Shown here one piece after another: positions 1-64,000 of a stretch of DNA of 64,000 nucleotides. Each line of letters begins with the position of its first letter. Position 1 is the stretch's first letter. The notes under the pieces were generated by a model. That model saw nothing but the letters and a program-made list of their open reading frames with translations, was not told where the DNA came from and ran no database searches. This DNA comes from an uncultured Gemmatimonadales bacterium. GTDB taxonomy: Bacteria > Gemmatimonadota > Gemmatimonadetes > Gemmatimonadales > GWC2-71-9. The DNA is taken from contig CAWJMT010000037.1 of NCBI GenBank assembly GCA_963844035.1, positions 128,001-192,000 on the forward strand, given 5' to 3'. The translations under genes and the position numbers were made by a program.

Positions 1-135
1 GGTGGCATACTGAGCGATCACCTTGGCGCCGAGCTTTTCGATTTCCTTGTTCACTTCCTGAAGCCGGGCCGGGTTCTGCATGAGGGTCTTGGCGCCCTCG
101 TCGGTCAGGTTCGACAGCATCACGTACGTGGCCAT
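1..135 (-). CDS. GYD domain protein (5' part; runs off window)
   Basis: Manual translation MATYVMLSNLTDEGAKTLMQNPARLQEVNKEIEKLGAKVIAQYAT; AAGGAG-type RBS upstream; matches the GYD-family N-terminal pattern. Confidence 0.75.
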   Translation of the reverse strand, partial: MATYVMLSNLTDEGAKTLMQNPARLQEVNKEIEKLGAKVIAQYAT

Positions 136-164
136 CGGTCTCTCCTTGTCAGACGGTATTCGCC

Positions 165-1454
165 TCACCCCCGCTGGGCCATCGGGACATAGTCCCGCGC
201 GTCCTGGCCCGTGAAGACCTGCCGGGGCCGCGCGATGCGCTGCTCCTTGTCGAGCAGCATCTCCTGCCACTGCGCCAGCCATCCGGGCGTGCGTCCGATC
301 GCGAACAGCACCGGAAACATGGCCACCGGAATGTGCATCGCCTCGTAGATGATCCCGGAATAGAAGTCGACGTTCGGGTACAGTTTCCGGGATACGAAGT
401 AGTCGTCCTGGAGCGCGATCCGCTCCAGCTCGAGCGCGATATCCACGAGGGGATTCTTGCCCGTGAGGTCGAACACCTCGTCGGCGATCCGTTTGATGAT
501 CCGGGCCCGTGGGTCGTAGCTCTTGTAGATGCGGTGCCCGAACCCCATCAGCCGCAGCTCGCCGCGCTTTACGCGCTCGATGTACGCGGGAATCTTGTCC
601 TTCGATCCGATCGCGCGCAGCATCCGGAGCACTTCCTCGTTGGCGCCGCCGTGCAGCGGGCCGTACAGGGCGGCGGCCGCGGCCGCCGTGCAGGAGTACG
701 GGTCGGCATGCGACGACCCGACGGTGCGCATCGCGCTCGTGGAGCAATTCTGCTCGTGGTCGGCGTGGAGCAGGAACAACACGTCCAGCGCCCGCTGCAG
801 CGTCGGGTTGGGGACGTATTTTACCTCGGTCGTCAGGAACATCATGTTCAGAAAATTGCCGGAATAGCTCAGCTCGTTGTCGGGGTACGCGTACGGCATC
901 CCGACCGAATGCCGGTGCGCGAACGCCGCGAGCGTGGGCGTTTTGGCGATCAGGCGGATGATCTGGATGCGGCGCGACTCTTCATCGTGAATGTTCTTCG
1001 CCTCGGGGTAGAACGTGGAGAGCGCCGCCACGGTGCTCACGAACACACCCATCGGGTGCGCGTCGTGATGAAAGCCGTCGATGAATTTCTTGATGTTCTC
1101 GTGAATGAACGTGTGGTGCGTGATTTCGCGCACCCACTGGTCGAGCTGCGCCGCCGTCGGCAGCTCTCCGTGCAGCACGAGGTAGGCAGTCTCGAGGTAG
1201 GTGCTCTTGTCCGCGAGCTGCTCGATGGGGTAGCCGCGGTAGCGGAGGATCCCCTTGTCGCCGTCGATGTAGCTGATGGCGCTGCGGCACGACGCGGTGT
1301 TGATGTACCCCGGGTCGTAGGACAGGAGGCCGGCATCGTCTTCCCGCGCCTTGAGTTGTCGCAGGTCCGCCGCGCGCACGGTGCCGTCCTGAATCGGGAT
1401 CTCGTACTGCTTGCCCGTGCGGTTGTCGGTGATGCTCAGGGTGTCCTTCGGCAC
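165..1454 (-). CDS. gltA: Citrate synthase
   Basis: Motifs YDPGY..TASC.S.I.YIDG.KGIL.YRGYPI, LHADHEQNCST, GPLHGGAN, GFGHRIYK.YDPRA, YPNVDFYSG; likely GTG start at 1454 (VPKDTLSITDNRTGK). Confidence 0.96.
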   Translation of the reverse strand: MPKDTLSITDNRTGKQYEIPIQDGTVRAADLRQLKAREDDAGLLSYDPGYINTASCRSAISYIDGDKGILRYRGYPIEQLADKSTYLETAYLVLHGELPTAAQLDQWVREITHHTFIHENIKKFIDGFHHDAHPMGVFVSTVAALSTFYPEAKNIHDEESRRIQIIRLIAKTPTLAAFAHRHSVGMPYAYPDNELSYSGNFLNMMFLTTEVKYVPNPTLQRALDVLFLLHADHEQNCSTSAMRTVGSSHADPYSCTAAAAAALYGPLHGGANEEVLRMLRAIGSKDKIPAYIERVKRGELRLMGFGHRIYKSYDPRARIIKRIADEVFDLTGKNPLVDIALELERIALQDDYFVSRKLYPNVDFYSGIIYEAMHIPVAMFPVLFAIGRTPGWLAQWQEMLLDKEQRIARPRQVFTGQDARDYVPMAQRG

Positions 1455-1553
1455 GCACAATTTCCTGGGAGGAGCGTCTGGAAACATAACCATCCCGGAC
1501 GGACCACGACGATCGGTGGCGGCGGGTCGGGGGACCGCAGTATGTTGGCTGGC

Positions 1554-2216
1554 ATGACGACACCCGCCCAACCCCGTCGCGAGAGTCTGTATCCCACGCG
1601 CTCGAGCGCGGGGGCGCTGCTCGGCCAGCAGCTCTCCGCCCGGGGCTATCTGGAGTGCGTGCTCCTCGGCATCACCCCGGAAGGCGTCGAAATCGCCGCG
1701 AACGCGGCCAAGGCGATGGGGGGGAAATTCGACGTCCTAGTGGCGTCGTTCATCCGGCTGGGCTCGAACCTCGCACCCGTAGGCGCGATCGCGGAGTCGG
1801 TCCCGTCGGAGATGGACCCCGACTTCATGCCGTCCGGCAGCCTCATGGACAAGCTGTCGGCCGCCATCGACGAGTCCCGCGCCCGGGTGAGCCAGGACAT
1901 CGTGTTGTACCGGACGCAGCGGCCCGTGCGAAAGCTCTCCGGCCGCGTTGCCGTGATCATCGACGGCCAGGTCATCTGGCCCTGGAAGGTGCTGGCGGCC
2001 GCGAAGGCCGCCACGCAGCTCGGCGCGAAGCAGGTGGTGATTGCCACGCCCGTGGCGACCCAGGAAGCCGCCGAGCGGATCTATGCCCGCCGGCTTGAGT
2101 TCGTCTGTCCCAGCATCGTGATGGACAAGGCCGGCCACCCGTCCCCGTACGGCGATATGGCCGGCGAGACGCCGGAGCGACTGCGGAGCATCATGATTGC
2201 GCATCAGGCAGCCTAA
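1554..2216 (+). CDS. Phosphoribosyltransferase-like protein with degenerate PRPP loop
   Basis: 3' part of ORF 333..2216; R..AG.LL, VGAIAE, L.GRVAVIIDG, GAKQVVIATPVA pattern of the putative PRTase family. Confidence 0.7.
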   Translation: MTTPAQPRRESLYPTRSSAGALLGQQLSARGYLECVLLGITPEGVEIAANAAKAMGGKFDVLVASFIRLGSNLAPVGAIAESVPSEMDPDFMPSGSLMDKLSAAIDESRARVSQDIVLYRTQRPVRKLSGRVAVIIDGQVIWPWKVLAAAKAATQLGAKQVVIATPVATQEAAERIYARRLEFVCPSIVMDKAGHPSPYGDMAGETPERLRSIMIAHQAA

Positions 2217-2223
2217 CTACGAC

Positions 2224-2250
2224 AGGCGGTTAGGCGGTTAGGCGGTTAGG
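2224..2250 (+). repeat. Tandem octamer array (AGGCGGTT)x3+
   Basis: aggcggtt aggcggtt aggcggtt agg read directly. Confidence 0.95.
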
Positions 2251-2616
2251 TCATTCCGAGACCGGCGGGCGACCGTCTTGTAGAGACCCATCGTCGTCTT
2301 GCCCGCTTCTGCGTGGATCCGTTCGAACTCCTCCCAGGTCACTCGTCGTCATCGAGTCGAGATCGCGAGCCAGTCGCGCGAAATAGGACAGCTCTGAGAG
2401 CGATCCGAGAGCGATATCCAGGAAGCGTCTCAACTCCGCCGGACCACGCTTTGCGACCCCCTCAGCAATGTTCGCGGAAGCGGACGCCGCGGCACGACGC
2501 ATCTGGGAAGTGATCCCGTACAGTTCGGTGTTCGGGAAGGTGCGAGTGACGCGGTAGGTAAGAAGGGTCAAACGATGGCAATGCTGCCACGCGATAAGAC
2601 GCTCGTAGGGCTTCAT
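2238..2616 (-). CDS. Four-helix-bundle protein (23S rRNA-IVP/TIGR02436-like), frameshift near 2337
   Basis: YERLIAWQ...FP..ELYGITSQMRRAA.S..ANIAEG...RFLDIALGSLSEL; shifted frame continues WEEFERIHAEAGKTTMGLYKTVARRSRNDLTA* with TAA at 2240-2238 inside the repeat array. Confidence 0.9.
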
Positions 2617-2695
2617 GCCCTGACGATAGCCCGACGACAGAGTCTGAGGCAGTGACCAGAATCACCGCTCGCCTTACCGGAATCATTGCCGTTCT

Positions 2696-2724
2696 CTAAC
2701 CGTCTAACCGCCTAACCGTCTAAC
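2696..2724 (+). repeat. Tandem octamer array (CTAACCG[T/C])x3+, inverted relative to 2224-2250
   Basis: ctaaccgt ctaaccgc ctaaccgt ctaac; CTAACCGC is a permutation of the reverse complement of AGGCGGTT. Confidence 0.93.
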
Positions 2725-4599
2725 TCACTCCTTCAGCTCTACTATCCCTTCTTCCAACCACCGATGCTCGCCCCGGAGCACTTCCTGCGCGACGCGGTAG
2801 GTGTGCTGATCTTCGTTGCGCCACAGGCCCTGGAACTTGGCCTTCACGCGTCCCCGTGCCTGCCAGCAGAACAAGTCCGCCAGCTCCACGGCGTGCGCGC
2901 CCTGTGCGGGGTTGCGACGCGCGTCGGCGTGCGCGCGCGCGCAGGTCGCGGCCATCGCGAACAGCTCCGCGCCCACGTCCACGAGACGAAACAGCACCGA
3001 CTGGCGGTACTCGAGTTTCGGGCCAAAGCGCATCATCGCGTGGAACACCCCGCGCGCCAGCCGGCGCGTGCTGCGTTCCACAAACCGCACGTGCCGCGCG
3101 AGCCGTCCGAACTCGTTGTACCTCGGCCAGACGCTCCAGCCGATCCAGCGTGACGGGTACCACCACCCGTAGAAGGCCAGGGCCCGCCCGAGTCCGGTGA
3201 TCCGCTCGCGCGACCGTCTTCCCCGGCATCACCACGTCGCCCGCGGTCGAGAGATGCTTGTCCACCGCCTCGCGGGCGATGAAGAGGTGCATGATCTCGC
3301 TCGAGCCCTCGAAGATCAGATTGATGCGAAAGTCACGCATGACCCGCTCGATCGGGAATCGCGCGCTCCCCGCGCGCGCGGAGCGAGTCCGCCGTCTCGT
3401 AGCCACGACCGCCGCGGATCTGCAGGGCGTCGTCGATGATCCGCCACCCCGCCTCCGAGTTGTATAGCTTCGCGATCGCCGCCTCGAGCCGGATGTCGTA
3501 CCCTCCCTGGTCGGCCTTCGCCCCGCACAGCTCCGCCACTGCTTCCATGGCGATCGTGTTGGCGGCCATCGAGCCGATCTTCTGGGCGATGGCGTCGTGC
3601 TTGCCGATCGGCTGGCCCCACTGCACGCGCTGGCCCGCCCAGGTGCGGCAGATCTCGAGACAGCGCTTACCGGCCGCCGACCGCCGTGATCGGCAGCGTG
3701 AGGCGCCCGGTGTTCAGCGTGATCAGGGCGAGCTTCAGTCCCTTGCCGACGTCCCACAGCACGTTCTCCTTGGGGACGCGGACATTGGTAAAGCGAATCA
3801 CACCGTTGTACAGCGCCTTGAGCCCCATGAAATGGCAGCGGTGCGTGACCTCGACGCCCGGCCAACTCGTCTCGACGATGAAGGCCGTGATCTGCCGCTT
3901 TTCCTTCCCCTTCACGAACGCCGACGGCGTGCGCGCCATGACCACCATCAGCTCGGCCTTGGTGCCGTTGGTGCACCACAGCTTCTCACCGTTCAGGATC
4001 CACGCCTGGCCGTCGTCGGACGGCACGGCGAGGGTTTCCATCGCCGCCGGGTCGGATCCCACGTTCATTTCCGTGAGTGCGAACGCAGAGATGGCTCCCT
4101 TAGCCAGGCGGGGCAGGTACTTCTTCTTTTGGGCATCGGAGCCGAACATTTTGAGCGGCTGCGGGACGCCGATCGACTGGTGTGCCGAGAGCAGGGCGGT
4201 GATGGAGCCATCGACGCTCGACACGAGCTCGATCGCCCGCATGTAGGAGAGCTGGGACAGGCCCAGACCGCCGTATTCGCGCGGGATCTTGATCCCGAAC
4301 GCCCCGAGCGCGCGCAGGCCGTCGATGACGGCGTCAGGAATCTCCCCGTCGCGGTCGATCTGGTCCGAGTCGACCTGTTCGCGCATGAACTTGTCCAGCG
4401 CCGTCAGAAACGGCCGGGCGCGCTGCTCGTCTTCGGGATCTTGTTCGGGATACGGATGGATGAGGTCGGTGCGGAGGTTCCCAAGAAACAGCTCGCGGAC
4501 AAAACTTGGCGCGACCCAATCCTTCTCGCGCGCGGCCTCGGCAACCTCGCGGGCCTGCTCGGCGGAAACCTTGTGCTCTGGTGCGGCAGTAGTAGCCAT
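2725..4599 (-). CDS. Long acyl-CoA dehydrogenase (frameshifts near 3670, 3355, 3205)
   Basis: [74 protein letters not shown] spread over ORFs 3667..4614, 3333..3626, 2720..3979, 2725..3090. Confidence 0.92.
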
Positions 4600-4615
4600 G
4601 GGTCCCTCCGCCAAT

Positions 4616-5305
4616 CTAACTCGTGAGCGGTCCCCGGAGCACCCGCGGCGACAGGCGGAGCGACGCCGCCACGCCTCCCGCGAGCCCGCCCAGGTGTGCC
4701 CAGTTGTCAGTGTAGGGTGTCATGAATCCCATGAGTACCTGATACACCGCCCACGTTGCAAGGACGACGCCGATCCGCTTGTCGCGCACGAAGAAACGGT
4801 GCTCGTAGCGGTACAAGGTTACGATCACGGCCGCGAGGACACCAAAGATGGCCCCCGACGCTCCCACCGACGGGCCGGGGCTGAACAGAGTGCTCGCGAT
4901 TGAGCCCGACACCCCGCTCGCAAGGTAAATCATTGCCAGGCGGAGCGTTCCGAAAGCGTGCTCGCACGCCATCCCGACGACATAGAACACCAGACAATTG
5001 CCGAGCAGGTGCTCGAACCCACCATGAAGGAACGTGGCGCTGAGGAGCCGCCACCATTCCCCGGCGAACACCCTCGCCTGCACCAGGGCCCCCGCCTGAA
5101 TCAAGTGTTCCTTGCTCGTGAGGGCGTCAGTGGCGATCTCCCAGGCGAACACCGTCACGTTCGCGACGATGAGCAACAGCACCAGCGGCGGCGCGTGCCG
5201 CATGCCGCGTTCGAAGTCCACCCGCCCGTCGGGCCGAACGCTCTGCGCCGGCTTCGACGCGAGCATGTCGGGCGTGATGAGGATCGGCTCTTCTCGGTCG
5301 AGCAC
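4616..5305 (-). CDS. Rhomboid intramembrane serine protease
   Basis: [26 protein letters not shown] (catalytic Ser), AHLGG (catalytic His). Confidence 0.95.
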
Positions 5306-6195
5306 TACCGGCGCTCACCCGTGTCGAGCATGACCCCCAACGCCAACGCGACACGCCGGTCGAGCGACTTGCCGGTATCGGCTCGCATATCGAGGACGTA
5401 GCGGTCGAGAATCGTGAGCTTGCGGTTGAACTCTCCCACCACGTCGTCCGACCCAGGCCGCACGATGATAAAGTTGGTCCGCAGCAGGCCGAAGAGGGGT
5501 CCCAGCAGGCGCCGGAGCAGCGACAGGATGACCGAGTCTTCCTTGGCCACGAACAGCGTCTGGCCGTTGGTCCCCTTCACGTACCACCGTTTCCGGAACA
5601 GGTTGTAGAGGTAGTTCTTCCACAAGAGCGCCAGCGTACGGCCCGACGCATCGCGAACAGTGTAGGTCGCCGTGATCGGTTGCCACTTCTTGTCCTGCAA
5701 GATTTGCAGCAGCCTTTGGCGCTTCGTCTGGTCGCGGTAGAATGTGACGTGCCGTTTGGCACCCAGGCCGACGCCGACGACGAGGAAGACGACCAGAAAG
5801 GCCACGAAGGCCAGAACGGCGAACAGGCCGGCGAGCGGATCCTCGCGGGGGAACGTGCCACTGATTCCGGCGACGACGACTCCCGCTATGGCCCCCGCCA
5901 CCAGCCCGGCGAGCAGCGCCCCCAGGTTGCGCAGCAGGTGCGCCGGGCGCTCAACGAATACGATCTTGTTGCCCTGCTCGTCGGCGACGTCGTACTTCTC
6001 GCTGATCCTGAGCAGTTGCTGGCGGAGCAGGAAGAGGTCGCGGTCGAACACGGCATCCGCCTGTGGTCGAGCGGCCGCGGCAACCCCCGGCACACGGTTC
6101 TCGGTGCCGCATTGGGGGCATTTGACGGTCCGGCCGGCGAACTCGTCCTTCAGCTCGTAGGAGGTTCCACATTGGCAAACCACGCGGATAGCCAC
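5305..6195 (-). CDS. Zn-ribbon + 2 TM + LURP-one/scramblase-like protein
   Basis: GTG start VAIRVVCQCG...VKCPQCG; two hydrophobic helices; C-terminal VVGEFNRKLTILDRYVLD...DRRVALALGVMLD. Confidence 0.7.
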   Translation of the reverse strand: MAIRVVCQCGTSYELKDEFAGRTVKCPQCGTENRVPGVAAAARPQADAVFDRDLFLLRQQLLRISEKYDVADEQGNKIVFVERPAHLLRNLGALLAGLVAGAIAGVVVAGISGTFPREDPLAGLFAVLAFVAFLVVFLVVGVGLGAKRHVTFYRDQTKRQRLLQILQDKKWQPITATYTVRDASGRTLALLWKNYLYNLFRKRWYVKGTNGQTLFVAKEDSVILSLLRRLLGPLFGLLRTNFIIVRPGSDDVVGEFNRKLTILDRYVLDMRADTGKSLDRRVALALGVMLDTGERR

Positions 6196-6264
6196 GTTGG
6201 GCCCCTGGGGACTAAGGTCGGCCCCAATATAGGGGTTGGCCACGGCGCCATAGAAAACGTCGCC

Positions 6265-8802
6265 ATGAGCGGCAGGTCGTGTGTATGTTTGTCCCCAGTG
6301 CGGTGCACCCTCGGCTTCGTTCTCGCTTTGGTGATTGGCGCCGCCGGCCCTGGCGCGGGGCAACAACTTGCCCCGCCCGGCACCGGCGGCGTTGCGGCGT
6401 TGGTGAACAGCCTCAACGCCCTCGGCGCCGACAAGCGCGTCCTCGTCATCGGCGCCCACCCCGATGACGAGGACAATGCACTGCTCGCCGTCCTGGGGGC
6501 CGGGCTCGGGGCGCGAACCGCGTACCTCTCACTGAGCCGCGGTGAAGGCGGGCAGAATCTCATCGGACCGGAGCTCGGCGCCGATCTCGGCGTGATCCGC
6601 TCGGAAGAGCTGAACGCCGCCAGAAACCTTGACGGAGCCCGCCAGTACTTCACCCGCGCGTTCGACTTCGGCTATTCCAAGACCGCGGAGGAGACGCACC
6701 GGCTGTGGCCCCGCGACTCACTGCTCAAGGACGTCGTCGATGTGATCCGGCGGTTCCGGCCGCAGGTGATCGTCTCGATCTTCTCGGGGACTCCCCGGGA
6801 CGGGCACGGGCAACACCAGATGGCCGGTGAGTTGGCCCGCCAGGCGTTCGATCTGCTCAGGGATTCGAGTTGGGGTCCGACGAAGCTGTATCGCTCCGCG
6901 CGCTCCGACTCAGGCGGCCCGGGCGTCACCCTCCAGGCCGGCCAGCTCGACCCGCTCACCGGCCGGTCGTACTTCCAGCTTGCGGCGGCGAGCCGCAGCC
7001 GGCATCGCTCTCAGGGTGAGGGGCAGGTGGAGCGGACGGGCCCGGCTCCGGTGCGGCTGGCGCTGTTGAAACAGCGCGACACGAGCCGCGCGGCGCGAGA
7101 CGAAGAAGGCCTGTTCGCGGGAGTGGACACGGCGTTGCACGGCGCGGCGGCCTACGTCGCCCTTGTCGATTCAGCGCGCGCCGCCTTGAACCCGCTTCGC
7201 CCCGAAGCAATCCTCCCGCTGCTCGCGCGCGCCGCCGCCGCGCTCGGCAAGGGCACCGGACCGATAGAGACGGAGCAACGCGCGACGCTCGGACGCGCGC
7301 TGGCCGCCGCGGCCGGCGTCGAGGTCGATGGCGTGGCGGACGACTGGGTGGTCGTCGGGGGACAGCGCCTCGAGGTCGAAGCGACCATTTGGAATGCGGG
7401 AACAACCCGCGCCACCTTTGAAGGCGTGCAGCTCGCTGGTCCCGTTGGGTGGATGATCGAGCGGACCGGTGCGGCCGCCGGCCCGCTCGCCGCCGGCGCG
7501 ACGGCGACCAGCCACTTTTCCATGACAGTCCCCTCCGACGTCGAGCGCTCCCAGCCGTACTACCTGCGGCGCCCTCCCCTCTCGGTGGGCGCGTTGTACG
7601 ACTGGTCGGCTGTGCGTCCGGACCTGCGCGGCCTTCCCTTCGACCGCCCCCTGCTCTCGCTCGATTTCCGGATGACGATCGCCGGAGTGCCGGTCACGTT
7701 GACTCGCGAGGTTTCGAATCGCCTCAAGGATCCGGCCAACGGTGAAATCCGCCGCCCACTGCTGGCGGACTGCGCCTTCGACGTCGCCCTGAGCCCCAGC
7801 GTGATCGTCTGGCCAAGCGAAGGGCCGGCGGGCGGACCGCGGCAGATGACGGTGACGGTGACCAACCGGACCCGAGGCCCCGTGGTGGCCGAGGTGACCA
7901 TCACCGCGCCCGGCAGCTGGTCCGTCCCGCCGCCGCTGCGGTTCGCATTCACGCGCGAGGACGAATCGCAGAGCGGGATGGCCACGGTCGCGCCCCCCAC
8001 GCCCGTGGAGCCGGGGCTGGTCCAGGTGGGCGCCGTCGCGGCCGATCGCAGCGGCCGGCGCTGCGAGGGCGGGTCGGTGGTGATCGACTACCCGCACATT
8101 CGGCCGCGGCCGGTGGTGCATCCATCCACGGCCGAAATCCACGTCGCGCGGATCGCGCTGCCCGCGCTGAAGCGTGTGGGATATGTCCGCGGTGCGGCTG
8201 ACCGGGTGCCGGAGGCCTTGGCAGCCGTGGGAGTGCCGGTCGAGATCCTCGGTGGCGACTCGCTCGCGCGGGGAAAGCTGGCGGGCTACGACGCGATTGT
8301 GATCGGCACCCGCGCCTACGAAACGGATCCGGCGCTCGTCGCCAACAACGGCCGCATTCTCGAGTACGCCCGCGGGGGCGGGCTCGTGATCGTCGAGTAC
8401 CAGCAGTACGGTTTCACTCAAGGGGGGTTCGCTCCCTATCCCCTCACCATCGCACGGCCCCATGATCGCGTCACCGACGAGGCTGCGCCGGTCAAGGTGC
8501 TCGATGTGCGCGCGCCGCTGCTTCGCGTGCCGAATGAGATCGGCCCGGCGGACTGGGAAGGATGGGTCCAGGAACGTGGCCTGTACTTCGCGCGCGAGTG
8601 GGACTCCCGCTACACGCCGCTGCTCGAGATGCACGATCCCGGTGAGACGCCGCTCCGGGGCGGGTTGCTGGTGACCCAGGTGGGGGCGGGGACCTATGTC
8701 TACACCGGGCTCGCGTTCTTTCGTCAGCTACCGGCGGGTGTTCCTGGAGCGTATCGCCTGTTCGCGAACCTGCTGGCGCTCCGCCGGACGAATGGGCCGT
8801 AG
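6265..8802 (+). CDS. Exported PIG-L/LmbE family deacetylase with Ig-like and C-terminal glutamine-amidotransferase-like domains
   Basis: Signal-like N-terminus; GAHPDDED, RGEGGQN.IG.E, TRAFDFGYSK, HGQH; C-terminal W.GWVQERGLYF, FFRQLPAGVPGAYRLFANL. Confidence 0.9.
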   Translation: MSGRSCVCLSPVRCTLGFVLALVIGAAGPGAGQQLAPPGTGGVAALVNSLNALGADKRVLVIGAHPDDEDNALLAVLGAGLGARTAYLSLSRGEGGQNLIGPELGADLGVIRSEELNAARNLDGARQYFTRAFDFGYSKTAEETHRLWPRDSLLKDVVDVIRRFRPQVIVSIFSGTPRDGHGQHQMAGELARQAFDLLRDSSWGPTKLYRSARSDSGGPGVTLQAGQLDPLTGRSYFQLAAASRSRHRSQGEGQVERTGPAPVRLALLKQRDTSRAARDEEGLFAGVDTALHGAAAYVALVDSARAALNPLRPEAILPLLARAAAALGKGTGPIETEQRATLGRALAAAAGVEVDGVADDWVVVGGQRLEVEATIWNAGTTRATFEGVQLAGPVGWMIERTGAAAGPLAAGATATSHFSMTVPSDVERSQPYYLRRPPLSVGALYDWSAVRPDLRGLPFDRPLLSLDFRMTIAGVPVTLTREVSNRLKDPANGEIRRPLLADCAFDVALSPSVIVWPSEGPAGGPRQMTVTVTNRTRGPVVAEVTITAPGSWSVPPPLRFAFTREDESQSGMATVAPPTPVEPGLVQVGAVAADRSGRRCEGGSVVIDYPHIRPRPVVHPSTAEIHVARIALPALKRVGYVRGAADRVPEALAAVGVPVEILGGDSLARGKLAGYDAIVIGTRAYETDPALVANNGRILEYARGGGLVIVEYQQYGFTQGGFAPYPLTIARPHDRVTDEAAPVKVLDVRAPLLRVPNEIGPADWEGWVQERGLYFAREWDSRYTPLLEMHDPGETPLRGGLLVTQVGAGTYVYTGLAFFRQLPAGVPGAYRLFANLLALRRTNGP

Positions 8803-9838
8803 GGCTGGCGCACGCGCCTGGGCGGTCGCGCTGGCGCTTTGGGTAGTGGGATGCAGTCGCGATCATCGGACCCCGCTGGTCATCTATTCACCGCACGGCC
8901 GCGACCTCCTCACTCTCTTTCAGCAACGCTTCGAGCAGCTGCATCCCGATGTGGTCGTGCACTGGCTCGATATGGGATCGCAGGAGGTGTACGACCGGCT
9001 GCGGTCCGAGCGGCCCAATCCGCAGGCTGATGTCTGGTTCGGCGGGCCGGGGACGATTTTCGCGCGCGGCGCGCGCGATTCGCTGCTCGAACCGTTCCGT
9101 CCGGGGTGGGCGGAGGCGATCGCGCCGCACGGGCGCGGCCCCGGGGATCTCTACTTCGCCGCGTACCTCACTCCCGCAGTCATTCTCTACGCGACCGATG
9201 CCCTGACGCCCGATCAGGCGCCCCATGACTGGGATGACCTGCTCGATCCGCGATGGAAGGGGAAGGTTCTGATTCGCGATCCCCTCGCCAGCGGGACGAT
9301 GCGCGCGGTGTGGGGCATGATCATCGAACGGGGCCTGCGGATCAGGAACGATACGGCTGCCGGGTTCGGGTGGCTGCGGCGGCTCGACGGACAGACCAAG
9401 GAGTACGTGCTCAACGGCACCCTCCTCAATCAAAAGCTCGTGCGACAAGAGGGCCTCGTCACCATCTGGGATTTGCCGGACGTCCTGTTGAGCCGGCGCG
9501 ACGGCATGCCCATCGGCTACGTGTTCCCGGCGAGCGGGACGCCCGTGATCGAGGATGCCATCGGCGTGGTGCGGGCGGCGCCGCACGCCGCGATGGCGCG
9601 TGCATTCGTGGAATGGGTCGGCACGCCGGAGGCGCAGCTGTTGGCGGCGCGGGACGTGTTCCGGTTGCCCGCACGGCAGGATCTCCCCGAAGACTCGCTT
9701 CCCGAGTGGGCGCGCGGTGTGCGCCGGGAGATGCATGTGGCCGACGTGGATTGGGATGTGCTGGCGGCGCAGGGGGACGAGTGGATGCGGTGGTGGGACG
9801 AGCACGTCCGGGGGCAGGGGAGGGGGAAGGGGAAGTGA
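8792..9838 (+). CDS. ABC transporter substrate-binding lipoprotein (AfuA/FbpA-like)
   Basis: Lipobox VVGC; LVIYSPH, RLRSE..NPQADVWFGG, WDDLLDP.WKGK...DP..SGT. Confidence 0.88.
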   Translation: MGRRAGARAWAVALALWVVGCSRDHRTPLVIYSPHGRDLLTLFQQRFEQLHPDVVVHWLDMGSQEVYDRLRSERPNPQADVWFGGPGTIFARGARDSLLEPFRPGWAEAIAPHGRGPGDLYFAAYLTPAVILYATDALTPDQAPHDWDDLLDPRWKGKVLIRDPLASGTMRAVWGMIIERGLRIRNDTAAGFGWLRRLDGQTKEYVLNGTLLNQKLVRQEGLVTIWDLPDVLLSRRDGMPIGYVFPASGTPVIEDAIGVVRAAPHAAMARAFVEWVGTPEAQLLAARDVFRLPARQDLPEDSLPEWARGVRREMHVADVDWDVLAAQGDEWMRWWDEHVRGQGRGKGK

Positions 9839-10818
9839 CCGGCTTCGTGCAGGTTGAGGGCCTGACGAAGCGGTTTGAGGCAACGCCCGCGGTGGATGGT
9901 GTTTCGCTGAGTGTCGCCCGCGGCGAAACGGTGGCGCTCCTCGGGCCGAGCGGCAGCGGCAAGACGACGGTGCTGCGCCTGCTCGCCGGGTTCGAGACGC
10001 CCGACGCGGGACGCATCGCGGTCGAGGGTGAGGACGTCACGCGGATCGAGCCCGCGCGCCGGCGGTTCGGCATGGTGTTCCAGCACTACGCGTTGTTTCC
10101 GCACCTCGATGTGGGCGAAAATGTGGCGTTCGGACTCGGCGGCATCGCGCGCGGGAGCCGCGACAGCAAGGTCGCGGCCGCGCTGGAGCTCGTGGACCTC
10201 GCCGGCTTCGAGCGGCGCAAAGTGCAGGAGCTGTCCGGGGGGCAGCAGCAGCGGGTGGCGCTCGCGCGCGCGCTGGCGCCGGAGCCGCGGGTGCTGCTGC
10301 TCGACGAGCCGCTGTCGAACCTCGACCCCTCGCTGCGCGAGCGGACCCGCCGCGAGCTGCGCCAGCTCATCACGCGGCTTGGCATCACGACGTTGTTTGT
10401 CACGCACGAGCAGGAAGAAGCGTTTGAGCTGGGTGACCGGATCGCCGTGTTGCGGCGGGGCCGTCTCGAGCAGGTCGGCACCGCGGAGGAGCTGTACGAG
10501 CGTCCGGCGACACTGTTCGTCGCGGAGTTCGTGGGGCGGGCCAACGTGCTTCGGGACGCCGCCGCCCGCGCCTTCGGCGGGCGCGAGGGCGCGGTCACGG
10601 TGATTCGCCCGGAGCGGCTGCGGTTTGCGGGCGCCGGTGTCCCCGGTACCGTGCGCGAGCGCCGCTACACCGGCGCGGCCGCGTTCTTCCTCGTTGAGGG
10701 AGAGCACGGGGCGCGATTCGAGATCCTCGCCGCGCCCGACGCGGCGCAGGTCGGGGACCGGGTGTTTGTCGAGGCCACCCGGGTGCTGTCCTTTCCCGAC
10801 GCCGGAGCCGGCCGGTGA
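9835..10818 (+). CDS. ABC transporter ATP-binding protein (PotA/FbpC-like)
   Basis: GPSGSGKTT, VFQHYALFPH, LSGGQQQRVALAR, LLLDEP; GTG start overlaps upstream stop. Confidence 0.95.
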   Translation: MTGFVQVEGLTKRFEATPAVDGVSLSVARGETVALLGPSGSGKTTVLRLLAGFETPDAGRIAVEGEDVTRIEPARRRFGMVFQHYALFPHLDVGENVAFGLGGIARGSRDSKVAAALELVDLAGFERRKVQELSGGQQQRVALARALAPEPRVLLLDEPLSNLDPSLRERTRRELRQLITRLGITTLFVTHEQEEAFELGDRIAVLRRGRLEQVGTAEELYERPATLFVAEFVGRANVLRDAAARAFGGREGAVTVIRPERLRFAGAGVPGTVRERRYTGAAAFFLVEGEHGARFEILAAPDAAQVGDRVFVEATRVLSFPDAGAGR

Positions 10819-12441
10819 GGCGCCGTGGCTGGGATGCCGGCGGGGTAGCCCTCACCCTGCTGCTCGTGTGGCTGGTCGCATACCCGATCGCCATCGTCGC
10901 GGGAGAAGCCGCCAACGCCCCGGCGGTGCGCGACTTCGTCACCCGCCCCGGTGAATGGCGCGCGTTGTGGGCAAGTCTCTGGATCTCGGTGGCGAGTGTC
11001 GTCCTCGCCGCCGCGGCCGGGGTGCCGCTCGCGTTTCTGTTCGAAGGATTCGAGTTCCCGGGGCGGCGCGTGCTTGGCGCCCTGGTGGCGCTGCCGGCGG
11101 TCCTGCCGCCGCTGGTGGGTGTGATCGCGTTTCTGTTTCTCTACGGCGAGTCGGGGTTCGCGGCGCGGGCCGTACAGGGACTGCTGGGTCTCACCACGCG
11201 CTCCCTGGCACCTCGAGGGCGCCGGCGCGATCCTGCTCGTCCACGCGTACTCCATGTACGCCTACTTCTACCTGCTCACCCGGGCGGGTCTCGCCAAACT
11301 CGATGCGTCGATGCACGAAGCGGCTCAGGCGCTGGGCGCGGGTCGCTGGTCGATCTTGCGGCGCGTGACACTGCCCCTGCTCCGGCCCTCGCTGGCGGGA
11401 GCGGCGCTGCTCACGTTCATGACGGCGCTCGGCTCCTTCAGTGCGCCGTACGTGTTCGGGGGCGGGTTCCGCGTGATGCCCACGCAGATCGTCGCGTCGC
11501 GACTGAATGGAAACGGAGCGCTCGCGATGGTGGAGACCGTGGCGCTGGCGCTGGTGGCGCTCGCGGTGCTGTTGCTGCTCCGCCGGACCGAAGGGGACGA
11601 CGTGCTGGTCGCGCTGGGGAAGGGGACAGCACCCAGGCGGCGCCGGTTGCGCACCGCCGGCGCACGCGCGCTCGCGGCCGCCGCCGGATGGGCGCTGGCG
11701 CTGGTGCTGCTGCTTCCTCATCTGACGTTGCTGCTCGTCTCACTCGTTCCCTACGCCACCTGGACGACGCAGGCCCTGCCGCCGGTCTTGAGCCTCGTGA
11801 ACTACCAACGGCTCCTCGGGGAGTCCGAGCGGCTGCGGCCGCTCATCAACTCGTTGTGGATGGCGGGGGCAAGCACGGCGGGCGCGCTCGTGCTGGCGCT
11901 CGCGGCGGGGTGGCTCGTGGTCCGGCGGCGCGTCGCGCTGCGCCGCGTCATTGAAGGACTCCTCGCCCTGCCGTGGGCGCTCCCCGGCACCGTGTTCGCG
12001 ATCGCGCTCGCCACCACCTTCGGTGTTTCGCGGCCGCTGGCACTTCGCGGGGTGCTCGTGGGGACGGCCGTCATCCTGCCGCTGGCGTACCTGGTGCGCA
12101 ACCTCCCGATCGCCGGGCGGGCTATCCTCGCCGGGTACCGCCAACTCGATCCCGCGCTGGAAGAGGCGGCGGCGAGCCTCGGCGCGGGTGGCTGGGCCAC
12201 GCTGCGACGCGTGACCGTGCCGCTGCTCGGGCCGGCGCTCGCGGCCGGGGCGAGCCTCGCGTTCGTCACGGCGCTCGGTGACTTCGTCACGTCGATCGTG
12301 CTGTACACGTACGACACGCGCCCCATCGCGATGGAGATTCTCTCGAGCCTGCGCCAGAACGAGCTGGGGATCGCTGCCGCATTCGGTGTCGTGTTGATGG
12401 TTGCGAGCGCCGCGGTGCTCGGGATCGGAGCGCGCCGGTGA
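10815..12441 (+). CDS. ABC transporter permease, two-module FbpB type (frameshift near 11200)
   Basis: Two EAA motifs (EAAQALGA, EEAAASLGA) across ORFs 10815..11954 and 11254..12441. Confidence 0.9.
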
Positions 12442-13680
12442 AGGTCAATCCCGACCTGAAGCGCCTCGTGGTGCTGATCGCGGTCTGCTTTGTGGACATG
12501 ATCGGCCTGCTGATGATCGCGCCGCTGATCACCTTCTACGCGCTGCGGCTCGGGGGAACGCCCAGCTCCGTGGGTCCGTTGTTCAGCGCGTTCGCCGTGG
12601 CGCAGCTGCTCGCATCGCCCATTTGGGGGCGGGTGTCGGACCGATATGGGCGCCGTCCCGTGCTGCTCAGCGGGCTGTTCGCGTCGGCGATCGCCTATCT
12701 GATCTTCGGGTTCGCCGGCTCGCTCTGGCTGCTGTTCGTGTGCCGCTTTGTCCAGGGGTTCGGCGGCGGGACCACCGGCGTCGCCCAGGCATACGTCGCG
12801 GACACAATGGCGCCCGGCCAGCGGGCCAAGGCTCTCGGTTGGCTGTCCGCGGCCACCAGCCTGGGGGTCAGCATCGGGGCGGTGCTGGGATCGGTGACGC
12901 ACAAGGTGTGGGGACCGCACGGGCCGGGCCTCGCCGCCGCGGCGCTGGTGCTGGTGAACATGGCCATTCGCGTGGCGCTGGCTTCCGGAGTCGAGGGTCT
13001 ACACGCCATCAAAGCCGGCGGCCGGGGGCGCGGGCCAGCCCTCCGGCTCGTTCCAGGTCGTGGTGGGCAACGTGACCCGACCACTCTGGCAGGTGATCCG
13101 CCACCCCTTCAGCCCGGTTTCGGAGGTCATCTGGGTCTACGGGTTCGGGATGCTGGCGCTGAACGCGCTGATCGCCGTCATGTCACTGTACCTCATGCAG
13201 CGCTTCAATCTGAACGCCGACAACGTCGGCCCGGTTTACTTTGTGTTCAGCGCGGTGGGGGTTGCGATGCGGATTCACCCGGTCGGTTGGATCAACGAGC
13301 GTCTGGGCGAGGTCCGCACCATGCGCCTCGGGGCTGTGCTGCTCGGGATCGGGTTGCTGCTGATGCCGTTCCCCGCGACGCTGTGGGGATTCATGGCCTG
13401 CCTGGTCCTCGCGCCGATCGGCACGGCGCTGCTGTTCCCGGCGAGCACGGCGTTGGTCAGTCACCGGACGGATCCCAACCAGTACGGTGTGCAGATGGGG
13501 GCACAGCAGACGCTCCGCGGCCTGATGGCGATCGTGGGTCCGATCGGCGCGACGGTGGCGTTCCAGCACCTGGGGCCCGGCGCGCCGTTCTTCTTGTCCG
13601 CGGGGGTGGTTGCGCTTGCCGCCCTGGTCGCGTGGCAGGTGCGCGACGATCGGGCGGCGAAAACACCGGCGCTTCCCTGA
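12438..13680 (+). CDS. MFS transporter, TetA/DHA1-like (frameshifted near 12965-13060)
   Basis: WGRVSDRYGRRPVLL motif A, AQAYVAD; second half in ORF 13060..13680. Confidence 0.9.
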
Positions 13681-13734
13681 CGCCGCGCCTGCGAGTGGGT
13701 ACACGTTCTCGTCACATCGGATTGCGAGGTCAGG

Positions 13735-14127
13735 ATGGTTGACAAGCTCACCGTCGAGCAGATGCAGAAGATCGAAAAGATCGAAGAGTTTCAGAAGATC
13801 ATGAACCACACGCACCACCTCGTGCAGGAGCTGGCGGCGAATCGCGCCGCTCCCGCGAAGATGCTTGCGGCGATCTGCGAGGGGATCGCGCGGGACATGA
13901 AGCAGATGCGGCAACGCGCCCTCACCGCCAACATTGGGACCATTGCCGACGTCGCGGGCGCGCTGGGCGTGATGGCGGCGCGTAGCGGGGGCCTGAGCCT
14001 GAAGATCCGCGGTCTCGAGGACGGCGTGAACAGCCTGCGGATACAGCTCGAGCATGCCCTCAAGATGGCCACCACCATCGAGAAGAAGCCTCCCGAAGCG
14101 AAAAAGCCTCCGTCACAACCGTCCTAG
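13735..14127 (+). CDS. Hypothetical all-helical protein
   Basis: GAGG upstream, typical codon usage, amphipathic helical sequence; no recognised motif. Confidence 0.75.
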   Translation: MVDKLTVEQMQKIEKIEEFQKIMNHTHHLVQELAANRAAPAKMLAAICEGIARDMKQMRQRALTANIGTIADVAGALGVMAARSGGLSLKIRGLEDGVNSLRIQLEHALKMATTIEKKPPEAKKPPSQPS

Positions 14128-14129
14128 CG

Positions 14130-15062
14130 GTGCCGGCGATTCACTGTCACGAGCTCATCAAGCGCTACGGCGACGTTGTCGCCGTGGCGGGGCTCGACCT
14201 CACGGTTGAAACGGGCGAGTGTTTTGGCCTGCTCGGACCGAACGGCGCCGGCAAGACAACCACGATCGAGATCCTGGAAGGCCTCACGGTGCCCGAAAGC
14301 GGCACGGTCGAGGTATTGGGCCGGTCCTGGGCCGACGGCGCCGGCGCACGCGCTCTGCGCGAGCGGCTGGGGATCCAGCTCCAGGAAACGCAGATGGCCG
14401 ACAAGCTGACGGTCGAGGAGACCATCCGGCTGTTCCGAAGCTTCTATCGCCGGTCGCACTCGGTGGACGAAGTGCTCGGCCTGGTGGAGCTCGAGGAGAA
14501 GCGCGGCTCCCGGGTGATGACGCTCTCGGGCGGGCAGAAGCAACGACTCTCGGTGGCGTGCGCCCTCGTGAGCCGGCCGGACCTCCTGTTTCTCGACGAG
14601 CCCACCACCGGCCTCGATCCCCAATCCCGGCGCCAGCTGTGGGACGTGGTCGGTCGATTTCGGGCAGCCGGGGGCACGGTGCTCCTGACGACGCATTACA
14701 TGGAAGAAGCGGAGCGGTTGTGCGATCGGGTGGCGATCATGGACCACGGACGGGTCATCGCGCAGGGAACGCCGTCCGCGCTGATTGCGTCGCTCGGTGC
14801 CGAGCACATCGTCGAGTTTGCAGTTGCGGAGGGGGCCGCGTCACCCGGGGTGGACGAGCTGGGAATGCTGCCCGGGGTGAAGGCGGTACGGCCCGGGCCC
14901 GACCGCACGGCGCTGACCGTGGGCGAGGTGCATCGAGCGGTGCCGGCGCTGCTCGCGCTGCTGGAGCACCACGGCGCCGAGCTGTCGATGCTCACGACCC
15001 ATCACGCGACGCTCGAGGACGTATTCATGTCGCTTACCGGACGGCAGCTACGGGATGCGTAA
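14130..15062 (+). CDS. ABC-2 type exporter ATP-binding protein
   Basis: GPNGAGKTT, LSGGQKQRL, FLDEPTTGLDP, LTTHYMEEAE. Confidence 0.95.
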   Translation: MPAIHCHELIKRYGDVVAVAGLDLTVETGECFGLLGPNGAGKTTTIEILEGLTVPESGTVEVLGRSWADGAGARALRERLGIQLQETQMADKLTVEETIRLFRSFYRRSHSVDEVLGLVELEEKRGSRVMTLSGGQKQRLSVACALVSRPDLLFLDEPTTGLDPQSRRQLWDVVGRFRAAGGTVLLTTHYMEEAERLCDRVAIMDHGRVIAQGTPSALIASLGAEHIVEFAVAEGAASPGVDELGMLPGVKAVRPGPDRTALTVGEVHRAVPALLALLEHHGAELSMLTTHHATLEDVFMSLTGRQLRDA

Positions 15063-16086
15063 CCACCCCCTGGTGCAGCTCACGTTGGCGCGGGCGCGCG
15101 AGTTCTACCGCGAGCCGGAAGCGGTGTTCTGGGTATTCGGCTTCCCGGTCGTGCTGGCGTTCGCGCTGGGGATCGCGTTCCGGAACCACGGGCCCGACAC
15201 GCTGCAGATCGGCGTCGCCCGGGGTGAGGGCGATTCGAGCGTGGCGGCGGTGATCGACCGCTCTCCCAGCCTTGCGGCGCGGGTGCTCGATTCGAGCGAG
15301 GCGCAGGTGGCGCTGCGTGCCGGCCGCATTGCGCTGCTGGTGGTGCCGGGCGAGCCGCTGGCATACCGCTTCGACACGACCCGGGCCGAGAGCCGGCTCG
15401 CCCGGCTGCAAGTCAACGACCTCGTACAGGAGGGCCGCGGCCGGCGGGACCCCGCCGCGATCCGCGACGAGCCGGTGACAACGCCGGGGTCGCGCTACAT
15501 TGATTTTCTCATTCCCGGACTGCTCGGCATGAACCTGATGGGCAGCGGGCTGTGGGGTGTGGGATTCTCCGTGGTCACGGCGCGGTCGAAGAAGCTGCTC
15601 AAGCGGTTCATGGCCACGCCGATGCGCAAGAGCGACTACCTGCTCGCGTTCATTCTCTCGCGGCTCATGTTCCTGGTGCTCGAGATCGCGGCGCTGGTCG
15701 GGTTCGGATGGTTGATGTTCGGTGTGGGTGTGCGAGGCTCGATGATGACACTCGCAACCATCACGATACTCGGCGCGCTCTGCTTTGCCGGCCTGGGCCT
15801 CCTGGTCGCCAGCCGCGCCCGGACCGTGGAGGCGGTGTCGGGTCTCGCGAACATGGTGATGCTGCCGATGTGGATCCTGTCGGGCACGTTCTTTTCCTAT
15901 GCCCGCTTTCCGGAGGCGATGCTCCCGTGGGTGCGGGCGCTCCCGCTCACCGCCCTGAACGATGCGTTGCGTGGCGTGATGATCGAGGGGGCGTCTCTGG
16001 TCTCACTTTCGCAGCCGCTACTGGTCGTAACTATATGGGGCATAGCGAGTTTTGTCGTTGCGCTCCAAATCTTCCGCTGGCGTTAA
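15055..16086 (+). CDS. ABC-2 type exporter permease
   Basis: FWVFGFP, YIDFLIPGLLGM, LKRFMATP, LSGTFF, LPLTALNDALR. Confidence 0.93.
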   Translation: MRNHPLVQLTLARAREFYREPEAVFWVFGFPVVLAFALGIAFRNHGPDTLQIGVARGEGDSSVAAVIDRSPSLAARVLDSSEAQVALRAGRIALLVVPGEPLAYRFDTTRAESRLARLQVNDLVQEGRGRRDPAAIRDEPVTTPGSRYIDFLIPGLLGMNLMGSGLWGVGFSVVTARSKKLLKRFMATPMRKSDYLLAFILSRLMFLVLEIAALVGFGWLMFGVGVRGSMMTLATITILGALCFAGLGLLVASRARTVEAVSGLANMVMLPMWILSGTFFSYARFPEAMLPWVRALPLTALNDALRGVMIEGASLVSLSQPLLVVTIWGIASFVVALQIFRWR

Positions 16087-16112
16087 CGGGGCGGGTTCAC
16101 CAAATTCGTCCC

Positions 16113-16352
16113 GTGACAGTACACGAATTGGACGGCCTTTTCCTCGTGGAGCGACGGCTGCGGACCGATCGCCGCATTGGACTGCAGCGCCGCATCGGCG
16201 ACCGCCGGCAGCAAACGGCGGAGGTCCCGGTGGAGCGCCGCGCGGTAGTGATGCGCCGTGGTGTCCGCGACCGGCGCAGCGACCAACCGCGCCGAGTCCA
16301 AATCGCGCGACTCAATTTCTTGCCGGCGATTTCTCCGGACTCAAGCGTCTAG
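16113..16352 (+). CDS. Small Arg-rich (D/E)RR-repeat protein 1
   Basis: Tail of ORF 15552..16352 from GTG 16113: VTVHELDGLFLVERRLRTDRRIGLQRRIGDRRQQTAEVPVERRAVVMRRGVRDRR...; start uncertain. Confidence 0.6.
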   Translation: MTVHELDGLFLVERRLRTDRRIGLQRRIGDRRQQTAEVPVERRAVVMRRGVRDRRSDQPRRVQIARLNFLPAISPDSSV

Positions 16353-16559
16353 CGTCGGGTTAGGCGCCGGGGGAAACCTGCGGCATTCTTGTTACAAGTG
16401 ACTTTCCTCACACGGTGCGACGCCCTCGTCCAATCGCGTCGGAGTTGAATCCGCACTAGCCAAGCGGACCAGACGCCCGTAATTTTTTCCGAACGATTCG
16501 CGACTCGGGTGACCGTCGGTCGTCCGTGGATCGTCGACAACCAACATGGGCAACCAACT

Positions 16560-16790
16560 GTGGCGTCTCGACGCAAGATCGCCGACCGCCGTACTCGTTC
16601 CGATCGCCGCTCGCAGGTGGACCGAAGGGCGGGGGCGGAGCGCCGTCAGCAGACGCTCACCCCACCCATTGAGCGCCGGGCCGGCTCGGACCGCCGCACT
16701 GGGGAACGACGCGCCGTCGAGCGCCGTGTGCTCGTTACCCGTCGTGTTCTTGGTGAGCGCCGCCGAATCTCCCCCGCTGTCCTCGCGTAG
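16560..16790 (+). CDS. Small Arg-rich (D/E)RR-repeat protein 2
   Basis: VASRRKIADRRTRSDRRSQVDRRAGAERRQQTLTPPIERRAGSDRRTGERRAVERR...; start at GTG 16560 or 16509. Confidence 0.65.
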   Translation: MASRRKIADRRTRSDRRSQVDRRAGAERRQQTLTPPIERRAGSDRRTGERRAVERRVLVTRRVLGERRRISPAVLA

Positions 16791-16865
16791 GACCAGCACC
16801 CGTCGACCGGCTCGCGGCGGACTCCTCCTCTGGCCCGAGTGCCGTACCCTCGCTGAACAACGTTA

Positions 16866-19800
16866 CTAGAACCGGGCTCGCCAGAATGCTGCCGCCGTCG
16901 GGAACAACTTCTCGGTGAGTGTGGCCGAGAGGGTGACGAACACCCCGTGCCCGCCGCGCACCGAGAAATCGGGATCGGTCAGGTCGCCGAAACGATACCC
17001 GGTCGCGATCTCGAGGCCGGTGACAGGCCGCAGGGCAAGGGTGGGCGACGCATCCCACCGTGTGGCACCGCTCGATCGCTCGATCAGCAACCGGCCGTCA
17101 CCGCGTACGCTCATCCAGGGGCTCAGGGTGACGTTCAGGCGGCTGCCCACGTAGTCCGCCCAGGCGACGAGGGCCTGGGGTGCCCCGTCCGGGTACACGC
17201 CCTGGGTCTCGGTGCGGCGCATCGCGTAGCGGGTGCCGACCTCGAGCTGCGGAGCCGGCGTCCAAATCATCTCGGCCGCCGCGATCGCCCGTTGCTCGAC
17301 TCCCTGGGAAACGAGCACGCCGCCGCCGATCGGGTTGCGGGCATCGGTCCACTGGAACTTCGCGAGCATGTTGAGGCGATCGCTGTGCGCCGGCCGGAAC
17401 GCGAGGCCCCACAGGCTCGACAGCTGGCGGGACAGCGGCGCGCCGGGCAACGCGTTCTGGGAGAACTGTTGCCGGGTGAGCAGGGCAAGCGACGCATCGA
17501 ACGAGACGTCGCCGACCACGGTGGCGAGACGGCTCGACTGCAACAGGCCGTCCTTGTACTCGCCGCGGGCGCTCAGCCGGTACGGCGCGTGCGCGGGCAG
17601 TAACTCCATGCCGGCACCGAACGACCAGTAGTCGTCCTCGGGCTGGAGGAAGGGCAGGGCCCGGACGGGATCGGTGACGGACGCGCTGCCGACACCCATC
17701 CGGCGCTCGAACATCACGTTGACCGCCAGGTCGGACCCCAGCTGCAGCCGGTTGCGCAGACCCACCAGCGCGGCGTTGCCCGCGCCGTTGATGCCGCCGC
17801 TCAACTGGTAGCTGCCCCACGCCTCGGTCCCGTGTCCCACGCCCGCGCGCACGCCGACGCTCGAGATCGAATACCGAGTCTGGCTGTCGGGTCGCGACAC
17901 GAACCGCTGGCCGGCCTCGAGCGCCACGGCCGGAGAAAGGTGATAGGCCCCGCCGACCCCCCAGAAATCGGGCGCGAGCTCCTGGCCGTCGAGGCTCAGG
18001 TGGCGCCGCGCTTCCGTCCAGAGCTGCAGGTGCTGGTCCTTTACCCACTTCGCCTTGAGGTCGGCCGTAGTCGCCTCGCTCAACCCGAGCCCGGTTACCA
18101 AGGCACCCGCTACCTGTTCGTTCGTGACCCCCGCGTCCAGCTGCACGTCGCGCAACAGGGGTTGCACCAGGCTCACGCGGCTGCGCTCGCGCTCGATTCC
18201 CTGCAGCGTGAACTGCTGGCTCGAGTGCTCGGCACGCAGCTCCGTCGCGCCGAGCCTCAGGCCGCTCTTGAGGTTTACTTCGGTGAGCCCGGGCTGCAGC
18301 GCAACGTTGGCCGGGTTCGTGAATTCGCGGTCGATCCGCATGTAGCCCGCCCCGATCGTCCAGGCGCCGTTGAACAGGCGATAGCCTACTCGCGCCAGCG
18401 TTCCGAAGCCGGCGGAGTCGCCGCGCTCTGCGTACGCCACTTCGGCGGACGCGTCGAGTCCACCGAAGCGCACCGCGCGCAGGTCGCCGCCCACCAACCG
18501 GTAGCCGCCCCCCGCCTGGTCGGCGCTCACCGCGGTAAGCCCGATCCGCATCGAATCCAGCCGCACGCCGCCCGCGAGCCGCCGCACGTCCAGCGCCGCC
18601 CGGCCGCCGGCGACGAACCGCTGGTCCCCGCCCGACGCCGCCTCGAAGGTGGCGACGATGAACACCGGATTGCCGCCTCCGTCCGCCGCAGGAATCGGCT
18701 GCTTGAACAGCACCACGCCGCCGCTGTAGTTGATCTCGTAGTCCACGAAGCGGGTCAGCGCCTGCGTGGCCACGGCGCGCTCGGGATTCGCGACGTCGCG
18801 CGTCTCGATGCGCAGATGCTCGGTGCCCGGCAGGATATCGGGGGCAAGCGTGTAGGGACCGGAGACGCCCGCGCCCCGGATCTGCAGCTGCCGCAGCGCC
18901 TGCGCGGTCAGGCTCCCGAAGCCGCTCCACGTCACGGCGCCGGTGCTGACGCGCGCGGCCAGACCCGTCACGGCGCGCCCGTACTGCGCGAGGGTCAGGC
19001 CGCGCGCGAAATCCGCGGTGGCGAGATCGCCGAACGCCGCCCAATCGAAGCCCCGCTCGAGCCGGGCCGAGAGCCAGGTGCCCGACGCCGTGCGGGTCTC
19101 GAGTTGACTCGCGTCCCCGAGGATCGGGTACTCCGACTCCTTCAAGGGGTCCACGCTGCGGCCGAACGCATCCTGTCCGTCGCGCAGCCGTCGAGAGTCG
19201 AGGCCGAGCGTGAGCGACGTCCGCGCGTCGAGCTGCCCGCGCGCGGTGATCGCCCCGTAGGCGTCGGGGCTCGCGCCCACCCCCACGAGCCCCGAGCCGG
19301 TCAGCGTGAGGGGCCGCACGGCGGGGAGGATCTCGAGCGGCAGGGCGATCGTGGCGTCGCCCGACTTGAGTTCGAGCTCCCCGTGCCTGACTTCGCGGCC
19401 GGGCCGCAGGCTGACCATCAGCCAGCCGGAAGAGTCGGACAAGACTTGCGTCCCGACCGAGGACGGGTCCGCATCTCGCCCCATCGGCTCTGCGCCGCCG
19501 GCGCTCACCGTCACGTACGCCGGCTGCACCACCGGCACCCCCCAGGCGTCGAGCACACGCACCTTCGTGCTCGCGACCGTGCGCCCGTCCGCCTGCAGCG
19601 TGAGCGGACCCGCGCTCGCCGCGAATTGGACCGGGAGACCGGTCACGTGGACGGCCACGCTGTCCCAGCGCTCGCCGCCCCAGGAGTTCTTCGCGCGCAC
19701 GCGCAGCAGATGCGGGCCCCGCGCGAGCGGCACCGCGACGAAGTCGTACACGCCGTCGACGCGGACCTGAGCCGAATCGACCGCTGTGGCGCCGTCGTAC

Positions 19801-22800
19801 AGCACCACGGGCGTGCCGGGCTCGCCCTTCACCCCCACGTACACGCGGTCGCTCGCCAGCACCGTCCCGTCGTGCGGGGCGAAGATGTCGATACCCGCGC
19901 CCAGCACGATCCCCGCCTGCTGTCCGCCCTTGGTCGCGACCCGGGTGCGTGCCAGCGGTACCGTCACAGGTTCCCGCGCCGGGCCGTCGCCTGTGGACGC
20001 CGCTCCCGTGGCGCGCCCCGCGCTGTCCGCCGTCGACGCCACTACCCCCGGCCGTCCGGCGGGGAGCGGCTCGCGCGACACTTCCGCCATCTGGCCGGAC
20101 GGCGTGACAAAGTCCGGAGCGATCTGGCGAACCAGCGCAGTCATCCACGACGATGGCACATCGGGGTCCCGGGCTTCGGTCAGCGGGGACGCGCAGCGGC
20201 AAACGGCTCTTGCCGACGCGGAGCGTCGCGGTCGCGGAATCGCTGCCGATGGACGACCACGCGAATATCCGGATCTCACTCCGGGGCCGGCCCACGGGCA
20301 ATGGAATCGCCGTGTTGCCGAGCCACGCGTAGCTGGTGAACTGGGTGTCGCCCACGAACACCAACGCGGAGTCGGCGAGCGGAGAGAACTCCACCATCCC
20401 GTCGAGCGGCATGGGGGCATCTTTCCTCAGCATCACTTCGTAGCGCATCTGCGGCCAAGCCAGCCCACCAACGGACGAACGCGATCTGTGTATCCGGACC
20501 GCCGCGAACTTCATGCTCACCACTTTTGACAGATCCGCCACTGTCAGATCCGCCGCTGGCAGGTCCACCGCCGGCAGGTCCACCGCAGGCGCCGCGACGA
20601 TGGCCGGGGCCTGGCGCAGGCCGCCCACCACCGGCGCTCCGCTCGGGGGGATGCCGAGGTCCACCGGGGGCGTCGTCCCGAGGGTGGCCGGCGCCTGGCG
20701 CAGGCTCTCCGCCACCGGCGCTTCGTTCGGGGCGACGCGGAAATCCACCCGGGGCGTCGTCCATCCGCTGGCCTCGACCGCCTGAATGTCGTCGCTCAAC
20801 ACCCGATAGCCCGGGGGCAGCGTCCGGGGGTCGAGGCGGAGCGCATGGCGACCGGGCCGCAGGTTCGCGAACGAGAACTTGCCGGTCGAGTCGGTGGTGG
20901 CAACCTGGCCGTCCTCGGTCCAGATGTCGATGCCCGCGAGGCCGCTGTCGCCCGCCTGTTGAGTGCCGCGGCCGGCGCGGTCGATCCACACCTTCCCGAT
21001 CGCCGCCCGCGTCTCCATCGGCCAGGCGCGGCGCACCTGCACCCATGCGACCGCTTGGGGCGAGACGACCTGGGCCGCTGCGGCCTGTGCGCCCGCGATC
21101 GCGCGCATCTCGGCCACCAGCCCCGGGGCCGACGCCAGCGCGACGCCGACGTGGAAGCTGCGCGTGGCGCCGGGCGCGAGTGGCGCCACGCTCACGAGCA
21201 CCAGCTGGCTCCCCGCCACCAGGACGGAGTCCGCGCCGAGGGCGGTGCCCTTGGCATAGCTCCCGCCCGCGGGCAGCGTATTCGTTATGCGGATGTCGTC
21301 GATCGGAACGATTCCGGAATTCCGCACAACGAGCGTGTAGGGGATGACCTCGCCCACGCCGACCTCGAGGGCATCGGCGGTGAGATCGAGCGCGACGGCG
21401 GTGCTGGGGGGCCCGATCAGAGCCAACAGCGCCGCCCTGACGGACAGCGCCGAGGCGTTCGTCGCAGCGAGGGCCCCCACGTTGCGGGCCCACACCGTGT
21501 CGCGCACGGCGGCGTTCACCTGAAGCACGACGTCAACAACCCCGCTGTCGCCGGGTGCGAGCGTACCCAGCGCCCAGCTGAGCACCGACCCGGAGGCAGC
21601 CGCCGGGGGCACCGCACTCACGTAGTCGAGGCCGGCCGGCAGCGTGTCGGTCAGGACCGTGTTGGACACGGCCGCGCCGGTCGGCGCGTTGCCATAGTGC
21701 AGCACGTAGTGCACCTGCTGCCCCGCCAGGGCCTGGGTCGCACCGACGAGCTGTTTCGAAAGCGTCAGGAGCGGCACCAGGACGCTGGTCTGGACGGCGT
21801 TGGTGTACGTCGTGTCGGTTATGCCGCCCGACGCGTAGACCGTGTGACCGCGGTTCGTCACGGTGCGCGCGGGACCCGGGTCCACCGCCACCTGGAACGT
21901 CACCGCGCCCAGGGCCCCAGCGGCCACGCCGCCCAGGTCCACGACCACGACGCCCGAGCCCGCGGGAACGATCGCGCCGGCGTCGTCGCCCGTGGCGTCG
22001 GTGAGGGGGGCGCCGTTCCACCGGAGGGTGCCGGGCACGTAGGTCGTGCCTGCTGGGATCGTATCGGCGAGCTGGCCGCTCGTGGTCGTCCCGCTGCCCG
22101 ACGCGGCGTAGGCAATCGTGTAGCTCAGCACATCACCCGCCACCGCGGTGGCCCGGTCCACTTGCTTGGTGAGGGCCAGGGTGACCGGCGTGACGGGCAC
22201 GTCCAGCCGGTCCCGCACCGTGTCACTCACGGCGGGATTGAACCAGCTCATCGCGCTCACCGCAACGGTGTCGGTCGCGCCCAGCACCCCGGCGGCGCCG
22301 GGGATCGCGACCTGCGCCAGCAGATACGCGATGCCGGCATACCCCAGCGCGACCGGCCCGGCAAGCGCCGGGTCGGCGGGGTCGAGCAGGCCGTCGGCGT
22401 TCACGTCGCGATACAGCGTCACGGGCCATCCGTGACTCGACACGCCGGCGACGGTGAACGAATCCGGACCGTTCCCGACGTTCGTGAGAGTGTGCGCGAA
22501 CAGGACCGCGGTGCCGGCGGCCCCACTCGAGACTCGTGGCGGCTCGACGTCCGCCCCCGCGACTTGGCCGACGAGGACGTCGGCCGTGTCGGAATAGGAG
22601 ACGAACCCCGTCCCGCTCGGGGTATCGAACGTGGCGACCGCCCAGGCACGGATCTGCGTTCCCGCGGGGGTGCCCTGAGCGGCGACAGGCGATTACGACA
22701 AACAACCTGAAAGCACAGAGGAGGGCGGCCGTCCGGCCCGCGACCGCTAAGCCGCGCCGGGCGAACCGCCCCCTCTGCACTCCGCAGGTGCCGAACTGCA

Positions 22801-22801
22801 T
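16866..22801 (-). CDS. Giant exported protein: N-terminal GTPAGT strand, Ig-like domain, three DUF11-type domains, SdrD-B-like domain, linker, C-terminal outer-membrane beta-barrel-like region (frameshifts near 22695 and 20185)
   Basis: AQGTPAGTQIRAWAVATF; LALTKQVDRATAVAGDVLSYTI..DTIPAGTTYV; GKVWID...GLAGIDIWTEDG...TDSTGKFSF; YPILGDAS; long alternating-strand C-terminus ending in F. Confidence 0.85.
20530..20589 (-). repeat. 15-bp coding tandem repeat x4 (PAVDL PAVDL PAADL TVADL)
   Basis: cagatccgccactgt cagatccgccgctgg caggtccaccgccgg caggtccaccgcagg on + strand. Confidence 0.85.
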
Positions 22802-22816
22802 CGAGACGCTCGGCCC

Positions 22817-24042
22817 CTAGTTGATGCTGACGCGGAGTTCGAACGTGGCGCTACCGGCCGCGGCCAGGACACCACCGGTGCCCGTGTAGTCCGCCGTCAC
22901 GTTCTGCCCGACCACCCCAACACTCCAGCCGGTGGACGAGCTGGTGGATACGTACGTCACCTGCGCCGGCAACGCATCGGTCACCTGCACGCTCGAAGCG
23001 GAGGTGGAGCCGCCGTTGGTCACTGTGATCCGGTACCGGATGACCTGCCCGGGGACCACCGTGCCCGAAACCGGCGTGACCCCGTCATCGAGGTACGCGG
23101 CCTTGGCGAGCGTGAGGTTCGGCTTGATGACCGTCAGGTCCATGAAGCCCTGATTGGTCGTCGCGGGCTGTCCGACCGACGCGGCCGAGCAGGTTCAACG
23201 TGTCCGTCGATCCGCCGGCCACGTTCGCCACGTTGTAGATGACCGCGACCGCCTGCGACGCGCCGGCTGCCAGCGTGAAGCGCGCACTGTCACCGGCAAC
23301 GCCGTTCACCGACACGATGGTGATCACCGCGGACCCCGGGCTCGACCCCAGCAGATCGAAGTCGTCGCTCCCGTTGCCGTTGTTCTGCGCGGTGAAGCGT
23401 GAACGAATAGTTGTTGCCCGGGAGCCTCTGGACGTTCTGGCCCCCGTCCGGCGTGACTGCGACTGCGTGCGTCTGCGACGGGGTGATACTGCTCGCGGCG
23501 TTGCCCGACGTGGCCGGCGTGCGCCGTGACGTGGCCGTCAGGGTGTAGACGGTGTTCACGCCGCCCTTATTGCTCGCCACGTCATAGACAACCTTGACCG
23601 TGATCGAGCCGCCTTGCGCGATTGACGCACCCGCGAGCGCCGCGTTCAGCGCCGCGAGGCTGGCGTACGTGGTGCCGCTGTAGCGGTACCCCGTCACCGA
23701 AATCACGCCGGCGACGGAGATGTTCTGGGAGATCGTGACGCTGTCGTTGCCGTTGCCCGCGTTTGCCACCGTGAAGTCCAGCGTGTCGGCGGTGCTCGGC
23801 GACGCGGGGGTCGGGCTGGGTGTGTTAGCGGTCACCGCGACGCCGGCCGTGAAGCCGACCGTCACCGAAACCGATCCCGTGACCGGGGTGTAGGCGTTGT
23901 TGTTGGCGTCGGTATAGGTCGCGGTCGCCGTGTTCGTGATGACCGTGCCCTCCGGCGTCTGCGCCACGACTCGCGCGGTGACGGCGATGAGTGCCACCAC
24001 AGCGACGGCGAGGCTTTGGGTCCAGCGCAAGTACTTGAACAT
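22817..24042 (-). CDS. Secreted DUF11-type protein, candidate major fibre subunit (frameshifts near 23395 and 23180)
   Basis: AAGGAG RBS; signal peptide then QTPEGTVITNTATATY; two N.GNG.D Ig-like repeats; C-terminal PNLTLAK...PGQVIRYRITVTN...VTDALP...ATFELRVSIN*. Confidence 0.85.
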
Positions 24043-24083
24043 CTGTCATCTCTCCTTGAGGTTGATTTCCGTTACCCGGACGC

Positions 24084-24590
24084 CTACTTCGCCTCGCCGG
24101 GTCCTGCATTCAGTTGCGCGCGAAACTCCGCGGTCACCTGTGCTCCCGGCGCCACGGACTCGAGTACCGTCCAGCGCACGTGCGTGTACAGCTCGCGCGG
24201 CGCCGGCTTCGTCACCTTGTGACCCTTCTCTTCCGCTTCGATGGTCGGCTCCGCGCTGTACGTCTTGCCGCCGTCGATCGAGAACGCGATGCGGGTCGGC
24301 TGGCGCGCGGCTGCCGAGCCAAGCACGTAGACCAGGCCCTGCGGGATCGGATCTTCGAACTGCACGTTCTTGACGGGCCCCTGCGTGAGGTTCGTGAAGA
24401 CGAGGGTGTAGCGGATCTCGTCTCCGGGGCGGGCGAGCGTCGAGTTTTTCCGCCCGCTCGCGGCTGCAGCAGTCACGTTGTGCGCCGTGATCACCAGCGC
24501 CTTGGGGCTCTGCGCCTGCGCGACAGCGACAACGGGCCAGGCCAGCACGGCGGCCAGGGTCGCAACGATCAGCATTCGCATCGTTCTCAT
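24084..24590 (-). CDS. Small secreted single DUF11-type domain protein
   Basis: AAGGAG RBS; signal peptide; ARPGDEIRYTLVFTN..DPIPQGLVYV..FSIDGGKTY..YTHVRW..EFRAQL. Confidence 0.88.
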   Translation of the reverse strand: MRTMRMLIVATLAAVLAWPVVAVAQAQSPKALVITAHNVTAAAASGRKNSTLARPGDEIRYTLVFTNLTQGPVKNVQFEDPIPQGLVYVLGSAAARQPTRIAFSIDGGKTYSAEPTIEAEEKGHKVTKPAPRELYTHVRWTVLESVAPGAQVTAEFRAQLNAGPGEAK

Positions 24591-24671
24591 GTTCGGGCTC
24601 TCCTTTACCTGCGTGTGTATCGAGCGTGTTAGGGTCATCAGTCCTCTGTTGTGCCAGGCGTGCCGCGCCGC

Positions 24672-24812
24672 TCATCCCCTTCGGGTTGGGCGGCGGCTCC
24701 CTCGCCACAGCGGAACACCGCACTCGCATCGAGGGCAAACGACCAACTCACCCAGGACCTGCGGGCGACCGAAGAACGTCAGTTCTGAGCAACTGGGGCA
24801 GCGTCGAACCAT
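24672..24812 (-). CDS. Putative 46-aa zinc-ribbon microprotein
   Basis: MVRRCPSCSELTFFGRPQVLGELVVCPRCECGVPLWRGSRRPTRRG*; two CxxC; AGAGGAG at 24830-24824. Confidence 0.5.
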   Translation of the reverse strand: MVRRCPSCSELTFFGRPQVLGELVVCPRCECGVPLWRGSRRPTRRG

Positions 24813-24844
24813 GTGTCGCAGCACTCCTCTCGAGCACGCGGAAA

Positions 24845-24860
24845 AGCAGGTCCTGTGCCC
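24845..24860 (-). promoter_or_regulatory. Candidate sigma54 -24/-12 promoter for the DUF11 operon
   Basis: Minus strand GGGCACAGGACCTGCT = GG-N10-GC. Confidence 0.6.
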
Positions 24861-24947
24861 CACGTGCCAAACTGCATAAACTAGTTATGTGACAATGAGT
24901 TACGTTACTTCTTGCTGGCGGGGTGGTGCTGCGGAACTGCTGGCGAT

Positions 24948-24963
24948 GTTACCCTGCGGTAAC
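24948..24963. promoter_or_regulatory. Palindrome GTTAC-N6-GTAAC, candidate activator binding site
   Basis: gttac cctgcg gtaac about 90-105 bp upstream of the sigma54 motif; extra GTAAC at 24971-24975. Confidence 0.45.
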
Positions 24964-24996
24964 GCGGTTGGTAACGCCTGGTCTGTGGTTCTGGGC

Positions 24997-27900
24997 TTAC
25001 CTGATTCGCGCGGTGAAGCCGATGGAGCCGGTGTTGTTGGGCGCGGTTTGGCTCAAGCTGCCGGTGAATGTCCAACGGATATTGGTGACCTGTCGATCAT
25101 AGCCCGCTGGCGCACCCCCGGCACCGCTGGTGGGGATGTACGTCCACGTGGTCCCTCCGTTACTCGAGTACGCCACGACCACCGTGAGACCGGTCGAGCC
25201 GAGATTGCTCGTGACAGACCCCACCTTGAAGTCGGAGTTGGTCGATACGGAATCGATGAGGACCAGCGCCTCCGCGGCGCTGCCGCCCGAGTTGGTGAAC
25301 GTCAGCGTGTAGGTGAGATCGGTGCCTGCCGGCACGGTGCCCGATGGGACGACGCTGTGTGCCAGCCCCATGGTCGGTGCCGTGCGGGTCAAGACCACGT
25401 CGTTGCCGGTGCCACCGACGTAGCTGATCTTGAAGGTCAGGTTGCTCAGTGTGACGGTGGATCCTTCCGGCAGTCCGGCGAAAGTCCCCGTTATCGCATC
25501 GCCCCCGTCGTTGGTGATGACGGTGAAGGTCATGCCATCGGTGGTCGCAAAGCCCACCGTGCCGCTCAAGGCGGCGCCACTCACGTTCACGGTCCCCGTC
25601 ACGTTGAGTCGATCGTAGCCGCTGCCCACGGTGGTGCCGTTGAGCTCGACCACGAAACCGGGTGCGCCGCTGCTCCAATTCACGTTACCGCTGTTGAGAA
25701 TGCCCGGGCCCGATCCGGGCGAAACTGTTCCGCCCAGGGCGGTGGAGGTGATCGCCCCTACCGTGCCCGTACCACCCAGCGTGCCCCCGTTCAGGCTCAC
25801 GGCGCTCGAGCCTTGGGAGCCGTTTACGAGCAGCGTCCCCGCACTGACGGTCGTCGTCCCGGTGTAGGTGTTGGCGGCGCTCAGCGTGAGCGTGCCCGCC
25901 CCATCCTTGGTCAGGGTCCCGGTGGTGGTGCCGATCACGCCGCTCACCGTGGTGTTGCCAGCGCCCCCAACCGTCAGGCCGACGCCCGCGCCGCTGATCG
26001 TGTTGGAGACGGTGAGTGTGCCCGCGTCGGAGTTGATGCGCGCCGCGCTCCCCAACGTGATCGCGCCGGACCAGGTGTTGTTGTTGGCCAGGTTGCGCAG
26101 GGCGCCGCCGCCGGCAATCCCGGTCCCGTTCAGGGTGATCGGCTCCGCGATCAGCAGCCCGCTGCCATCCACCTGGAGCGCCGCCCCGGCGGTTACGGTC
26201 GTCGCTCCGGCGGTCGTCCCCAGGGCCGTGTTGTTCTGAGCGTCGAGCACGCCCGCACTCACCGTCGTCACACCGGTGTAGGTGTTGGCGCCGGAGAGCG
26301 TCAAAGTGCCGGTCCCCGCTTTGGTCAGCGTCACGGTCCCGCTGCCGTTCTGGAGGATCCCGGAGAACAACGTGCTCGTGTTGTTGCCCCCCGCCGTGAG
26401 CGTTACCGCGCCCGCCACACCGCTCGTCACCGTGCCGGCGCCGGCGAGTGAGCCGATCGCGTCGCTGAACCCGTTGAGATCGAACGTGGCTGCTCCGGCC
26501 ACGGTCACGGCGCTGCTCGCGCCCACCGCGTTGGCGATGCCCAGCCTCAGGGCGCCCGCACTGATGGTGGTCGCCCCCGTGTAGGTGTTGGCGGCGCTCA
26601 ACGTGAGCGTGCCTGTCCCATCCTTGGTCAGAGTCCCGGTGGTGGTGCCGATCACGCCGCTCACCGTGGTGTTGCCTGCCCCCCCTACGGTTAACCCCAT
26701 CGTGGCGCCGCCGATGGTGTTGGACAGCGTGAGCGTGCCCGCATCGGAGTTGATGCGCGCCGCACTCCCCAACGTGATCGCGCCCGACCAGGTGTTGTTA
26801 TTGGCCAGGTTGCGCAGGGCACCGCCGCTCGCAATCCCGGTCCCATTGAGGGTGACCGGCTCCGCGATCAACAGCCCGGTGCCATCCACTTGCAGCGCCG
26901 CCCCGCTCGCCACCGTCGTGGCTCCCGCAACTGTTCCCAGGGCCGTGTTGGTCCGGGCGTCGAGCACCCCCGCGCTTACCGTCGTCACCCCGGTGTAGGT
27001 ATTGGCGGCGCTCAGCGTGAGCGTGCCTGCGCCCGCTTTGGTGAGGCCGCCCGCTCCGCTCGTGACACCGCTGAGGGTGAGCGTGCTTGCGGCATCAGTG
27101 ACCGTGATGGTGCGGGTTGCGGCGAAGGCCATCGCCAGGCTGATCGTATTGGATCCAGCGACACTGCCGTCCGTCAGGTTGCCCGCACCAAGCACGATGG
27201 AATTGCCGGCCAGCGTATAGCCCGTGCCGGTGATGGTGATCGAATTGAAGGTCGTCGCGGCCGCCAGACCGTTTGAATTGGAAAGATTCGCCGCGCCGCC
27301 CGGGAAGATGAGATCCTCTCCTCCCACGAGTGGCGTGCCACCCAGGCCCGACCAGTTGCCCCCGTTGACCCAGAGATTGCTCACCGCGCCGGTCCAGGTG
27401 GCGGTCGTGGCTCGAGCGAGAGCCAGGGTCTGCCCGACTCCCACATCGGCGTCGTTCGAGGCGGTCGCCGTCTTCACTCCGGTCGCTCCAGCAACCGGTT
27501 GCACGACGTAGTTCATTTCGAGCGTGATCCCGACGGCATTCGGTACGGCATCCGAAGAGACATCGACCGCCTCCGTCATCCCGCCGGGCGGGGTCCAGGT
27601 TGCAGCCGAGGTGAAACTGTGGGTGGTGACGATCATGTCATAGCTCTTCGTGGTCGTCACACTGGGGGCGGCGTGGGTCAGCGCGCTGGCCGTCACCTGT
27701 CCGTTTTCGATATCGACGGGAGCAGCGGTGTTGACCCCGAAGAAGGTCACGATGCCGCCCGCCGAGCCGGTGGACGTGTTGAAAGTCCAGGTGTAGCTCG
27801 CGGGCTCGCCCGCGGCGGCGACCTTCCGATAGGTCGCCTGCGAGCTGGCGTTGGTCGCCGCCTGGTTCGTGCGGCGAATCAGGGTCCAGCCCGCGGGCGC

Positions 27901-28104
27901 GGTGATCGTCGCCGTATTGGGCCGAACGGCGATGGCGGCGATCATCACGTCGCCGGTCACGGTCCCGGCCGGCTTGTTGACGGTGAGCGAAAGCACCCCG
28001 GTCGTCGCACCCGCCTGGGCGGACGCACGAACGGCCTGAGCAAACACCGGCGCAGGCAGCAGCCAGGCGATCGCGATCACCGCGACCAGAAGCCAGTACC
28101 TCAT
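24997..28104 (-). CDS. Secreted adhesin with autotransporter-associated beta-strand (PATR-like) repeats and C-terminal DUF11-type domain
   Basis: Signal MRYWLLVAVIAIAWLLPAPVFAQ; repeated LTK.G.GTLTLS.ANTYTG.TTVSAG.L; ends AGTDLTYTLTFTNSG...VTNIRWTF...GSIGFTARIR*. Confidence 0.9.
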   Translation of the reverse strand: MRYWLLVAVIAIAWLLPAPVFAQAVRASAQAGATTGVLSLTVNKPAGTVTGDVMIAAIAVRPNTATITAPAGWTLIRRTNQAATNASSQATYRKVAAAGEPASYTWTFNTSTGSAGGIVTFFGVNTAAPVDIENGQVTASALTHAAPSVTTTKSYDMIVTTHSFTSAATWTPPGGMTEAVDVSSDAVPNAVGITLEMNYVVQPVAGATGVKTATASNDADVGVGQTLALARATTATWTGAVSNLWVNGGNWSGLGGTPLVGGEDLIFPGGAANLSNSNGLAAATTFNSITITGTGYTLAGNSIVLGAGNLTDGSVAGSNTISLAMAFAATRTITVTDAASTLTLSGVTSGAGGLTKAGAGTLTLSAANTYTGVTTVSAGVLDARTNTALGTVAGATTVASGAALQVDGTGLLIAEPVTLNGTGIASGGALRNLANNNTWSGAITLGSAARINSDAGTLTLSNTIGGATMGLTVGGAGNTTVSGVIGTTTGTLTKDGTGTLTLSAANTYTGATTISAGALRLGIANAVGASSAVTVAGAATFDLNGFSDAIGSLAGAGTVTSGVAGAVTLTAGGNNTSTLFSGILQNGSGTVTLTKAGTGTLTLSGANTYTGVTTVSAGVLDAQNNTALGTTAGATTVTAGAALQVDGSGLLIAEPITLNGTGIAGGGALRNLANNNTWSGAITLGSAARINSDAGTLTVSNTISGAGVGLTVGGAGNTTVSGVIGTTTGTLTKDGAGTLTLSAANTYTGTTTVSAGTLLVNGSQGSSAVSLNGGTLGGTGTVGAITSTALGGTVSPGSGPGILNSGNVNWSSGAPGFVVELNGTTVGSGYDRLNVTGTVNVSGAALSGTVGFATTDGMTFTVITNDGGDAITGTFAGLPEGSTVTLSNLTFKISYVGGTGNDVVLTRTAPTMGLAHSVVPSGTVPAGTDLTYTLTFTNSGGSAAEALVLIDSVSTNSDFKVGSVTSNLGSTGLTVVVAYSSNGGTTWTYIPTSGAGGAPAGYDRQVTNIRWTFTGSLSQTAPNNTGSIGFTARIR
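25868..27007 (-). repeat. Internal direct duplication of about 420 bp at 717-bp spacing within the adhesin gene
   Basis: About 25868-26290 vs 26585-27007; both encode GGALRNLANNNTWSGAITLGSAARINSDAGTLT...GAGNTTVSGVIGTTTGTLTKDG. Confidence 0.85.
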
Positions 28105-28213
28105 GGACGAGCGCTTGTGCTTCGGCAATTCACCCTCGGAGGTTCGTCGTGCGATTGCGTCAGGCCCCTCGCCCGCGCTGTGGACGTTGGGGCAGGGTGC
28201 CGACGCTGGCTGG

Positions 28214-28229
28214 CGCAAGGGACGTGCCT
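28214..28229 (-). promoter_or_regulatory. Candidate sigma54 -24/-12 promoter for the adhesin gene
   Basis: Minus strand AGGCACGTCCCTTGCG, near-consensus TGGCACG-N4-TTGC. Confidence 0.8.
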
Positions 28230-28302
28230 CTCGGGCAAGTCGCCAATATGTTGTGTCGTAATACCTTAGCGGAATGAACAGAGTGAGGAGATGATGTGCG
28301 GT

Positions 28303-28318
28303 ATTACCTCCCGGTAAC
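28303..28318. promoter_or_regulatory. Palindrome ATTAC-N6-GTAAC, candidate activator binding site
   Basis: attac ctcccg gtaac about 75-90 bp upstream of the sigma54 motif; same spacing as 24948-24963. Confidence 0.45.
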
Positions 28319-28328
28319 CAGAACGGTA

Positions 28329-29732
28329 TCACCCTCCCCCGCCGGCGCTGGGCGTCTCGGCGAGCAGCCCGTGCTTCTTCCGCTTCTCCCACAGGTTCTT
28401 ACGGCTGATACCCAATATCTCAGCCGCCCGCTGGATGTCGCCGCTCGTTTCTTCCAGCGTGTGGCGAATGTATTCCCGTTCCGCTTCGGCCAGGGTGAGT
28501 CCCTTGGGGAGTTGGAAAGTCGTGGCGCGTGGCGGGCCGGCCCCGCCTCCGCCCGCGCGCTGGCCGAGCGGCGGGAGGTCCGAGCGATTCAGGACCGGCC
28601 CTTTACTGAAGATCATCGCACGCTCGATCACGTTGCGCAGCTCGCGGACGTTGCCGGGCCAGCTCCAGGTCTGCAAGGCCGTGAGCGCGGCCGGATCGAT
28701 CGATTCCACCCGCTTCTTGAACTCCAGGCTGAACGTTTCGCGGAAGTGATTCGCCAGGAGGGGGATGTCGGTCTTGATGTCGCGTAAGGGCGGCAGGGTC
28801 ACGCTCGCGACGCCGACCCGGTAGTAAAGGTCGGAGCGAAACGCACCCGTCGCCACAAGCTGCTCCAGGTCCCCGTTCGTGGCCGTTACGAGCCGGAGCG
28901 CCACCTCCAGCTCCTCCGTGCCCCCGAGGCGGCGAACCCGGCGGCTTTCGAGCACGTTCAAGAGCTTGGCCTGAAGCTCGGGGCCGAGCTCCGCGATCTC
29001 GTCCAGGAACAGCGTCCCGCCGTCGGCCACCTCGATGAGTCCGCGCTTCGCCTCACGGGCGTCGGTGAACGCGCCCTTCTGGTAGCCGAACAGCTCCGCC
29101 TCGAGCAGGTTCGCGGGCAAGGCCGAGCAGTTGATCTCGACGAACCGGCCCGCCGAGTGCGGGCTGGAGTAATGAATGGCGCGCGCGACCAGGTTCTTGC
29201 CGGTGCCGCTTTCCCCGAGCAGCAGGACGGTGGGACGCGGGATGGCCGCCATCTGGCGGACGAATTCGCGGACCTGTTCGACCTTGGGATGCAGGCCGAG
29301 GATCGCGCCAACCGAGAACTGCTGCCCGCGGGCCTGTTCAAGCGAGGCCCCCGCCTCGAGGAGCGGTCGTTCCTTGAGCGCCCGCACGAGGAATGTGGTC
29401 AGCTCGTCCACGTTGACGGGCTTTGTGAGGTACTCGGTGGCGCCCGCTTTCAGCGCCTCGACAGCGGTGGCGATGTCGGCGTGCCCCGTGAGGATGAAGA
29501 TGGGGAGATGGGGGTCGACAACGCGCAGGCGGCGGGTCACTTCGACGCCGTCCAAATCCGGCATGACGAGATCGGTGATGACGGCGTCCGCCGGCTGCTC
29601 CGCATGGCGCGCCAGCAGGGCATCGGGCCGCTCGAAGACCGTGCTGCGGAACCGGCCCCCCGGCCCGAGGTTCGCGGCCACGAGCTTGGCGTGCACCACG
29701 TCGTCGTCGAGGATGTAGATTTTGTAGCTCAT
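28329..29732 (-). CDS. Sigma54-dependent response regulator, NtrC/AtoC family (REC-AAA+-HTH)
   Basis: ILDDD, ITDLVMP, GESGTGK, ELFGYQKGAFTDA, GGTLFLDEI, FRSDLYYR, WPGNVRELRN, AAEILGISR. Confidence 0.97.
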   Translation of the reverse strand: MSYKIYILDDDVVHAKLVAANLGPGGRFRSTVFERPDALLARHAEQPADAVITDLVMPDLDGVEVTRRLRVVDPHLPIFILTGHADIATAVEALKAGATEYLTKPVNVDELTTFLVRALKERPLLEAGASLEQARGQQFSVGAILGLHPKVEQVREFVRQMAAIPRPTVLLLGESGTGKNLVARAIHYSSPHSAGRFVEINCSALPANLLEAELFGYQKGAFTDAREAKRGLIEVADGGTLFLDEIAELGPELQAKLLNVLESRRVRRLGGTEELEVALRLVTATNGDLEQLVATGAFRSDLYYRVGVASVTLPPLRDIKTDIPLLANHFRETFSLEFKKRVESIDPAALTALQTWSWPGNVRELRNVIERAMIFSKGPVLNRSDLPPLGQRAGGGGAGPPRATTFQLPKGLTLAEAEREYIRHTLEETSGDIQRAAEILGISRKNLWEKRKKHGLLAETPSAGGGG

Positions 29733-29788
29733 TGGCCGCACCTGTCCCCGCTAATATTGGGGACAGCCCCCCCGCACAGCCAGGACCT

Positions 29789-30160
29789 ATGGCCGCTTCG
29801 TTCCGGGCGTTGATCATCGACGACGACCCCGACCTCTTGAGCTTGATCCGGCGTACGCTCGAGTTCACGGCCGGATGGGACGTGCAGACGGCGCTCTCGG
29901 GCGCCGCCGGGATCGCGCTGGCCCGCGCCGCGCCGCCCGACGTGATCCTGGTGGACGTGATGATGCCCGAGATGGACGGCTACGAGGTGTGCCGCCGGCT
30001 CAAGGCCGACTCCGCGACGGCAGCGGTGCCGGTTGTGTTGCTGACGGCTCGCCGGGAACTGGACGACCGGCTGCTCGCGGGGACGGGCTCGGCGGGTGTC
30101 CTGCTCAAGCCGTTTCAGCCCCAGGACCTCGCGCGCCAGGTCCGCGAGCTGTGCCCATGA
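29789..30160 (+). CDS. Single-domain response regulator
   Basis: LIIDDD, PDVILVDVMMPEMDG, LLTA, LKPF. Confidence 0.93.
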   Translation: MAASFRALIIDDDPDLLSLIRRTLEFTAGWDVQTALSGAAGIALARAAPPDVILVDVMMPEMDGYEVCRRLKADSATAAVPVVLLTARRELDDRLLAGTGSAGVLLKPFQPQDLARQVRELCP

Positions 30161-32850
30161 GCACGCCGGATCCCCTCGCCGAAGTCAGGGCGGAGTTCGC
30201 CGCCGGCCTGAACACGCGGATCGACGCGATGCGCGGGGCTCTCGAGCGGCTGCGCACCGATTTTTCCACCCAGGATGCGGAGCGGCTGTACCGGGCGGCG
30301 CACTCACTCACCGGCACAGCTGGGAGTTTCGGGGCCGAGGCGCTCGGGCACGTCGCGGGGGATCTCGAGTCGCTGGCGCGCGGGTGGCTCGCGCGCGGCC
30401 GCTCCCTCCCGGAGGAATGGCGCGTCGCCGCTGCCGCCATCAGGGAGCTCGACGCGGCCGCGCGCGAATACCGGACCACCGCGGCCCCCGGGGTGCTCCG
30501 CTCGCCGGCCGCCCGCCTGGCCGTCGTGGGCGAGCTCACATCGCTCATCAACGCCGCCGTCGACATGCGCGAGATCTTCCGGGGTGCGATCCTCAAGGTG
30601 CAGCGCGTCCTGGACTTTCGCCGGGCGAGCGTGGTGCTGATCGACGACACCGCCACGCACTATTACGTCCACACTCTGTACGACCGGGACCGCGGCGGGT
30701 TCGTGACCCGTGAAGCGGTGTTTCCCATCGAGCAGGGAATCACCGGGCAGGCGATCCGCTCCGGGCACCCGATCCGCGTGGACGCCCTGCCGGGAACCGA
30801 AGGCATTCTGTTGCAGGAGGGCAAGCACGTCTCGGCGATGATCGTGCCGCTGCACGTCGGCGACCGGGTGATCGGCGCGCTCAATTTCGGGCACGAAGAT
30901 CCGGGGCGCTATTCGGAGGACGATCTCGACTGGGCGGTCGTGCTCGGCCGCCAGATCGAAACCTCGCTCTACTACTCCAAGCTCCTGAGCACCATCGCCG
31001 AGCAGCGCGAGGCCCTGGCGCGGGAGCACGAGGCGGTGCAAAGCCAGCGCAACCGGCTCGAGGCGCTGATCGACGCCAGCGACGCCGCCATCATGCTGGT
31101 CGGGCCCGACCGCCGCATCGCGCACGCCAACGCCGAGATGGCGCAGCTCGTGGGGATTCCCCGGGAAGCGATGCGGGGCGCGAGCGTGGACAGCATCCAC
31201 CGGTTTCTCGCGGGATCCTTCGTCGAGCCGAAGGCGCTGGCCGCTCAGGAGGAGGCTCTGTCGGTCGACGTTTCGCTGCGCGACCGGGTCGAGCTCAAGT
31301 TCCCGCAGCGCGCCGTGTACCAGCGGGTGGTGGCGCCGGTGCGCGAGAGCCTGGGAGCGCTGCTCGGCCACATCGTGCTGTACCGCAACGTCACCCACGA
31401 GGTGGAGGTCGAGCGGGCGAAATCCGAATTCGTGTCGGTGGTGAGCCACGAGCTGCGCACGCCGATGACGTCCGTGAAGACTTCCCTCTCGCTGCTGCTG
31501 GACGGCGCCGGGGGACCGCTGGGAGCCACCGCCAGGGAGCTGCTCGAGATCGCCCACCGCAACGCGGAGCGGCTGATCCGCCTCGTGAACGACCTGCTCG
31601 ACCTGTCGCGCCTCGAGGCGGGGCGGATGGAGTTGCACATCGAGCGAGTCGCGCTGGGCGAGGCGATCAAATCGAGCGTCGACGCCGTCCGCGGGTTCGC
31701 AGACGAGCGGGAGGTTGCGATTGCGCTCGTGCCGCCTCCAGAGCCGATCGCGGTCCAGGGGATGCGCGACCGGGTGGAACAGGTCGTGGTGAACCTGCTC
31801 GCCAACGCCATCAAATTCTCCCGCTCGGGCGGCCAGGTGCGGGTGCGGTGGTGGCGGGACGAGGCGGCGCCGTGGTCGAGGTGGCCGACCAGGGGCCCGG
31901 TATTCCGGCCGACAAGCTGGGCGTGATCTTCGAGCCGTTCCGCCAGCTGGACAGCTCGACCACGCGTGAGCACGGCGGCGCGGGACTGGGACTGGCAATC
32001 AGTCGGGACATCGTCCGCGTGCTCGGTGGGCGGCTGTGGGTGGAGAGCGAGCTGGGCGCGGGGTCGCGGTTCTTCATGCGCCTCGGCCTCGCGCCGGAGC
32101 AGGCGCACGCCGTTGAGCCGGGTCCAGCGCCCGCGGCGGCGGCGCGGTCCACGACCGTGCTTGTCGCACACAGCGATTCCGACTGGCGGCGCTTGGCCAC
32201 GGTGCGTGCGGAAAGCGATGGCTGGCGCGTGCTAGCGGCGGAGACGGGAGCTGCAGCCCTGGCGTGCCTCGAGCGCGAGGCAGTGGACGCTGTAGTGCTG
32301 GCGCTCGAGCTGTCCGACATGCACGGCCTGGAGCTGCTCCAGCAGCTCAACGAGCACCCCAAGTTCTTCGACATCCCCGTCGTTATCGCCGCCGAGGTGG
32401 AAGCCCCGGTCCTGACCAAGGACGGAATGGTGGTGGCAACCACGCCGCACGACGCACTCGACTGTGTGCGTCGTCTGCTGGCGGCTCCGCCCAGGGCTAT
32501 GATACTGCTGGTCGAGGACGACCCGATCCTGCGCAGGGTGCTTGATCGGGTGCTCCGGCGCGCGGGGTACGCCTGCCTCGCGGTCTCCAAGGCTCCCCAG
32601 GCGCTCGAGTTCACCCGCGCACGCACACCGCACGCCATCATCACCGACTACCGGATGCCCGAGATGAACGGCATGACCCTACTGCGCGAAATGCGCAAGA
32701 ACCCCGCCCTGACCGGCGTGCCCGCCTTGATGCTGACGGGCCACGCGAGACCCGAGCTCGAGCGTCAGTTGGCCGAGGTGTCGGCCCGCCTCCTCACCAA
32801 GCCGGTGGACCTCGCAAGCGCTGCTCGCGCTGGTCGCCCAGCTGATCTGA
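30157..32850 (+). CDS. Soluble hybrid histidine kinase Hpt-GAF-PAS-HisKA-HATPase-pseudoREC-REC (frameshifts near 31870 and 32815)
   Basis: RAAHSLTGTAGSFG (Hpt); VSHELRTPMT; NLLANAIKF; D.GPGI; GAGLGLAIS; LLVEDD..ITDYRMP. Confidence 0.9.
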
Positions 32851-32874
32851 CGCACTGCGCGCGTCGTTCTCACG

Positions 32875-33363
32875 ATGCCTGAGCATTCCGGGGGTCTGCC
32901 TCCCGAGCGCACGCCCGAGTTGCGAGCCTATGCGGTCTCGCTGTTGAACACCACAACCGCCAAGCACTACGAGGGCCGCGGCGCGCGCATTCGGCTGGGG
33001 CGCGCGCGTGAATGCGAAATTCGCATCGACGACCCGCTGGTCTCCATGACCCATGCGGAGCTCACGATCGGCCGCGAGGGAGGGCTGGTTGTGCGCGATG
33101 CGGGGAGCGAGCGCGGCACCTTTCTGAACGGGGTCCGGCTTACCCGGCCGCTCCCGATCCGGATGGGCGATCAAGTGCAGCTGGGCGAGGGCGGGCCGAG
33201 CCTGCTGCTCGAGGGACTGGGGACCGAACCGCAGCGGCGGATCGCGCGGCCGCCGGCGTGGACACTCCGACACCGGGGGGGCGTACTCGTCGTGGCGCTC
33301 GCGATCCTCCTCCTCAGCGCAGTGTTTGGCCTCTACCGAGTCTTTGCGGGGCACGCCCGCTAG
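32875..33363 (+). CDS. FHA-domain protein with C-terminal TM helix
   Basis: RLGRARECEIRIDDPLVSMTHA, D.GSERGTFLNG, GDQVQLG; hydrophobic C-terminus. Confidence 0.85.
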   Translation: MPEHSGGLPPERTPELRAYAVSLLNTTTAKHYEGRGARIRLGRARECEIRIDDPLVSMTHAELTIGREGGLVVRDAGSERGTFLNGVRLTRPLPIRMGDQVQLGEGGPSLLLEGLGTEPQRRIARPPAWTLRHRGGVLVVALAILLLSAVFGLYRVFAGHAR

Positions 33364-33588
33364 CAGGTGACACTGTCGAAGCAGTAATTTGACTTGCACT
33401 GCGCACGTGGTCTCGTCTTCTGCACCTCCGCTTTCCACGTAACGGCCAGCCACCTCACAATGTCAACACTGTTGTCAAAGTAATTGACGTATGAAAGTGT
33501 TGTATATCACGATGTAAACAAGTATGTTGTGCCGCCTGTACAGATACTCACTGTACAGAAATTAAGCGTCGTATCGAATGTTGCCACC

Positions 33589-33604
33589 AGGCACATGCCT
33601 TGCC
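33589..33604 (+). promoter_or_regulatory. Candidate sigma54 -24/-12 promoter for the chaperone-usher-like operon
   Basis: AGGCACATGCCTTGCC = GG-N10-GC, downstream of an AT-rich tract (about 33460-33580). Confidence 0.75.
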
Positions 33605-33691
33605 CTAGCAATGGCCTGGAAAAGCGGCCGCAGCTAGGCCCCGGGCGCGTCTCCGGACGAGACGGATTACTACATTAGAAAGGGCGACCTT

Positions 33692-34210
33692 GTGAAGATG
33701 ACCGCGAAAATCACCCTGGGCGTGCTGGCGCTGCTGGCTACGAGCGCAGCCCAGGTTCAGGCTCAGACGTGCGCTGCCAACCCGTGCAGCCTGAACGACA
33801 CGGCTAAAGTCACTGTTGCCACGGTGTTACGACTGACCCTGAGCCAGGCGGCCACGCTGCTCACCCCGCCCGACGAAGCGGCCTACGACGCGGGCTTTCA
33901 GCTCGACAATGGCCCGGTGGCGACGGTGAAGGCGAATCGCGGTTGGACGCTGAAGGTGAACGCCAGCGGCGCTACGTGGACTGCGGCCGGCGGTGCCCAG
34001 GCTGCGAAACCGGCGGGCGACCTGCAGTGGTCGACCAGCGCCGGCGGCACGTACACCAGCCTGTCGACCACTCCGGCGACGTTCACGTCGGCTGCGAGCG
34101 GCAGTGCGGCGGCGATTCAGTCGGTGTTCTACAAGACCCTTTGGAGCTACGCGGATGATACGCCCGGTGATTACTCGTTGGTCGTGGTCTACAGCCTCTC
34201 GGCTCCGTGA
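33692..34210 (+). CDS. Secreted pilin-like subunit 1 (candidate major subunit)
   Basis: Signal peptide, CAANPC pair, C-terminal DTPGDYSLVVVYSLSAP resembling the PG.Y terminal strand of Csu/spore-coat-U pilins; first gene after the promoter. Confidence 0.7.
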   Translation: MKMTAKITLGVLALLATSAAQVQAQTCAANPCSLNDTAKVTVATVLRLTLSQAATLLTPPDEAAYDAGFQLDNGPVATVKANRGWTLKVNASGATWTAAGGAQAAKPAGDLQWSTSAGGTYTSLSTTPATFTSAASGSAAAIQSVFYKTLWSYADDTPGDYSLVVVYSLSAP

Positions 34211-34211
34211 G

Positions 34212-35042
34212 TTGAGGCGAAACACGGTACGCGCGCGCGCTGGCGCGCGGTCCGCGACGCGGCGGGGGCGCTACTTGGCCCTCGCCGCGTTGGCGATTGG
34301 GGCGGTCGCAGGCGTGCCGCGGCCGGCCGCCGGCCAGGTCTCGGTGGACCAGGCGGAGCTGTTCGTGGATGCCGGCGGGGTCGGGCGAAAGGTGGCGTCG
34401 TTCAACATCACCAACGAAGGCAGCGGTGTGGCCCAGGTGACCATCTATCAGTCGGACTGGGATCGTCAGGAAAACGGCGAGCACCGCTTTGTGCCGAGCG
34501 GCACGCTGCCGAACTCGTGTGCGCAGCACATGCAGGTGTTCCCCCAGAGCCTGCGTTTGCCGGCGGGCGCGCGGCAGGCGGTGCGCGTGGAGCTGAACGG
34601 TGCCGACTCGCTGACGGCGGCGTGCTGGAGCATCGCGTTTGTGGAGACGAGCGCGTCGCAGGGAGGCACGGGTCGCCAGGTGACCTACGTGACGCGGCTG
34701 GGTGTGAAGATCTACGTGCTGCCGCCCGGCCTCACCAAGGAGGGCGAGGTCACGGATATGGTGGTGCAGCCCGGTGATTCCGGCCGCCAGCGCGTCGCGA
34801 TCACGTTCCACGATGTGGGCGGTATGCCGCTGTGGGTGCGGGGGACTGTGGAGTACCGGCGTCCCGACAACTCGATCGCGGCCACCGACAGCGTGCGTGA
34901 GTTTCCGGTGTTGCCGGGAGCACGGCGGCGCGTTGCCGTGCCCGTCCCGCGGCTCGCCCGGGGCAACTATGTGGCGCTGGCGCTGCTGGACTTCGGCGGC
35001 GCGGAGATCGCGGCCGGGCAGATCCCCGTCCGCGTGCCCTGA
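34212..35042 (+). CDS. Fimbrial chaperone-like protein (PapD-like fold)
   Basis: Signal-like region; FNITNEG, VFPQSLRLPAGARQAVRV, WSIAFVE, RLGVKIYVLP, second Ig domain FPVLPG..R.V; start uncertain. Confidence 0.7.
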   Translation: MRRNTVRARAGARSATRRGRYLALAALAIGAVAGVPRPAAGQVSVDQAELFVDAGGVGRKVASFNITNEGSGVAQVTIYQSDWDRQENGEHRFVPSGTLPNSCAQHMQVFPQSLRLPAGARQAVRVELNGADSLTAACWSIAFVETSASQGGTGRQVTYVTRLGVKIYVLPPGLTKEGEVTDMVVQPGDSGRQRVAITFHDVGGMPLWVRGTVEYRRPDNSIAATDSVREFPVLPGARRRVAVPVPRLARGNYVALALLDFGGAEIAAGQIPVRVP

Positions 35043-35043
35043 C

Positions 35044-35524
35044 ATGCACTCCTGCGCGTTGAGGCTCGGCCTGGCGGCGACGCTGGTCGTGGGAGCGCCG
35101 TGCGCCGCTCGCGCGCAGGTCACGCTGACTCTGTCGCAGACACCCAACGTGTTTCCGGCGCCGGCGCTCGCCGACTACAACGCCGGGATGATCACGAATC
35201 CCACCGGCATCGCGTTTTCGGTGAACGTGACCGGCGGTGGGTTTGCAGGCCCGCACGACGACGGTCTCGATCCGCGCCTCCGGGGCGTCGCTGGGGAACG
35301 GCAAGGCGCTGAGCGACTTGGAGTGGCGTCGCTCTGATCTCGCGACCTGGAGCGCCATGACGACGGCGAACGCGACGGTCGAGTCGCGTCAGGTGCGTTG
35401 GTTCCTCCAAAACGATCCCTGGAGCAATACGGTCTTTCTGCGGATGCGCCTCAACTGGGCGACGGACGCTCCCGCGACCTATTCGACCGGGGTCGTTTTC
35501 ACCCTCACGGTCACCACGCCGTAG
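35044..35524 (+). CDS. Secreted pilin-like subunit 2, divergent (frameshift near 35250)
   Basis: Signal; P.LADYNAG, KALSDLEW, LNWATDAPATYSTGVVFTLTV align with subunit 1 motifs. Confidence 0.65.
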
Positions 35525-35533
35525 GGGCGCGGA

Positions 35534-38317
35534 ATGCGGCGAGCCGTCTTTCTCTCTGCGATCGTACTCGCCGGGCTGGCCCGGGGAGTCGCGGCGCAAC
35601 AGGCCCCGGGGCGTCCCGCCCAGCGGCTCATCGACAGCGTGACGACGTTGGTGACCGTGACCGCGGCGCCGCGCACGATTCAGGTGTTCGTGGTTCCCGT
35701 TCCTGTGTCGTTCCGCCCCGACCGGCCAGTGGACTACACCGTCGTTCCGACCGGCGGCGCCACGATCATTCCGCCGTTGCACGGGATCGTCGCCGCGGGC
35801 GGGGGTGAAGCACGCAGCGTGATGGTCGCGGCGAGCATACCGGCCGGCGCGCTCGCCGGTGCCACGCACCGTTGCCGCTGTGGAGTTCTCCCAGGGAGGC
35901 ACGACCGTTCCGGTGGCGCTCGAGATTCAGGTCTCGCGCACCCGCAGCGCCAGCGTCCGGCTTGCGCAGCAGCTCTACGGCGCGCAGCCGCGCGAGCGGG
36001 TCACGATCCCGTACCTCGTGACCAACACGGGCAACGCGCCCGACACCTTCGACGTCTCCGTGGTCGCGCCGTCGCAGTGGACGCACTCGGGTCCTCCCAC
36101 GAGCGTCGCACTGGGGGTGGGAGAGACGACCGGCGGCGAGGTGACGCGTGACGGTGCCGCGGACCGGCGTGGCTGGTGTCTTTCAAGTCGGCGTCGTCGT
36201 CGCGGGCAGCGGCCGGCAGCTGGCCGCATCCGAAGCGGTGCTGCAGCTGCTCGACACGCCGTCGGGGAACATGGCGTTCGGCCCCAAGGTCGACGTCGGC
36301 GTGGCGTCGGTGCTCGACGACAGCGGGCAAGGCGAGCCCGGTGGTCGGGATCGAGCTTGCGGGCCCCGTGACCGACCAGATTCAGGCGTTCGGCCGAATC
36401 GTGCAGGCGACCAACCCGCACGCGGTGGACCAGCGAGGCCTGGCGCGGGTCGGCTATTTCGTCGGCGGTTCGTTCCTCACGCTGGCCGCACGGCAATGGC
36501 AGGTCACCGGCGGCAACGCCGGGCGCTCCTTCTCGGATGTGACGGGCACGAGCGCGTACGGCCGCGGCGCGTCGATGGCGTGGACCAATGCGCCCTGGTC
36601 GGTTGCGTCGCTCGCCGCCGTGCCGATCTCCGTCGCCGTTCCGGGCGCTGGGGACGGGCATCTGGTCGGCATGCGTGTCAGCAGGGACGTGTGGCGTCCC
36701 GGCGCGTCGGTCAATGCGACCGTGACCGATCTCCAGGACCCGCAGCTCACCCAGCGGCGGCTGCAGGCCGTCGGGATCGGGATGGTGTCCCCGGCGTACT
36801 CAGGAGTGACCGCGTCCGGCGAGCTGGCGCAGCGCTGGTTCGCCGGCGGGGAGGGGTTGGGCTGGATTACCGACCTCCGGCGCCAGACCTCGCGGGATTT
36901 CGGGGAGCTGCGCTTCGTACACGCCCCCGGTGGGAGCGCCGCGTTCGCCAACGCTAAGGACGCGCTGACTGCTACCGGGTCGCGGATGCTCAGCAGGCGG
37001 CTGGCCGTTTCTGCGGGTGTGTGGACCAGCGACGACGACAACGCCACCTTCAGCCGGCTGCACACCCAGGGGTTGTCGTTCAGCCCCCGGTACGATCTCA
37101 CGCCGCACACGTCGCTGCAGCTCGAAGCGCGATCGAATTCGTTCACGGCCAACAGCGCTGCGGGACTGCTGGGCAACGGGGAGCGGTCGATCCGCGTCGG
37201 CGTGAGCACGCAGCGCGGCACTGGGTACCTGTCCGGCGCCGCCACGCTGGGAAGCGCGTTTCAGACCGCCGGCGTGCCGGGGAGTCCAACGATCGAAACG
37301 TCGGCCAGCCGCCAGGCGCTCAGCGTCGCGGCGGGGGCAGCGACGGACCGCGGCACCGTCGAGGTGAGTGCCAACTTCGACCACAGCGGAGCCGGGATCG
37401 GGCTCCAGCCCTATGCCTACGTGCTCGGCGTGCGCGCTCAAGGGATCGCGCTGGGCAGCTCGCCACGCAGTCCGATGGTGAACGCCGAGTTCCAGTATTA
37501 CAGCTGGTTCGGCGATCGTCCCGCGATGCCGGTGGCGCGAGTGGGGATGGTCGCTCCGCTCCCGTCCAACCTGATGCTCACGCTGGACATCGAGCGCAAC
37601 CCGTTCATCTCCGGGCTCGGCAACGCCGTGCACATCATTCCGGTCCTCAAGCTGACGCGCACCACGCGCCTGCCGCTCGGCACTCTGCGCCCGGCTGCCA
37701 AGGGCGAAGTGTTCGAGGATCTCAACGGCAACGGCGCGCGCGATCGTGGTGAGCCCGGGATGGCGGGGGCGGTGGTGCGGCACGGCGCCGAGATGGCGGT
37801 GACGGATCGCACCGGGCGGTTCCGGTTTTACGATCGATCGAATGTCCCGGTGCGTCTCGATGAGACGTCCCTGCCGATCGGAATGATTGCCGACGCGGCA
37901 GCGACCGCCGGGCCCCAGCAGGCTGGGGCGATCGCGATCGGCGTGATCCGGACGGCGCAGGTGGACGTCCAGCTCGTGCCGACTGCGGACTCGAGCGGCC
38001 GCCTGCCCAACGTGGACCTGAACGGCGTCCCGCTCCAGGCGCTGGACTCGGCAGGCAACGCCTGGGCGGCCCGGACCGACGCGGGGGGCCTGGCGCACTT
38101 CTACGCGTTGCCACCGGGGCGCTATCGCGTGCAAGTCGATGTGAGTGGTTTGCGGGAGCGGCTGCGTCTGGGCCCGATGCCGGCGTTCACGGTCGAGGCG
38201 CACCGCGTCGTTCCGTTGCAGAGGGTGTTGTTGTATCCGCGGCCGATCCGCATGTTCGACCCGAGTGGCGCGGGCCCGCGCGGCTCGGACGGCAGCGGCA
38301 ACCGGTCGCCAAGCTAG
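35534..38317 (+). CDS. Usher-like outer-membrane protein with N-terminal Ig-like and C-terminal SdrD-B/prealbumin-like domains (frameshifts near 35870, 36150, 36330)
   Basis: Signal peptide; VTNTGNAPDTF Ig motif; long amphipathic beta-strand region; GEVFEDLNGNGARDRGEPG; TDAGG...LPPGRYRV; position after pilin and chaperone. Confidence 0.6.
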
Positions 38318-38744
38318 TGACGCGCGTGATCGCGGTGCTACGGCCCTGGCCGCAATGGTCGCGGCGTGTGGCTCTCCGACCGATTGCGTGGCGGCGCCCG
38401 CGACGCTGCTGGGGCGCTGGAATTACCTGGCGAATCAAACGGCTCCCAGCGCGGCCACGGTCACGGGGATCCTCACGCTCGAGCCCGGATGCCCCAGCTT
38501 TGAGGGCACACTGGACGGATCGGAGCAGGACGACCACGGCAATAGCGCGCCCGTGCATGCGGTGGTCACGGGTCAGGTGCTCGATAGCGCGTCGATCCTG
38601 TTCGACGCGTTCGTCGGTGTGGCCGGACGGCGCCATCTCGGCTCGGTGGCGCACGACTCGATTCGCGGAACGTGGGTCGAACAGTCCACCGGGGGGGTCT
38701 CGCGCTCCGGGTCGTTTGTGGCTGCCAAGGAGCTGACGCCGTGA
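38317..38744 (+). CDS. Putative small beta-rich lipoprotein (frameshift near 38340)
   Basis: LAAMVAAC lipobox-like; LLGRWNY...GTL.G...IRGTW...SGSFVA. Confidence 0.55.
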
Positions 38745-39289
38745 CGCAGCGTCGTCTCGCGTTGCCGCTGCTGTGCCTGCTGGTGGCCGTTGGACTGGCG
38801 CCGGCGCACCTCGCCGCGCAGAACTGCACCGCGACCACGCCGAATGGGACCTGCACGGCGAGCACGACGACCACCATGACGGCCGGGACGATCTTGCAGT
38901 TGTCGCTCAGCGCCGGCGCGACCGTGCTCACGCCGCCCGCCACCGCGACCTACGACGCGGGCTTCGTGGCCGACAATGGCCCTTCAGCGACGGTGAAGTC
39001 GAACCGCGCATGGACGCTGCGGATCGCCGCCGGTGCGGCGACCTGGACGGCGGCGAACACGACCGCCGGCGTCACGGCCCGCGCCAACAAGCCGGCGGCT
39101 GATCTACAGTGGGGCACGTCGCCGGCCGGCCCATTCACCGGGGCGACCGTGGCAGGTGCGACATTGGCATCTGGAAACGCGACCGGCGGGGCAACGACGA
39201 CGTTGTCGTTCCGTACCCTCTACGACTGGACGCTCGACACTCCCGGCGCCTACTCCCTGGTAGTGCGGCTGACGCTCAGCGCACCGTAA
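38741..39289 (+). CDS. Secreted pilin-like subunit 3 (close paralogue of subunit 1)
   Basis: LQLSLS..AT.LTPP..A.YDAGF..DNGP.ATVK.NR.WTL; KPAADLQW; DTPGAYSLVVRLTLSAP*. Confidence 0.75.
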   Translation: MTQRRLALPLLCLLVAVGLAPAHLAAQNCTATTPNGTCTASTTTTMTAGTILQLSLSAGATVLTPPATATYDAGFVADNGPSATVKSNRAWTLRIAAGAATWTAANTTAGVTARANKPAADLQWGTSPAGPFTGATVAGATLASGNATGGATTTLSFRTLYDWTLDTPGAYSLVVRLTLSAP

Positions 39290-39324
39290 GGCTAGACGAT
39301 CAGGCGCACAGACGGCCAGCGGTG

Positions 39325-39369
39325 AACAGCAAGGAGGGGACAGGAATTTCTGTCCCCTTCCTTGCTGTT
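39325..39369. terminator. Long hairpin between convergent genes, probable bidirectional terminator
   Basis: aacagcaaggaggggacag-gaattt-ctgtccccttccttgctgtt. Confidence 0.8.
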
Positions 39370-39399
39370 ACATCGCTATGCGTCTGTGCGTCTATGCGT

Positions 39400-39932
39400 C
39401 TAGTCGTTTACCAGCGTCAGCCGCACCACCATCTGGTATGCGCCGGGCGTATCGCTCGTCGGCGTAAACCGCGTGCGGTAGTACAGCGGAAGCGCGGTGC
39501 CGCCGGTCGGGCCGCCCCGTGCTGCTTCAGCGGGACCCGTGCTCAGGCTCGAGAAGCCGTCCGGTGGCGCTGCGTGCTCCAGGTCAGGTCGCTCGCGGGC
39601 TTGTCGAGCCGCGCCGAGCCATCCATCGCCGTCCAGACCTCCTGCGCCGCGCTGATGTGCAACTTCCAGGACCCGTTCGAGCGTACCACCGCGCTCGGGC
39701 CTGCACCGACCTGCGCGCCGTTCTGAATCGTCTCGGGGCTCGCCGTCGCAACGACGACGGGCGACCCTTGGAGCGACAGCCGGAGCACCGTCCCGACGTG
39801 CACCCGCACGGTGTTGGTGACCGTGCAGACCCGCTCCGTGCACTCCGTCGCGGAGGCGGTTCCGGCGCCGACCAGGACACTCGCGGCTGCGAGGGTGAGG
39901 GCGAGGCGGGTGCGGGTCAGGGTCTGGCTCAT
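39400..39932 (-). CDS. Secreted pilin-like subunit 4 (frameshift near 39565)
   Basis: AGGAGG RBS; signal; CTERVC; GTVLRLSL; GPSAVVRSN.SW.L; KPASDLTW; DTPGAYQMVVRLTL. Confidence 0.72.
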
Positions 39933-39979
39933 GGTCGGCTCCTAATCGGGTTCAGAGTTGTTCTTCTGCCCCAACCAAA

Positions 39980-39995
39980 AGCACGGACCATGCCG
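39980..39995 (-). promoter_or_regulatory. Candidate sigma54 -24/-12 promoter for pilin 4
   Basis: Minus strand CGGCATGGTCCGTGCT = GG-N10-GC; IHF-like TAACGTGTTG at 40011-40020. Confidence 0.55.
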
Positions 39996-40087
39996 ATCGA
40001 CCGATCTGCGTAACGTGTTGTTTCGCAGCGTCTTGCATGTTCTTGCCCCCGGGGCGCTCAGGGCTTCCAAGTAGTCGATGAATCCAG

Positions 40088-42602
40088 TCACCGTTTTCGC
40101 AACGCGACCTCGCGAATCAGCCGTTCGAGCGTCGCGAGGTCGAACGGCTTGGATACGGTGGGCGCTCCCGAATCCCGAATCAGGGCAGCGGTTTCGGGTT
40201 CGAGCGCGTCGCCGGTGCTGAAGATCAGCCGCGTGAGCAGCTCGGGGCGGTGCACCCGCAACTTCCCGAGGAAATCGCGGCCGTCCATGCCCGGCATCCG
40301 GACGTCCGATACGATGACATCGAAGGATTGTGCCTTCAGGGTGCTGAGTGCCTCGGCGCCGTCGCTCACCGCCGTCGCGTCCATACCGCGACGCGCGAGG
40401 TATTGGAGCATGGAGTTGCGCAGGCGCTGTTTCGTCCTCGAGGATGAGCACGTTGAGACGGCGCTCCGGGGTGCCGGAAATTCTGGTCTCGCTGGCCGGT
40501 CGGGATGCGGCGCGAGGATCGCGCGGCAGCTCGATCAGGAAGCGCGCTCCCCGGCCGGGCTCGGGCTCCACCCAGATGCGCCCGCCGTGGTCGCGTACGA
40601 TGCCGTAACAGGTCGAGAGGCCGAGCCCCGCGCCGACGCCTTCGGGCTTGGTCGTGAAGAAGGGTTCGAACACGCGGTTGCGGATGTCAGGTGGCACGCC
40701 CGGGCCGTTGTCGGACACCTCGAGCCGCACTTCGCGCTCCGACCCCCGCGAGCGCACGGTGAGCGCCCGCGGCGGGTCCACCGTCAAGAGCGCCTGCTCG
40801 GCGTTGATGACCAGGTTCAGGAGCAATTGCTGCAGCTCCGACGCGTTGGACCAGATCTTGGGATGGGCCGGGTCGAGATCGAGCGTGACGGTGACGTTCA
40901 CCGTAGTCAGGTGGTAGGTGCGCAACGCCACGGTCCGGCGGACGATGTCGTTCAGGTCGATCAGGGTGCGCTCTTTGCCGCCGGCGCGCGCGAAGGCCAG
41001 GAGATTCTGGGTGATGCGTCCGATGCGCGTGGCCTCGTCGTAGATCGTCTGGGCCATTTCCCGGTGATCGGACTTCAGATCGTCGAGCAACATGGTCTGG
41101 GCGGAGCCCGAGATGATCGCGGCGGGGTTGTTGATTTCGTGCGCCACGCCGCTGACGAGCTGCCCGATCGCTCCGAGCTTTTCGGCCTGCTGCAGCTGCG
41201 ACTCCCGGCGCTTCTGGTCGGTGACGTCGCGGATCAAGGCCAGGACCTGGGTCACGCGGTGGCCGTCGCGCACCGGCGCGTACAACACGGCCCCGGTCCC
41301 CCGGCGTCCGACCGCGCGCGGGAACGTCAGCTCGAAGGTGCGAACCTCTCCCAACACCGCGGCATCGAGGTTGAGCCGTGCGATCTCGAGCCCTTCAGCG
41401 TCCAGCACGTCGAACAGCGACCGCTCGGAGCCGTCCCCCGGCCCCTGCTTGGCGAACATGGCGCGGGCCGCCGAGTTCATGTCGAGACTGCGTCCATCGG
41501 GATCGAGCACCACCAGCGCGTCGGGAACCGCTTCCATCACGAGGCGGAGATTGCGCTCCGCCGCACCGGTCGCGGCGAGCGAGTCCAACAGCGATCGCGT
41601 CTGGGCCGCAACCTCACGCTCGAGCAGGCGGGCATACCCGCGCTCGGAACGCAGCGCGTAGAAAAATCGCGCGCCGAGAATGGCGATCCCTGCGCTGACC
41701 CACAGGGCCGTGACCGTTCCGGCCCCCGGGCGCGCGGCGCCCGCGAGCGCCAGAACCGCGATGCCGGCCACGGCGATCAGCACGGCAATGGCGCGGGTAG
41801 TCTCGCTCGACAGCCCGCGCGCGCTGCCGTCGGCCGCTCTCCAGGATTCCGGCGCGAGCGCCGCCGCCGCGGCGATCAGCAACAACCCGGCGTCCCATCC
41901 CAGGTCCAGGACCCCTCCCGGAGCGAACGTGCCGAGCAGCGACAGCCGCGCGTACAGCGGGTTCGTGGTGCAGAACACCACGACGCCGGCGGTGAGGAGC
42001 CCGGCGGTTCCGACCGGGAACCCGCGCCGCTGGACCATCTGCCGCAGAATCACCCACAGGACGGCCACGCCGCCGCACGCCCAGGCGATGCTGGTCGCGA
42101 TCGGCAGGAGCCCGGCGCCGGTCTGCAGCAGCGGGGACAGCAGGAATTCGTAGGCGAGCGCGGCCGCGGTGAACGTCACCAACCCCGCGTCGAGTGCGAC
42201 CTCCGGATCGGGGTGGCGGTGCGGCTGGATATTCAGGAGGTCCTGCACGGCGACGATGAAACAGGGATAGATGCCGAGGTAACCGATGTCGGCGAGCGAC
42301 GGGTAGGGCGGCGGGACACGGCGCACGAGCTCGTAGTAGTTCCACACGAGCTGGCCGAGCAGGAATGACCCGCACCCGAAGGCGATCCAACTCCACGCGC
42401 GGCGCTCTTCGCCCTCGGCGCGCTGCGCGGCGTACGCGCAACAGGCAACGGCGAGCAGGGCACACCACGTCCATGACGCATCCGCGATCAGCGCGCGGGA
42501 CCAACGGTCCGCGGGGCCAAACACGTAAGCGGAGACGCAGACCACGAGCGAAACGACGGCGGTCGCGGCGAGCGGGCGGGACAGACGGCTGAGGGATGCC
42601 AG
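40088..42602 (-). CDS. Membrane-bound hybrid sensor kinase (multi-TM, PAS, HisKA, HATPase, REC; frameshift near 40425)
   Basis: PYPSLADIGYL multi-TM input; EKLGAIGQLVSGVAHEINNP; NLVINA; FEPFFTTK; GLGLS; IVSDVRMP; start uncertain (possible CTG at 42602 after GGGAG). Confidence 0.9.
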
Positions 42603-42679
42603 GGCGAGCTCCCACGCTAACCTAACGCCCGCTGGGCAGCGGGACTAGGGACTTAGTGACATGATTCCGCCGGGTTGTT

Positions 42680-45334
42680 ATGGTAGAAGTGTTGACCGGA
42701 CTCATTTTCTATCTCATCGCGCACACGCACTGGGACCGGGAGTGGTACCTCCCTCGGGCCGCCTTCCAGGCGCGCCTCATCCCCGTGCTCGACGACCTGA
42801 TCGAGCGGCTCGAGCGCGATCCTGGGTACCGCTCGTTCCTGCTCGACGGGCAGACCGTCCTCCTGCATGACTACTTCCAGGTGCGGCCGGAGCGGGAGGC
42901 GCAGGTACGCGCGCTGGTGAAGACCGGCCGCCTGCAGATTGGCCCGTGGTACGTGCTCGCCGACGAGCTGATTCCGTCGGGGGAGGCGCTCGTGCGCAAC
43001 CTGCTGCTCGGCGCGGCGGACTGCGAACGGCTCGGCGGGCGGAGCGACGTGCTCTATTCCCCCGACGCGTTCGGACATCCCGCCGTGCTGCCCACGCTGG
43101 CGCGGGAGTTCGGCATCAAGCACGGCGTCCTGTGGCGCGGGCTCGGTGGAGAAGCCGGCGAAGAGCGCGACACCTACAGCTGGCGCGGGCCGGACGGCAA
43201 GGAGATCGCGCTGTGGCACCTCCCCCCCGCCGGATACGGAGTTGGCGCCGATCTCCCGGCCGACCCCGACCGCCTGCCGGCCGCGTGGACGGCGGTGCGA
43301 CGCGCGCTCGTGGCGCGCGCGGCAGGCCATCATGTGGCGGTGTTCGTTGGTGCCGATCACCACGCGGCCCACCCGGACATGCCCCGGCTGCGCGATCTGC
43401 TTGCCGAGCTCGAGCCCGAAAACGCGTTTCGCGTCTCGCGGCTCGACGAGTTCTGCCGCGGGGCGGAAACCACCAAGCCGCAAGTGCTGAGCGGCGAGCT
43501 GCGCTGGTCCTATCGCTACACGTGGACGCTGCAGGGCGTGCACGGGACCCGCGCACCGCTCAAGCGCCGCAATTCCGAGCTGGAGCTGTGGCTCGAGCGG
43601 TTTGCCGAGCCGCTCACCGTGCTGGCGCGGCGCGCGGGTGGGCGTGACCGGCGCCCGTTGCTCGACCACGCCTGGCGCACCCTGGTCGGCTGTCAGTTTC
43701 ACGACGTGATCGCCGGCACCGTGAGCGATGCGGTGGCGCAATCGGTGGCCGCGCGGCACGACGCGGTCGAGGCGATGGCCCGCGAGCTGGTGCGCGACAG
43801 CGTACGCGAGCTGGTGCACCACGATCCCGATGCGGTGCGGGAACGGGCGGTCCCGCAGCGGCCCTCGCTCGTCGTGTGGAACCCCGCGGCCCGCGCGCGC
43901 GGCGGAGTCACCGTCGCGGATGTGACGCTGTTCCGTCGCGACGTGCGCGTCGGGCCTCCGCCGCACAAAGCGGTGCGTGAGGGTGCGGGATTCGTGCCGT
44001 TCGGACTGACGGCGCCGGGCGGGGAACCGGTCGGGGTCCAGGTGCTGGGCGTCACTCCCGGCACGGAGCGGCTCGAGGCGTCGCGGCACTATCCCGATCT
44101 CGACGAAGTCGTGCGCGTCCGGGTCGCGTTCCCCGCGCCCCCGGTCCCGGGCCTCGGTCTCGCCATCTGGTCCCTCTCGGCGCCGCGCGCCCTCGGGACG
44201 GACGATGGCGTGAGGGTGCGACGAAGCACCTTGATCAACCGTTTCGTTGAAGTCTCGCTCGATGCCGCCGGCACGCTCACGCTGGTGGACCGGCGCACCG
44301 GCGAGCGGTTCAGCGACCTCCTGCATCTCGAAATCGAGCGCGACGCCGGCGACACCTACACGTATTGCCCGGTGCCGGGCGTGGACGTGGTGCGCGCGCG
44401 GGCGCCGATCAAGCTGCGGCGGCTTGCTTCCGGTCCGCTGGTGGCGGCGCTCGAGGCCCGGTTCGTCATGGCGGAACGGGGTCGCGAGAGGGTGGGGCGT
44501 GTGGACGTGCGTCTCGTCGTCACCCTGCACGCCGACAGCCCGGTGGCGCGCTGCGTGATTGAGCTGGACAACCGGGCCACGAACCATCGCGTGCGGGCGC
44601 GCATTCCCACCCGGCTGGCCGGCGTGCCGGCGGTGGCCGGGACGGCGTTCGGCGCGATGGCGCGCGCGGCGATGGTGACCGACGCCGCCAACTTTCCGCT
44701 CGAGGCGCCGGTCGCGACGGCGCCGGCACACCGGTTCGTCGCGGCGGCGCAGGGACGCCGCGGCCTCGCGCTGTTCGCGCCCGGATTTTTCGAGTACGAA
44801 TGGACGCCGCAGGGCGATCTTCTGTTGACGCTGCTCCGAGCGGTGGGCGAGCTGTCCCGCAATGATCTGGCGACCCGTGCGGGACATGCGGCGTGGCCCA
44901 CCGCGACTCCGGGGGCGCAGTGCCTGGGCGTGACGCGCATCGAAGCCGGGCTGGCACCGGTGTCGGCGTTGGAGATCGAGCGCGGCGACGTGCTGCCCAT
45001 GTGGTGGGAGGACTGCTTCGTTCCGTTGCGCGGGTTCTGGCTGCGGGATGCCGGCGACCTCACGCCGTCGTCCACCGACATCGTGCTCGAAGGGCCCGGG
45101 CTGGTGATGTCGGCCGTGAAGGCGGCGCAAGCAGGATCGCCGCTGGTGCTGCGGTGCTACAACGCGACCGGAGGGAAAGTGGCGGGGGCGTGGCGTCTGG
45201 GGGACGGAGCACGGACCGCGCATCGGGTGCGCGCCGACGAGCGCGAGTCGGCGCCGCTGGTGCTCGAGGGCCGCGGGCACAGAGTCCGATTCGTCGCCGA
45301 GCCGTACGAAATCGTCACGATCCTGGTGACGTGA
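42680..45334 (+). CDS. Glycoside hydrolase family 38 (alpha-mannosidase/MngB-like)
   Basis: HTHWDREWY, FLLDGQ, IGPWYVLADE..SGEALVRNL, PDAFGH, QFHDVIAG, LTLLRAVG. Confidence 0.93.
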   Translation: MVEVLTGLIFYLIAHTHWDREWYLPRAAFQARLIPVLDDLIERLERDPGYRSFLLDGQTVLLHDYFQVRPEREAQVRALVKTGRLQIGPWYVLADELIPSGEALVRNLLLGAADCERLGGRSDVLYSPDAFGHPAVLPTLAREFGIKHGVLWRGLGGEAGEERDTYSWRGPDGKEIALWHLPPAGYGVGADLPADPDRLPAAWTAVRRALVARAAGHHVAVFVGADHHAAHPDMPRLRDLLAELEPENAFRVSRLDEFCRGAETTKPQVLSGELRWSYRYTWTLQGVHGTRAPLKRRNSELELWLERFAEPLTVLARRAGGRDRRPLLDHAWRTLVGCQFHDVIAGTVSDAVAQSVAARHDAVEAMARELVRDSVRELVHHDPDAVRERAVPQRPSLVVWNPAARARGGVTVADVTLFRRDVRVGPPPHKAVREGAGFVPFGLTAPGGEPVGVQVLGVTPGTERLEASRHYPDLDEVVRVRVAFPAPPVPGLGLAIWSLSAPRALGTDDGVRVRRSTLINRFVEVSLDAAGTLTLVDRRTGERFSDLLHLEIERDAGDTYTYCPVPGVDVVRARAPIKLRRLASGPLVAALEARFVMAERGRERVGRVDVRLVVTLHADSPVARCVIELDNRATNHRVRARIPTRLAGVPAVAGTAFGAMARAAMVTDAANFPLEAPVATAPAHRFVAAAQGRRGLALFAPGFFEYEWTPQGDLLLTLLRAVGELSRNDLATRAGHAAWPTATPGAQCLGVTRIEAGLAPVSALEIERGDVLPMWWEDCFVPLRGFWLRDAGDLTPSSTDIVLEGPGLVMSAVKAAQAGSPLVLRCYNATGGKVAGAWRLGDGARTAHRVRADERESAPLVLEGRGHRVRFVAEPYEIVTILVT

Positions 45335-45344
45335 GGGCCATGGA

Positions 45345-46021
45345 ATGATTCGCGAGCGCCACATCACCGTGCCACGCACCGCGCGCTACTACACGCTCGG
45401 GGAGCCAGGCGCAAGGACAACCGAGGTCTGGTTCGCGCTGCACGGCTACGGTCAGCTCGCGGCAGCATTTCTGAGCGCCCTCGAGCCGCTCGACGACGGC
45501 TCGCGCCTGATCGTCGCTCCGGAGGCACTGTCCCGGTTCTATCTCGGCGGAGTAGGCAGCCGAGCCGCGGCGGAGCGCGCCGTCGGCGCGGCCTGGATGA
45601 CGCGCGAAGATCGGCTGGCGGAGATCGACGACCAGGTGCGCTATCTGGACGCGGTCACGCGGAGGTGCTCTCCGGCCTCGCGCCCAATCACACCGCGCGT
45701 GTGCGTGCTGGGGTTTTCGCAAGGGACGACGGCCGCGGCGCGGTGGCTCGCGCTCGGAACGGCGCGCGTCGAGCGCTTGATTCTGTGGGGTGGCGAGCTG
45801 CCGCCGGACCTCGATCTGTCGGCGCAGGCGCGAGCGGTTGGCGCGGGTCGATCTCACGCTCGTCGCCGGCACGCGGGACGACTACATCACCGGCCAAGAT
45901 CCTCGAGCGTGAGCGCCGGCGGCTCGAAGCGGCCGCGATCCCGTTCCGGGTGGTGCCATTCGCCGGCGGGCATGAGATCGACCCTGCGGTGTTGCGGCAG
46001 GTGGCGGGCGTGCGCGAGTAA
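45345..46021 (+). CDS. Phospholipase/carboxylesterase-type alpha/beta hydrolase (frameshifted)
   Basis: LHGYG, GFSQG nucleophile motif, FAGGHEI in ORF 45665..46021. Confidence 0.85.
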
Positions 46022-46152
46022 ACTCGCGGCTCGGCCGCTGCCCGTAAACGGGCTTAGTGCCGCCGCTTGAGCGGCAGACGCCGAGCCGCGGCTTCAGCCG
46101 CGGATCCCTGGCCGCGTCCCGACAACGTGAACAACGTCCTTGTCATCGACAC

Positions 46153-47002
46153 CTAGCGCCCCTTCCCGCCTTCGCTCGCGAGCCAGTCGCGCAGCGCGTC
46201 GCCGACGAGCGTGCATGCCATCACCACGAGAACCAGAGCGACACCTGGCGCGGCGGCAATCCAGGGCGCGTTGATGAGCGTGTCGCGACCGGACGCGATC
46301 ATGTTGCCCCACGACGCCGCGGGCGGCTGCACCCCCAATCCTAAGAACGAGAGCCCCGCCTCGAGCAGGATCGCGTTACCCACGCCCAGTGCCGCTGCCA
46401 CGATCACCGGCGTCAACGCGTTGGGGAGGATGTGCCGCCACAGCACTCGGCTGCGGCGCGCCCCCAGGGCGATCGCACCGTCCACGAAGGGACGCACGGC
46501 GAGGGCCCGAACTTCGCGCGTACACGAGCCGTGCAACCGTCATCCATCCGGTGCAGCCGAGCACCAGGATCACCAGGGTCGTGCTCGGTTGCCACAGCGA
46601 GGCGAGCAACAGCAGGAGCACCACGCGTGGCAGCGCCAACGCGAAGTCGGTCACACCCAGCAACACCACGCTCACGCCCCGGGGCGCGTATCCCGCGGTG
46701 GCGCCCACCGCGACTCCGAGCACGACCGAGAGCAGCACGGCGAGCGCACTCACCGACAGAGAAATCCGGGCGCCGTAGACCAGACGCGTCCAGATGTCGC
46801 GCCCGAAGCGGTCGGTGCCGAGCAGGTGCAGGGCGTGGTAACGGTCGATGGTGAGCGGCGGGAGGAAGCGGGTGGCGGCCACGTGGTGTTGGGCGGTCGG
46901 CGCGCCGGATGTGACCAGCGGCGCGGCGGCGGCGAGCAACACCATCGTGGCCAGCAGGGTCACGCCCAGCGCGGCCCGCCGATCGTTCCAGAGACGGATC
47001 AC
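46153..47002 (-). CDS. Peptide/nickel-type ABC permease DppC/OppC (frameshift near 46515)
   Basis: LGTDRFGRDIWTRLVYGARISL; RHILPN; EAGLSFLGLGVQPP.ASWG. Confidence 0.92.
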
Positions 47003-47976
47003 CGCAGACGCCCCCGGGTGCGCATCCGGGGATCGACCCACACCGCGAGCCCATCCGCGAGCAGATTGCCCGCGACCACGAGCACCGCGCTCACCGTGGT
47101 GGCCGCCAGCACCACCGGATAGTCGCGGGCATGAACGGCATCGACGAGGACGCGGCCGACCCCCGGCCACGCGAATACCGCTTCGACGAATACGGCGCCC
47201 GAGAAGAGGGCAGGGAGCGAGAGCCCCAGCAGGACGACAATGGGCACGAGCGCGTTGCGGAGCACGTGGTGCAGCATCACGCGCGCCGGAGTCGCGCCTT
47301 TTGCGCGTGCGGTCGTGACGTAGCCTTGCGTCGCGACGTCGAGCATCGCGCCCCGGACATAGCGGGCCCACCCCCCGGCGCCGATCAGCGTCAACGTCGC
47401 GAGCGGGAGCGCGAGGTGTCGCAGTCGGTCGGAAATGCGGGGCCAGCCCGAGAGGAGATCGGCGTCGAGGCCGGCGGCGCCGAAGGCGGGCAGCACCCGG
47501 GCCCAGTAGGTGAACACCGCGACCAACATGAGCCCCAGCCAGTAGCCCGGCACCGCGAACAGTGTCACGCTCGCCGCCGAAAGCGCCGTGTCGAGCCGCG
47601 AGCCGCTCACCGCCGCTTGCACCGCCCCCACCGCCAGGCCCAGCAGGGTGCTCAGCAGCAGCGACAGGCCGACGAGCTGTACCGTCGCCGGCCACGCCTC
47701 ACCGAGCAGCGTGCGCACCGGCCGGCCGGTGGCGATGCTGGTGCCCCAGTCGCCGCGCACCGCCCGGCCGACCCAGGTGATGAATTGTGCCGCGACGGGG
47801 CGATCCAGGCCGAGGACGTGGCGCTGAGCGGCGAGCTGCGCGGCCGTGGCTGTGGGCGCGAGCAGGCGTGCCGCGGGATCGCCGGGCGCCAGGCGCAGCA
47901 GCAGGAACGTGAGGGCGACGACGCCCCCGACGACCGCGAGACCGGCGATCGCGCGGCGCCCGAACGCGGCGAGCAT
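46999..47976 (-). CDS. Peptide/nickel-type ABC permease DppB/OppB
   Basis: LAPGDPA, GDWGTS, YVTTARAKG, HVLRNAL, VEAVFAWPGVG, RDYPVV, DPR. Confidence 0.95.
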   Translation of the reverse strand: MLAAFGRRAIAGLAVVGGVVALTFLLLRLAPGDPAARLLAPTATAAQLAAQRHVLGLDRPVAAQFITWVGRAVRGDWGTSIATGRPVRTLLGEAWPATVQLVGLSLLLSTLLGLAVGAVQAAVSGSRLDTALSAASVTLFAVPGYWLGLMLVAVFTYWARVLPAFGAAGLDADLLSGWPRISDRLRHLALPLATLTLIGAGGWARYVRGAMLDVATQGYVTTARAKGATPARVMLHHVLRNALVPIVVLLGLSLPALFSGAVFVEAVFAWPGVGRVLVDAVHARDYPVVLAATTVSAVLVVAGNLLADGLAVWVDPRMRTRGRLR

Positions 47977-48022
47977 GCGTGAGAATCTCGCGTGGCTCCG
48001 AGGGCGCCGCTAGAATGCAGCC

Positions 48023-49465
48023 GTGCTGCGACGCGCGCTCTGGGGCCTGTCCACGGTTGGAGTCTGGGGAACGCTGGCGTGCGGGGCGGGGCCGCGTCCG
48101 CCGCGCTCGGTGGTGTTTGCCACCGGCGCCGATTTGCAGACCGTCAACCCGCTCGTGACGATCCATCCGTTTGCGAAGCAGGTAGAGCGGTACGTGCTGC
48201 TCACCACGCTCATCCGTTACGATGCCGAGCTCAAGCCCCAGCCGTACCTGGCGCGCAGCTGGCGTTGGTCTCCCGATCGCCGCTCGCTCGTCTTCGCGCT
48301 GGCCACCGGGGTGCGCTGGAGTGACGGCCGGCCGACGATCGCCCGCGACGTCGCGTGGACCATCAGCACCGCGCGCGACGCCGCGACCGGCTATCCCCGC
48401 ATGGACGACTTGAGCGGCATCGCCTTCGTCAACGATCCGAATGACTCCACGGTGATCGTGCGGTTTGCGAACCCGCAGGCGGACCTGTTGGACGTGTTCA
48501 CCGACCTCGCCATCCTGCCGGCGCACCTGCTCGACACGGTGCCGCCGGAACGGTTGCGGCAGGCGGCCTGGAACGAACACCCGGTGAGCAACGGACCGTT
48601 TCGGTTCGTGCTCCACGAAACCAATCGCCGCTGGGTATTCGAAGCGAACCGGGAGTTCCCGGCGGAGCTCGGCGGCCCCCCCTGGATCCAGCGCTTCGTG
48701 GTCGTCGTGGTGGACGATCCCAGCACCAAGCTCGCGGCGCTCACGGCAGGCGAGGTCGATTTCGCCGGGATCCAACCCGCCCATGCGGCCTTCGTGCGGC
48801 GCGATCCGCGACTCAAGCTGCTCGACTACCCCGTGCTCCTGCCGTATGGCTTGGTCTTCAACACCCGCGCCGCCCCGTTCGACGATCGGCGCGTGCGCCT
48901 GGCGGCGGCGCTGGCCGTAGACCGCCAGGAAATCGTCGACGGCTATCTGTACGGCTTCGGTACGCCGGCCTACGGACCGCTGCCCCCCGGGGTGGATGCG
49001 ATTGCGCCTCCCCGCACCCTCCCGACCGATCCCGATTCGTCGCTGCGGCTGCTTGGCGGGCGGCGCATCGCCTTCGATCTGCTGACGGTCGGCTCGGGCG
49101 AAGCGCCGCTCGAGCAGATGCTCCAGGCGCAGCTCGCACGTGCGGGGTTCGACGTGCGGATTCGCCAGGTCGAGCTGACGGCGTTCCTCGACCGCGTGTA
49201 CGGGCCGCGGCGCGACTTTGAAGCGGCAGTGATCGGCATTCCGGGGGACCTCGGGCTCGGCTATCTGCAGACCCTGGCGCGGATCGCGGGGGTCAGGCCC
49301 CGCGCCGATCCCGCCGCCGCGGCGCGGATGTTTCGCGACTCGTTGCCGGTCGCGTTCCTCTATCATGCCCGCGGCGTGCAGGGGATCAGCCGGCGGGTGC
49401 AGGGGGTGCGCATGGATTTGCGCGGCGAGCTGCCGACCATCGCCCATTGGCGGACGGCCCAGTGA
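48023..49465 (+). CDS. Family 5 (peptide-type) ABC substrate-binding lipoprotein
   Basis: TLAC lipobox; PYLARSW, VRWSDG.P..ARDV, P.SNGPF, PFDDRRVR.A. Confidence 0.9.
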   Translation: MLRRALWGLSTVGVWGTLACGAGPRPPRSVVFATGADLQTVNPLVTIHPFAKQVERYVLLTTLIRYDAELKPQPYLARSWRWSPDRRSLVFALATGVRWSDGRPTIARDVAWTISTARDAATGYPRMDDLSGIAFVNDPNDSTVIVRFANPQADLLDVFTDLAILPAHLLDTVPPERLRQAAWNEHPVSNGPFRFVLHETNRRWVFEANREFPAELGGPPWIQRFVVVVVDDPSTKLAALTAGEVDFAGIQPAHAAFVRRDPRLKLLDYPVLLPYGLVFNTRAAPFDDRRVRLAAALAVDRQEIVDGYLYGFGTPAYGPLPPGVDAIAPPRTLPTDPDSSLRLLGGRRIAFDLLTVGSGEAPLEQMLQAQLARAGFDVRIRQVELTAFLDRVYGPRRDFEAAVIGIPGDLGLGYLQTLARIAGVRPRADPAAAARMFRDSLPVAFLYHARGVQGISRRVQGVRMDLRGELPTIAHWRTAQ

Positions 49466-50472
49466 GGCGGCGCGACCTTCCAACCCAGTTCCGCGCCACG
49501 GCCCCGGTGCGGCTCGACTTCGCCGGCGGTTGGACCGACGTGCCGCCGTTCTCGGCGCGCGAGGGCGGGATCGTCGTCAACGCCGCCATCCGGCTCCTGG
49601 TGCACGTCGAGCTGAAACTCGGCGGTGACCGAACCAAACTGGCCGCGCTCGATCTCAACGAGGAAGTCGAGTCCGAGAACGCGGCGGCGTTCGCCATGGA
49701 CGGGCGGCTGACGCTGCACAAGGCGGCGCTCCGCATGTTTCCGCCCCAGACCGCCTGCACCTTGACCACCCGCTCCGACGTTCCACCGGGCTCGGGGCTC
49801 GGGAGCTCGGGCGCGCTCGACGTGGCGCTGATCGCAGCCCTGGCGCAGGCTCGTGGTGAGCGCCTGTCGCCCCAGGAGATCGCGGAGCACGGTTGGTATC
49901 TTGAGGCGGTGGAGGCGAAAATTCCTGGCGGCAAGCAGGACCAGTTTGCCGCCAGCCTGGGCGGGTTCCATCGCATGACGTTTCGCGATCCGGATGTCGG
50001 CATCGAGCCGATCACGCTCGCTCCCGATTTTGCCGCGACTCTCGAGCGGCACACCGTGCTGTGCTACACGGGTGAGTCCCGCGTTTCCGGTGCCACGATC
50101 GCCCGTGTGATGGATGCGTATGAACGCGGCGACTCCGGCGTTACGGCCGCGTTGCGCGCGCTCAAAGAAACGGCCGCTCGGATGGCGGATGCCCTGCGCG
50201 CTGCCGACTTGGAGGGAGTGGGGACTCTGCTGACCGAGAATTGGCGTCATCAGCAGGCCCTCGATCCCGCGATGCGCACCGCTCCGATGGCGGACCTGGA
50301 ACGGGCGATGACGGATGCCGGCTTGCTCGGGAGCAAGGCGGCCGGCTCGGGGGCCGGAGGGTGCATGATGTTTCTGGTGCGCGATCCCGGGACGGCCGCG
50401 GCGGCAGCGCGTGCCGCCGGGGCAGTGATCCTGCCGGTCGCGTGGGCCCGAGAGGGAGTGCAAGTATGGTGA
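49462..50472 (+). CDS. GHMP family sugar kinase (HddA/fucokinase-like)
   Basis: APVRLDFAGGWTD, PPGSGLGSS, GGKQDQ, GSGAGGC. Confidence 0.9.
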   Translation: MRRRDLPTQFRATAPVRLDFAGGWTDVPPFSAREGGIVVNAAIRLLVHVELKLGGDRTKLAALDLNEEVESENAAAFAMDGRLTLHKAALRMFPPQTACTLTTRSDVPPGSGLGSSGALDVALIAALAQARGERLSPQEIAEHGWYLEAVEAKIPGGKQDQFAASLGGFHRMTFRDPDVGIEPITLAPDFAATLERHTVLCYTGESRVSGATIARVMDAYERGDSGVTAALRALKETAARMADALRAADLEGVGTLLTENWRHQQALDPAMRTAPMADLERAMTDAGLLGSKAAGSGAGGCMMFLVRDPGTAAAAARAAGAVILPVAWAREGVQVW

Positions 50473-53228
50473 CAGCGGAAATGCTCGCGGCCCGGCGGCT
50501 CGAGATTGCCGGGTCGGCGGACCTGACACAGACCCTCACGCGACTCGCGGCCCAGGCGCGCCCGGTGCTCGAGCGGCTGCCCCACATCCCCGAGGAGAAA
50601 GCGCTCCTCTCGCAGGATGGGGGCGTCTGTCCCACGGACGGCAAGGCGCTCGTGTTCGATCCCTGGAGTCCACGGGCGCACCGCTGTCCTCGATGTGGAG
50701 CGACCCACACCGGCAAACGCCACGACGCCCACTGGGCGCGCTACCAGCACCTGTGGCTCGCCGAGCGGGCCGCGCACCTCGCCGCGCTCGCGGCGCGTGA
50801 GCGACGCGCCAGCCGCCGCGGCGCGCGCCGCCGAAATTCTCACCGTGTACGGCGATCGCTACCTGAGCTATCCGAACCGTGACAACGTGCTCGGCCCCAG
50901 CCGCCTGTTCTTTTCGACCTATCTCGAATCGATCTGGCTGTGCAACTATCTCGCGGCGGCAATACTGCTGCGCGAGGCGGGCCAGCTCGAGACATCCGTG
51001 GCCCAGGCGGTCACGCAGGTGGCGGACGAGGCGGCAAACCTGATCGGTGAGTTCGACGAGTGGTTTTCCAACCGGCAGATCTGGAACAACGCATGTCTCA
51101 CCGCGATCGCGGTGTGGTTCGAGGATGACGAGCTGGCCCACCGCGCCATCCTCGGCAACACCGGCCTCGTGGCCCAGCTGGCGCGCGGCTTCGGAGAAGA
51201 CGGCATGTGGCACGAGGGAGAGAATTACCACCAGTTCGCGCTGCGAGCCTGGCTCACGGGCGCCGGGTGGGCCCGGCATATCGGCGACGATCTGCTTGGT
51301 GACCCGAAGGTCGCGGCGCGACTCGCCGCGGCGCTGCGGGCGCCGGCGGGCAGCGCGCTTCCGGACTTCACCTACCCCGCGCGCAAGGATTCCCGATTCG
51401 GAATCTCACTCGCGCAACCGGCGTATCTCGAGATCGCGGAGATCGGACTAGCGAGACTGGGGACGGGGGACGGGGGACGGGGGACGGGGGAGGTGCTCGG
51501 CTGGCTTCAGGCGCTGTACCAAGTCAAGCCGGCGTCCGGGGGACCTCATGGAGTCCTATCTCCATGATGCACCCGATCGAACCCCGTCCCCCGTCCCCCG
51601 TCCCGCGTCGCGTTGTCGTGGTGGTCTTTGCTCGAGATGCTCCCCGAGCTTCCCGCGGCACCGCCGTGGTCGCCGCGCGGTGAACTGCTCGTGTCGCAGG
51701 GGCTGGCGGTGCTGCGCGCGCCGGGCCGCTACGTGAGTCTCGAGTGCGGCCCGACGGGCGGTGGGCACGGTCACGCCGACCGTTTGCACCTCACGCTCAA
51801 TGCCGACGGGATCCCGTGGCTGTGCGATTTCGGAACCCCCTCGTACGTCGCGCGCGAGCTCCCCTGGTACCGCTCGACGCTGGCCCACAACGCCCCGCGC
51901 ATCGACGGTCAATCACAACCCGCCGAGGGCGCCACCTGTGATGCGTTCGAGATCGCGCGACAGCTGGGGCTGGGCACGCGGCCGGTTCGGCGACCTGACC
52001 CGCACGGTGGTGGCCGGTCCGTCGTACGTCGTCGATCAGGTCGAGATGGCGACGCGCGATGAGCATCTGCTCGAGCTGCCGTGGCATTTCACAGGGGATG
52101 TGTCCGTGGAAATGCCGGGTGTGTGGGCGCCTGACGCCTTGTCCGAGTCCAATGAGTTCGTGGGAGCCGTCGAGCGCTTCGAGCCGTCCGCTCCCGGACC
52201 GATCGTGCTCGAGGTTGTGGCCGGGGACCGTCGCTTGCGAGTCCATCTGTCGGGCGGCGACCTGCTGCGCGCCGATGCGCCCGGCCGGCCCGACGGGTCG
52301 GACAAGCGGGAGACATTCTTCATGATCCGCTCAGCCGGTCGCGCCGCGCGTCTCGTCAGCGTGCTCGAGAGCGTAGCGCAGGAAGCGTCGGTCCGCGCGG
52401 TGCGGCCGAAAGGAGAACTGATCGAGGTCGAAACGGCGCGCGGTGTCGACCGGCACTCGGCGCTGTCGGGAGGCTGGAGCATCGACGGCCCTTCGGGCAC
52501 CGTCAAGTTGGGGGGCAAGCGCAAGCCGTCCCCCGCGTTCGAGCCGCTGCTGGAAATCAATCTTCCCACGAAGGCGACCGGAACCGCCCTGCGCATCGAC
52601 GCGCCGCCGGCGCTCGACGGTACGCTCGCAGGCTTCGACGACAGCGACCCCATCGTCCTCGACATCGAGGATCAGTATCGCCGCAGTGAAGAGCCGTATC
52701 CCGGTCCGGAGGAGTTTTCGGCTATCGCCTACGTGAACTGGACCGACGACGCGCTGTACCTCGCGGTGGAGGTGACGAAGGCGGACCTCTGCCTGCGCGC
52801 GGGCGACGCCCCGCCGCTGCTGCTCGACAACGAACCCGATGACATTCACTCCGACGGGCTGCAGGTGTACCTGCAGGAGGGTGACGAGGGCCCGGTGTAC
52901 GGTTTCTTGATCGTCCCGCAGGGCACGCGAGCATGGTCCGGTGCGCGTGCGCCCCGTCGAGGGTACGGCAGCCGCTGCGGATCTGGTGCAGGGCGCGTGG
53001 GAACGCACCGAGGGCGGCTATCGCGTGACGCTCGCGATCGCGTTCTCCGCGGATGCGCGTGCCCATCGCGGCGAGACGCTGGGGTTCGATCTGATCGTGA
53101 ACGAAATGCTTCCGGGCCGCGTGCGGCGGGCGGGGCAGCTCGTCTGGAGCGGTGGCAACAGCTGGGTGTGGCTGCGCGGCGACCGCCAGCCGGTCGGGCG
53201 CTTCGGCGTGCTGGAGCTGCTCGGATGA
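50466..53228 (+). CDS. Heparinase II/III-family (alginate lyase-like) protein with C-terminal CBM9-like domain (about five frameshifts)
   Basis: SNRQIWNN, DGMWHEGENYH, GHGHADRL, WYRSTLAHN; C-terminal YVNWTDDALYLAVEV..DGLQVY..GFDLIVNE. Confidence 0.82.
51459..51491 (+). repeat. Intragenic heptamer array (GGGGGAC)n
   Basis: ggggac gggggac gggggac gggggac ggggga. Confidence 0.9.
51582..51604 (+). repeat. Intragenic heptamer array (GTCCCCC)n, inverted partner of 51459-51491
   Basis: cccc gtccccc gtccccc gtccc. Confidence 0.9.
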
Positions 53229-53977
53229 GCGTCGTCGTGGTCCTGAACGAGCCGCAAGACCTGGTCAACATCGCGCACGTGGTGCGCGGGCTCAAGAACT
53301 TCGGGTTCCGGGATCTCCGCCTGGTGGCGCCCCGCGAGTACGACGCCTATCGGATCGGCGGGATCGCCCACCAGACGCACGACGTGCTCGCCCGCGTCGC
53401 GCTGTTCGAGACCCTCGACGCGAGCGCTCGCCGACTGCGTGCACGTGGTCGGGTTCACGGCCCGCGGCCGCAGCGCGAAACGCAACGCGCAGCGGCCGCG
53501 CGACGCCGCGGCGGAGATCGCCACCCTGTGGGACTCAGGGCCGGTGGCGCTGTTGTTCGGTCGCGAAGACAAGGGGCTGTCCAACGAGGCGCTCGACCGG
53601 TGCCATCGGGTCGTCACGATTCCCTCGGACCCGGCGTACTCCTCGCTCAATCTGGCGCACGCCGTCGTGCTGATGCTGTACGAGCTGGCGCTGGTCCGGG
53701 CGCGAGGCGCCCCTGGCGTTCAAGCAGCCCCGGCGGAGGGCGGAGCCCGGTGCCTGTCGAGCAGCTCGAGCGGCTGTTCGCCGACCTCGAGCACGCGCTG
53801 CGCACGATTGAGTTTTTCAAGACCCGCGACGCTGAGCGCGTGTTGCGCACGGTGCGCGAGATCATTCATCGGACGCCGCTCGACGAGCGCGAAGTCAAGC
53901 TGCTGCGGGCGATGGCGATCGAGGTGGTGAAATACAGTGAGCGACTGGCGCGTTCCGGGATTCACGTCGACCGGTAG
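53225..53977 (+). CDS. trmJ: SPOUT RNA methyltransferase, TrmJ/LasT family (frameshifts near 53420 and 53700-53750)
   Basis: VVLNEPQ..VNI..V.RGLKNFGF..LRLV; LLFGREDKGLSNE; IPSDP.YSSLNLAHAV. Confidence 0.85.
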   Translation: MSVVVVLNEPQDLVNIAHVVRGLKNFGFRDLRLVAPREYDAYRIGGIAHQTHDVLARVALFETLDASARRLRARGRVHGPRPQRETQRAAAARRRGGDRHPVGLRAGGAVVRSRRQGAVQRGARPVPSGRHDSLGPGVLLAQSGARRRADAVRAGAGPGARRPWRSSSPGGGRSPVPVEQLERLFADLEHALRTIEFFKTRDAERVLRTVREIIHRTPLDEREVKLLRAMAIEVVKYSERLARSGIHVDR

Positions 53978-55116
53978 CAAGCGGCCCGACGCGCTGTTCG
54001 GATCCGGGGGCGAGGGCCCGCCGGTGCCCGAGCGCATGGCCCGCGCGGCCGGCTGCCGCGTGTGGGACGCGAACGGCCGCGAGTACGTGGACTACATCAT
54101 GGCCCTCGGGGCGGTGGCCCTCGGATACGGGCATCCCGCCGTCAATCGCGCGGCGTGCGATGCGGTGGCGAACGGTGTGGTTGGGCCCCTCGCGCCCGTG
54201 CTGGAAGAGAGTCTGGCCGAAGCCCTGTGCGACGCGATCCCGTGGATTGAAGGAGTCCGCTTCCTCAAGAGCGGGGCGGAAGCGGTCGCGGCGGCCGTGC
54301 GCCTGGGCCGCGTGGCCACCGGGCGCGATCGCGTGCTCGGATGCGGCTACCACGGCTGGCTCGACTGGTCCCAGGGCGGGGCGGGGGAGGGCGTGCCCTC
54401 GAGTATTCGCGCCTTGTACGGTGAGCTGCCGTTCAACGACGTGGACGGCACCCGCGCGGCGATCCGCGTCGGTGGGCGATCAGCTCGCGGTCGTCGTGGT
54501 CGAACCCCTGGTGGTGGCGGAGCCCACCCGGGAATGGCTCGACAGCGTGCGCGCTGAGACCACGCGCGTGGGGGCCATCCTCGTGTACGACGAGATCAAG
54601 ACGGCGTTTCGGCTCGCCGTGGGCGGGGTGGCCGAGCGCACGGGCATCCATCCCGACCTGATGGTGCTCGGTAAGGCCATGGCAAACGGATTCCCGCTCG
54701 CCGCCGTGGGAGGCCGGGCGGACCTGATGGGCGGTGTGGCGCGCACCTGGATTTCCTCGACGCTCGCCACGGAGGCGGTGGCGCTCGCCGCCGCCCGCGC
54801 CACGCTCGAGGTAATCGTCGCGGAGGACGTGTGCGCGCACCTCCATCGGGTCGGGACGCGCCTGCTGCACGGCCTGCACGCGCTGCAGCACCGCTACCCC
54901 CACTTGATCAGCGGCGTCGGGGGCGTCGCCGAGATGTGCTTCTTCCACTTCGTCGACGAGCACGTTTCCCGCGCGGTGGCCCGAGGGTGCGCGGCCCGCG
55001 GCCTGCTTTTCAAGCGCACCGCTTACAATTTTGTCTCGCTGGCGCACGATGAGTCCACGGTGGACCAATCCCTTGCCCTGCTCGAGGACGTGCTGTCTGA
55101 ATGGAAGCCTCGATAG
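53937..55116 (+). CDS. Class III PLP aminotransferase, GSA-aminomutase-like (frameshift near 54470)
   Basis: GCRVWDANGREYVD, LGYGHP, KSGAEA, GYHGW, YDEIKTAFR, PDLMVLGKAMANGFP. Confidence 0.9.
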
Positions 55117-55385
55117 GCCCGTACGGTGCGGCGACGGTGCCGCGGATTGCGCCGATGGCGCGGTTGCACTGGGACGAGGTGCGGTCGCGGCATGTCCTGC
55201 TCTATCCGGAGGGGCTCGTCGCTCTCAACGAGACAGCGGCGGCGATCCTGCAGCTGTGCGACGGCGAGCGCGACGTGGGGCACATTGTCGCGACGCTCAA
55301 GTTTCGTTATCGGGCTGAGGGCATAGATCGCGACGTCGTCGTTCTGTTGCAGGGGCTGGCGGCGAAGGGGCTGATGATCCTGTGA
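55101..55385 (+). CDS. pqqD: PqqD family peptide chaperone (RiPP recognition element)
   Basis: RLHWDEVR..HVLLYPEG.V.LNETAAAILQLCDG. Confidence 0.88.
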   Translation: MEASIGPYGAATVPRIAPMARLHWDEVRSRHVLLYPEGLVALNETAAAILQLCDGERDVGHIVATLKFRYRAEGIDRDVVVLLQGLAAKGLMIL

Positions 55386-55389
55386 GCGC

Positions 55390-56128
55390 TCAGCTCGCCA
55401 TCACAGTTCGCAGGCCTTCGATCAACAAGCCGACGATGGCGGCGACAGCGGCCGCTGCGAGGCCGAAGGCGGTGGCTCGCTCCGCGGAAACCTTCATCAG
55501 GGGCGGGGCGCCCAGGTAGACGAGGTAGAGGCTCCACACCGTCCCCACGATCGAAAGGCGTCCGAGGCGGGGCACGACGGCGAAGACGCCGAACAGCCAC
55601 GCCGGCGTGCTCGAATACGCCGCCACCTTCAACGCCTGCACCCGGTTCGAGTGTCCGAAGAACACCGGGGTCAGCATATCCAGAGCGATGGCGAGGAGGA
55701 ACACGAACCCGAGCCCAAACAGGTAGCGGATCACGCCGTCCTGTACGGCGGCGCCGATCGTCGTCTCGATCGCGCCAAACAGCGTCCCCTGCTCCTGAAA
55801 CAGCACGGCGCCAACGATGTAGGCGGCGGGTGGAATGACGGACAACGGGATGACGTAGTCCCGGTAGATCACGGGCGCCTTCGCGAATTCGCCGCCGATC
55901 GCCTGCCACTCCGGCCTTGGGCTCGAACATGATCCGCCGTGCCCGGGCCAGGAACCCAGGCGCTCTCCGGGGGACCGCTTTGGCCGGCGTCACCTTCGGG
56001 AGCGGTTTGCCGGCCGTGGGTGTCCGGGGTGGCGTCGGGCCCCGCGGCGGCGGTGCCGGCCCGCGCGGCGGGGTTGGGCCCCTTGAGGGCGGCGTGGGGC
56101 CCCTGGGGGGTGTCGGGGGGGTTGGCAT
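55390..56128 (-). CDS. Yip1-domain membrane protein with Pro-rich N-terminus (frameshifts near 55915 and 55872)
   Basis: PTPPRG repeats; RARRIMFEPK; YVIPL; QALKVAAYSSTPAWL; WSLYLVYLG.P.LMK. Confidence 0.8.
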
Positions 56129-56151
56129 GGCGCACCAATATACGATACGAC

Positions 56152-56243
56152 GACGCCAAGACGCTAAGACGCTATGTCACAAGAGTCTAGGCCACGTGTA
56201 CAAGACGCTAAGACGCTAAGACGCTAAGACGCTAAGGCGCTAC
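56152..56243 (+). repeat. Octamer arrays (GACGCTAA)n: 3 units at 56152-56175 and 4+1 units at 56204-56243
   Basis: Read directly from the sequence. Confidence 0.93.
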
Positions 56244-56273
56244 GTCCTAAGGGCGTCCTGGAGCCCGCCTGGC

Positions 56274-56305
56274 CGTCTTAGCGTCTTAGCGTCTTAGCGT
56301 CGTAG
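56274..56305 (+). repeat. Octamer array (CGTCTTAG)x3+1, inverted partner of 56204-56243
   Basis: cgtcttag cgtcttag cgtcttag cgtcgtag. Confidence 0.93.
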
Positions 56306-56315
56306 TTTCTACTCC

Positions 56316-57117
56316 ATGCTCATCGACGTCCACGCCCACTTCTATCATGACCGCACCCCTCGCGCGGACTGGCGCGAACGGAACGCGAGCCGGCTCCGGG
56401 CCGGGGAGCGGATCGGGATCACGGTTCACGTGGCCTCGATTCTGGGTAGCTGGGGGCGCACGTCGCCCACCTACTTCCCGTCCCCCGCCGATCTGGACTA
56501 CGGCAACACCGCCTTGCTCGCCCTCCAGCGTGAACACCCGCGCCCGGATCCGGGGCTACGTGGCGGTGAATCCGAACTACACCGCCCACGCGCTCGCCGA
56601 GATCGGGCGTTGCTTGAGCGCGGGGATGATCGGCATCAAGCTCGCGGCCAGCCGGCGTGCGGACGATCGCCTGCTCGATCCGGTGTGCGAGCTGGCGCGC
56701 GCCCGCGCCGTCCCGGTGTTGCACCATATCTGGCAGCACCGGCGGCGGGATTGGCCCGGGCAGGAGGCCTCCGACGCCACCGAGCTCGTCGCCCTGGCGC
56801 ACCGGCACCCGGGTGTGGCGTTCATTCTCGCGCACATCGCCGGAGGCGGTGACTGGGAGCATTCGCTCGCGGCGGTGCGGGACGTCCCCAACGTGTACGT
56901 GGATCTCTCGGGAAGCGGCGTGGACGGCGGGATGCTCGAGGCGTGCGTCGCGGCGGCGGGTCCGGAACGGCTGCTGTGGGGCGCCGACCTCACGCTCGAC
57001 ACCGGGTGGGCGAAGCTCCGCTACCTGGAGCACGTGCTCGACCGGGATGCGCTCGAGCTGGTGCAATGGAGGAATGCGGCGCGCATCTTCCCGCGCGGCG
57101 CCTTCGCGGCCGATTGA
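56316..57117 (+). CDS. Amidohydrolase family protein A (frameshift near 56540)
   Basis: IDVHAH, GIKL, PVLHH, FILAH.AGG, NVYVDLSGS, RLLWGAD, NAARIF. Confidence 0.9.
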
Positions 57118-57891
57118 TGCGCATCGACGTCAACGCGTTTCTGGGAGCGTACCCTTACCGCCGCGTTCCGGGCACGTCGCCCGACGCGCTGCGTGCGGGC
57201 GATGGACCGCACGGGAATCGACGAGGCGTGGGTGAGCCACCTGCCGAGTCTCTTCTGGCGCCATCCCGCGGACGGCAACGAGTGGTTGTACGAAACCGCG
57301 CGGGCCGAGCGGCGCTTCAGACCGGTGCCCGCGGTGCACCCGGGGATGCAGGGTTGGGAGACGGTGCTGGGGGATGCGGCCGACCGGGGGGCACCCGCCG
57401 TCCGGTGCGATCCCACCTACTACGGCCTCGAGCCCGGCGGAGCGGAAATGCGCGTCCTCGCCGCGGCCTGCGGCGCTGCGCGTCTGTCTCTGGTCATGGC
57501 GGTGCGGCTCGAGGACGGGCGCCAGCGTCACCCGAATGACACTGCCGGCGACCTTCCGGCGGCCGCGGTGCGCGCGCTAATCCGCAGCGACGACGACGTC
57601 CGCCTGCTCGTCACTCACGCCGACCGCGCGTTTGTCGAAGAGGTGCACTTCGGGTCCACTCCGGAAGAAGCGGCGCGCATCTGGTGGGATATCACCTGGA
57701 TCTGGGGCCCGCCGGAGGATCACCTGGAGACTCTGCTCGGAACGGTGGGCATCGCACGCTTCGTGTTCGGGACGGGTCAGCCGCTGCGCCTTCCGGAGGC
57801 GAGTGTCGCGAAGCTGGATCTCTTGGATCTCAAGCCGGAGGAGCGGGTCGCCATCGAGTCCGGCAATGTGACCACAGGACTCATCACCTGA
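57117..57891 (+). CDS. Amidohydrolase-fold protein B with degenerate metal ligands (frameshift near 57195)
   Basis: MRIDVNAFLGAYPYR, MDRTGIDEA, RFVFGTGQPL; TGATG overlap with protein A. Confidence 0.82.
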
Positions 57892-57920
57892 CCGCCCGAC
57901 CGCCTGACCGCCTGACCGCC
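57887..57920 (+). repeat. Octamer array (CCTGACCG)x4 at a gene junction
   Basis: cctgaccg cccgaccg cctgaccg cctgaccg cc. Confidence 0.85.
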
Positions 57921-58782
57921 CGCCTCTCGTGGGGCCTCATCCCCGCCGTTCCCGTCCCGTTCCGCGGCCGCACGCTGGCAGAGGATGCGCAGCGCGCGTA
58001 TGCCCAATGGATGGCGACGCAGGCGGTGGCCGGGGTCGCCGTATGGGCGCACACGGGGCGCGGCCCGCACCTTTCGGCCGAGGAGCGCCGCTTGGTGCTC
58101 TCGACCTGGCGCGCCGCGCTTCCTGAGAAGGTCATTGTCGCCGGTGCCAACTCTGTCGAGATGGCTCGGGACGCGAAGGCTGGTGGTGCGGATGCGTTGC
58201 TGGCATTTCCCAGGCGCGACGATCCCATCCGCTATCACGAGAGCCTCGGCCGCGAGCTGCCGGTGCTCGCGTTCTATCTATACGAGGCGGCCGGGGGTGT
58301 GGCGTACGACAGCGGCACGATCCGCGCGCTGCTCGATCTGCCGCAGGTCATTGGAATCAAGGTGGCGACGCTCGACTCGATTGTGACGTTCCAGCGCATC
58401 GCCGAGATCGTGCGGGCGTATCCCGACAAACTGCTCGTCACCGGCGAGGACCGATTCCTGGGCTACTCGCTGATGGGAGGGGCGCGCGCGGCGCTCATCG
58501 GCATGGGCGCGGGGCTCACCGACCTCCAGGCGCGGATGCTCGCGGCGTACGCGTCGGGCGACGCCGCGACCTTCCTCCGTCTCTCGTCGCTGGTGGACGC
58601 GTTCGGCGTGGCCACGTTCTCCCGGCCGCTCGAGGGGTACGTGCGGCGCATGCTGTGGGCGCTCGCCGCCGACGGGGTGCTTCCCGCCGATGCGTGTGAC
58701 GATCCGTGGGGCCCGGACCTCGACGCTGGGGGAGCGGGACCTGGTCGCGCGCGCGGTTCGGCAGGCGCGCGCCGCGGCGTGA
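57888..58782 (+). CDS. Dihydrodipicolinate synthase/N-acetylneuraminate lyase family aldolase (start uncertain; frameshift in G-run near 58730)
   Basis: GLIPAVPVPF, AHTGRG..LS.EER, GADALL, FYLY, IGIKVA (Schiff-base Lys), TGED. Confidence 0.85.
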
Positions 58783-59931
58783 TGCGCGCCCGGCTCGAGC
58801 GGGACTTCGAGCGATTCAAGCGGGACCTTCCGGCGGATTTCCCCGCCCATGTCCGCGAGGCGTTCCGCGTGGACCTCACCGCGCGCTACCTCGGCTGCTC
58901 GATCGCGCACCCAATTGGGAAAGGGTCGGGGCAGTTGTCGCTGAACGCCGCGCAGCTCGAGGATGACGCCGCTGCGGGTTTGGCGTTCGTCGTGCTCAAG
59001 ACCGTCATCGCGCAGGATGAAGCGGGAACCCGGTCGATGGGCGCGTGGGCGGTGCACGAGACCCGGATGACCGTCGAGCGCCGCGCCGCGGGGGACGGGC
59101 GCGCAGGATGGACGGTGACCTGGAAAGGGCGGGGCTGGGATCGATCGTTCGATGACTACCTGGCCCTGGTGCGTGCGGGCCGGGACGTTGCAGCCGCCGG
59201 TGCCATGGTGGTCGTGCCGTCGGTGAAGTACCACCTGCCGCGGCTGGGAGAGGCGTTTCGAGACGCTGAGTACGCCTACACCACCCGCCAGATCGCCGAG
59301 GCGTGGGGTGAGCCGCCGCTGCTGCTCGAGATCGATTTCTCGCCGACCCTCGCAGGCGACGCCCTCGCCGACGACCGCGCGCAGATCCTGCGGTGGCTGC
59401 GCGAGGTGCCGGCGCGCGCTCGTGCGGCGTCACCGGTGCCCACGCGGATCGCGGTGAAGCTCATGAACGCTCGGTTCGACGATGCGTTCCAGCTCGAGAT
59501 GATGGCTGCCTGCGCGGACGCCGACGCGCTGGTGTGCTTCAATCGCCTGTTCGATGCCGAGCAGGGGATCGCGTACGGCGGATGGGATCTGAGCGAGCGG
59601 AACTTGAGAGTGCTCGACGCATTTCTGCCCGCCGCCGGGCATACCGCCTGCCCGCGGCTCACCGGCACCGGAAATATCCACTCCGGCCGCATGATCCTCG
59701 AGTACGCCCGCCGCGGCTGTGAGAGCGTCCAGCTGCACACGTTCTTCCAGCTGCCGCTCTCGGAGTATCCCGCGACCGATGGCTCGCGCACCCAGCGCGC
59801 CCTGCACGCGCTGGTGTTCGATCCGCACGACGGCCTGATCGCGGGCGTGCTCGAGCTCGAGGCAGTCGGGGCGGCTCGAGCGGCGTGACGGCATGCTGCA
59901 CTTCCTTGACCTCGTGCCCCATGCGGATTGA
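58782..59931 (+). CDS. Dihydroorotate/dihydropyrimidine-dehydrogenase-like FMN TIM-barrel protein
   Basis: YLG..I.HPIGKGSG.LS, GLAFVVLKTV, LEIDFS, IAVKL, LTGTGNIHSG...EY..RGCESVQLHT; end 59888 as read, or 59931 after a frameshift. Confidence 0.65.
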
Positions 59932-61058
59932 GCGCGTCGAGCTGTACGAGCTGGCGCTCCCGCTGGTCGAGCCGTTCATCATTTCCGGGGGCGCGATCCG
60001 CGAGCGGCGCTCGATCGTCGTGGTGCTGCACGACGACGCCGGGCGCACCGGGTTTGGCGAATCGCCGCCGTTTCCGCTGCCGTTCTATTCCGAAGAGACG
60101 CTGGCGAGCGCGCGGGACCTGATCCAGCACGTCCTGGCACCGCGCGTGGAGGGACGGGAGTTCGCATCCCCCGAGGATGTCGATGCGGCGTTGCGGGCCA
60201 ACGTGCGCGGCAATCCGTTCGCGCGCGCAGGCGTGGAAACCGCCGCGTGGGACCTCGAAGCCGTCACCCGCGGCGTGCGGGCTCGCTCAGCTCGTGGGCG
60301 CGCGTCTGGGCGTCGCGCCCGCCGGCAGCGTCGCGTGCGGCGTCGCCCTCGGCATTCCGGAAGATCGCCGGCCCGAGACGCTGACCCGCTGGGTGTACGA
60401 GGCGCTCGAGCGGGGCTACCGACGCGTGAAGATCAAGGTCGCCCCCGAGTGGGACGACATCGCCGTGCGGGCGGCGCGCGACGGCATGGCCGGATCCGCG
60501 CTGCCGCTCACGGTGGACGCGAACGGCGCCTACGCGTGGCCCGAGCACGAGACGCGAGCTGCGCGGGCTCGACGACGCGGGGCTGCTGTACATCGAGCAG
60601 CCGCTCGAACCGGACGACCTGGTGGGGCACGCCCGGCTGGCGCGGGCGCTCCGCACGCCCGATTTGCCTCGACGAGACGCTCAAGAGCGCGGGGCACGCG
60701 CGGCAGGTGGTCGCGCTCGAGGGTCCCAAGGTCTGGAACATCAAGGTGCACCGCGTCGGCGGTCTCGCGGAGGTGTGTCGCATCTATCGCGTCGCGCAGG
60801 CTTACGGCGCGGAGCTGTGGGCGGGGACGATGCCCGAGTCGGGGATCGGATCGCAGGCGGCGCTCGCCGTCGCCGCGCTGCCGCTGTGCGTCTATCCCGT
60901 CCGACCTCGAGCCGAGCGCCCGCTGGTTCGGACGCAATGCGGACGTCATCAAGCTCACGATGGACAAGGACGGTCGGATGGCCGTGCCCGGTCAGGCGGC
61001 GTCACGACTCATCGACAAGGGACGGTTTCACGCTGCCGCGCGGCGGTTGGGCGTGTAG
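59921..61058 (+). CDS. o-Succinylbenzoate synthase / N-acylamino-acid racemase (enolase superfamily; several frameshifts)
   Basis: LPLVEPF..SGG, PFYSEET, GYRRVKIK, VDANGAY, IEQPL, ICLDE, NIK..RVGG, MPESGIG, PSD.EPSARWF. Confidence 0.88.
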
Positions 61059-61099
61059 CCCGGGTTCCGTTCTGTAGGTCAGCGACTACCTTACCGGCC

Positions 61100-61570
61100 A
61101 TGATTCCCTTGGACAATCAGCCCCCTGGTTACTGGGCCACCACGCTGTACCGGGAGCCGCGCAAACGCCCCAAGGCCGACGCGCCACTCAAGGACCTGCC
61201 GCCCAGGGCGGCGCAGCGCTTCAAGCTGGCGCGCGAGGGCGTGCGCGCGATGAAGCACGTGAGCGAGCAGGTGGTATTTCTCGGGACCGCGTGGAAATGG
61301 GTGTGGATGTACGAGGTCAGCGGGCGGAAGCTCGGGTATCTCCACCCGATGGAGTCGAGCGTCAGCGCGACGTTCATCCTGACGGGCGCTGAAGAGCGGG
61401 AGCTCACCGGTACGACCAGCGCGCCCCGGGCCGTGCACGAAGCGATGCGCGTCGGCATCCTGTCCGACGGCGTCCGGTGGTGCTGGCTCGACCTGCCCGA
61501 CCTCGATGCCGCCGAAGCGTTCGTCGCCGTCGTCAAGCTCAAGCATCTGCTGCTCTCGCGCCCGGAATAA
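61100..61570 (+). CDS. Hypothetical protein, DUF3788-like
   Basis: Tail of ORF 59885..61570 from MIPLDNQ; WKWVWMY..SGRKLGYLHP...DGVRWC...KLK. Confidence 0.6.
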   Translation: MIPLDNQPPGYWATTLYREPRKRPKADAPLKDLPPRAAQRFKLAREGVRAMKHVSEQVVFLGTAWKWVWMYEVSGRKLGYLHPMESSVSATFILTGAEERELTGTTSAPRAVHEAMRVGILSDGVRWCWLDLPDLDAAEAFVAVVKLKHLLLSRPE

Positions 61571-61690
61571 TCGGGACGCGGCCTGCCCTACCTATTCGGG
61601 CGGTCTTGCGGTGCTGGCCGGTAGAGCTACATTCTCGCGCGCTGCCGTCGTTCTTCCCCAACGTACATTCGCCATCGGGTGCTTGATTTG

Positions 61691-62257
61691 ATGACGAAGC
61701 GGAATCGTTGGGTCGTGGTGGGAATCGCGTCCGCCCTGTTCGCGGCCGTTCCCGCTGCTGCCCAAGAAGGCCAGAACGCGACCGCCGTCAAGGCGCCTGT
61801 CATCACTGACACGGCATCGCTGGCGGGTCCCCGGCAGCCAATATTCTTTCGTCACGATATCCACGCGGGTCAGGACCAGATCGCGTGTCTGTACTGTCAC
61901 TCCACCGTCACGGTGTCGAGCGAGCCCGGTATTCCGTCGCTCCAGACCTGTTACGGGTGTCACCTCATGATCGGCGGATCGACACCGTCGCACGAGGCCG
62001 AGATTCAAAAGGTCCGCGACGCGTGGAGCGAGAATAAGCCGCCCGAGTGGATTCGGATTCACGCCCTCCCCGACTTCGTTCACTTCCCCCACATGCGACA
62101 CATCAAAGCGCTCGGCACCGATGCCTGCAAAACCTGCCACGGCGACGTGAAGGCCATGCCGCAGGTACACCAGGTCTCGTCGCTCAAGATGGGGTGGTGC
62201 ATCAACTGTCACGTCGAGCGCAAAGTGACTCGCGATTGCTCCGTATGCCATTACTAA
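61691..62257 (+). CDS. actA: Pentaheme cytochrome c, ActA/QrcA-like
   Basis: Five CxxCH (CLYCH, CYGCH, CKTCH, CINCH, CSVCH); QPIFF.H..HAG; W.RIH.LPDFVHFPH; MGWC. Confidence 0.88.
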   Translation: MTKRNRWVVVGIASALFAAVPAAAQEGQNATAVKAPVITDTASLAGPRQPIFFRHDIHAGQDQIACLYCHSTVTVSSEPGIPSLQTCYGCHLMIGGSTPSHEAEIQKVRDAWSENKPPEWIRIHALPDFVHFPHMRHIKALGTDACKTCHGDVKAMPQVHQVSSLKMGWCINCHVERKVTRDCSVCHY

Positions 62258-62276
62258 TCCGGCGCCGGGAGATCTC

Positions 62277-64000
62277 ATGGGCGAGGGCATGAACCGCAGG
62301 CGGTTCCTGACGGTGCTCGGTGTCACCGGAGGCGGTGCCGCCGCCGTCGGTGCGTGTGGCGTCGGGGCAGAGTCGACGAAAAAGCTGATTCCCTATCTCG
62401 TCCAACCAGAAGACGAGGTGCCGGGCACGGCGACCATGTTCGCGACGACCTGCCGTGAGTGTGCTGCGGGCTGCGGCGTGCACGCGAAGGTCCGCGAGGG
62501 TCGCGTCATCAAGCTCGAAGGAAATCCCGAATCCCCGGTCAATCGCGGACGGCTGTGCGCCCGCGGCCAGGCGGCGCTGCAGGGCGTCTACAATCCCGAC
62601 CGCGTCACCGAGCCGCTCGCCCGCAACGCGCAGGGCGTGCTCGAAAAGGTCACCTGGGAAGTCGCGCTCGGGCACCTCAGCGCCAAAGTAAAGGCGGCCC
62701 GCGGCAAGGGGATCGTGTTCGTCACCGGCCACGAGGCGGGCAGCTTCGGTGACCTGGTGGATGAATGGGTCCAGACGGTGGGCGGGAAGCACGTCACCTA
62801 CGAGCCGTTCGGCTTCGAAGCGCTGCGCGAGGGGAATCGCCTCGCCTTTGGGACGGACGCCGTTCCTTCGTACGACCTGGCCAACGCCAAGTACATCCTG
62901 TCGTTCGGCGCCGACTTCCTCGACACCTGGCTGTCGCCCGTCGGCTACCAGGGAGCGTTTGCGCAATCCCACGGATTCCACGGCGAGCACGACGGGGGGA
63001 TGGCCAAGTTCGTCTTCGTCGGCCCGCGCATGTCCCTGACGGCGATGAATGCGGACGAGTGGATCGCCCCGGCTCCGGGGACCGAAGGCCTGCTCGCCCT
63101 GGCACTTGCCCAGGTGATCGTGCACGAGCGGCTCGGCGCGGCGGTGGAGATCGGGCGCGTGAGTGAGCTGCTCGGCCGGCATACCCCGCAGGCGGTCGCG
63201 GGCGCGGTCGGCATCGACGCCGCGGCGATCGAGCACCTGGCCCGCGAGTTCGCCAAGGCCAAGACCGGCGTGGCGCTGGCGGGCGGCATGGCGGCGCACT
63301 ATCCGAACGGCGCCGAGATCGTGGCCGCCGTGAATATCCTCAACTACGTGGTCGGAGCGGTGGGCAAGACGGTCGTGTTCGGACCGAATCAGAGCCTCGA
63401 CACGGTGAGTCCGTTCAAACGGATGGCCGACGTCGTGACCGACATGCAGGGCGGCAAGGTGGCCCTGCTGCTCGTGCACGGGGCGAATCCCGGGCACTCG
63501 CTGGGCGGCGGCTTCTGGCAGGCGTGGGCAAAGGTCGACTACAAGGTCAGCTTTTCGTCCTACCTCGACGAGACGGCAAGCGCCGCCGATCTCATCCTTC
63601 CCGATCTGCACCCGCTCGAGCAGTGGAACGACAGTCGCCCGCGCGCCGGCGTGTTCGCGCTGCAGCAGCCCGTCATGCAGCAGGTGTTCCCCAACACGCG
63701 CCAGACCGGCGACGTGCTGCTCTCCCTCGCCGGGAAAGTCCGACACGTTCAAGGACTACCTGCAGGGGCGGTGGAAGGCGGTCCACGCGCGGCACGGGCG
63801 GGGCAAGGCCTTCGCGGACTTCTGGAACGATGCGTTGCAGCACGGCGGCGTGTACGCCGACGCGCCGGCTCAGTCGGTCCGCCTCGGCGCCGATGCGGCC
63901 CATATCATGGCGGGCGCGCCCGCCGAGCCCGCGTTCGAGGGCAAGACCGGCGATCCCGTGCTGGTCGCGTTCCCGTCGATGGCGCTGCACGACGGGCGCG
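62277..64000 (+). CDS. actB: Tat-exported molybdopterin-oxidoreductase-fold subunit, ActB/QrcB-like (partial; frameshift near 63740)
   Basis: Manual translation MGEGMNRRRFLTVLG...VGAC...KLIPYLVQPEDEVPG...TTCRECAAGCG..EGRVIKLEGNPESPVNRGRLCARGQAALQGVYNPDR; not in the supplied ORF track. Confidence 0.85.
   Translation, partial: MGEGMNRRRFLTVLGVTGGGAAAVGACGVGAESTKKLIPYLVQPEDEVPGTATMFATTCRECAAGCGVHAKVREGRVIKLEGNPESPVNRGRLCARGQAALQGVYNPDRVTEPLARNAQGVLEKVTWEVALGHLSAKVKAARGKGIVFVTGHEAGSFGDLVDEWVQTVGGKHVTYEPFGFEALREGNRLAFGTDAVPSYDLANAKYILSFGADFLDTWLSPVGYQGAFAQSHGFHGEHDGGMAKFVFVGPRMSLTAMNADEWIAPAPGTEGLLALALAQVIVHERLGAAVEIGRVSELLGRHTPQAVAGAVGIDAAAIEHLAREFAKAKTGVALAGGMAAHYPNGAEIVAAVNILNYVVGAVGKTVVFGPNQSLDTVSPFKRMADVVTDMQGGKVALLLVHGANPGHSLGGGFWQAWAKVDYKVSFSSYLDETASAADLILPDLHPLEQWNDSRPRAGVFALQQPVMQQVFPNTRQTGDVLLSLAGKVRHVQGLPAGAVEGGPRAARAGQGLRGLLERCVAARRRVRRRAGSVGPPRRRCGPYHGGRARRARVRGQDRRSRAGRVPVDGAARRA

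Follow-up and report, generated by a model that had tools for sequence, protein, structure and literature searches.

Split CLIPPER/DUF11 domains in an uncultured Gemmatimonadales bacterium probably assemble head to tail into a pilus on a giant barrel anchor

The locus described here raises the question of what secreted proteins can build when halves of one Ig-like domain lie on separate chains. It is part of a 64,000-nucleotide stretch from an uncultured Gemmatimonadales bacterium (GenBank assembly GCA_963844035.1, contig CAWJMT010000037.1, positions 128,001 to 192,000), called the window throughout. The motifs and coordinates given in a preliminary description are present, including the shaft Lys at 23104, the Asp at 22978 and the donor Asn at 23934. 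Adhesin, shaft and barrel of the three-part system proposed there are all found, but a fourth gene, 24590(24638)-24084, had been overlooked, which encodes a signal peptide and an acceptor-only DUF11 domain. Judged from sequence, each of the four proteins carries a Sec-type signal peptide, the tip and the small protein end in an acceptor, the anchor starts with a donor hairpin, and the shaft has both. The features are:

24997..28104, minus strand: tip adhesin, 1035 aa, in a single uninterrupted frame; signal peptide, ~210-aa N-terminal domain, PATR passenger, C-terminal acceptor
25850..27060 (limits approximate), minus strand: PATR (autotransporter passenger) repeats of the adhesin
25000..25377, minus strand: adhesin acceptor, a CLIPPER-type domain minus its last two strands; His at 25359-25357 replaces Lys, Asp kept
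24084..24638 (likely start 24590), minus strand: small secreted acceptor-only protein, Ala at the Lys position
22817..24042, minus strand: shaft subunit, ~407 aa, in which a signal peptide and the donor hairpin precede two complete Ig domains and the C-terminal acceptor
23854..23961, minus strand: donor hairpin of the shaft (residues 1-36 of the mature protein), with Asn10 encoded by 23934-23932
22820..23122, minus strand: shaft acceptor, Lys 23104-23102, Asp 22978-22976; the stop codon falls two strands early
16866..22801, minus strand: giant anchor/translocator, ~1980 aa, gene start 22801
22566..22677, minus strand: anchor donor hairpin, Ala 22647-22645 at the Asn position
21406..22185 (22185-21775 and 21774-21406), minus strand: two complete anchor CLIPPER domains, each of which has the whole Lys/Asp/Asn triad on a single chain
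20740..21405 (approximate), minus strand: third CLIPPER-type domain, without the triad, and SdrD_B-like domain of the anchor
19326..19907, minus strand: two Ig-like domains ahead of the barrel
16869..19310, minus strand: predicted outer-membrane beta-barrel with C-terminal Phe; ~39 long strands and an inserted ~80-residue beta domain
28215..28229, minus strand: sigma-54-type promoter motif 5' of the adhesin
24845..24860, minus strand: sigma-54-type promoter motif 5' of the small gene-shaft-anchor operon
28329..29741, minus strand: adjacent sigma-54 activator (receiver, AAA+, HTH), the probable regulator

In this assembly the shaft gene is spread over three frames, with breaks at about 23398 and 23179 as placed by alignment to intact relatives, and the giant anchor gene is broken near 22690 and 20190. 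A close relative, represented by an independent contig (run X1), has one base fewer at 23399 and at 23180, and a second run (X4) one base fewer at 23180. As intact relatives align across both breaks and the two runs lack these bases, the shaft breaks are most likely assembly indels, and true pseudogenisation was ruled out by the intact gene of the relatives. The structure models were built from relatives or from single pieces, the genes being broken here.

The reference for the acceptors is the CLIPPER/DUF11 family (PF01345), in which an intramolecular Lys–Asn isopeptide bond was solved for a fibrillar adhesin of Acinetobacter silvestris (PDB 9IFR), and from some members of which the bond is absent (PMC12617251). 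DUF11 was matched by the shaft acceptor (47.5 bits), the giant protein (75.5) and the small protein (27.4; cut-off 24.6), and the C-terminal domain of the adhesin matched TIGR01451 alone (25.7 bits; cut-off 24). Model residues 277-380 of the shaft acceptor superpose on 9IFR (Z 9.7, rmsd 1.8, 90 of 123 residues aligned), leaving its final ~30 residues unmatched, including Asn806 (numbering offset inferred). In 9IFR, Asn806 lies on the penultimate strand and is followed by a last strand at 818-821, and the complete internal domains of the window's giant protein also have one more strand after the Asn strand. Shaft, tip and small protein all end before the Asn strand, and only two internal anchor domains unite Lys, Asp and Asn in one continuous domain. 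Because a further strand follows the Asn strand, the acceptors are short by two strands and the donor should be a two-strand hairpin of ~35 residues, with strands at residues 7-14 and 27-34 of the shaft model; the truncation noted earlier thus stands, but the count of one missing strand does not, and a single-strand donor was rejected. Against the sequences of solved structures, the shaft as query returned antibody noise only and the fused repeat protein no match, and the small-protein profile matched 9IFR and GhpA weakly. Foldseek with the shaft returned generic multi-Ig proteins, with no pilin of the shaft type among the matches listed, and with the barrel TM values of 0.22 or less, with no usher among the matches listed, and neither outcome demonstrates a new fold.

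The donor/acceptor logic of an adhesin-(shaft)n-barrel series, as first proposed from the window, is supported by several sequence comparisons and by a complex model. In proteins with fused tandem repeats, the donor segment stands directly after the acceptor end in 124 of 1291 internal domains, with a short profile that scored only about one internal domain in ten; four control segments gave 0, 0, 0 and 2. Asn10, Lys286 and Asp328 are kept jointly in 92 of 95 full-length shaft homologues, and the C-terminal end falls at the identical column in 92/95. Among 25 acceptor-ended ORFs from outside the Gemmatimonadota (four read by eye), all have the first-strand Lys and 24 the donor Asn, the one without it being a tip. 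The seam is also visible where genes have been divided or joined: the anchor is cut at the donor/acceptor seam, with a new signal peptide added, in 7/120 anchor homologues, the same split occurs in 5 of 20 shaft-baited loci, it is the first complete anchor CLIPPER domain that several relatives divide between two genes in this way, and a shaft acceptor is naturally fused to an anchor hairpin in two cases (L090 and P0122). These natural splits and fusions follow the predicted order of parts. The survey of operon conservation suggested earlier found the donor/acceptor gene layout in eight bacterial phyla, including an operon on pTT27 of Thermus thermophilus HB8 (TTH_RS10905-10925).

The small gene lies 5' of the shaft in 20/20 loci found with a shaft bait, and its Lys is retained in none of 51 homologues; a search of viral contigs returned no relative. 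A complex model of the small protein with shaft residues 1-162 (relative G004) scored 0.88, against 0.00 for the best of three controls, on a scale where 116 of 157 solved complexes pass the mark, as do 2 of 215 mismatched pairs. The runs agreed in no fewer than 99% of their contacts, the pLDDT of the partner was at least 90, and the modelled interface consists of shaft residues 1-38, with Asn10 adjoining the Asp-bearing strand. The pass may stem from the resemblance to a complete CLIPPER domain. From its position, its missing Lys and this model, the small protein is likely a reversible cap or chaperone for donor hairpins.

Taken together, we consider it probable that complementary CLIPPER halves plug head to tail and, likely locked by Lys–Asn bonds, form a surface pilus in which a tip and numerous shafts are carried by a barrel anchor. 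The strongest competitor, which we regard as unlikely, accepts the same pairing but limits it to a short tether of tip, one or a few shafts and anchor, with surplus shafts closing on themselves. It draws on the shaft monomer model, in which pLDDT is 96-97 across residues 1-35—a value that would also be expected if the hairpin closed on its own acceptor—and on shafts of 700-1130 aa in some phyla, which could give stalk length without polymerising. However, both ends are kept in shafts from 335 to 1130 aa and in two-domain adaptors of ~313 aa, a range that ring closure would hardly permit; acceptor-only and donor-only proteins have to pair in trans; and a dedicated conserved cap suits a self-polymerising subunit.

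A little less probable still is a pilus whose donor hairpins join it without covalent bonds, in which case the triad would be a relic or too slow in trans. In this genome the triad is indeed incomplete at both ends: the adhesin acceptor is truncated, has His for Lys and lacks a donor strand, and the anchor donor has Ala at 22647 instead of Asn, all as described before. It is likewise incomplete in all PATR-type tips and at the fused shaft-anchor seam of L090, where both Lys and Asn are gone, and the bond-free DUF11 domains mentioned above fit such a reading. Across the family, Lys is kept by the tips of 16 of 25 relatives and absent in 9, Asn is kept in 46 of 77 anchor donors and absent in 31, and a profile of the donor hairpin matched in 0/25 tips; the claim that Lys and Asn meet only at shaft-shaft joints therefore holds for this genome but not for the family. 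From the L090 seam and the Lys- or Asn-less tips and anchor donors, it follows that joints can work without the bond. Against a wholly non-covalent pilus, however, the triad is retained on the two chain ends of nearly all shafts and across phyla, but Lys is lost from all 51 small proteins, and this selective retention argues for function.

For the covalently locked pilus we propose the following course. After periplasmic export, the Lys-less small acceptor would hold free donor hairpins reversibly, as a partner to which they could not be welded. At the barrel, starting with the tip, the hairpin of each incoming shaft would complete the acceptor of the preceding subunit, with the polarity of chaperone-usher pili. 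The completed domain would bury the acceptor Lys and Asp together with the donor Asn and yield an inter-chain isopeptide by the chemistry of 9IFR. The fibre would traverse the ~39-strand pore, and growth would end when the anchor's own hairpin fills the final acceptor. In this genome, the tip joint (His) and the base joint (Ala) would be non-covalent and the shaft joints covalent.

The tips are consistent with a surface role. The adhesin carries four PATR stretches (TIGR02601, 139 bits; PF12951) behind the ~210-aa N-terminal domain, for which no Pfam family was matched, and in related loci assorted adhesin-type domains (PATR, LamG, GEVED, SpaA_4) are joined to one acceptor type. The barrel, which matched no Pfam family, is modelled with ~39 long strands and an inserted beta domain at model residues 345-424; it superposes on PapC with Z 11.8 (rmsd 6.3, 312 aligned), within the Z range of 11-13 reached by porins and SlpA. 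The arms that precede outer-membrane barrels at the N-terminus normally lie in the periplasm, and Pfam places OmpA-like domains between arm and barrel in 23/120 anchor homologues. As these domains put the anchor arm in the periplasm, surface display requires that the fibre threads the predicted pore. Both observations would also suit a periplasmic or envelope scaffold that links the barrel to the cell wall and forms no surface pilus, a reading we consider very unlikely, as the tips bear varied adhesin-type domains and the modelled barrel is much bigger than a porin.

A similar sigma-54-type motif stands 5' of the adhesin in three of four relatives inspected, and one lies 5' of the small gene-shaft-anchor operon in 17/27 Gemmatimonadota loci (reverse strand 0/27), by a pattern that was adjusted and loosened after the window's own site had been inspected; the strict consensus gave 4 matches against 4.06 expected. 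A homologue of the sigma-54 activator occurs within the fetched stretch of 19 of 56 related loci. A chaperone-usher-like operon lies 5.6 kb away on the opposite strand, and although it shares a promoter-like motif with the pilus operon and the two flank one regulator block, it is highly improbable that the subunits are its cargo, as none of three of its genes, including the chaperone-like gene, was found in the 56 related loci—for which reason reliance on this operon was rejected—and in the other phyla examined the system comes with a barrel of its own.

A wider reading, to which we give slightly less than even weight, is that of a new pilus class, present in eight or more diderm phyla, whose subunits would weld themselves through a split CLIPPER domain, a natural tag with its catcher, needing no sortase, ATP or PapD chaperone. 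The chain would be exported by a barrel of 38-40 strands to which the terminator is fused. The Lys-less decoy acceptor would act as chaperone, inverting the chaperone-usher trick, and a single loss of Lys or Asn would render chosen joints, such as those of PATR tips, releasable. If true, this would add a class to the pili of diderm bacteria, for which the available part of a 2026 review recognizes chaperone-usher, type IV, conjugative and curli pili, with covalent pili only in sortase-bearing monoderms (PMC13721041). It would also offer a role for many unannotated DUF11 genes and for a giant barrel without family; should the strand count prove right, few barrels made from a single chain would be larger. 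For engineering, an isopeptide domain that is split in nature, has orthogonal joints and comes with an unreactive decoy would be of interest, with SpyTag/SpyCatcher as the comparison.

How does such a system relate to known ones? The sortase pili of monoderms likewise combine CnaA/CnaB domains having Lys–Asn bonds with a covalent chain, but there sortase joins the subunits at LPXTG, and this system has neither; in the genome, which is 83.7% complete, nothing matched sortase PF04203, for which the control was positive in 3/14. The pilus subunits end at the last beta-strand, with no hydrophobic C-terminal tail. Type V pili are built from a lipoprotein precursor with a C-terminal donor strand, whereas the donor here is N-terminal and the signal peptides of shaft, tip and small protein are without a cleavage-site Cys. 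With chaperone-usher pili (type 1, P), the system shares an N-terminal donor that completes the neighbour's Ig domain, a donor-less tip, a base terminator and an outer-membrane barrel carrying an inserted domain (PMC13721041). It differs in that the donor has two strands, the fold is of CnaA type, the joints are predicted to be covalent and the terminator is fused to the barrel, which has ~39 modelled strands instead of the usher's 24, and its candidate chaperone accepts a donor whereas PapD-type chaperones lend a strand. No PapD-type two-domain chaperone was matched among the locus proteins, and no PF00577 usher in the 83.7% complete genome. Ig folds with N-terminal donors are also found in TLP-1 (PMC11494351), the Pam pili of CPR bacteria (PMC13278184) and haloarchaeal tafi, for which a tip/shaft/anchor logic was proposed (PMC11821415), but these are other families, and the available parts of these papers describe no isopeptide or giant barrel; 'DUF11' matches in tafi turned out to be DUF1102. 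A check for published versions of the system rejected CryoSeek TLP-1, tafi, F-ENA and Pam pili.

The preliminary description had named no comparable characterised system, and among the papers searched we likewise found none on this one, nor any naming guessed old locus tags of the Thermus operon. The closest domain is that of 9IFR, in family, fold, first-strand Lys, Asp catalyst and penultimate-strand Asn, but there the bond forms inside one domain of a long monomer and here the halves lie on separate chains (PMC12617251). Sortase-free donor-strand assemblies locked by isopeptides are nevertheless on record. BsaA of Clostridium perfringens exchanges and locks strands through a donor Asn and an acceptor Lys plus acid, and mutants lose oligomers (PMC11580942); the present system is alike in its residue layout only. 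BsaA, a biofilm protein from a monoderm, is related to TasA and processed by SipW, and it has no barrel or such a tip-shaft-anchor series (PMC11580942), and here no TasA-type family was among the matches of the locus proteins and no peptidase gene lies between the four genes. The archaeal thread Saci_0406 is a donor-strand filament whose subunits are apparently linked by an isopeptide and for which there is a putative cap gene, but it bonds an N-terminal amine to an Asn of subunit n+2, has another fold and belongs to cells with no outer membrane (PMC9715654). The combination of donor-strand exchange and isopeptide bond is thus already precedented, in both cases with other folds.

The four genes, of which the small gene had been missing from the preliminary description, are arranged in the window as follows, and the closest named homologues of the locus are found in the Gemmatimonadales:

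28104-24997, minus strand, tip adhesin
24590-24084, minus strand, small gene (acceptor-only protein)
24042-22817, minus strand, shaft gene
22801-16866, minus strand, giant gene (barrel anchor)

Frame changes break many genes of the window, and the split housekeeping-type genes at 10815-13742, 29875-32882 and 35042-38317 are as expected of an unpolished long-read assembly. Two breaks each in the shaft and giant genes were spanned by alignment with intact relatives. Single bases are missing at 23180 and 23399 in a close relative's contig of 1298 bases, and another sequencing run, also of a relative, likewise has one base fewer at 23180. As these runs come from relatives and not from the same strain, assembly error as the cause of these breaks is a strong inference.

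The shaft end, the small protein and the giant protein all exceed the Pfam cut-off for DUF11, and the adhesin end exceeds that of TIGR01451. DUF11 has been renamed CLIPPER, and in its crystal structure 9IFR there is an intramolecular Lys715-Asn806 bond beside Asp748 and one further strand after the Asn (PMC12617251). The shaft of a relative, G004, which is intact, was modelled with AlphaFold2 (110 sequences, mean pLDDT 97, pTM 0.82) as an N-terminal two-strand hairpin, a pair of Ig domains of seven strands each and a C-terminal domain; superposition of the last on 9IFR covers 90 of 123 residues (Z 9.7, rmsd 1.8). In both chains the Lys is placed some ten residues from the start, and the chain numbering 18-109 must therefore be offset; we infer that the final ~30 residues of 9IFR, including Asn806, have no counterpart in the shaft acceptor. 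The acceptor accordingly lacks two strands, and not a single one as originally proposed. A profile of shaft residues 1-36, searched in 76 long repeat proteins, matched 70-130 residues after the domain start in 124 of 1291 internal acceptor-like domains, directly behind the final acceptor strand in the twelve examples listed, and four control segments gave 0, 0, 0 and 2 matches in the same scan; nine in ten internal domains went unscored because the donor profile is short. In the shaft-family alignment (110 rows, 15 dropped), Asn10, Lys286 and Asp328 are kept together in 92 of the 95 full-length sequences, and the same end column is also found in 92/95. Against the proposed reading, the hairpin region is confident in the monomer model of the G004 shaft, as it would also be if the hairpin closed on its own acceptor in cis.

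A donor was found in none of 25 tips. All 25 tips carry the Asp, and 16 carry the Lys, which is present in 16/18 other tips vs 0/7 of those with autotransporter passenger repeats (PATR). The window adhesin has a His at this position and resembles the Lys-less PATR-type tips, and with the window included, the reactive Lys is missing in 8/8 of them; the loss may make this tip type releasable. Tip passengers vary (PATR, LamG, GEVED, SpaA_4, DUF11 repeats), and the PATR passengers (window 25000-27060; related loci L016, L017, L024, L026, L028, L029 and L030) end in a CLIPPER acceptor, not in an autotransporter barrel. Among 77 anchor donors, 46 have Asn, and the others Ser (21), Ala (5), Thr (4) or Asp (1). 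In view of these tip and anchor counts, the claim that only shaft-shaft joints combine Lys and Asn holds for this genome, but not for the family. Joints without the full triad thus exist, and we count them against a covalent pilus.

In the small protein, the reactive Lys is present in 0/51 sequences, 41 of which have Ala, and the Asp is kept in only 25/51. Its complex model with residues 1-162 of the G004 shaft scored 0.88, vs 0.00 for the best control, with a pass mark that 116/157 solved complexes and 2/215 mismatched pairs reach; at least 99% of contacts agree between runs, and the partner pLDDT is at least 90. The modelled interface is the shaft hairpin (residues 1-38), in which strand 8-17 is paired to the strand that bears the Asp, and Asn10 and Val31 contact a Tyr adjoining the Ala that stands for Lys. 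The model supports the predicted binding of donor hairpins, although the pass may stem from resemblance to a complete CLIPPER domain. Because its acceptor is always present yet never weldable, the small protein is best read as a cap or chaperone that binds donor hairpins reversibly, a reading we lean towards slightly; that it serves as a default tip is conceivable but rather doubtful.

The last 1013 residues of the giant protein, one open frame of the window, were modelled (90 sequences, pLDDT 81, pTM 0.69) as two Ig domains and ~39 long strands, counted by hand from the model's strand list, with a beta domain inserted after the eighth strand. Pfam and NCBIfam searches gave no family for the barrel region, which resembles unnamed Atlas clusters, and its structural matches are generic, PapC (Z 11.8) standing among porins at 11-13. 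Ushers have 24 strands (PMC13721041). Usher and sortase family profiles had no match in the genome, which is 83.7% complete. OmpA domains occur in 23 of 120 giant homologues, and their position between arm and barrel in a relative, G023, suggests that the anchor arm begins in the periplasm; the fibre would then thread through the barrel pore.

Several relatives have the giant protein cut into two genes exactly between the acceptor and hairpin parts of its first CLIPPER domain; the downstream gene has gained a signal peptide of its own ahead of the hairpin (for example in G023), so that the split is no frameshift artefact. This form was read by eye in 7 of the 120 giant homologues (besides 77 long forms, with 3 other short and 33 partial sequences set aside), and in 5 of the 20 loci found with the shaft as bait. 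In L090 and P0122, the shaft acceptor is fused straight to an anchor-type hairpin, and both splits and fusions keep the predicted order of parts; at the fused L090 seam, Lys and Asn are both lost. These are two different proteins, each with the shaft in frame with the first anchor module (L090:1193-3268 and P0122), and the new C-terminal acceptor of L090 has lost its reactive residues too. In L077 (Thermus HB8 pTT27), L053-L056 (Deinococcus) and the cyanobacterial loci L046, L047, L052, L068 and L078, one gene encodes the anchor arm (CLIPPER, SdrD_B) and another the barrel, and a second inter-chain joint behind the SdrD_B domain therefore follows for these.

With the small protein as bait, a scan covering 24 of the 64 collection parts yielded at least 54 loci, to which plasmid records were added, and the layout is present in Gemmatimonadota, Cyanobacteriota, Deinococcota (Thermus HB8 pTT27, Deinococcus), Pseudomonadota, Acidobacteriota, Desulfobacterota, Latescibacterota and Bipolaricaulota. 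Some ten weak loci (L062, L067, L069-L076), which turned out to be ordinary repeat proteins, do not enter this count. In a hand-picked set of 25 acceptor-ended ORFs outside Gemmatimonadota, the first-strand Lys is present in all and a donor with Asn in 24. The shaft as bait matched in 23/301 genomes of Gemmatimonadota and 21/125 of the window's family, a patchy distribution. The small gene lies directly upstream in 20/20 full-length shaft loci, and a second donor-bearing gene was scored downstream in 18, the others being one fusion and one sub-threshold case. Two or three shaft paralogues each, some on the opposite strand, occur in L050, L054, L064 and L065 and are possibly minor subunits or alternative fibres. 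Cyanobacterial shafts (L046:6995-9679) contain an internal DUF7925 domain, from a family predicted to form intramolecular isopeptides; the last gene of that operon encodes a beta-helix-OmpA protein.

The 64 kb hold four copies of a sigma-54-type motif, whose pattern was tuned after earlier pattern surveys; the adhesin, the small gene and a second fimbrial-looking operon each have one immediately upstream. The motif precedes the small gene in 17/27 Gemmatimonadota loci vs 0/27 on the reverse strand, 2/25 within the shaft gene and 1/16 in other phyla, and a sigma-54 activator gene adjoins the locus. The regulator block between both fimbrial operons (28329-33363) comprises this activator, a frameshifted hybrid Hpt-GAF-PAS histidine kinase with two receivers, and an FHA-domain membrane protein. 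The second, divergent operon (33692-38317 and ~38740-39290, plus strand; own motif at 33589-33603) holds two related secreted pilin-like genes of 170-180 aa, a minor subunit, a PapD-like chaperone candidate recognized by eye (no match in the Pfam search) and an usher-like gene that is frameshifted, carries SdrD_B/CarboxypepD domains and does not match PF00577; it was found in 0/56 related loci.

No description of the four-gene operon was found in open-licence PMC papers and bioRxiv. Precedents for its parts are BsaA (PMC11580942), the archaeal thread (PMC9715654), tafi (PMC11821415), TLP-1 (PMC11494351), Pam pili (PMC13278184) and F-ENA (PMC12357932). We consider it highly likely that the shafts polymerise, as predicted, and likely, if marginally less so, that their joints are covalent; the proposed mechanism as a whole is reasonably probable. 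Judged by the features tested, the four-gene system belongs neither to the chaperone-usher nor to the sortase, TasA or type V pilus families, and it is a candidate new pilus class. In its working it resembles a chaperone-usher pilus, and its predicted locking is BsaA-like.
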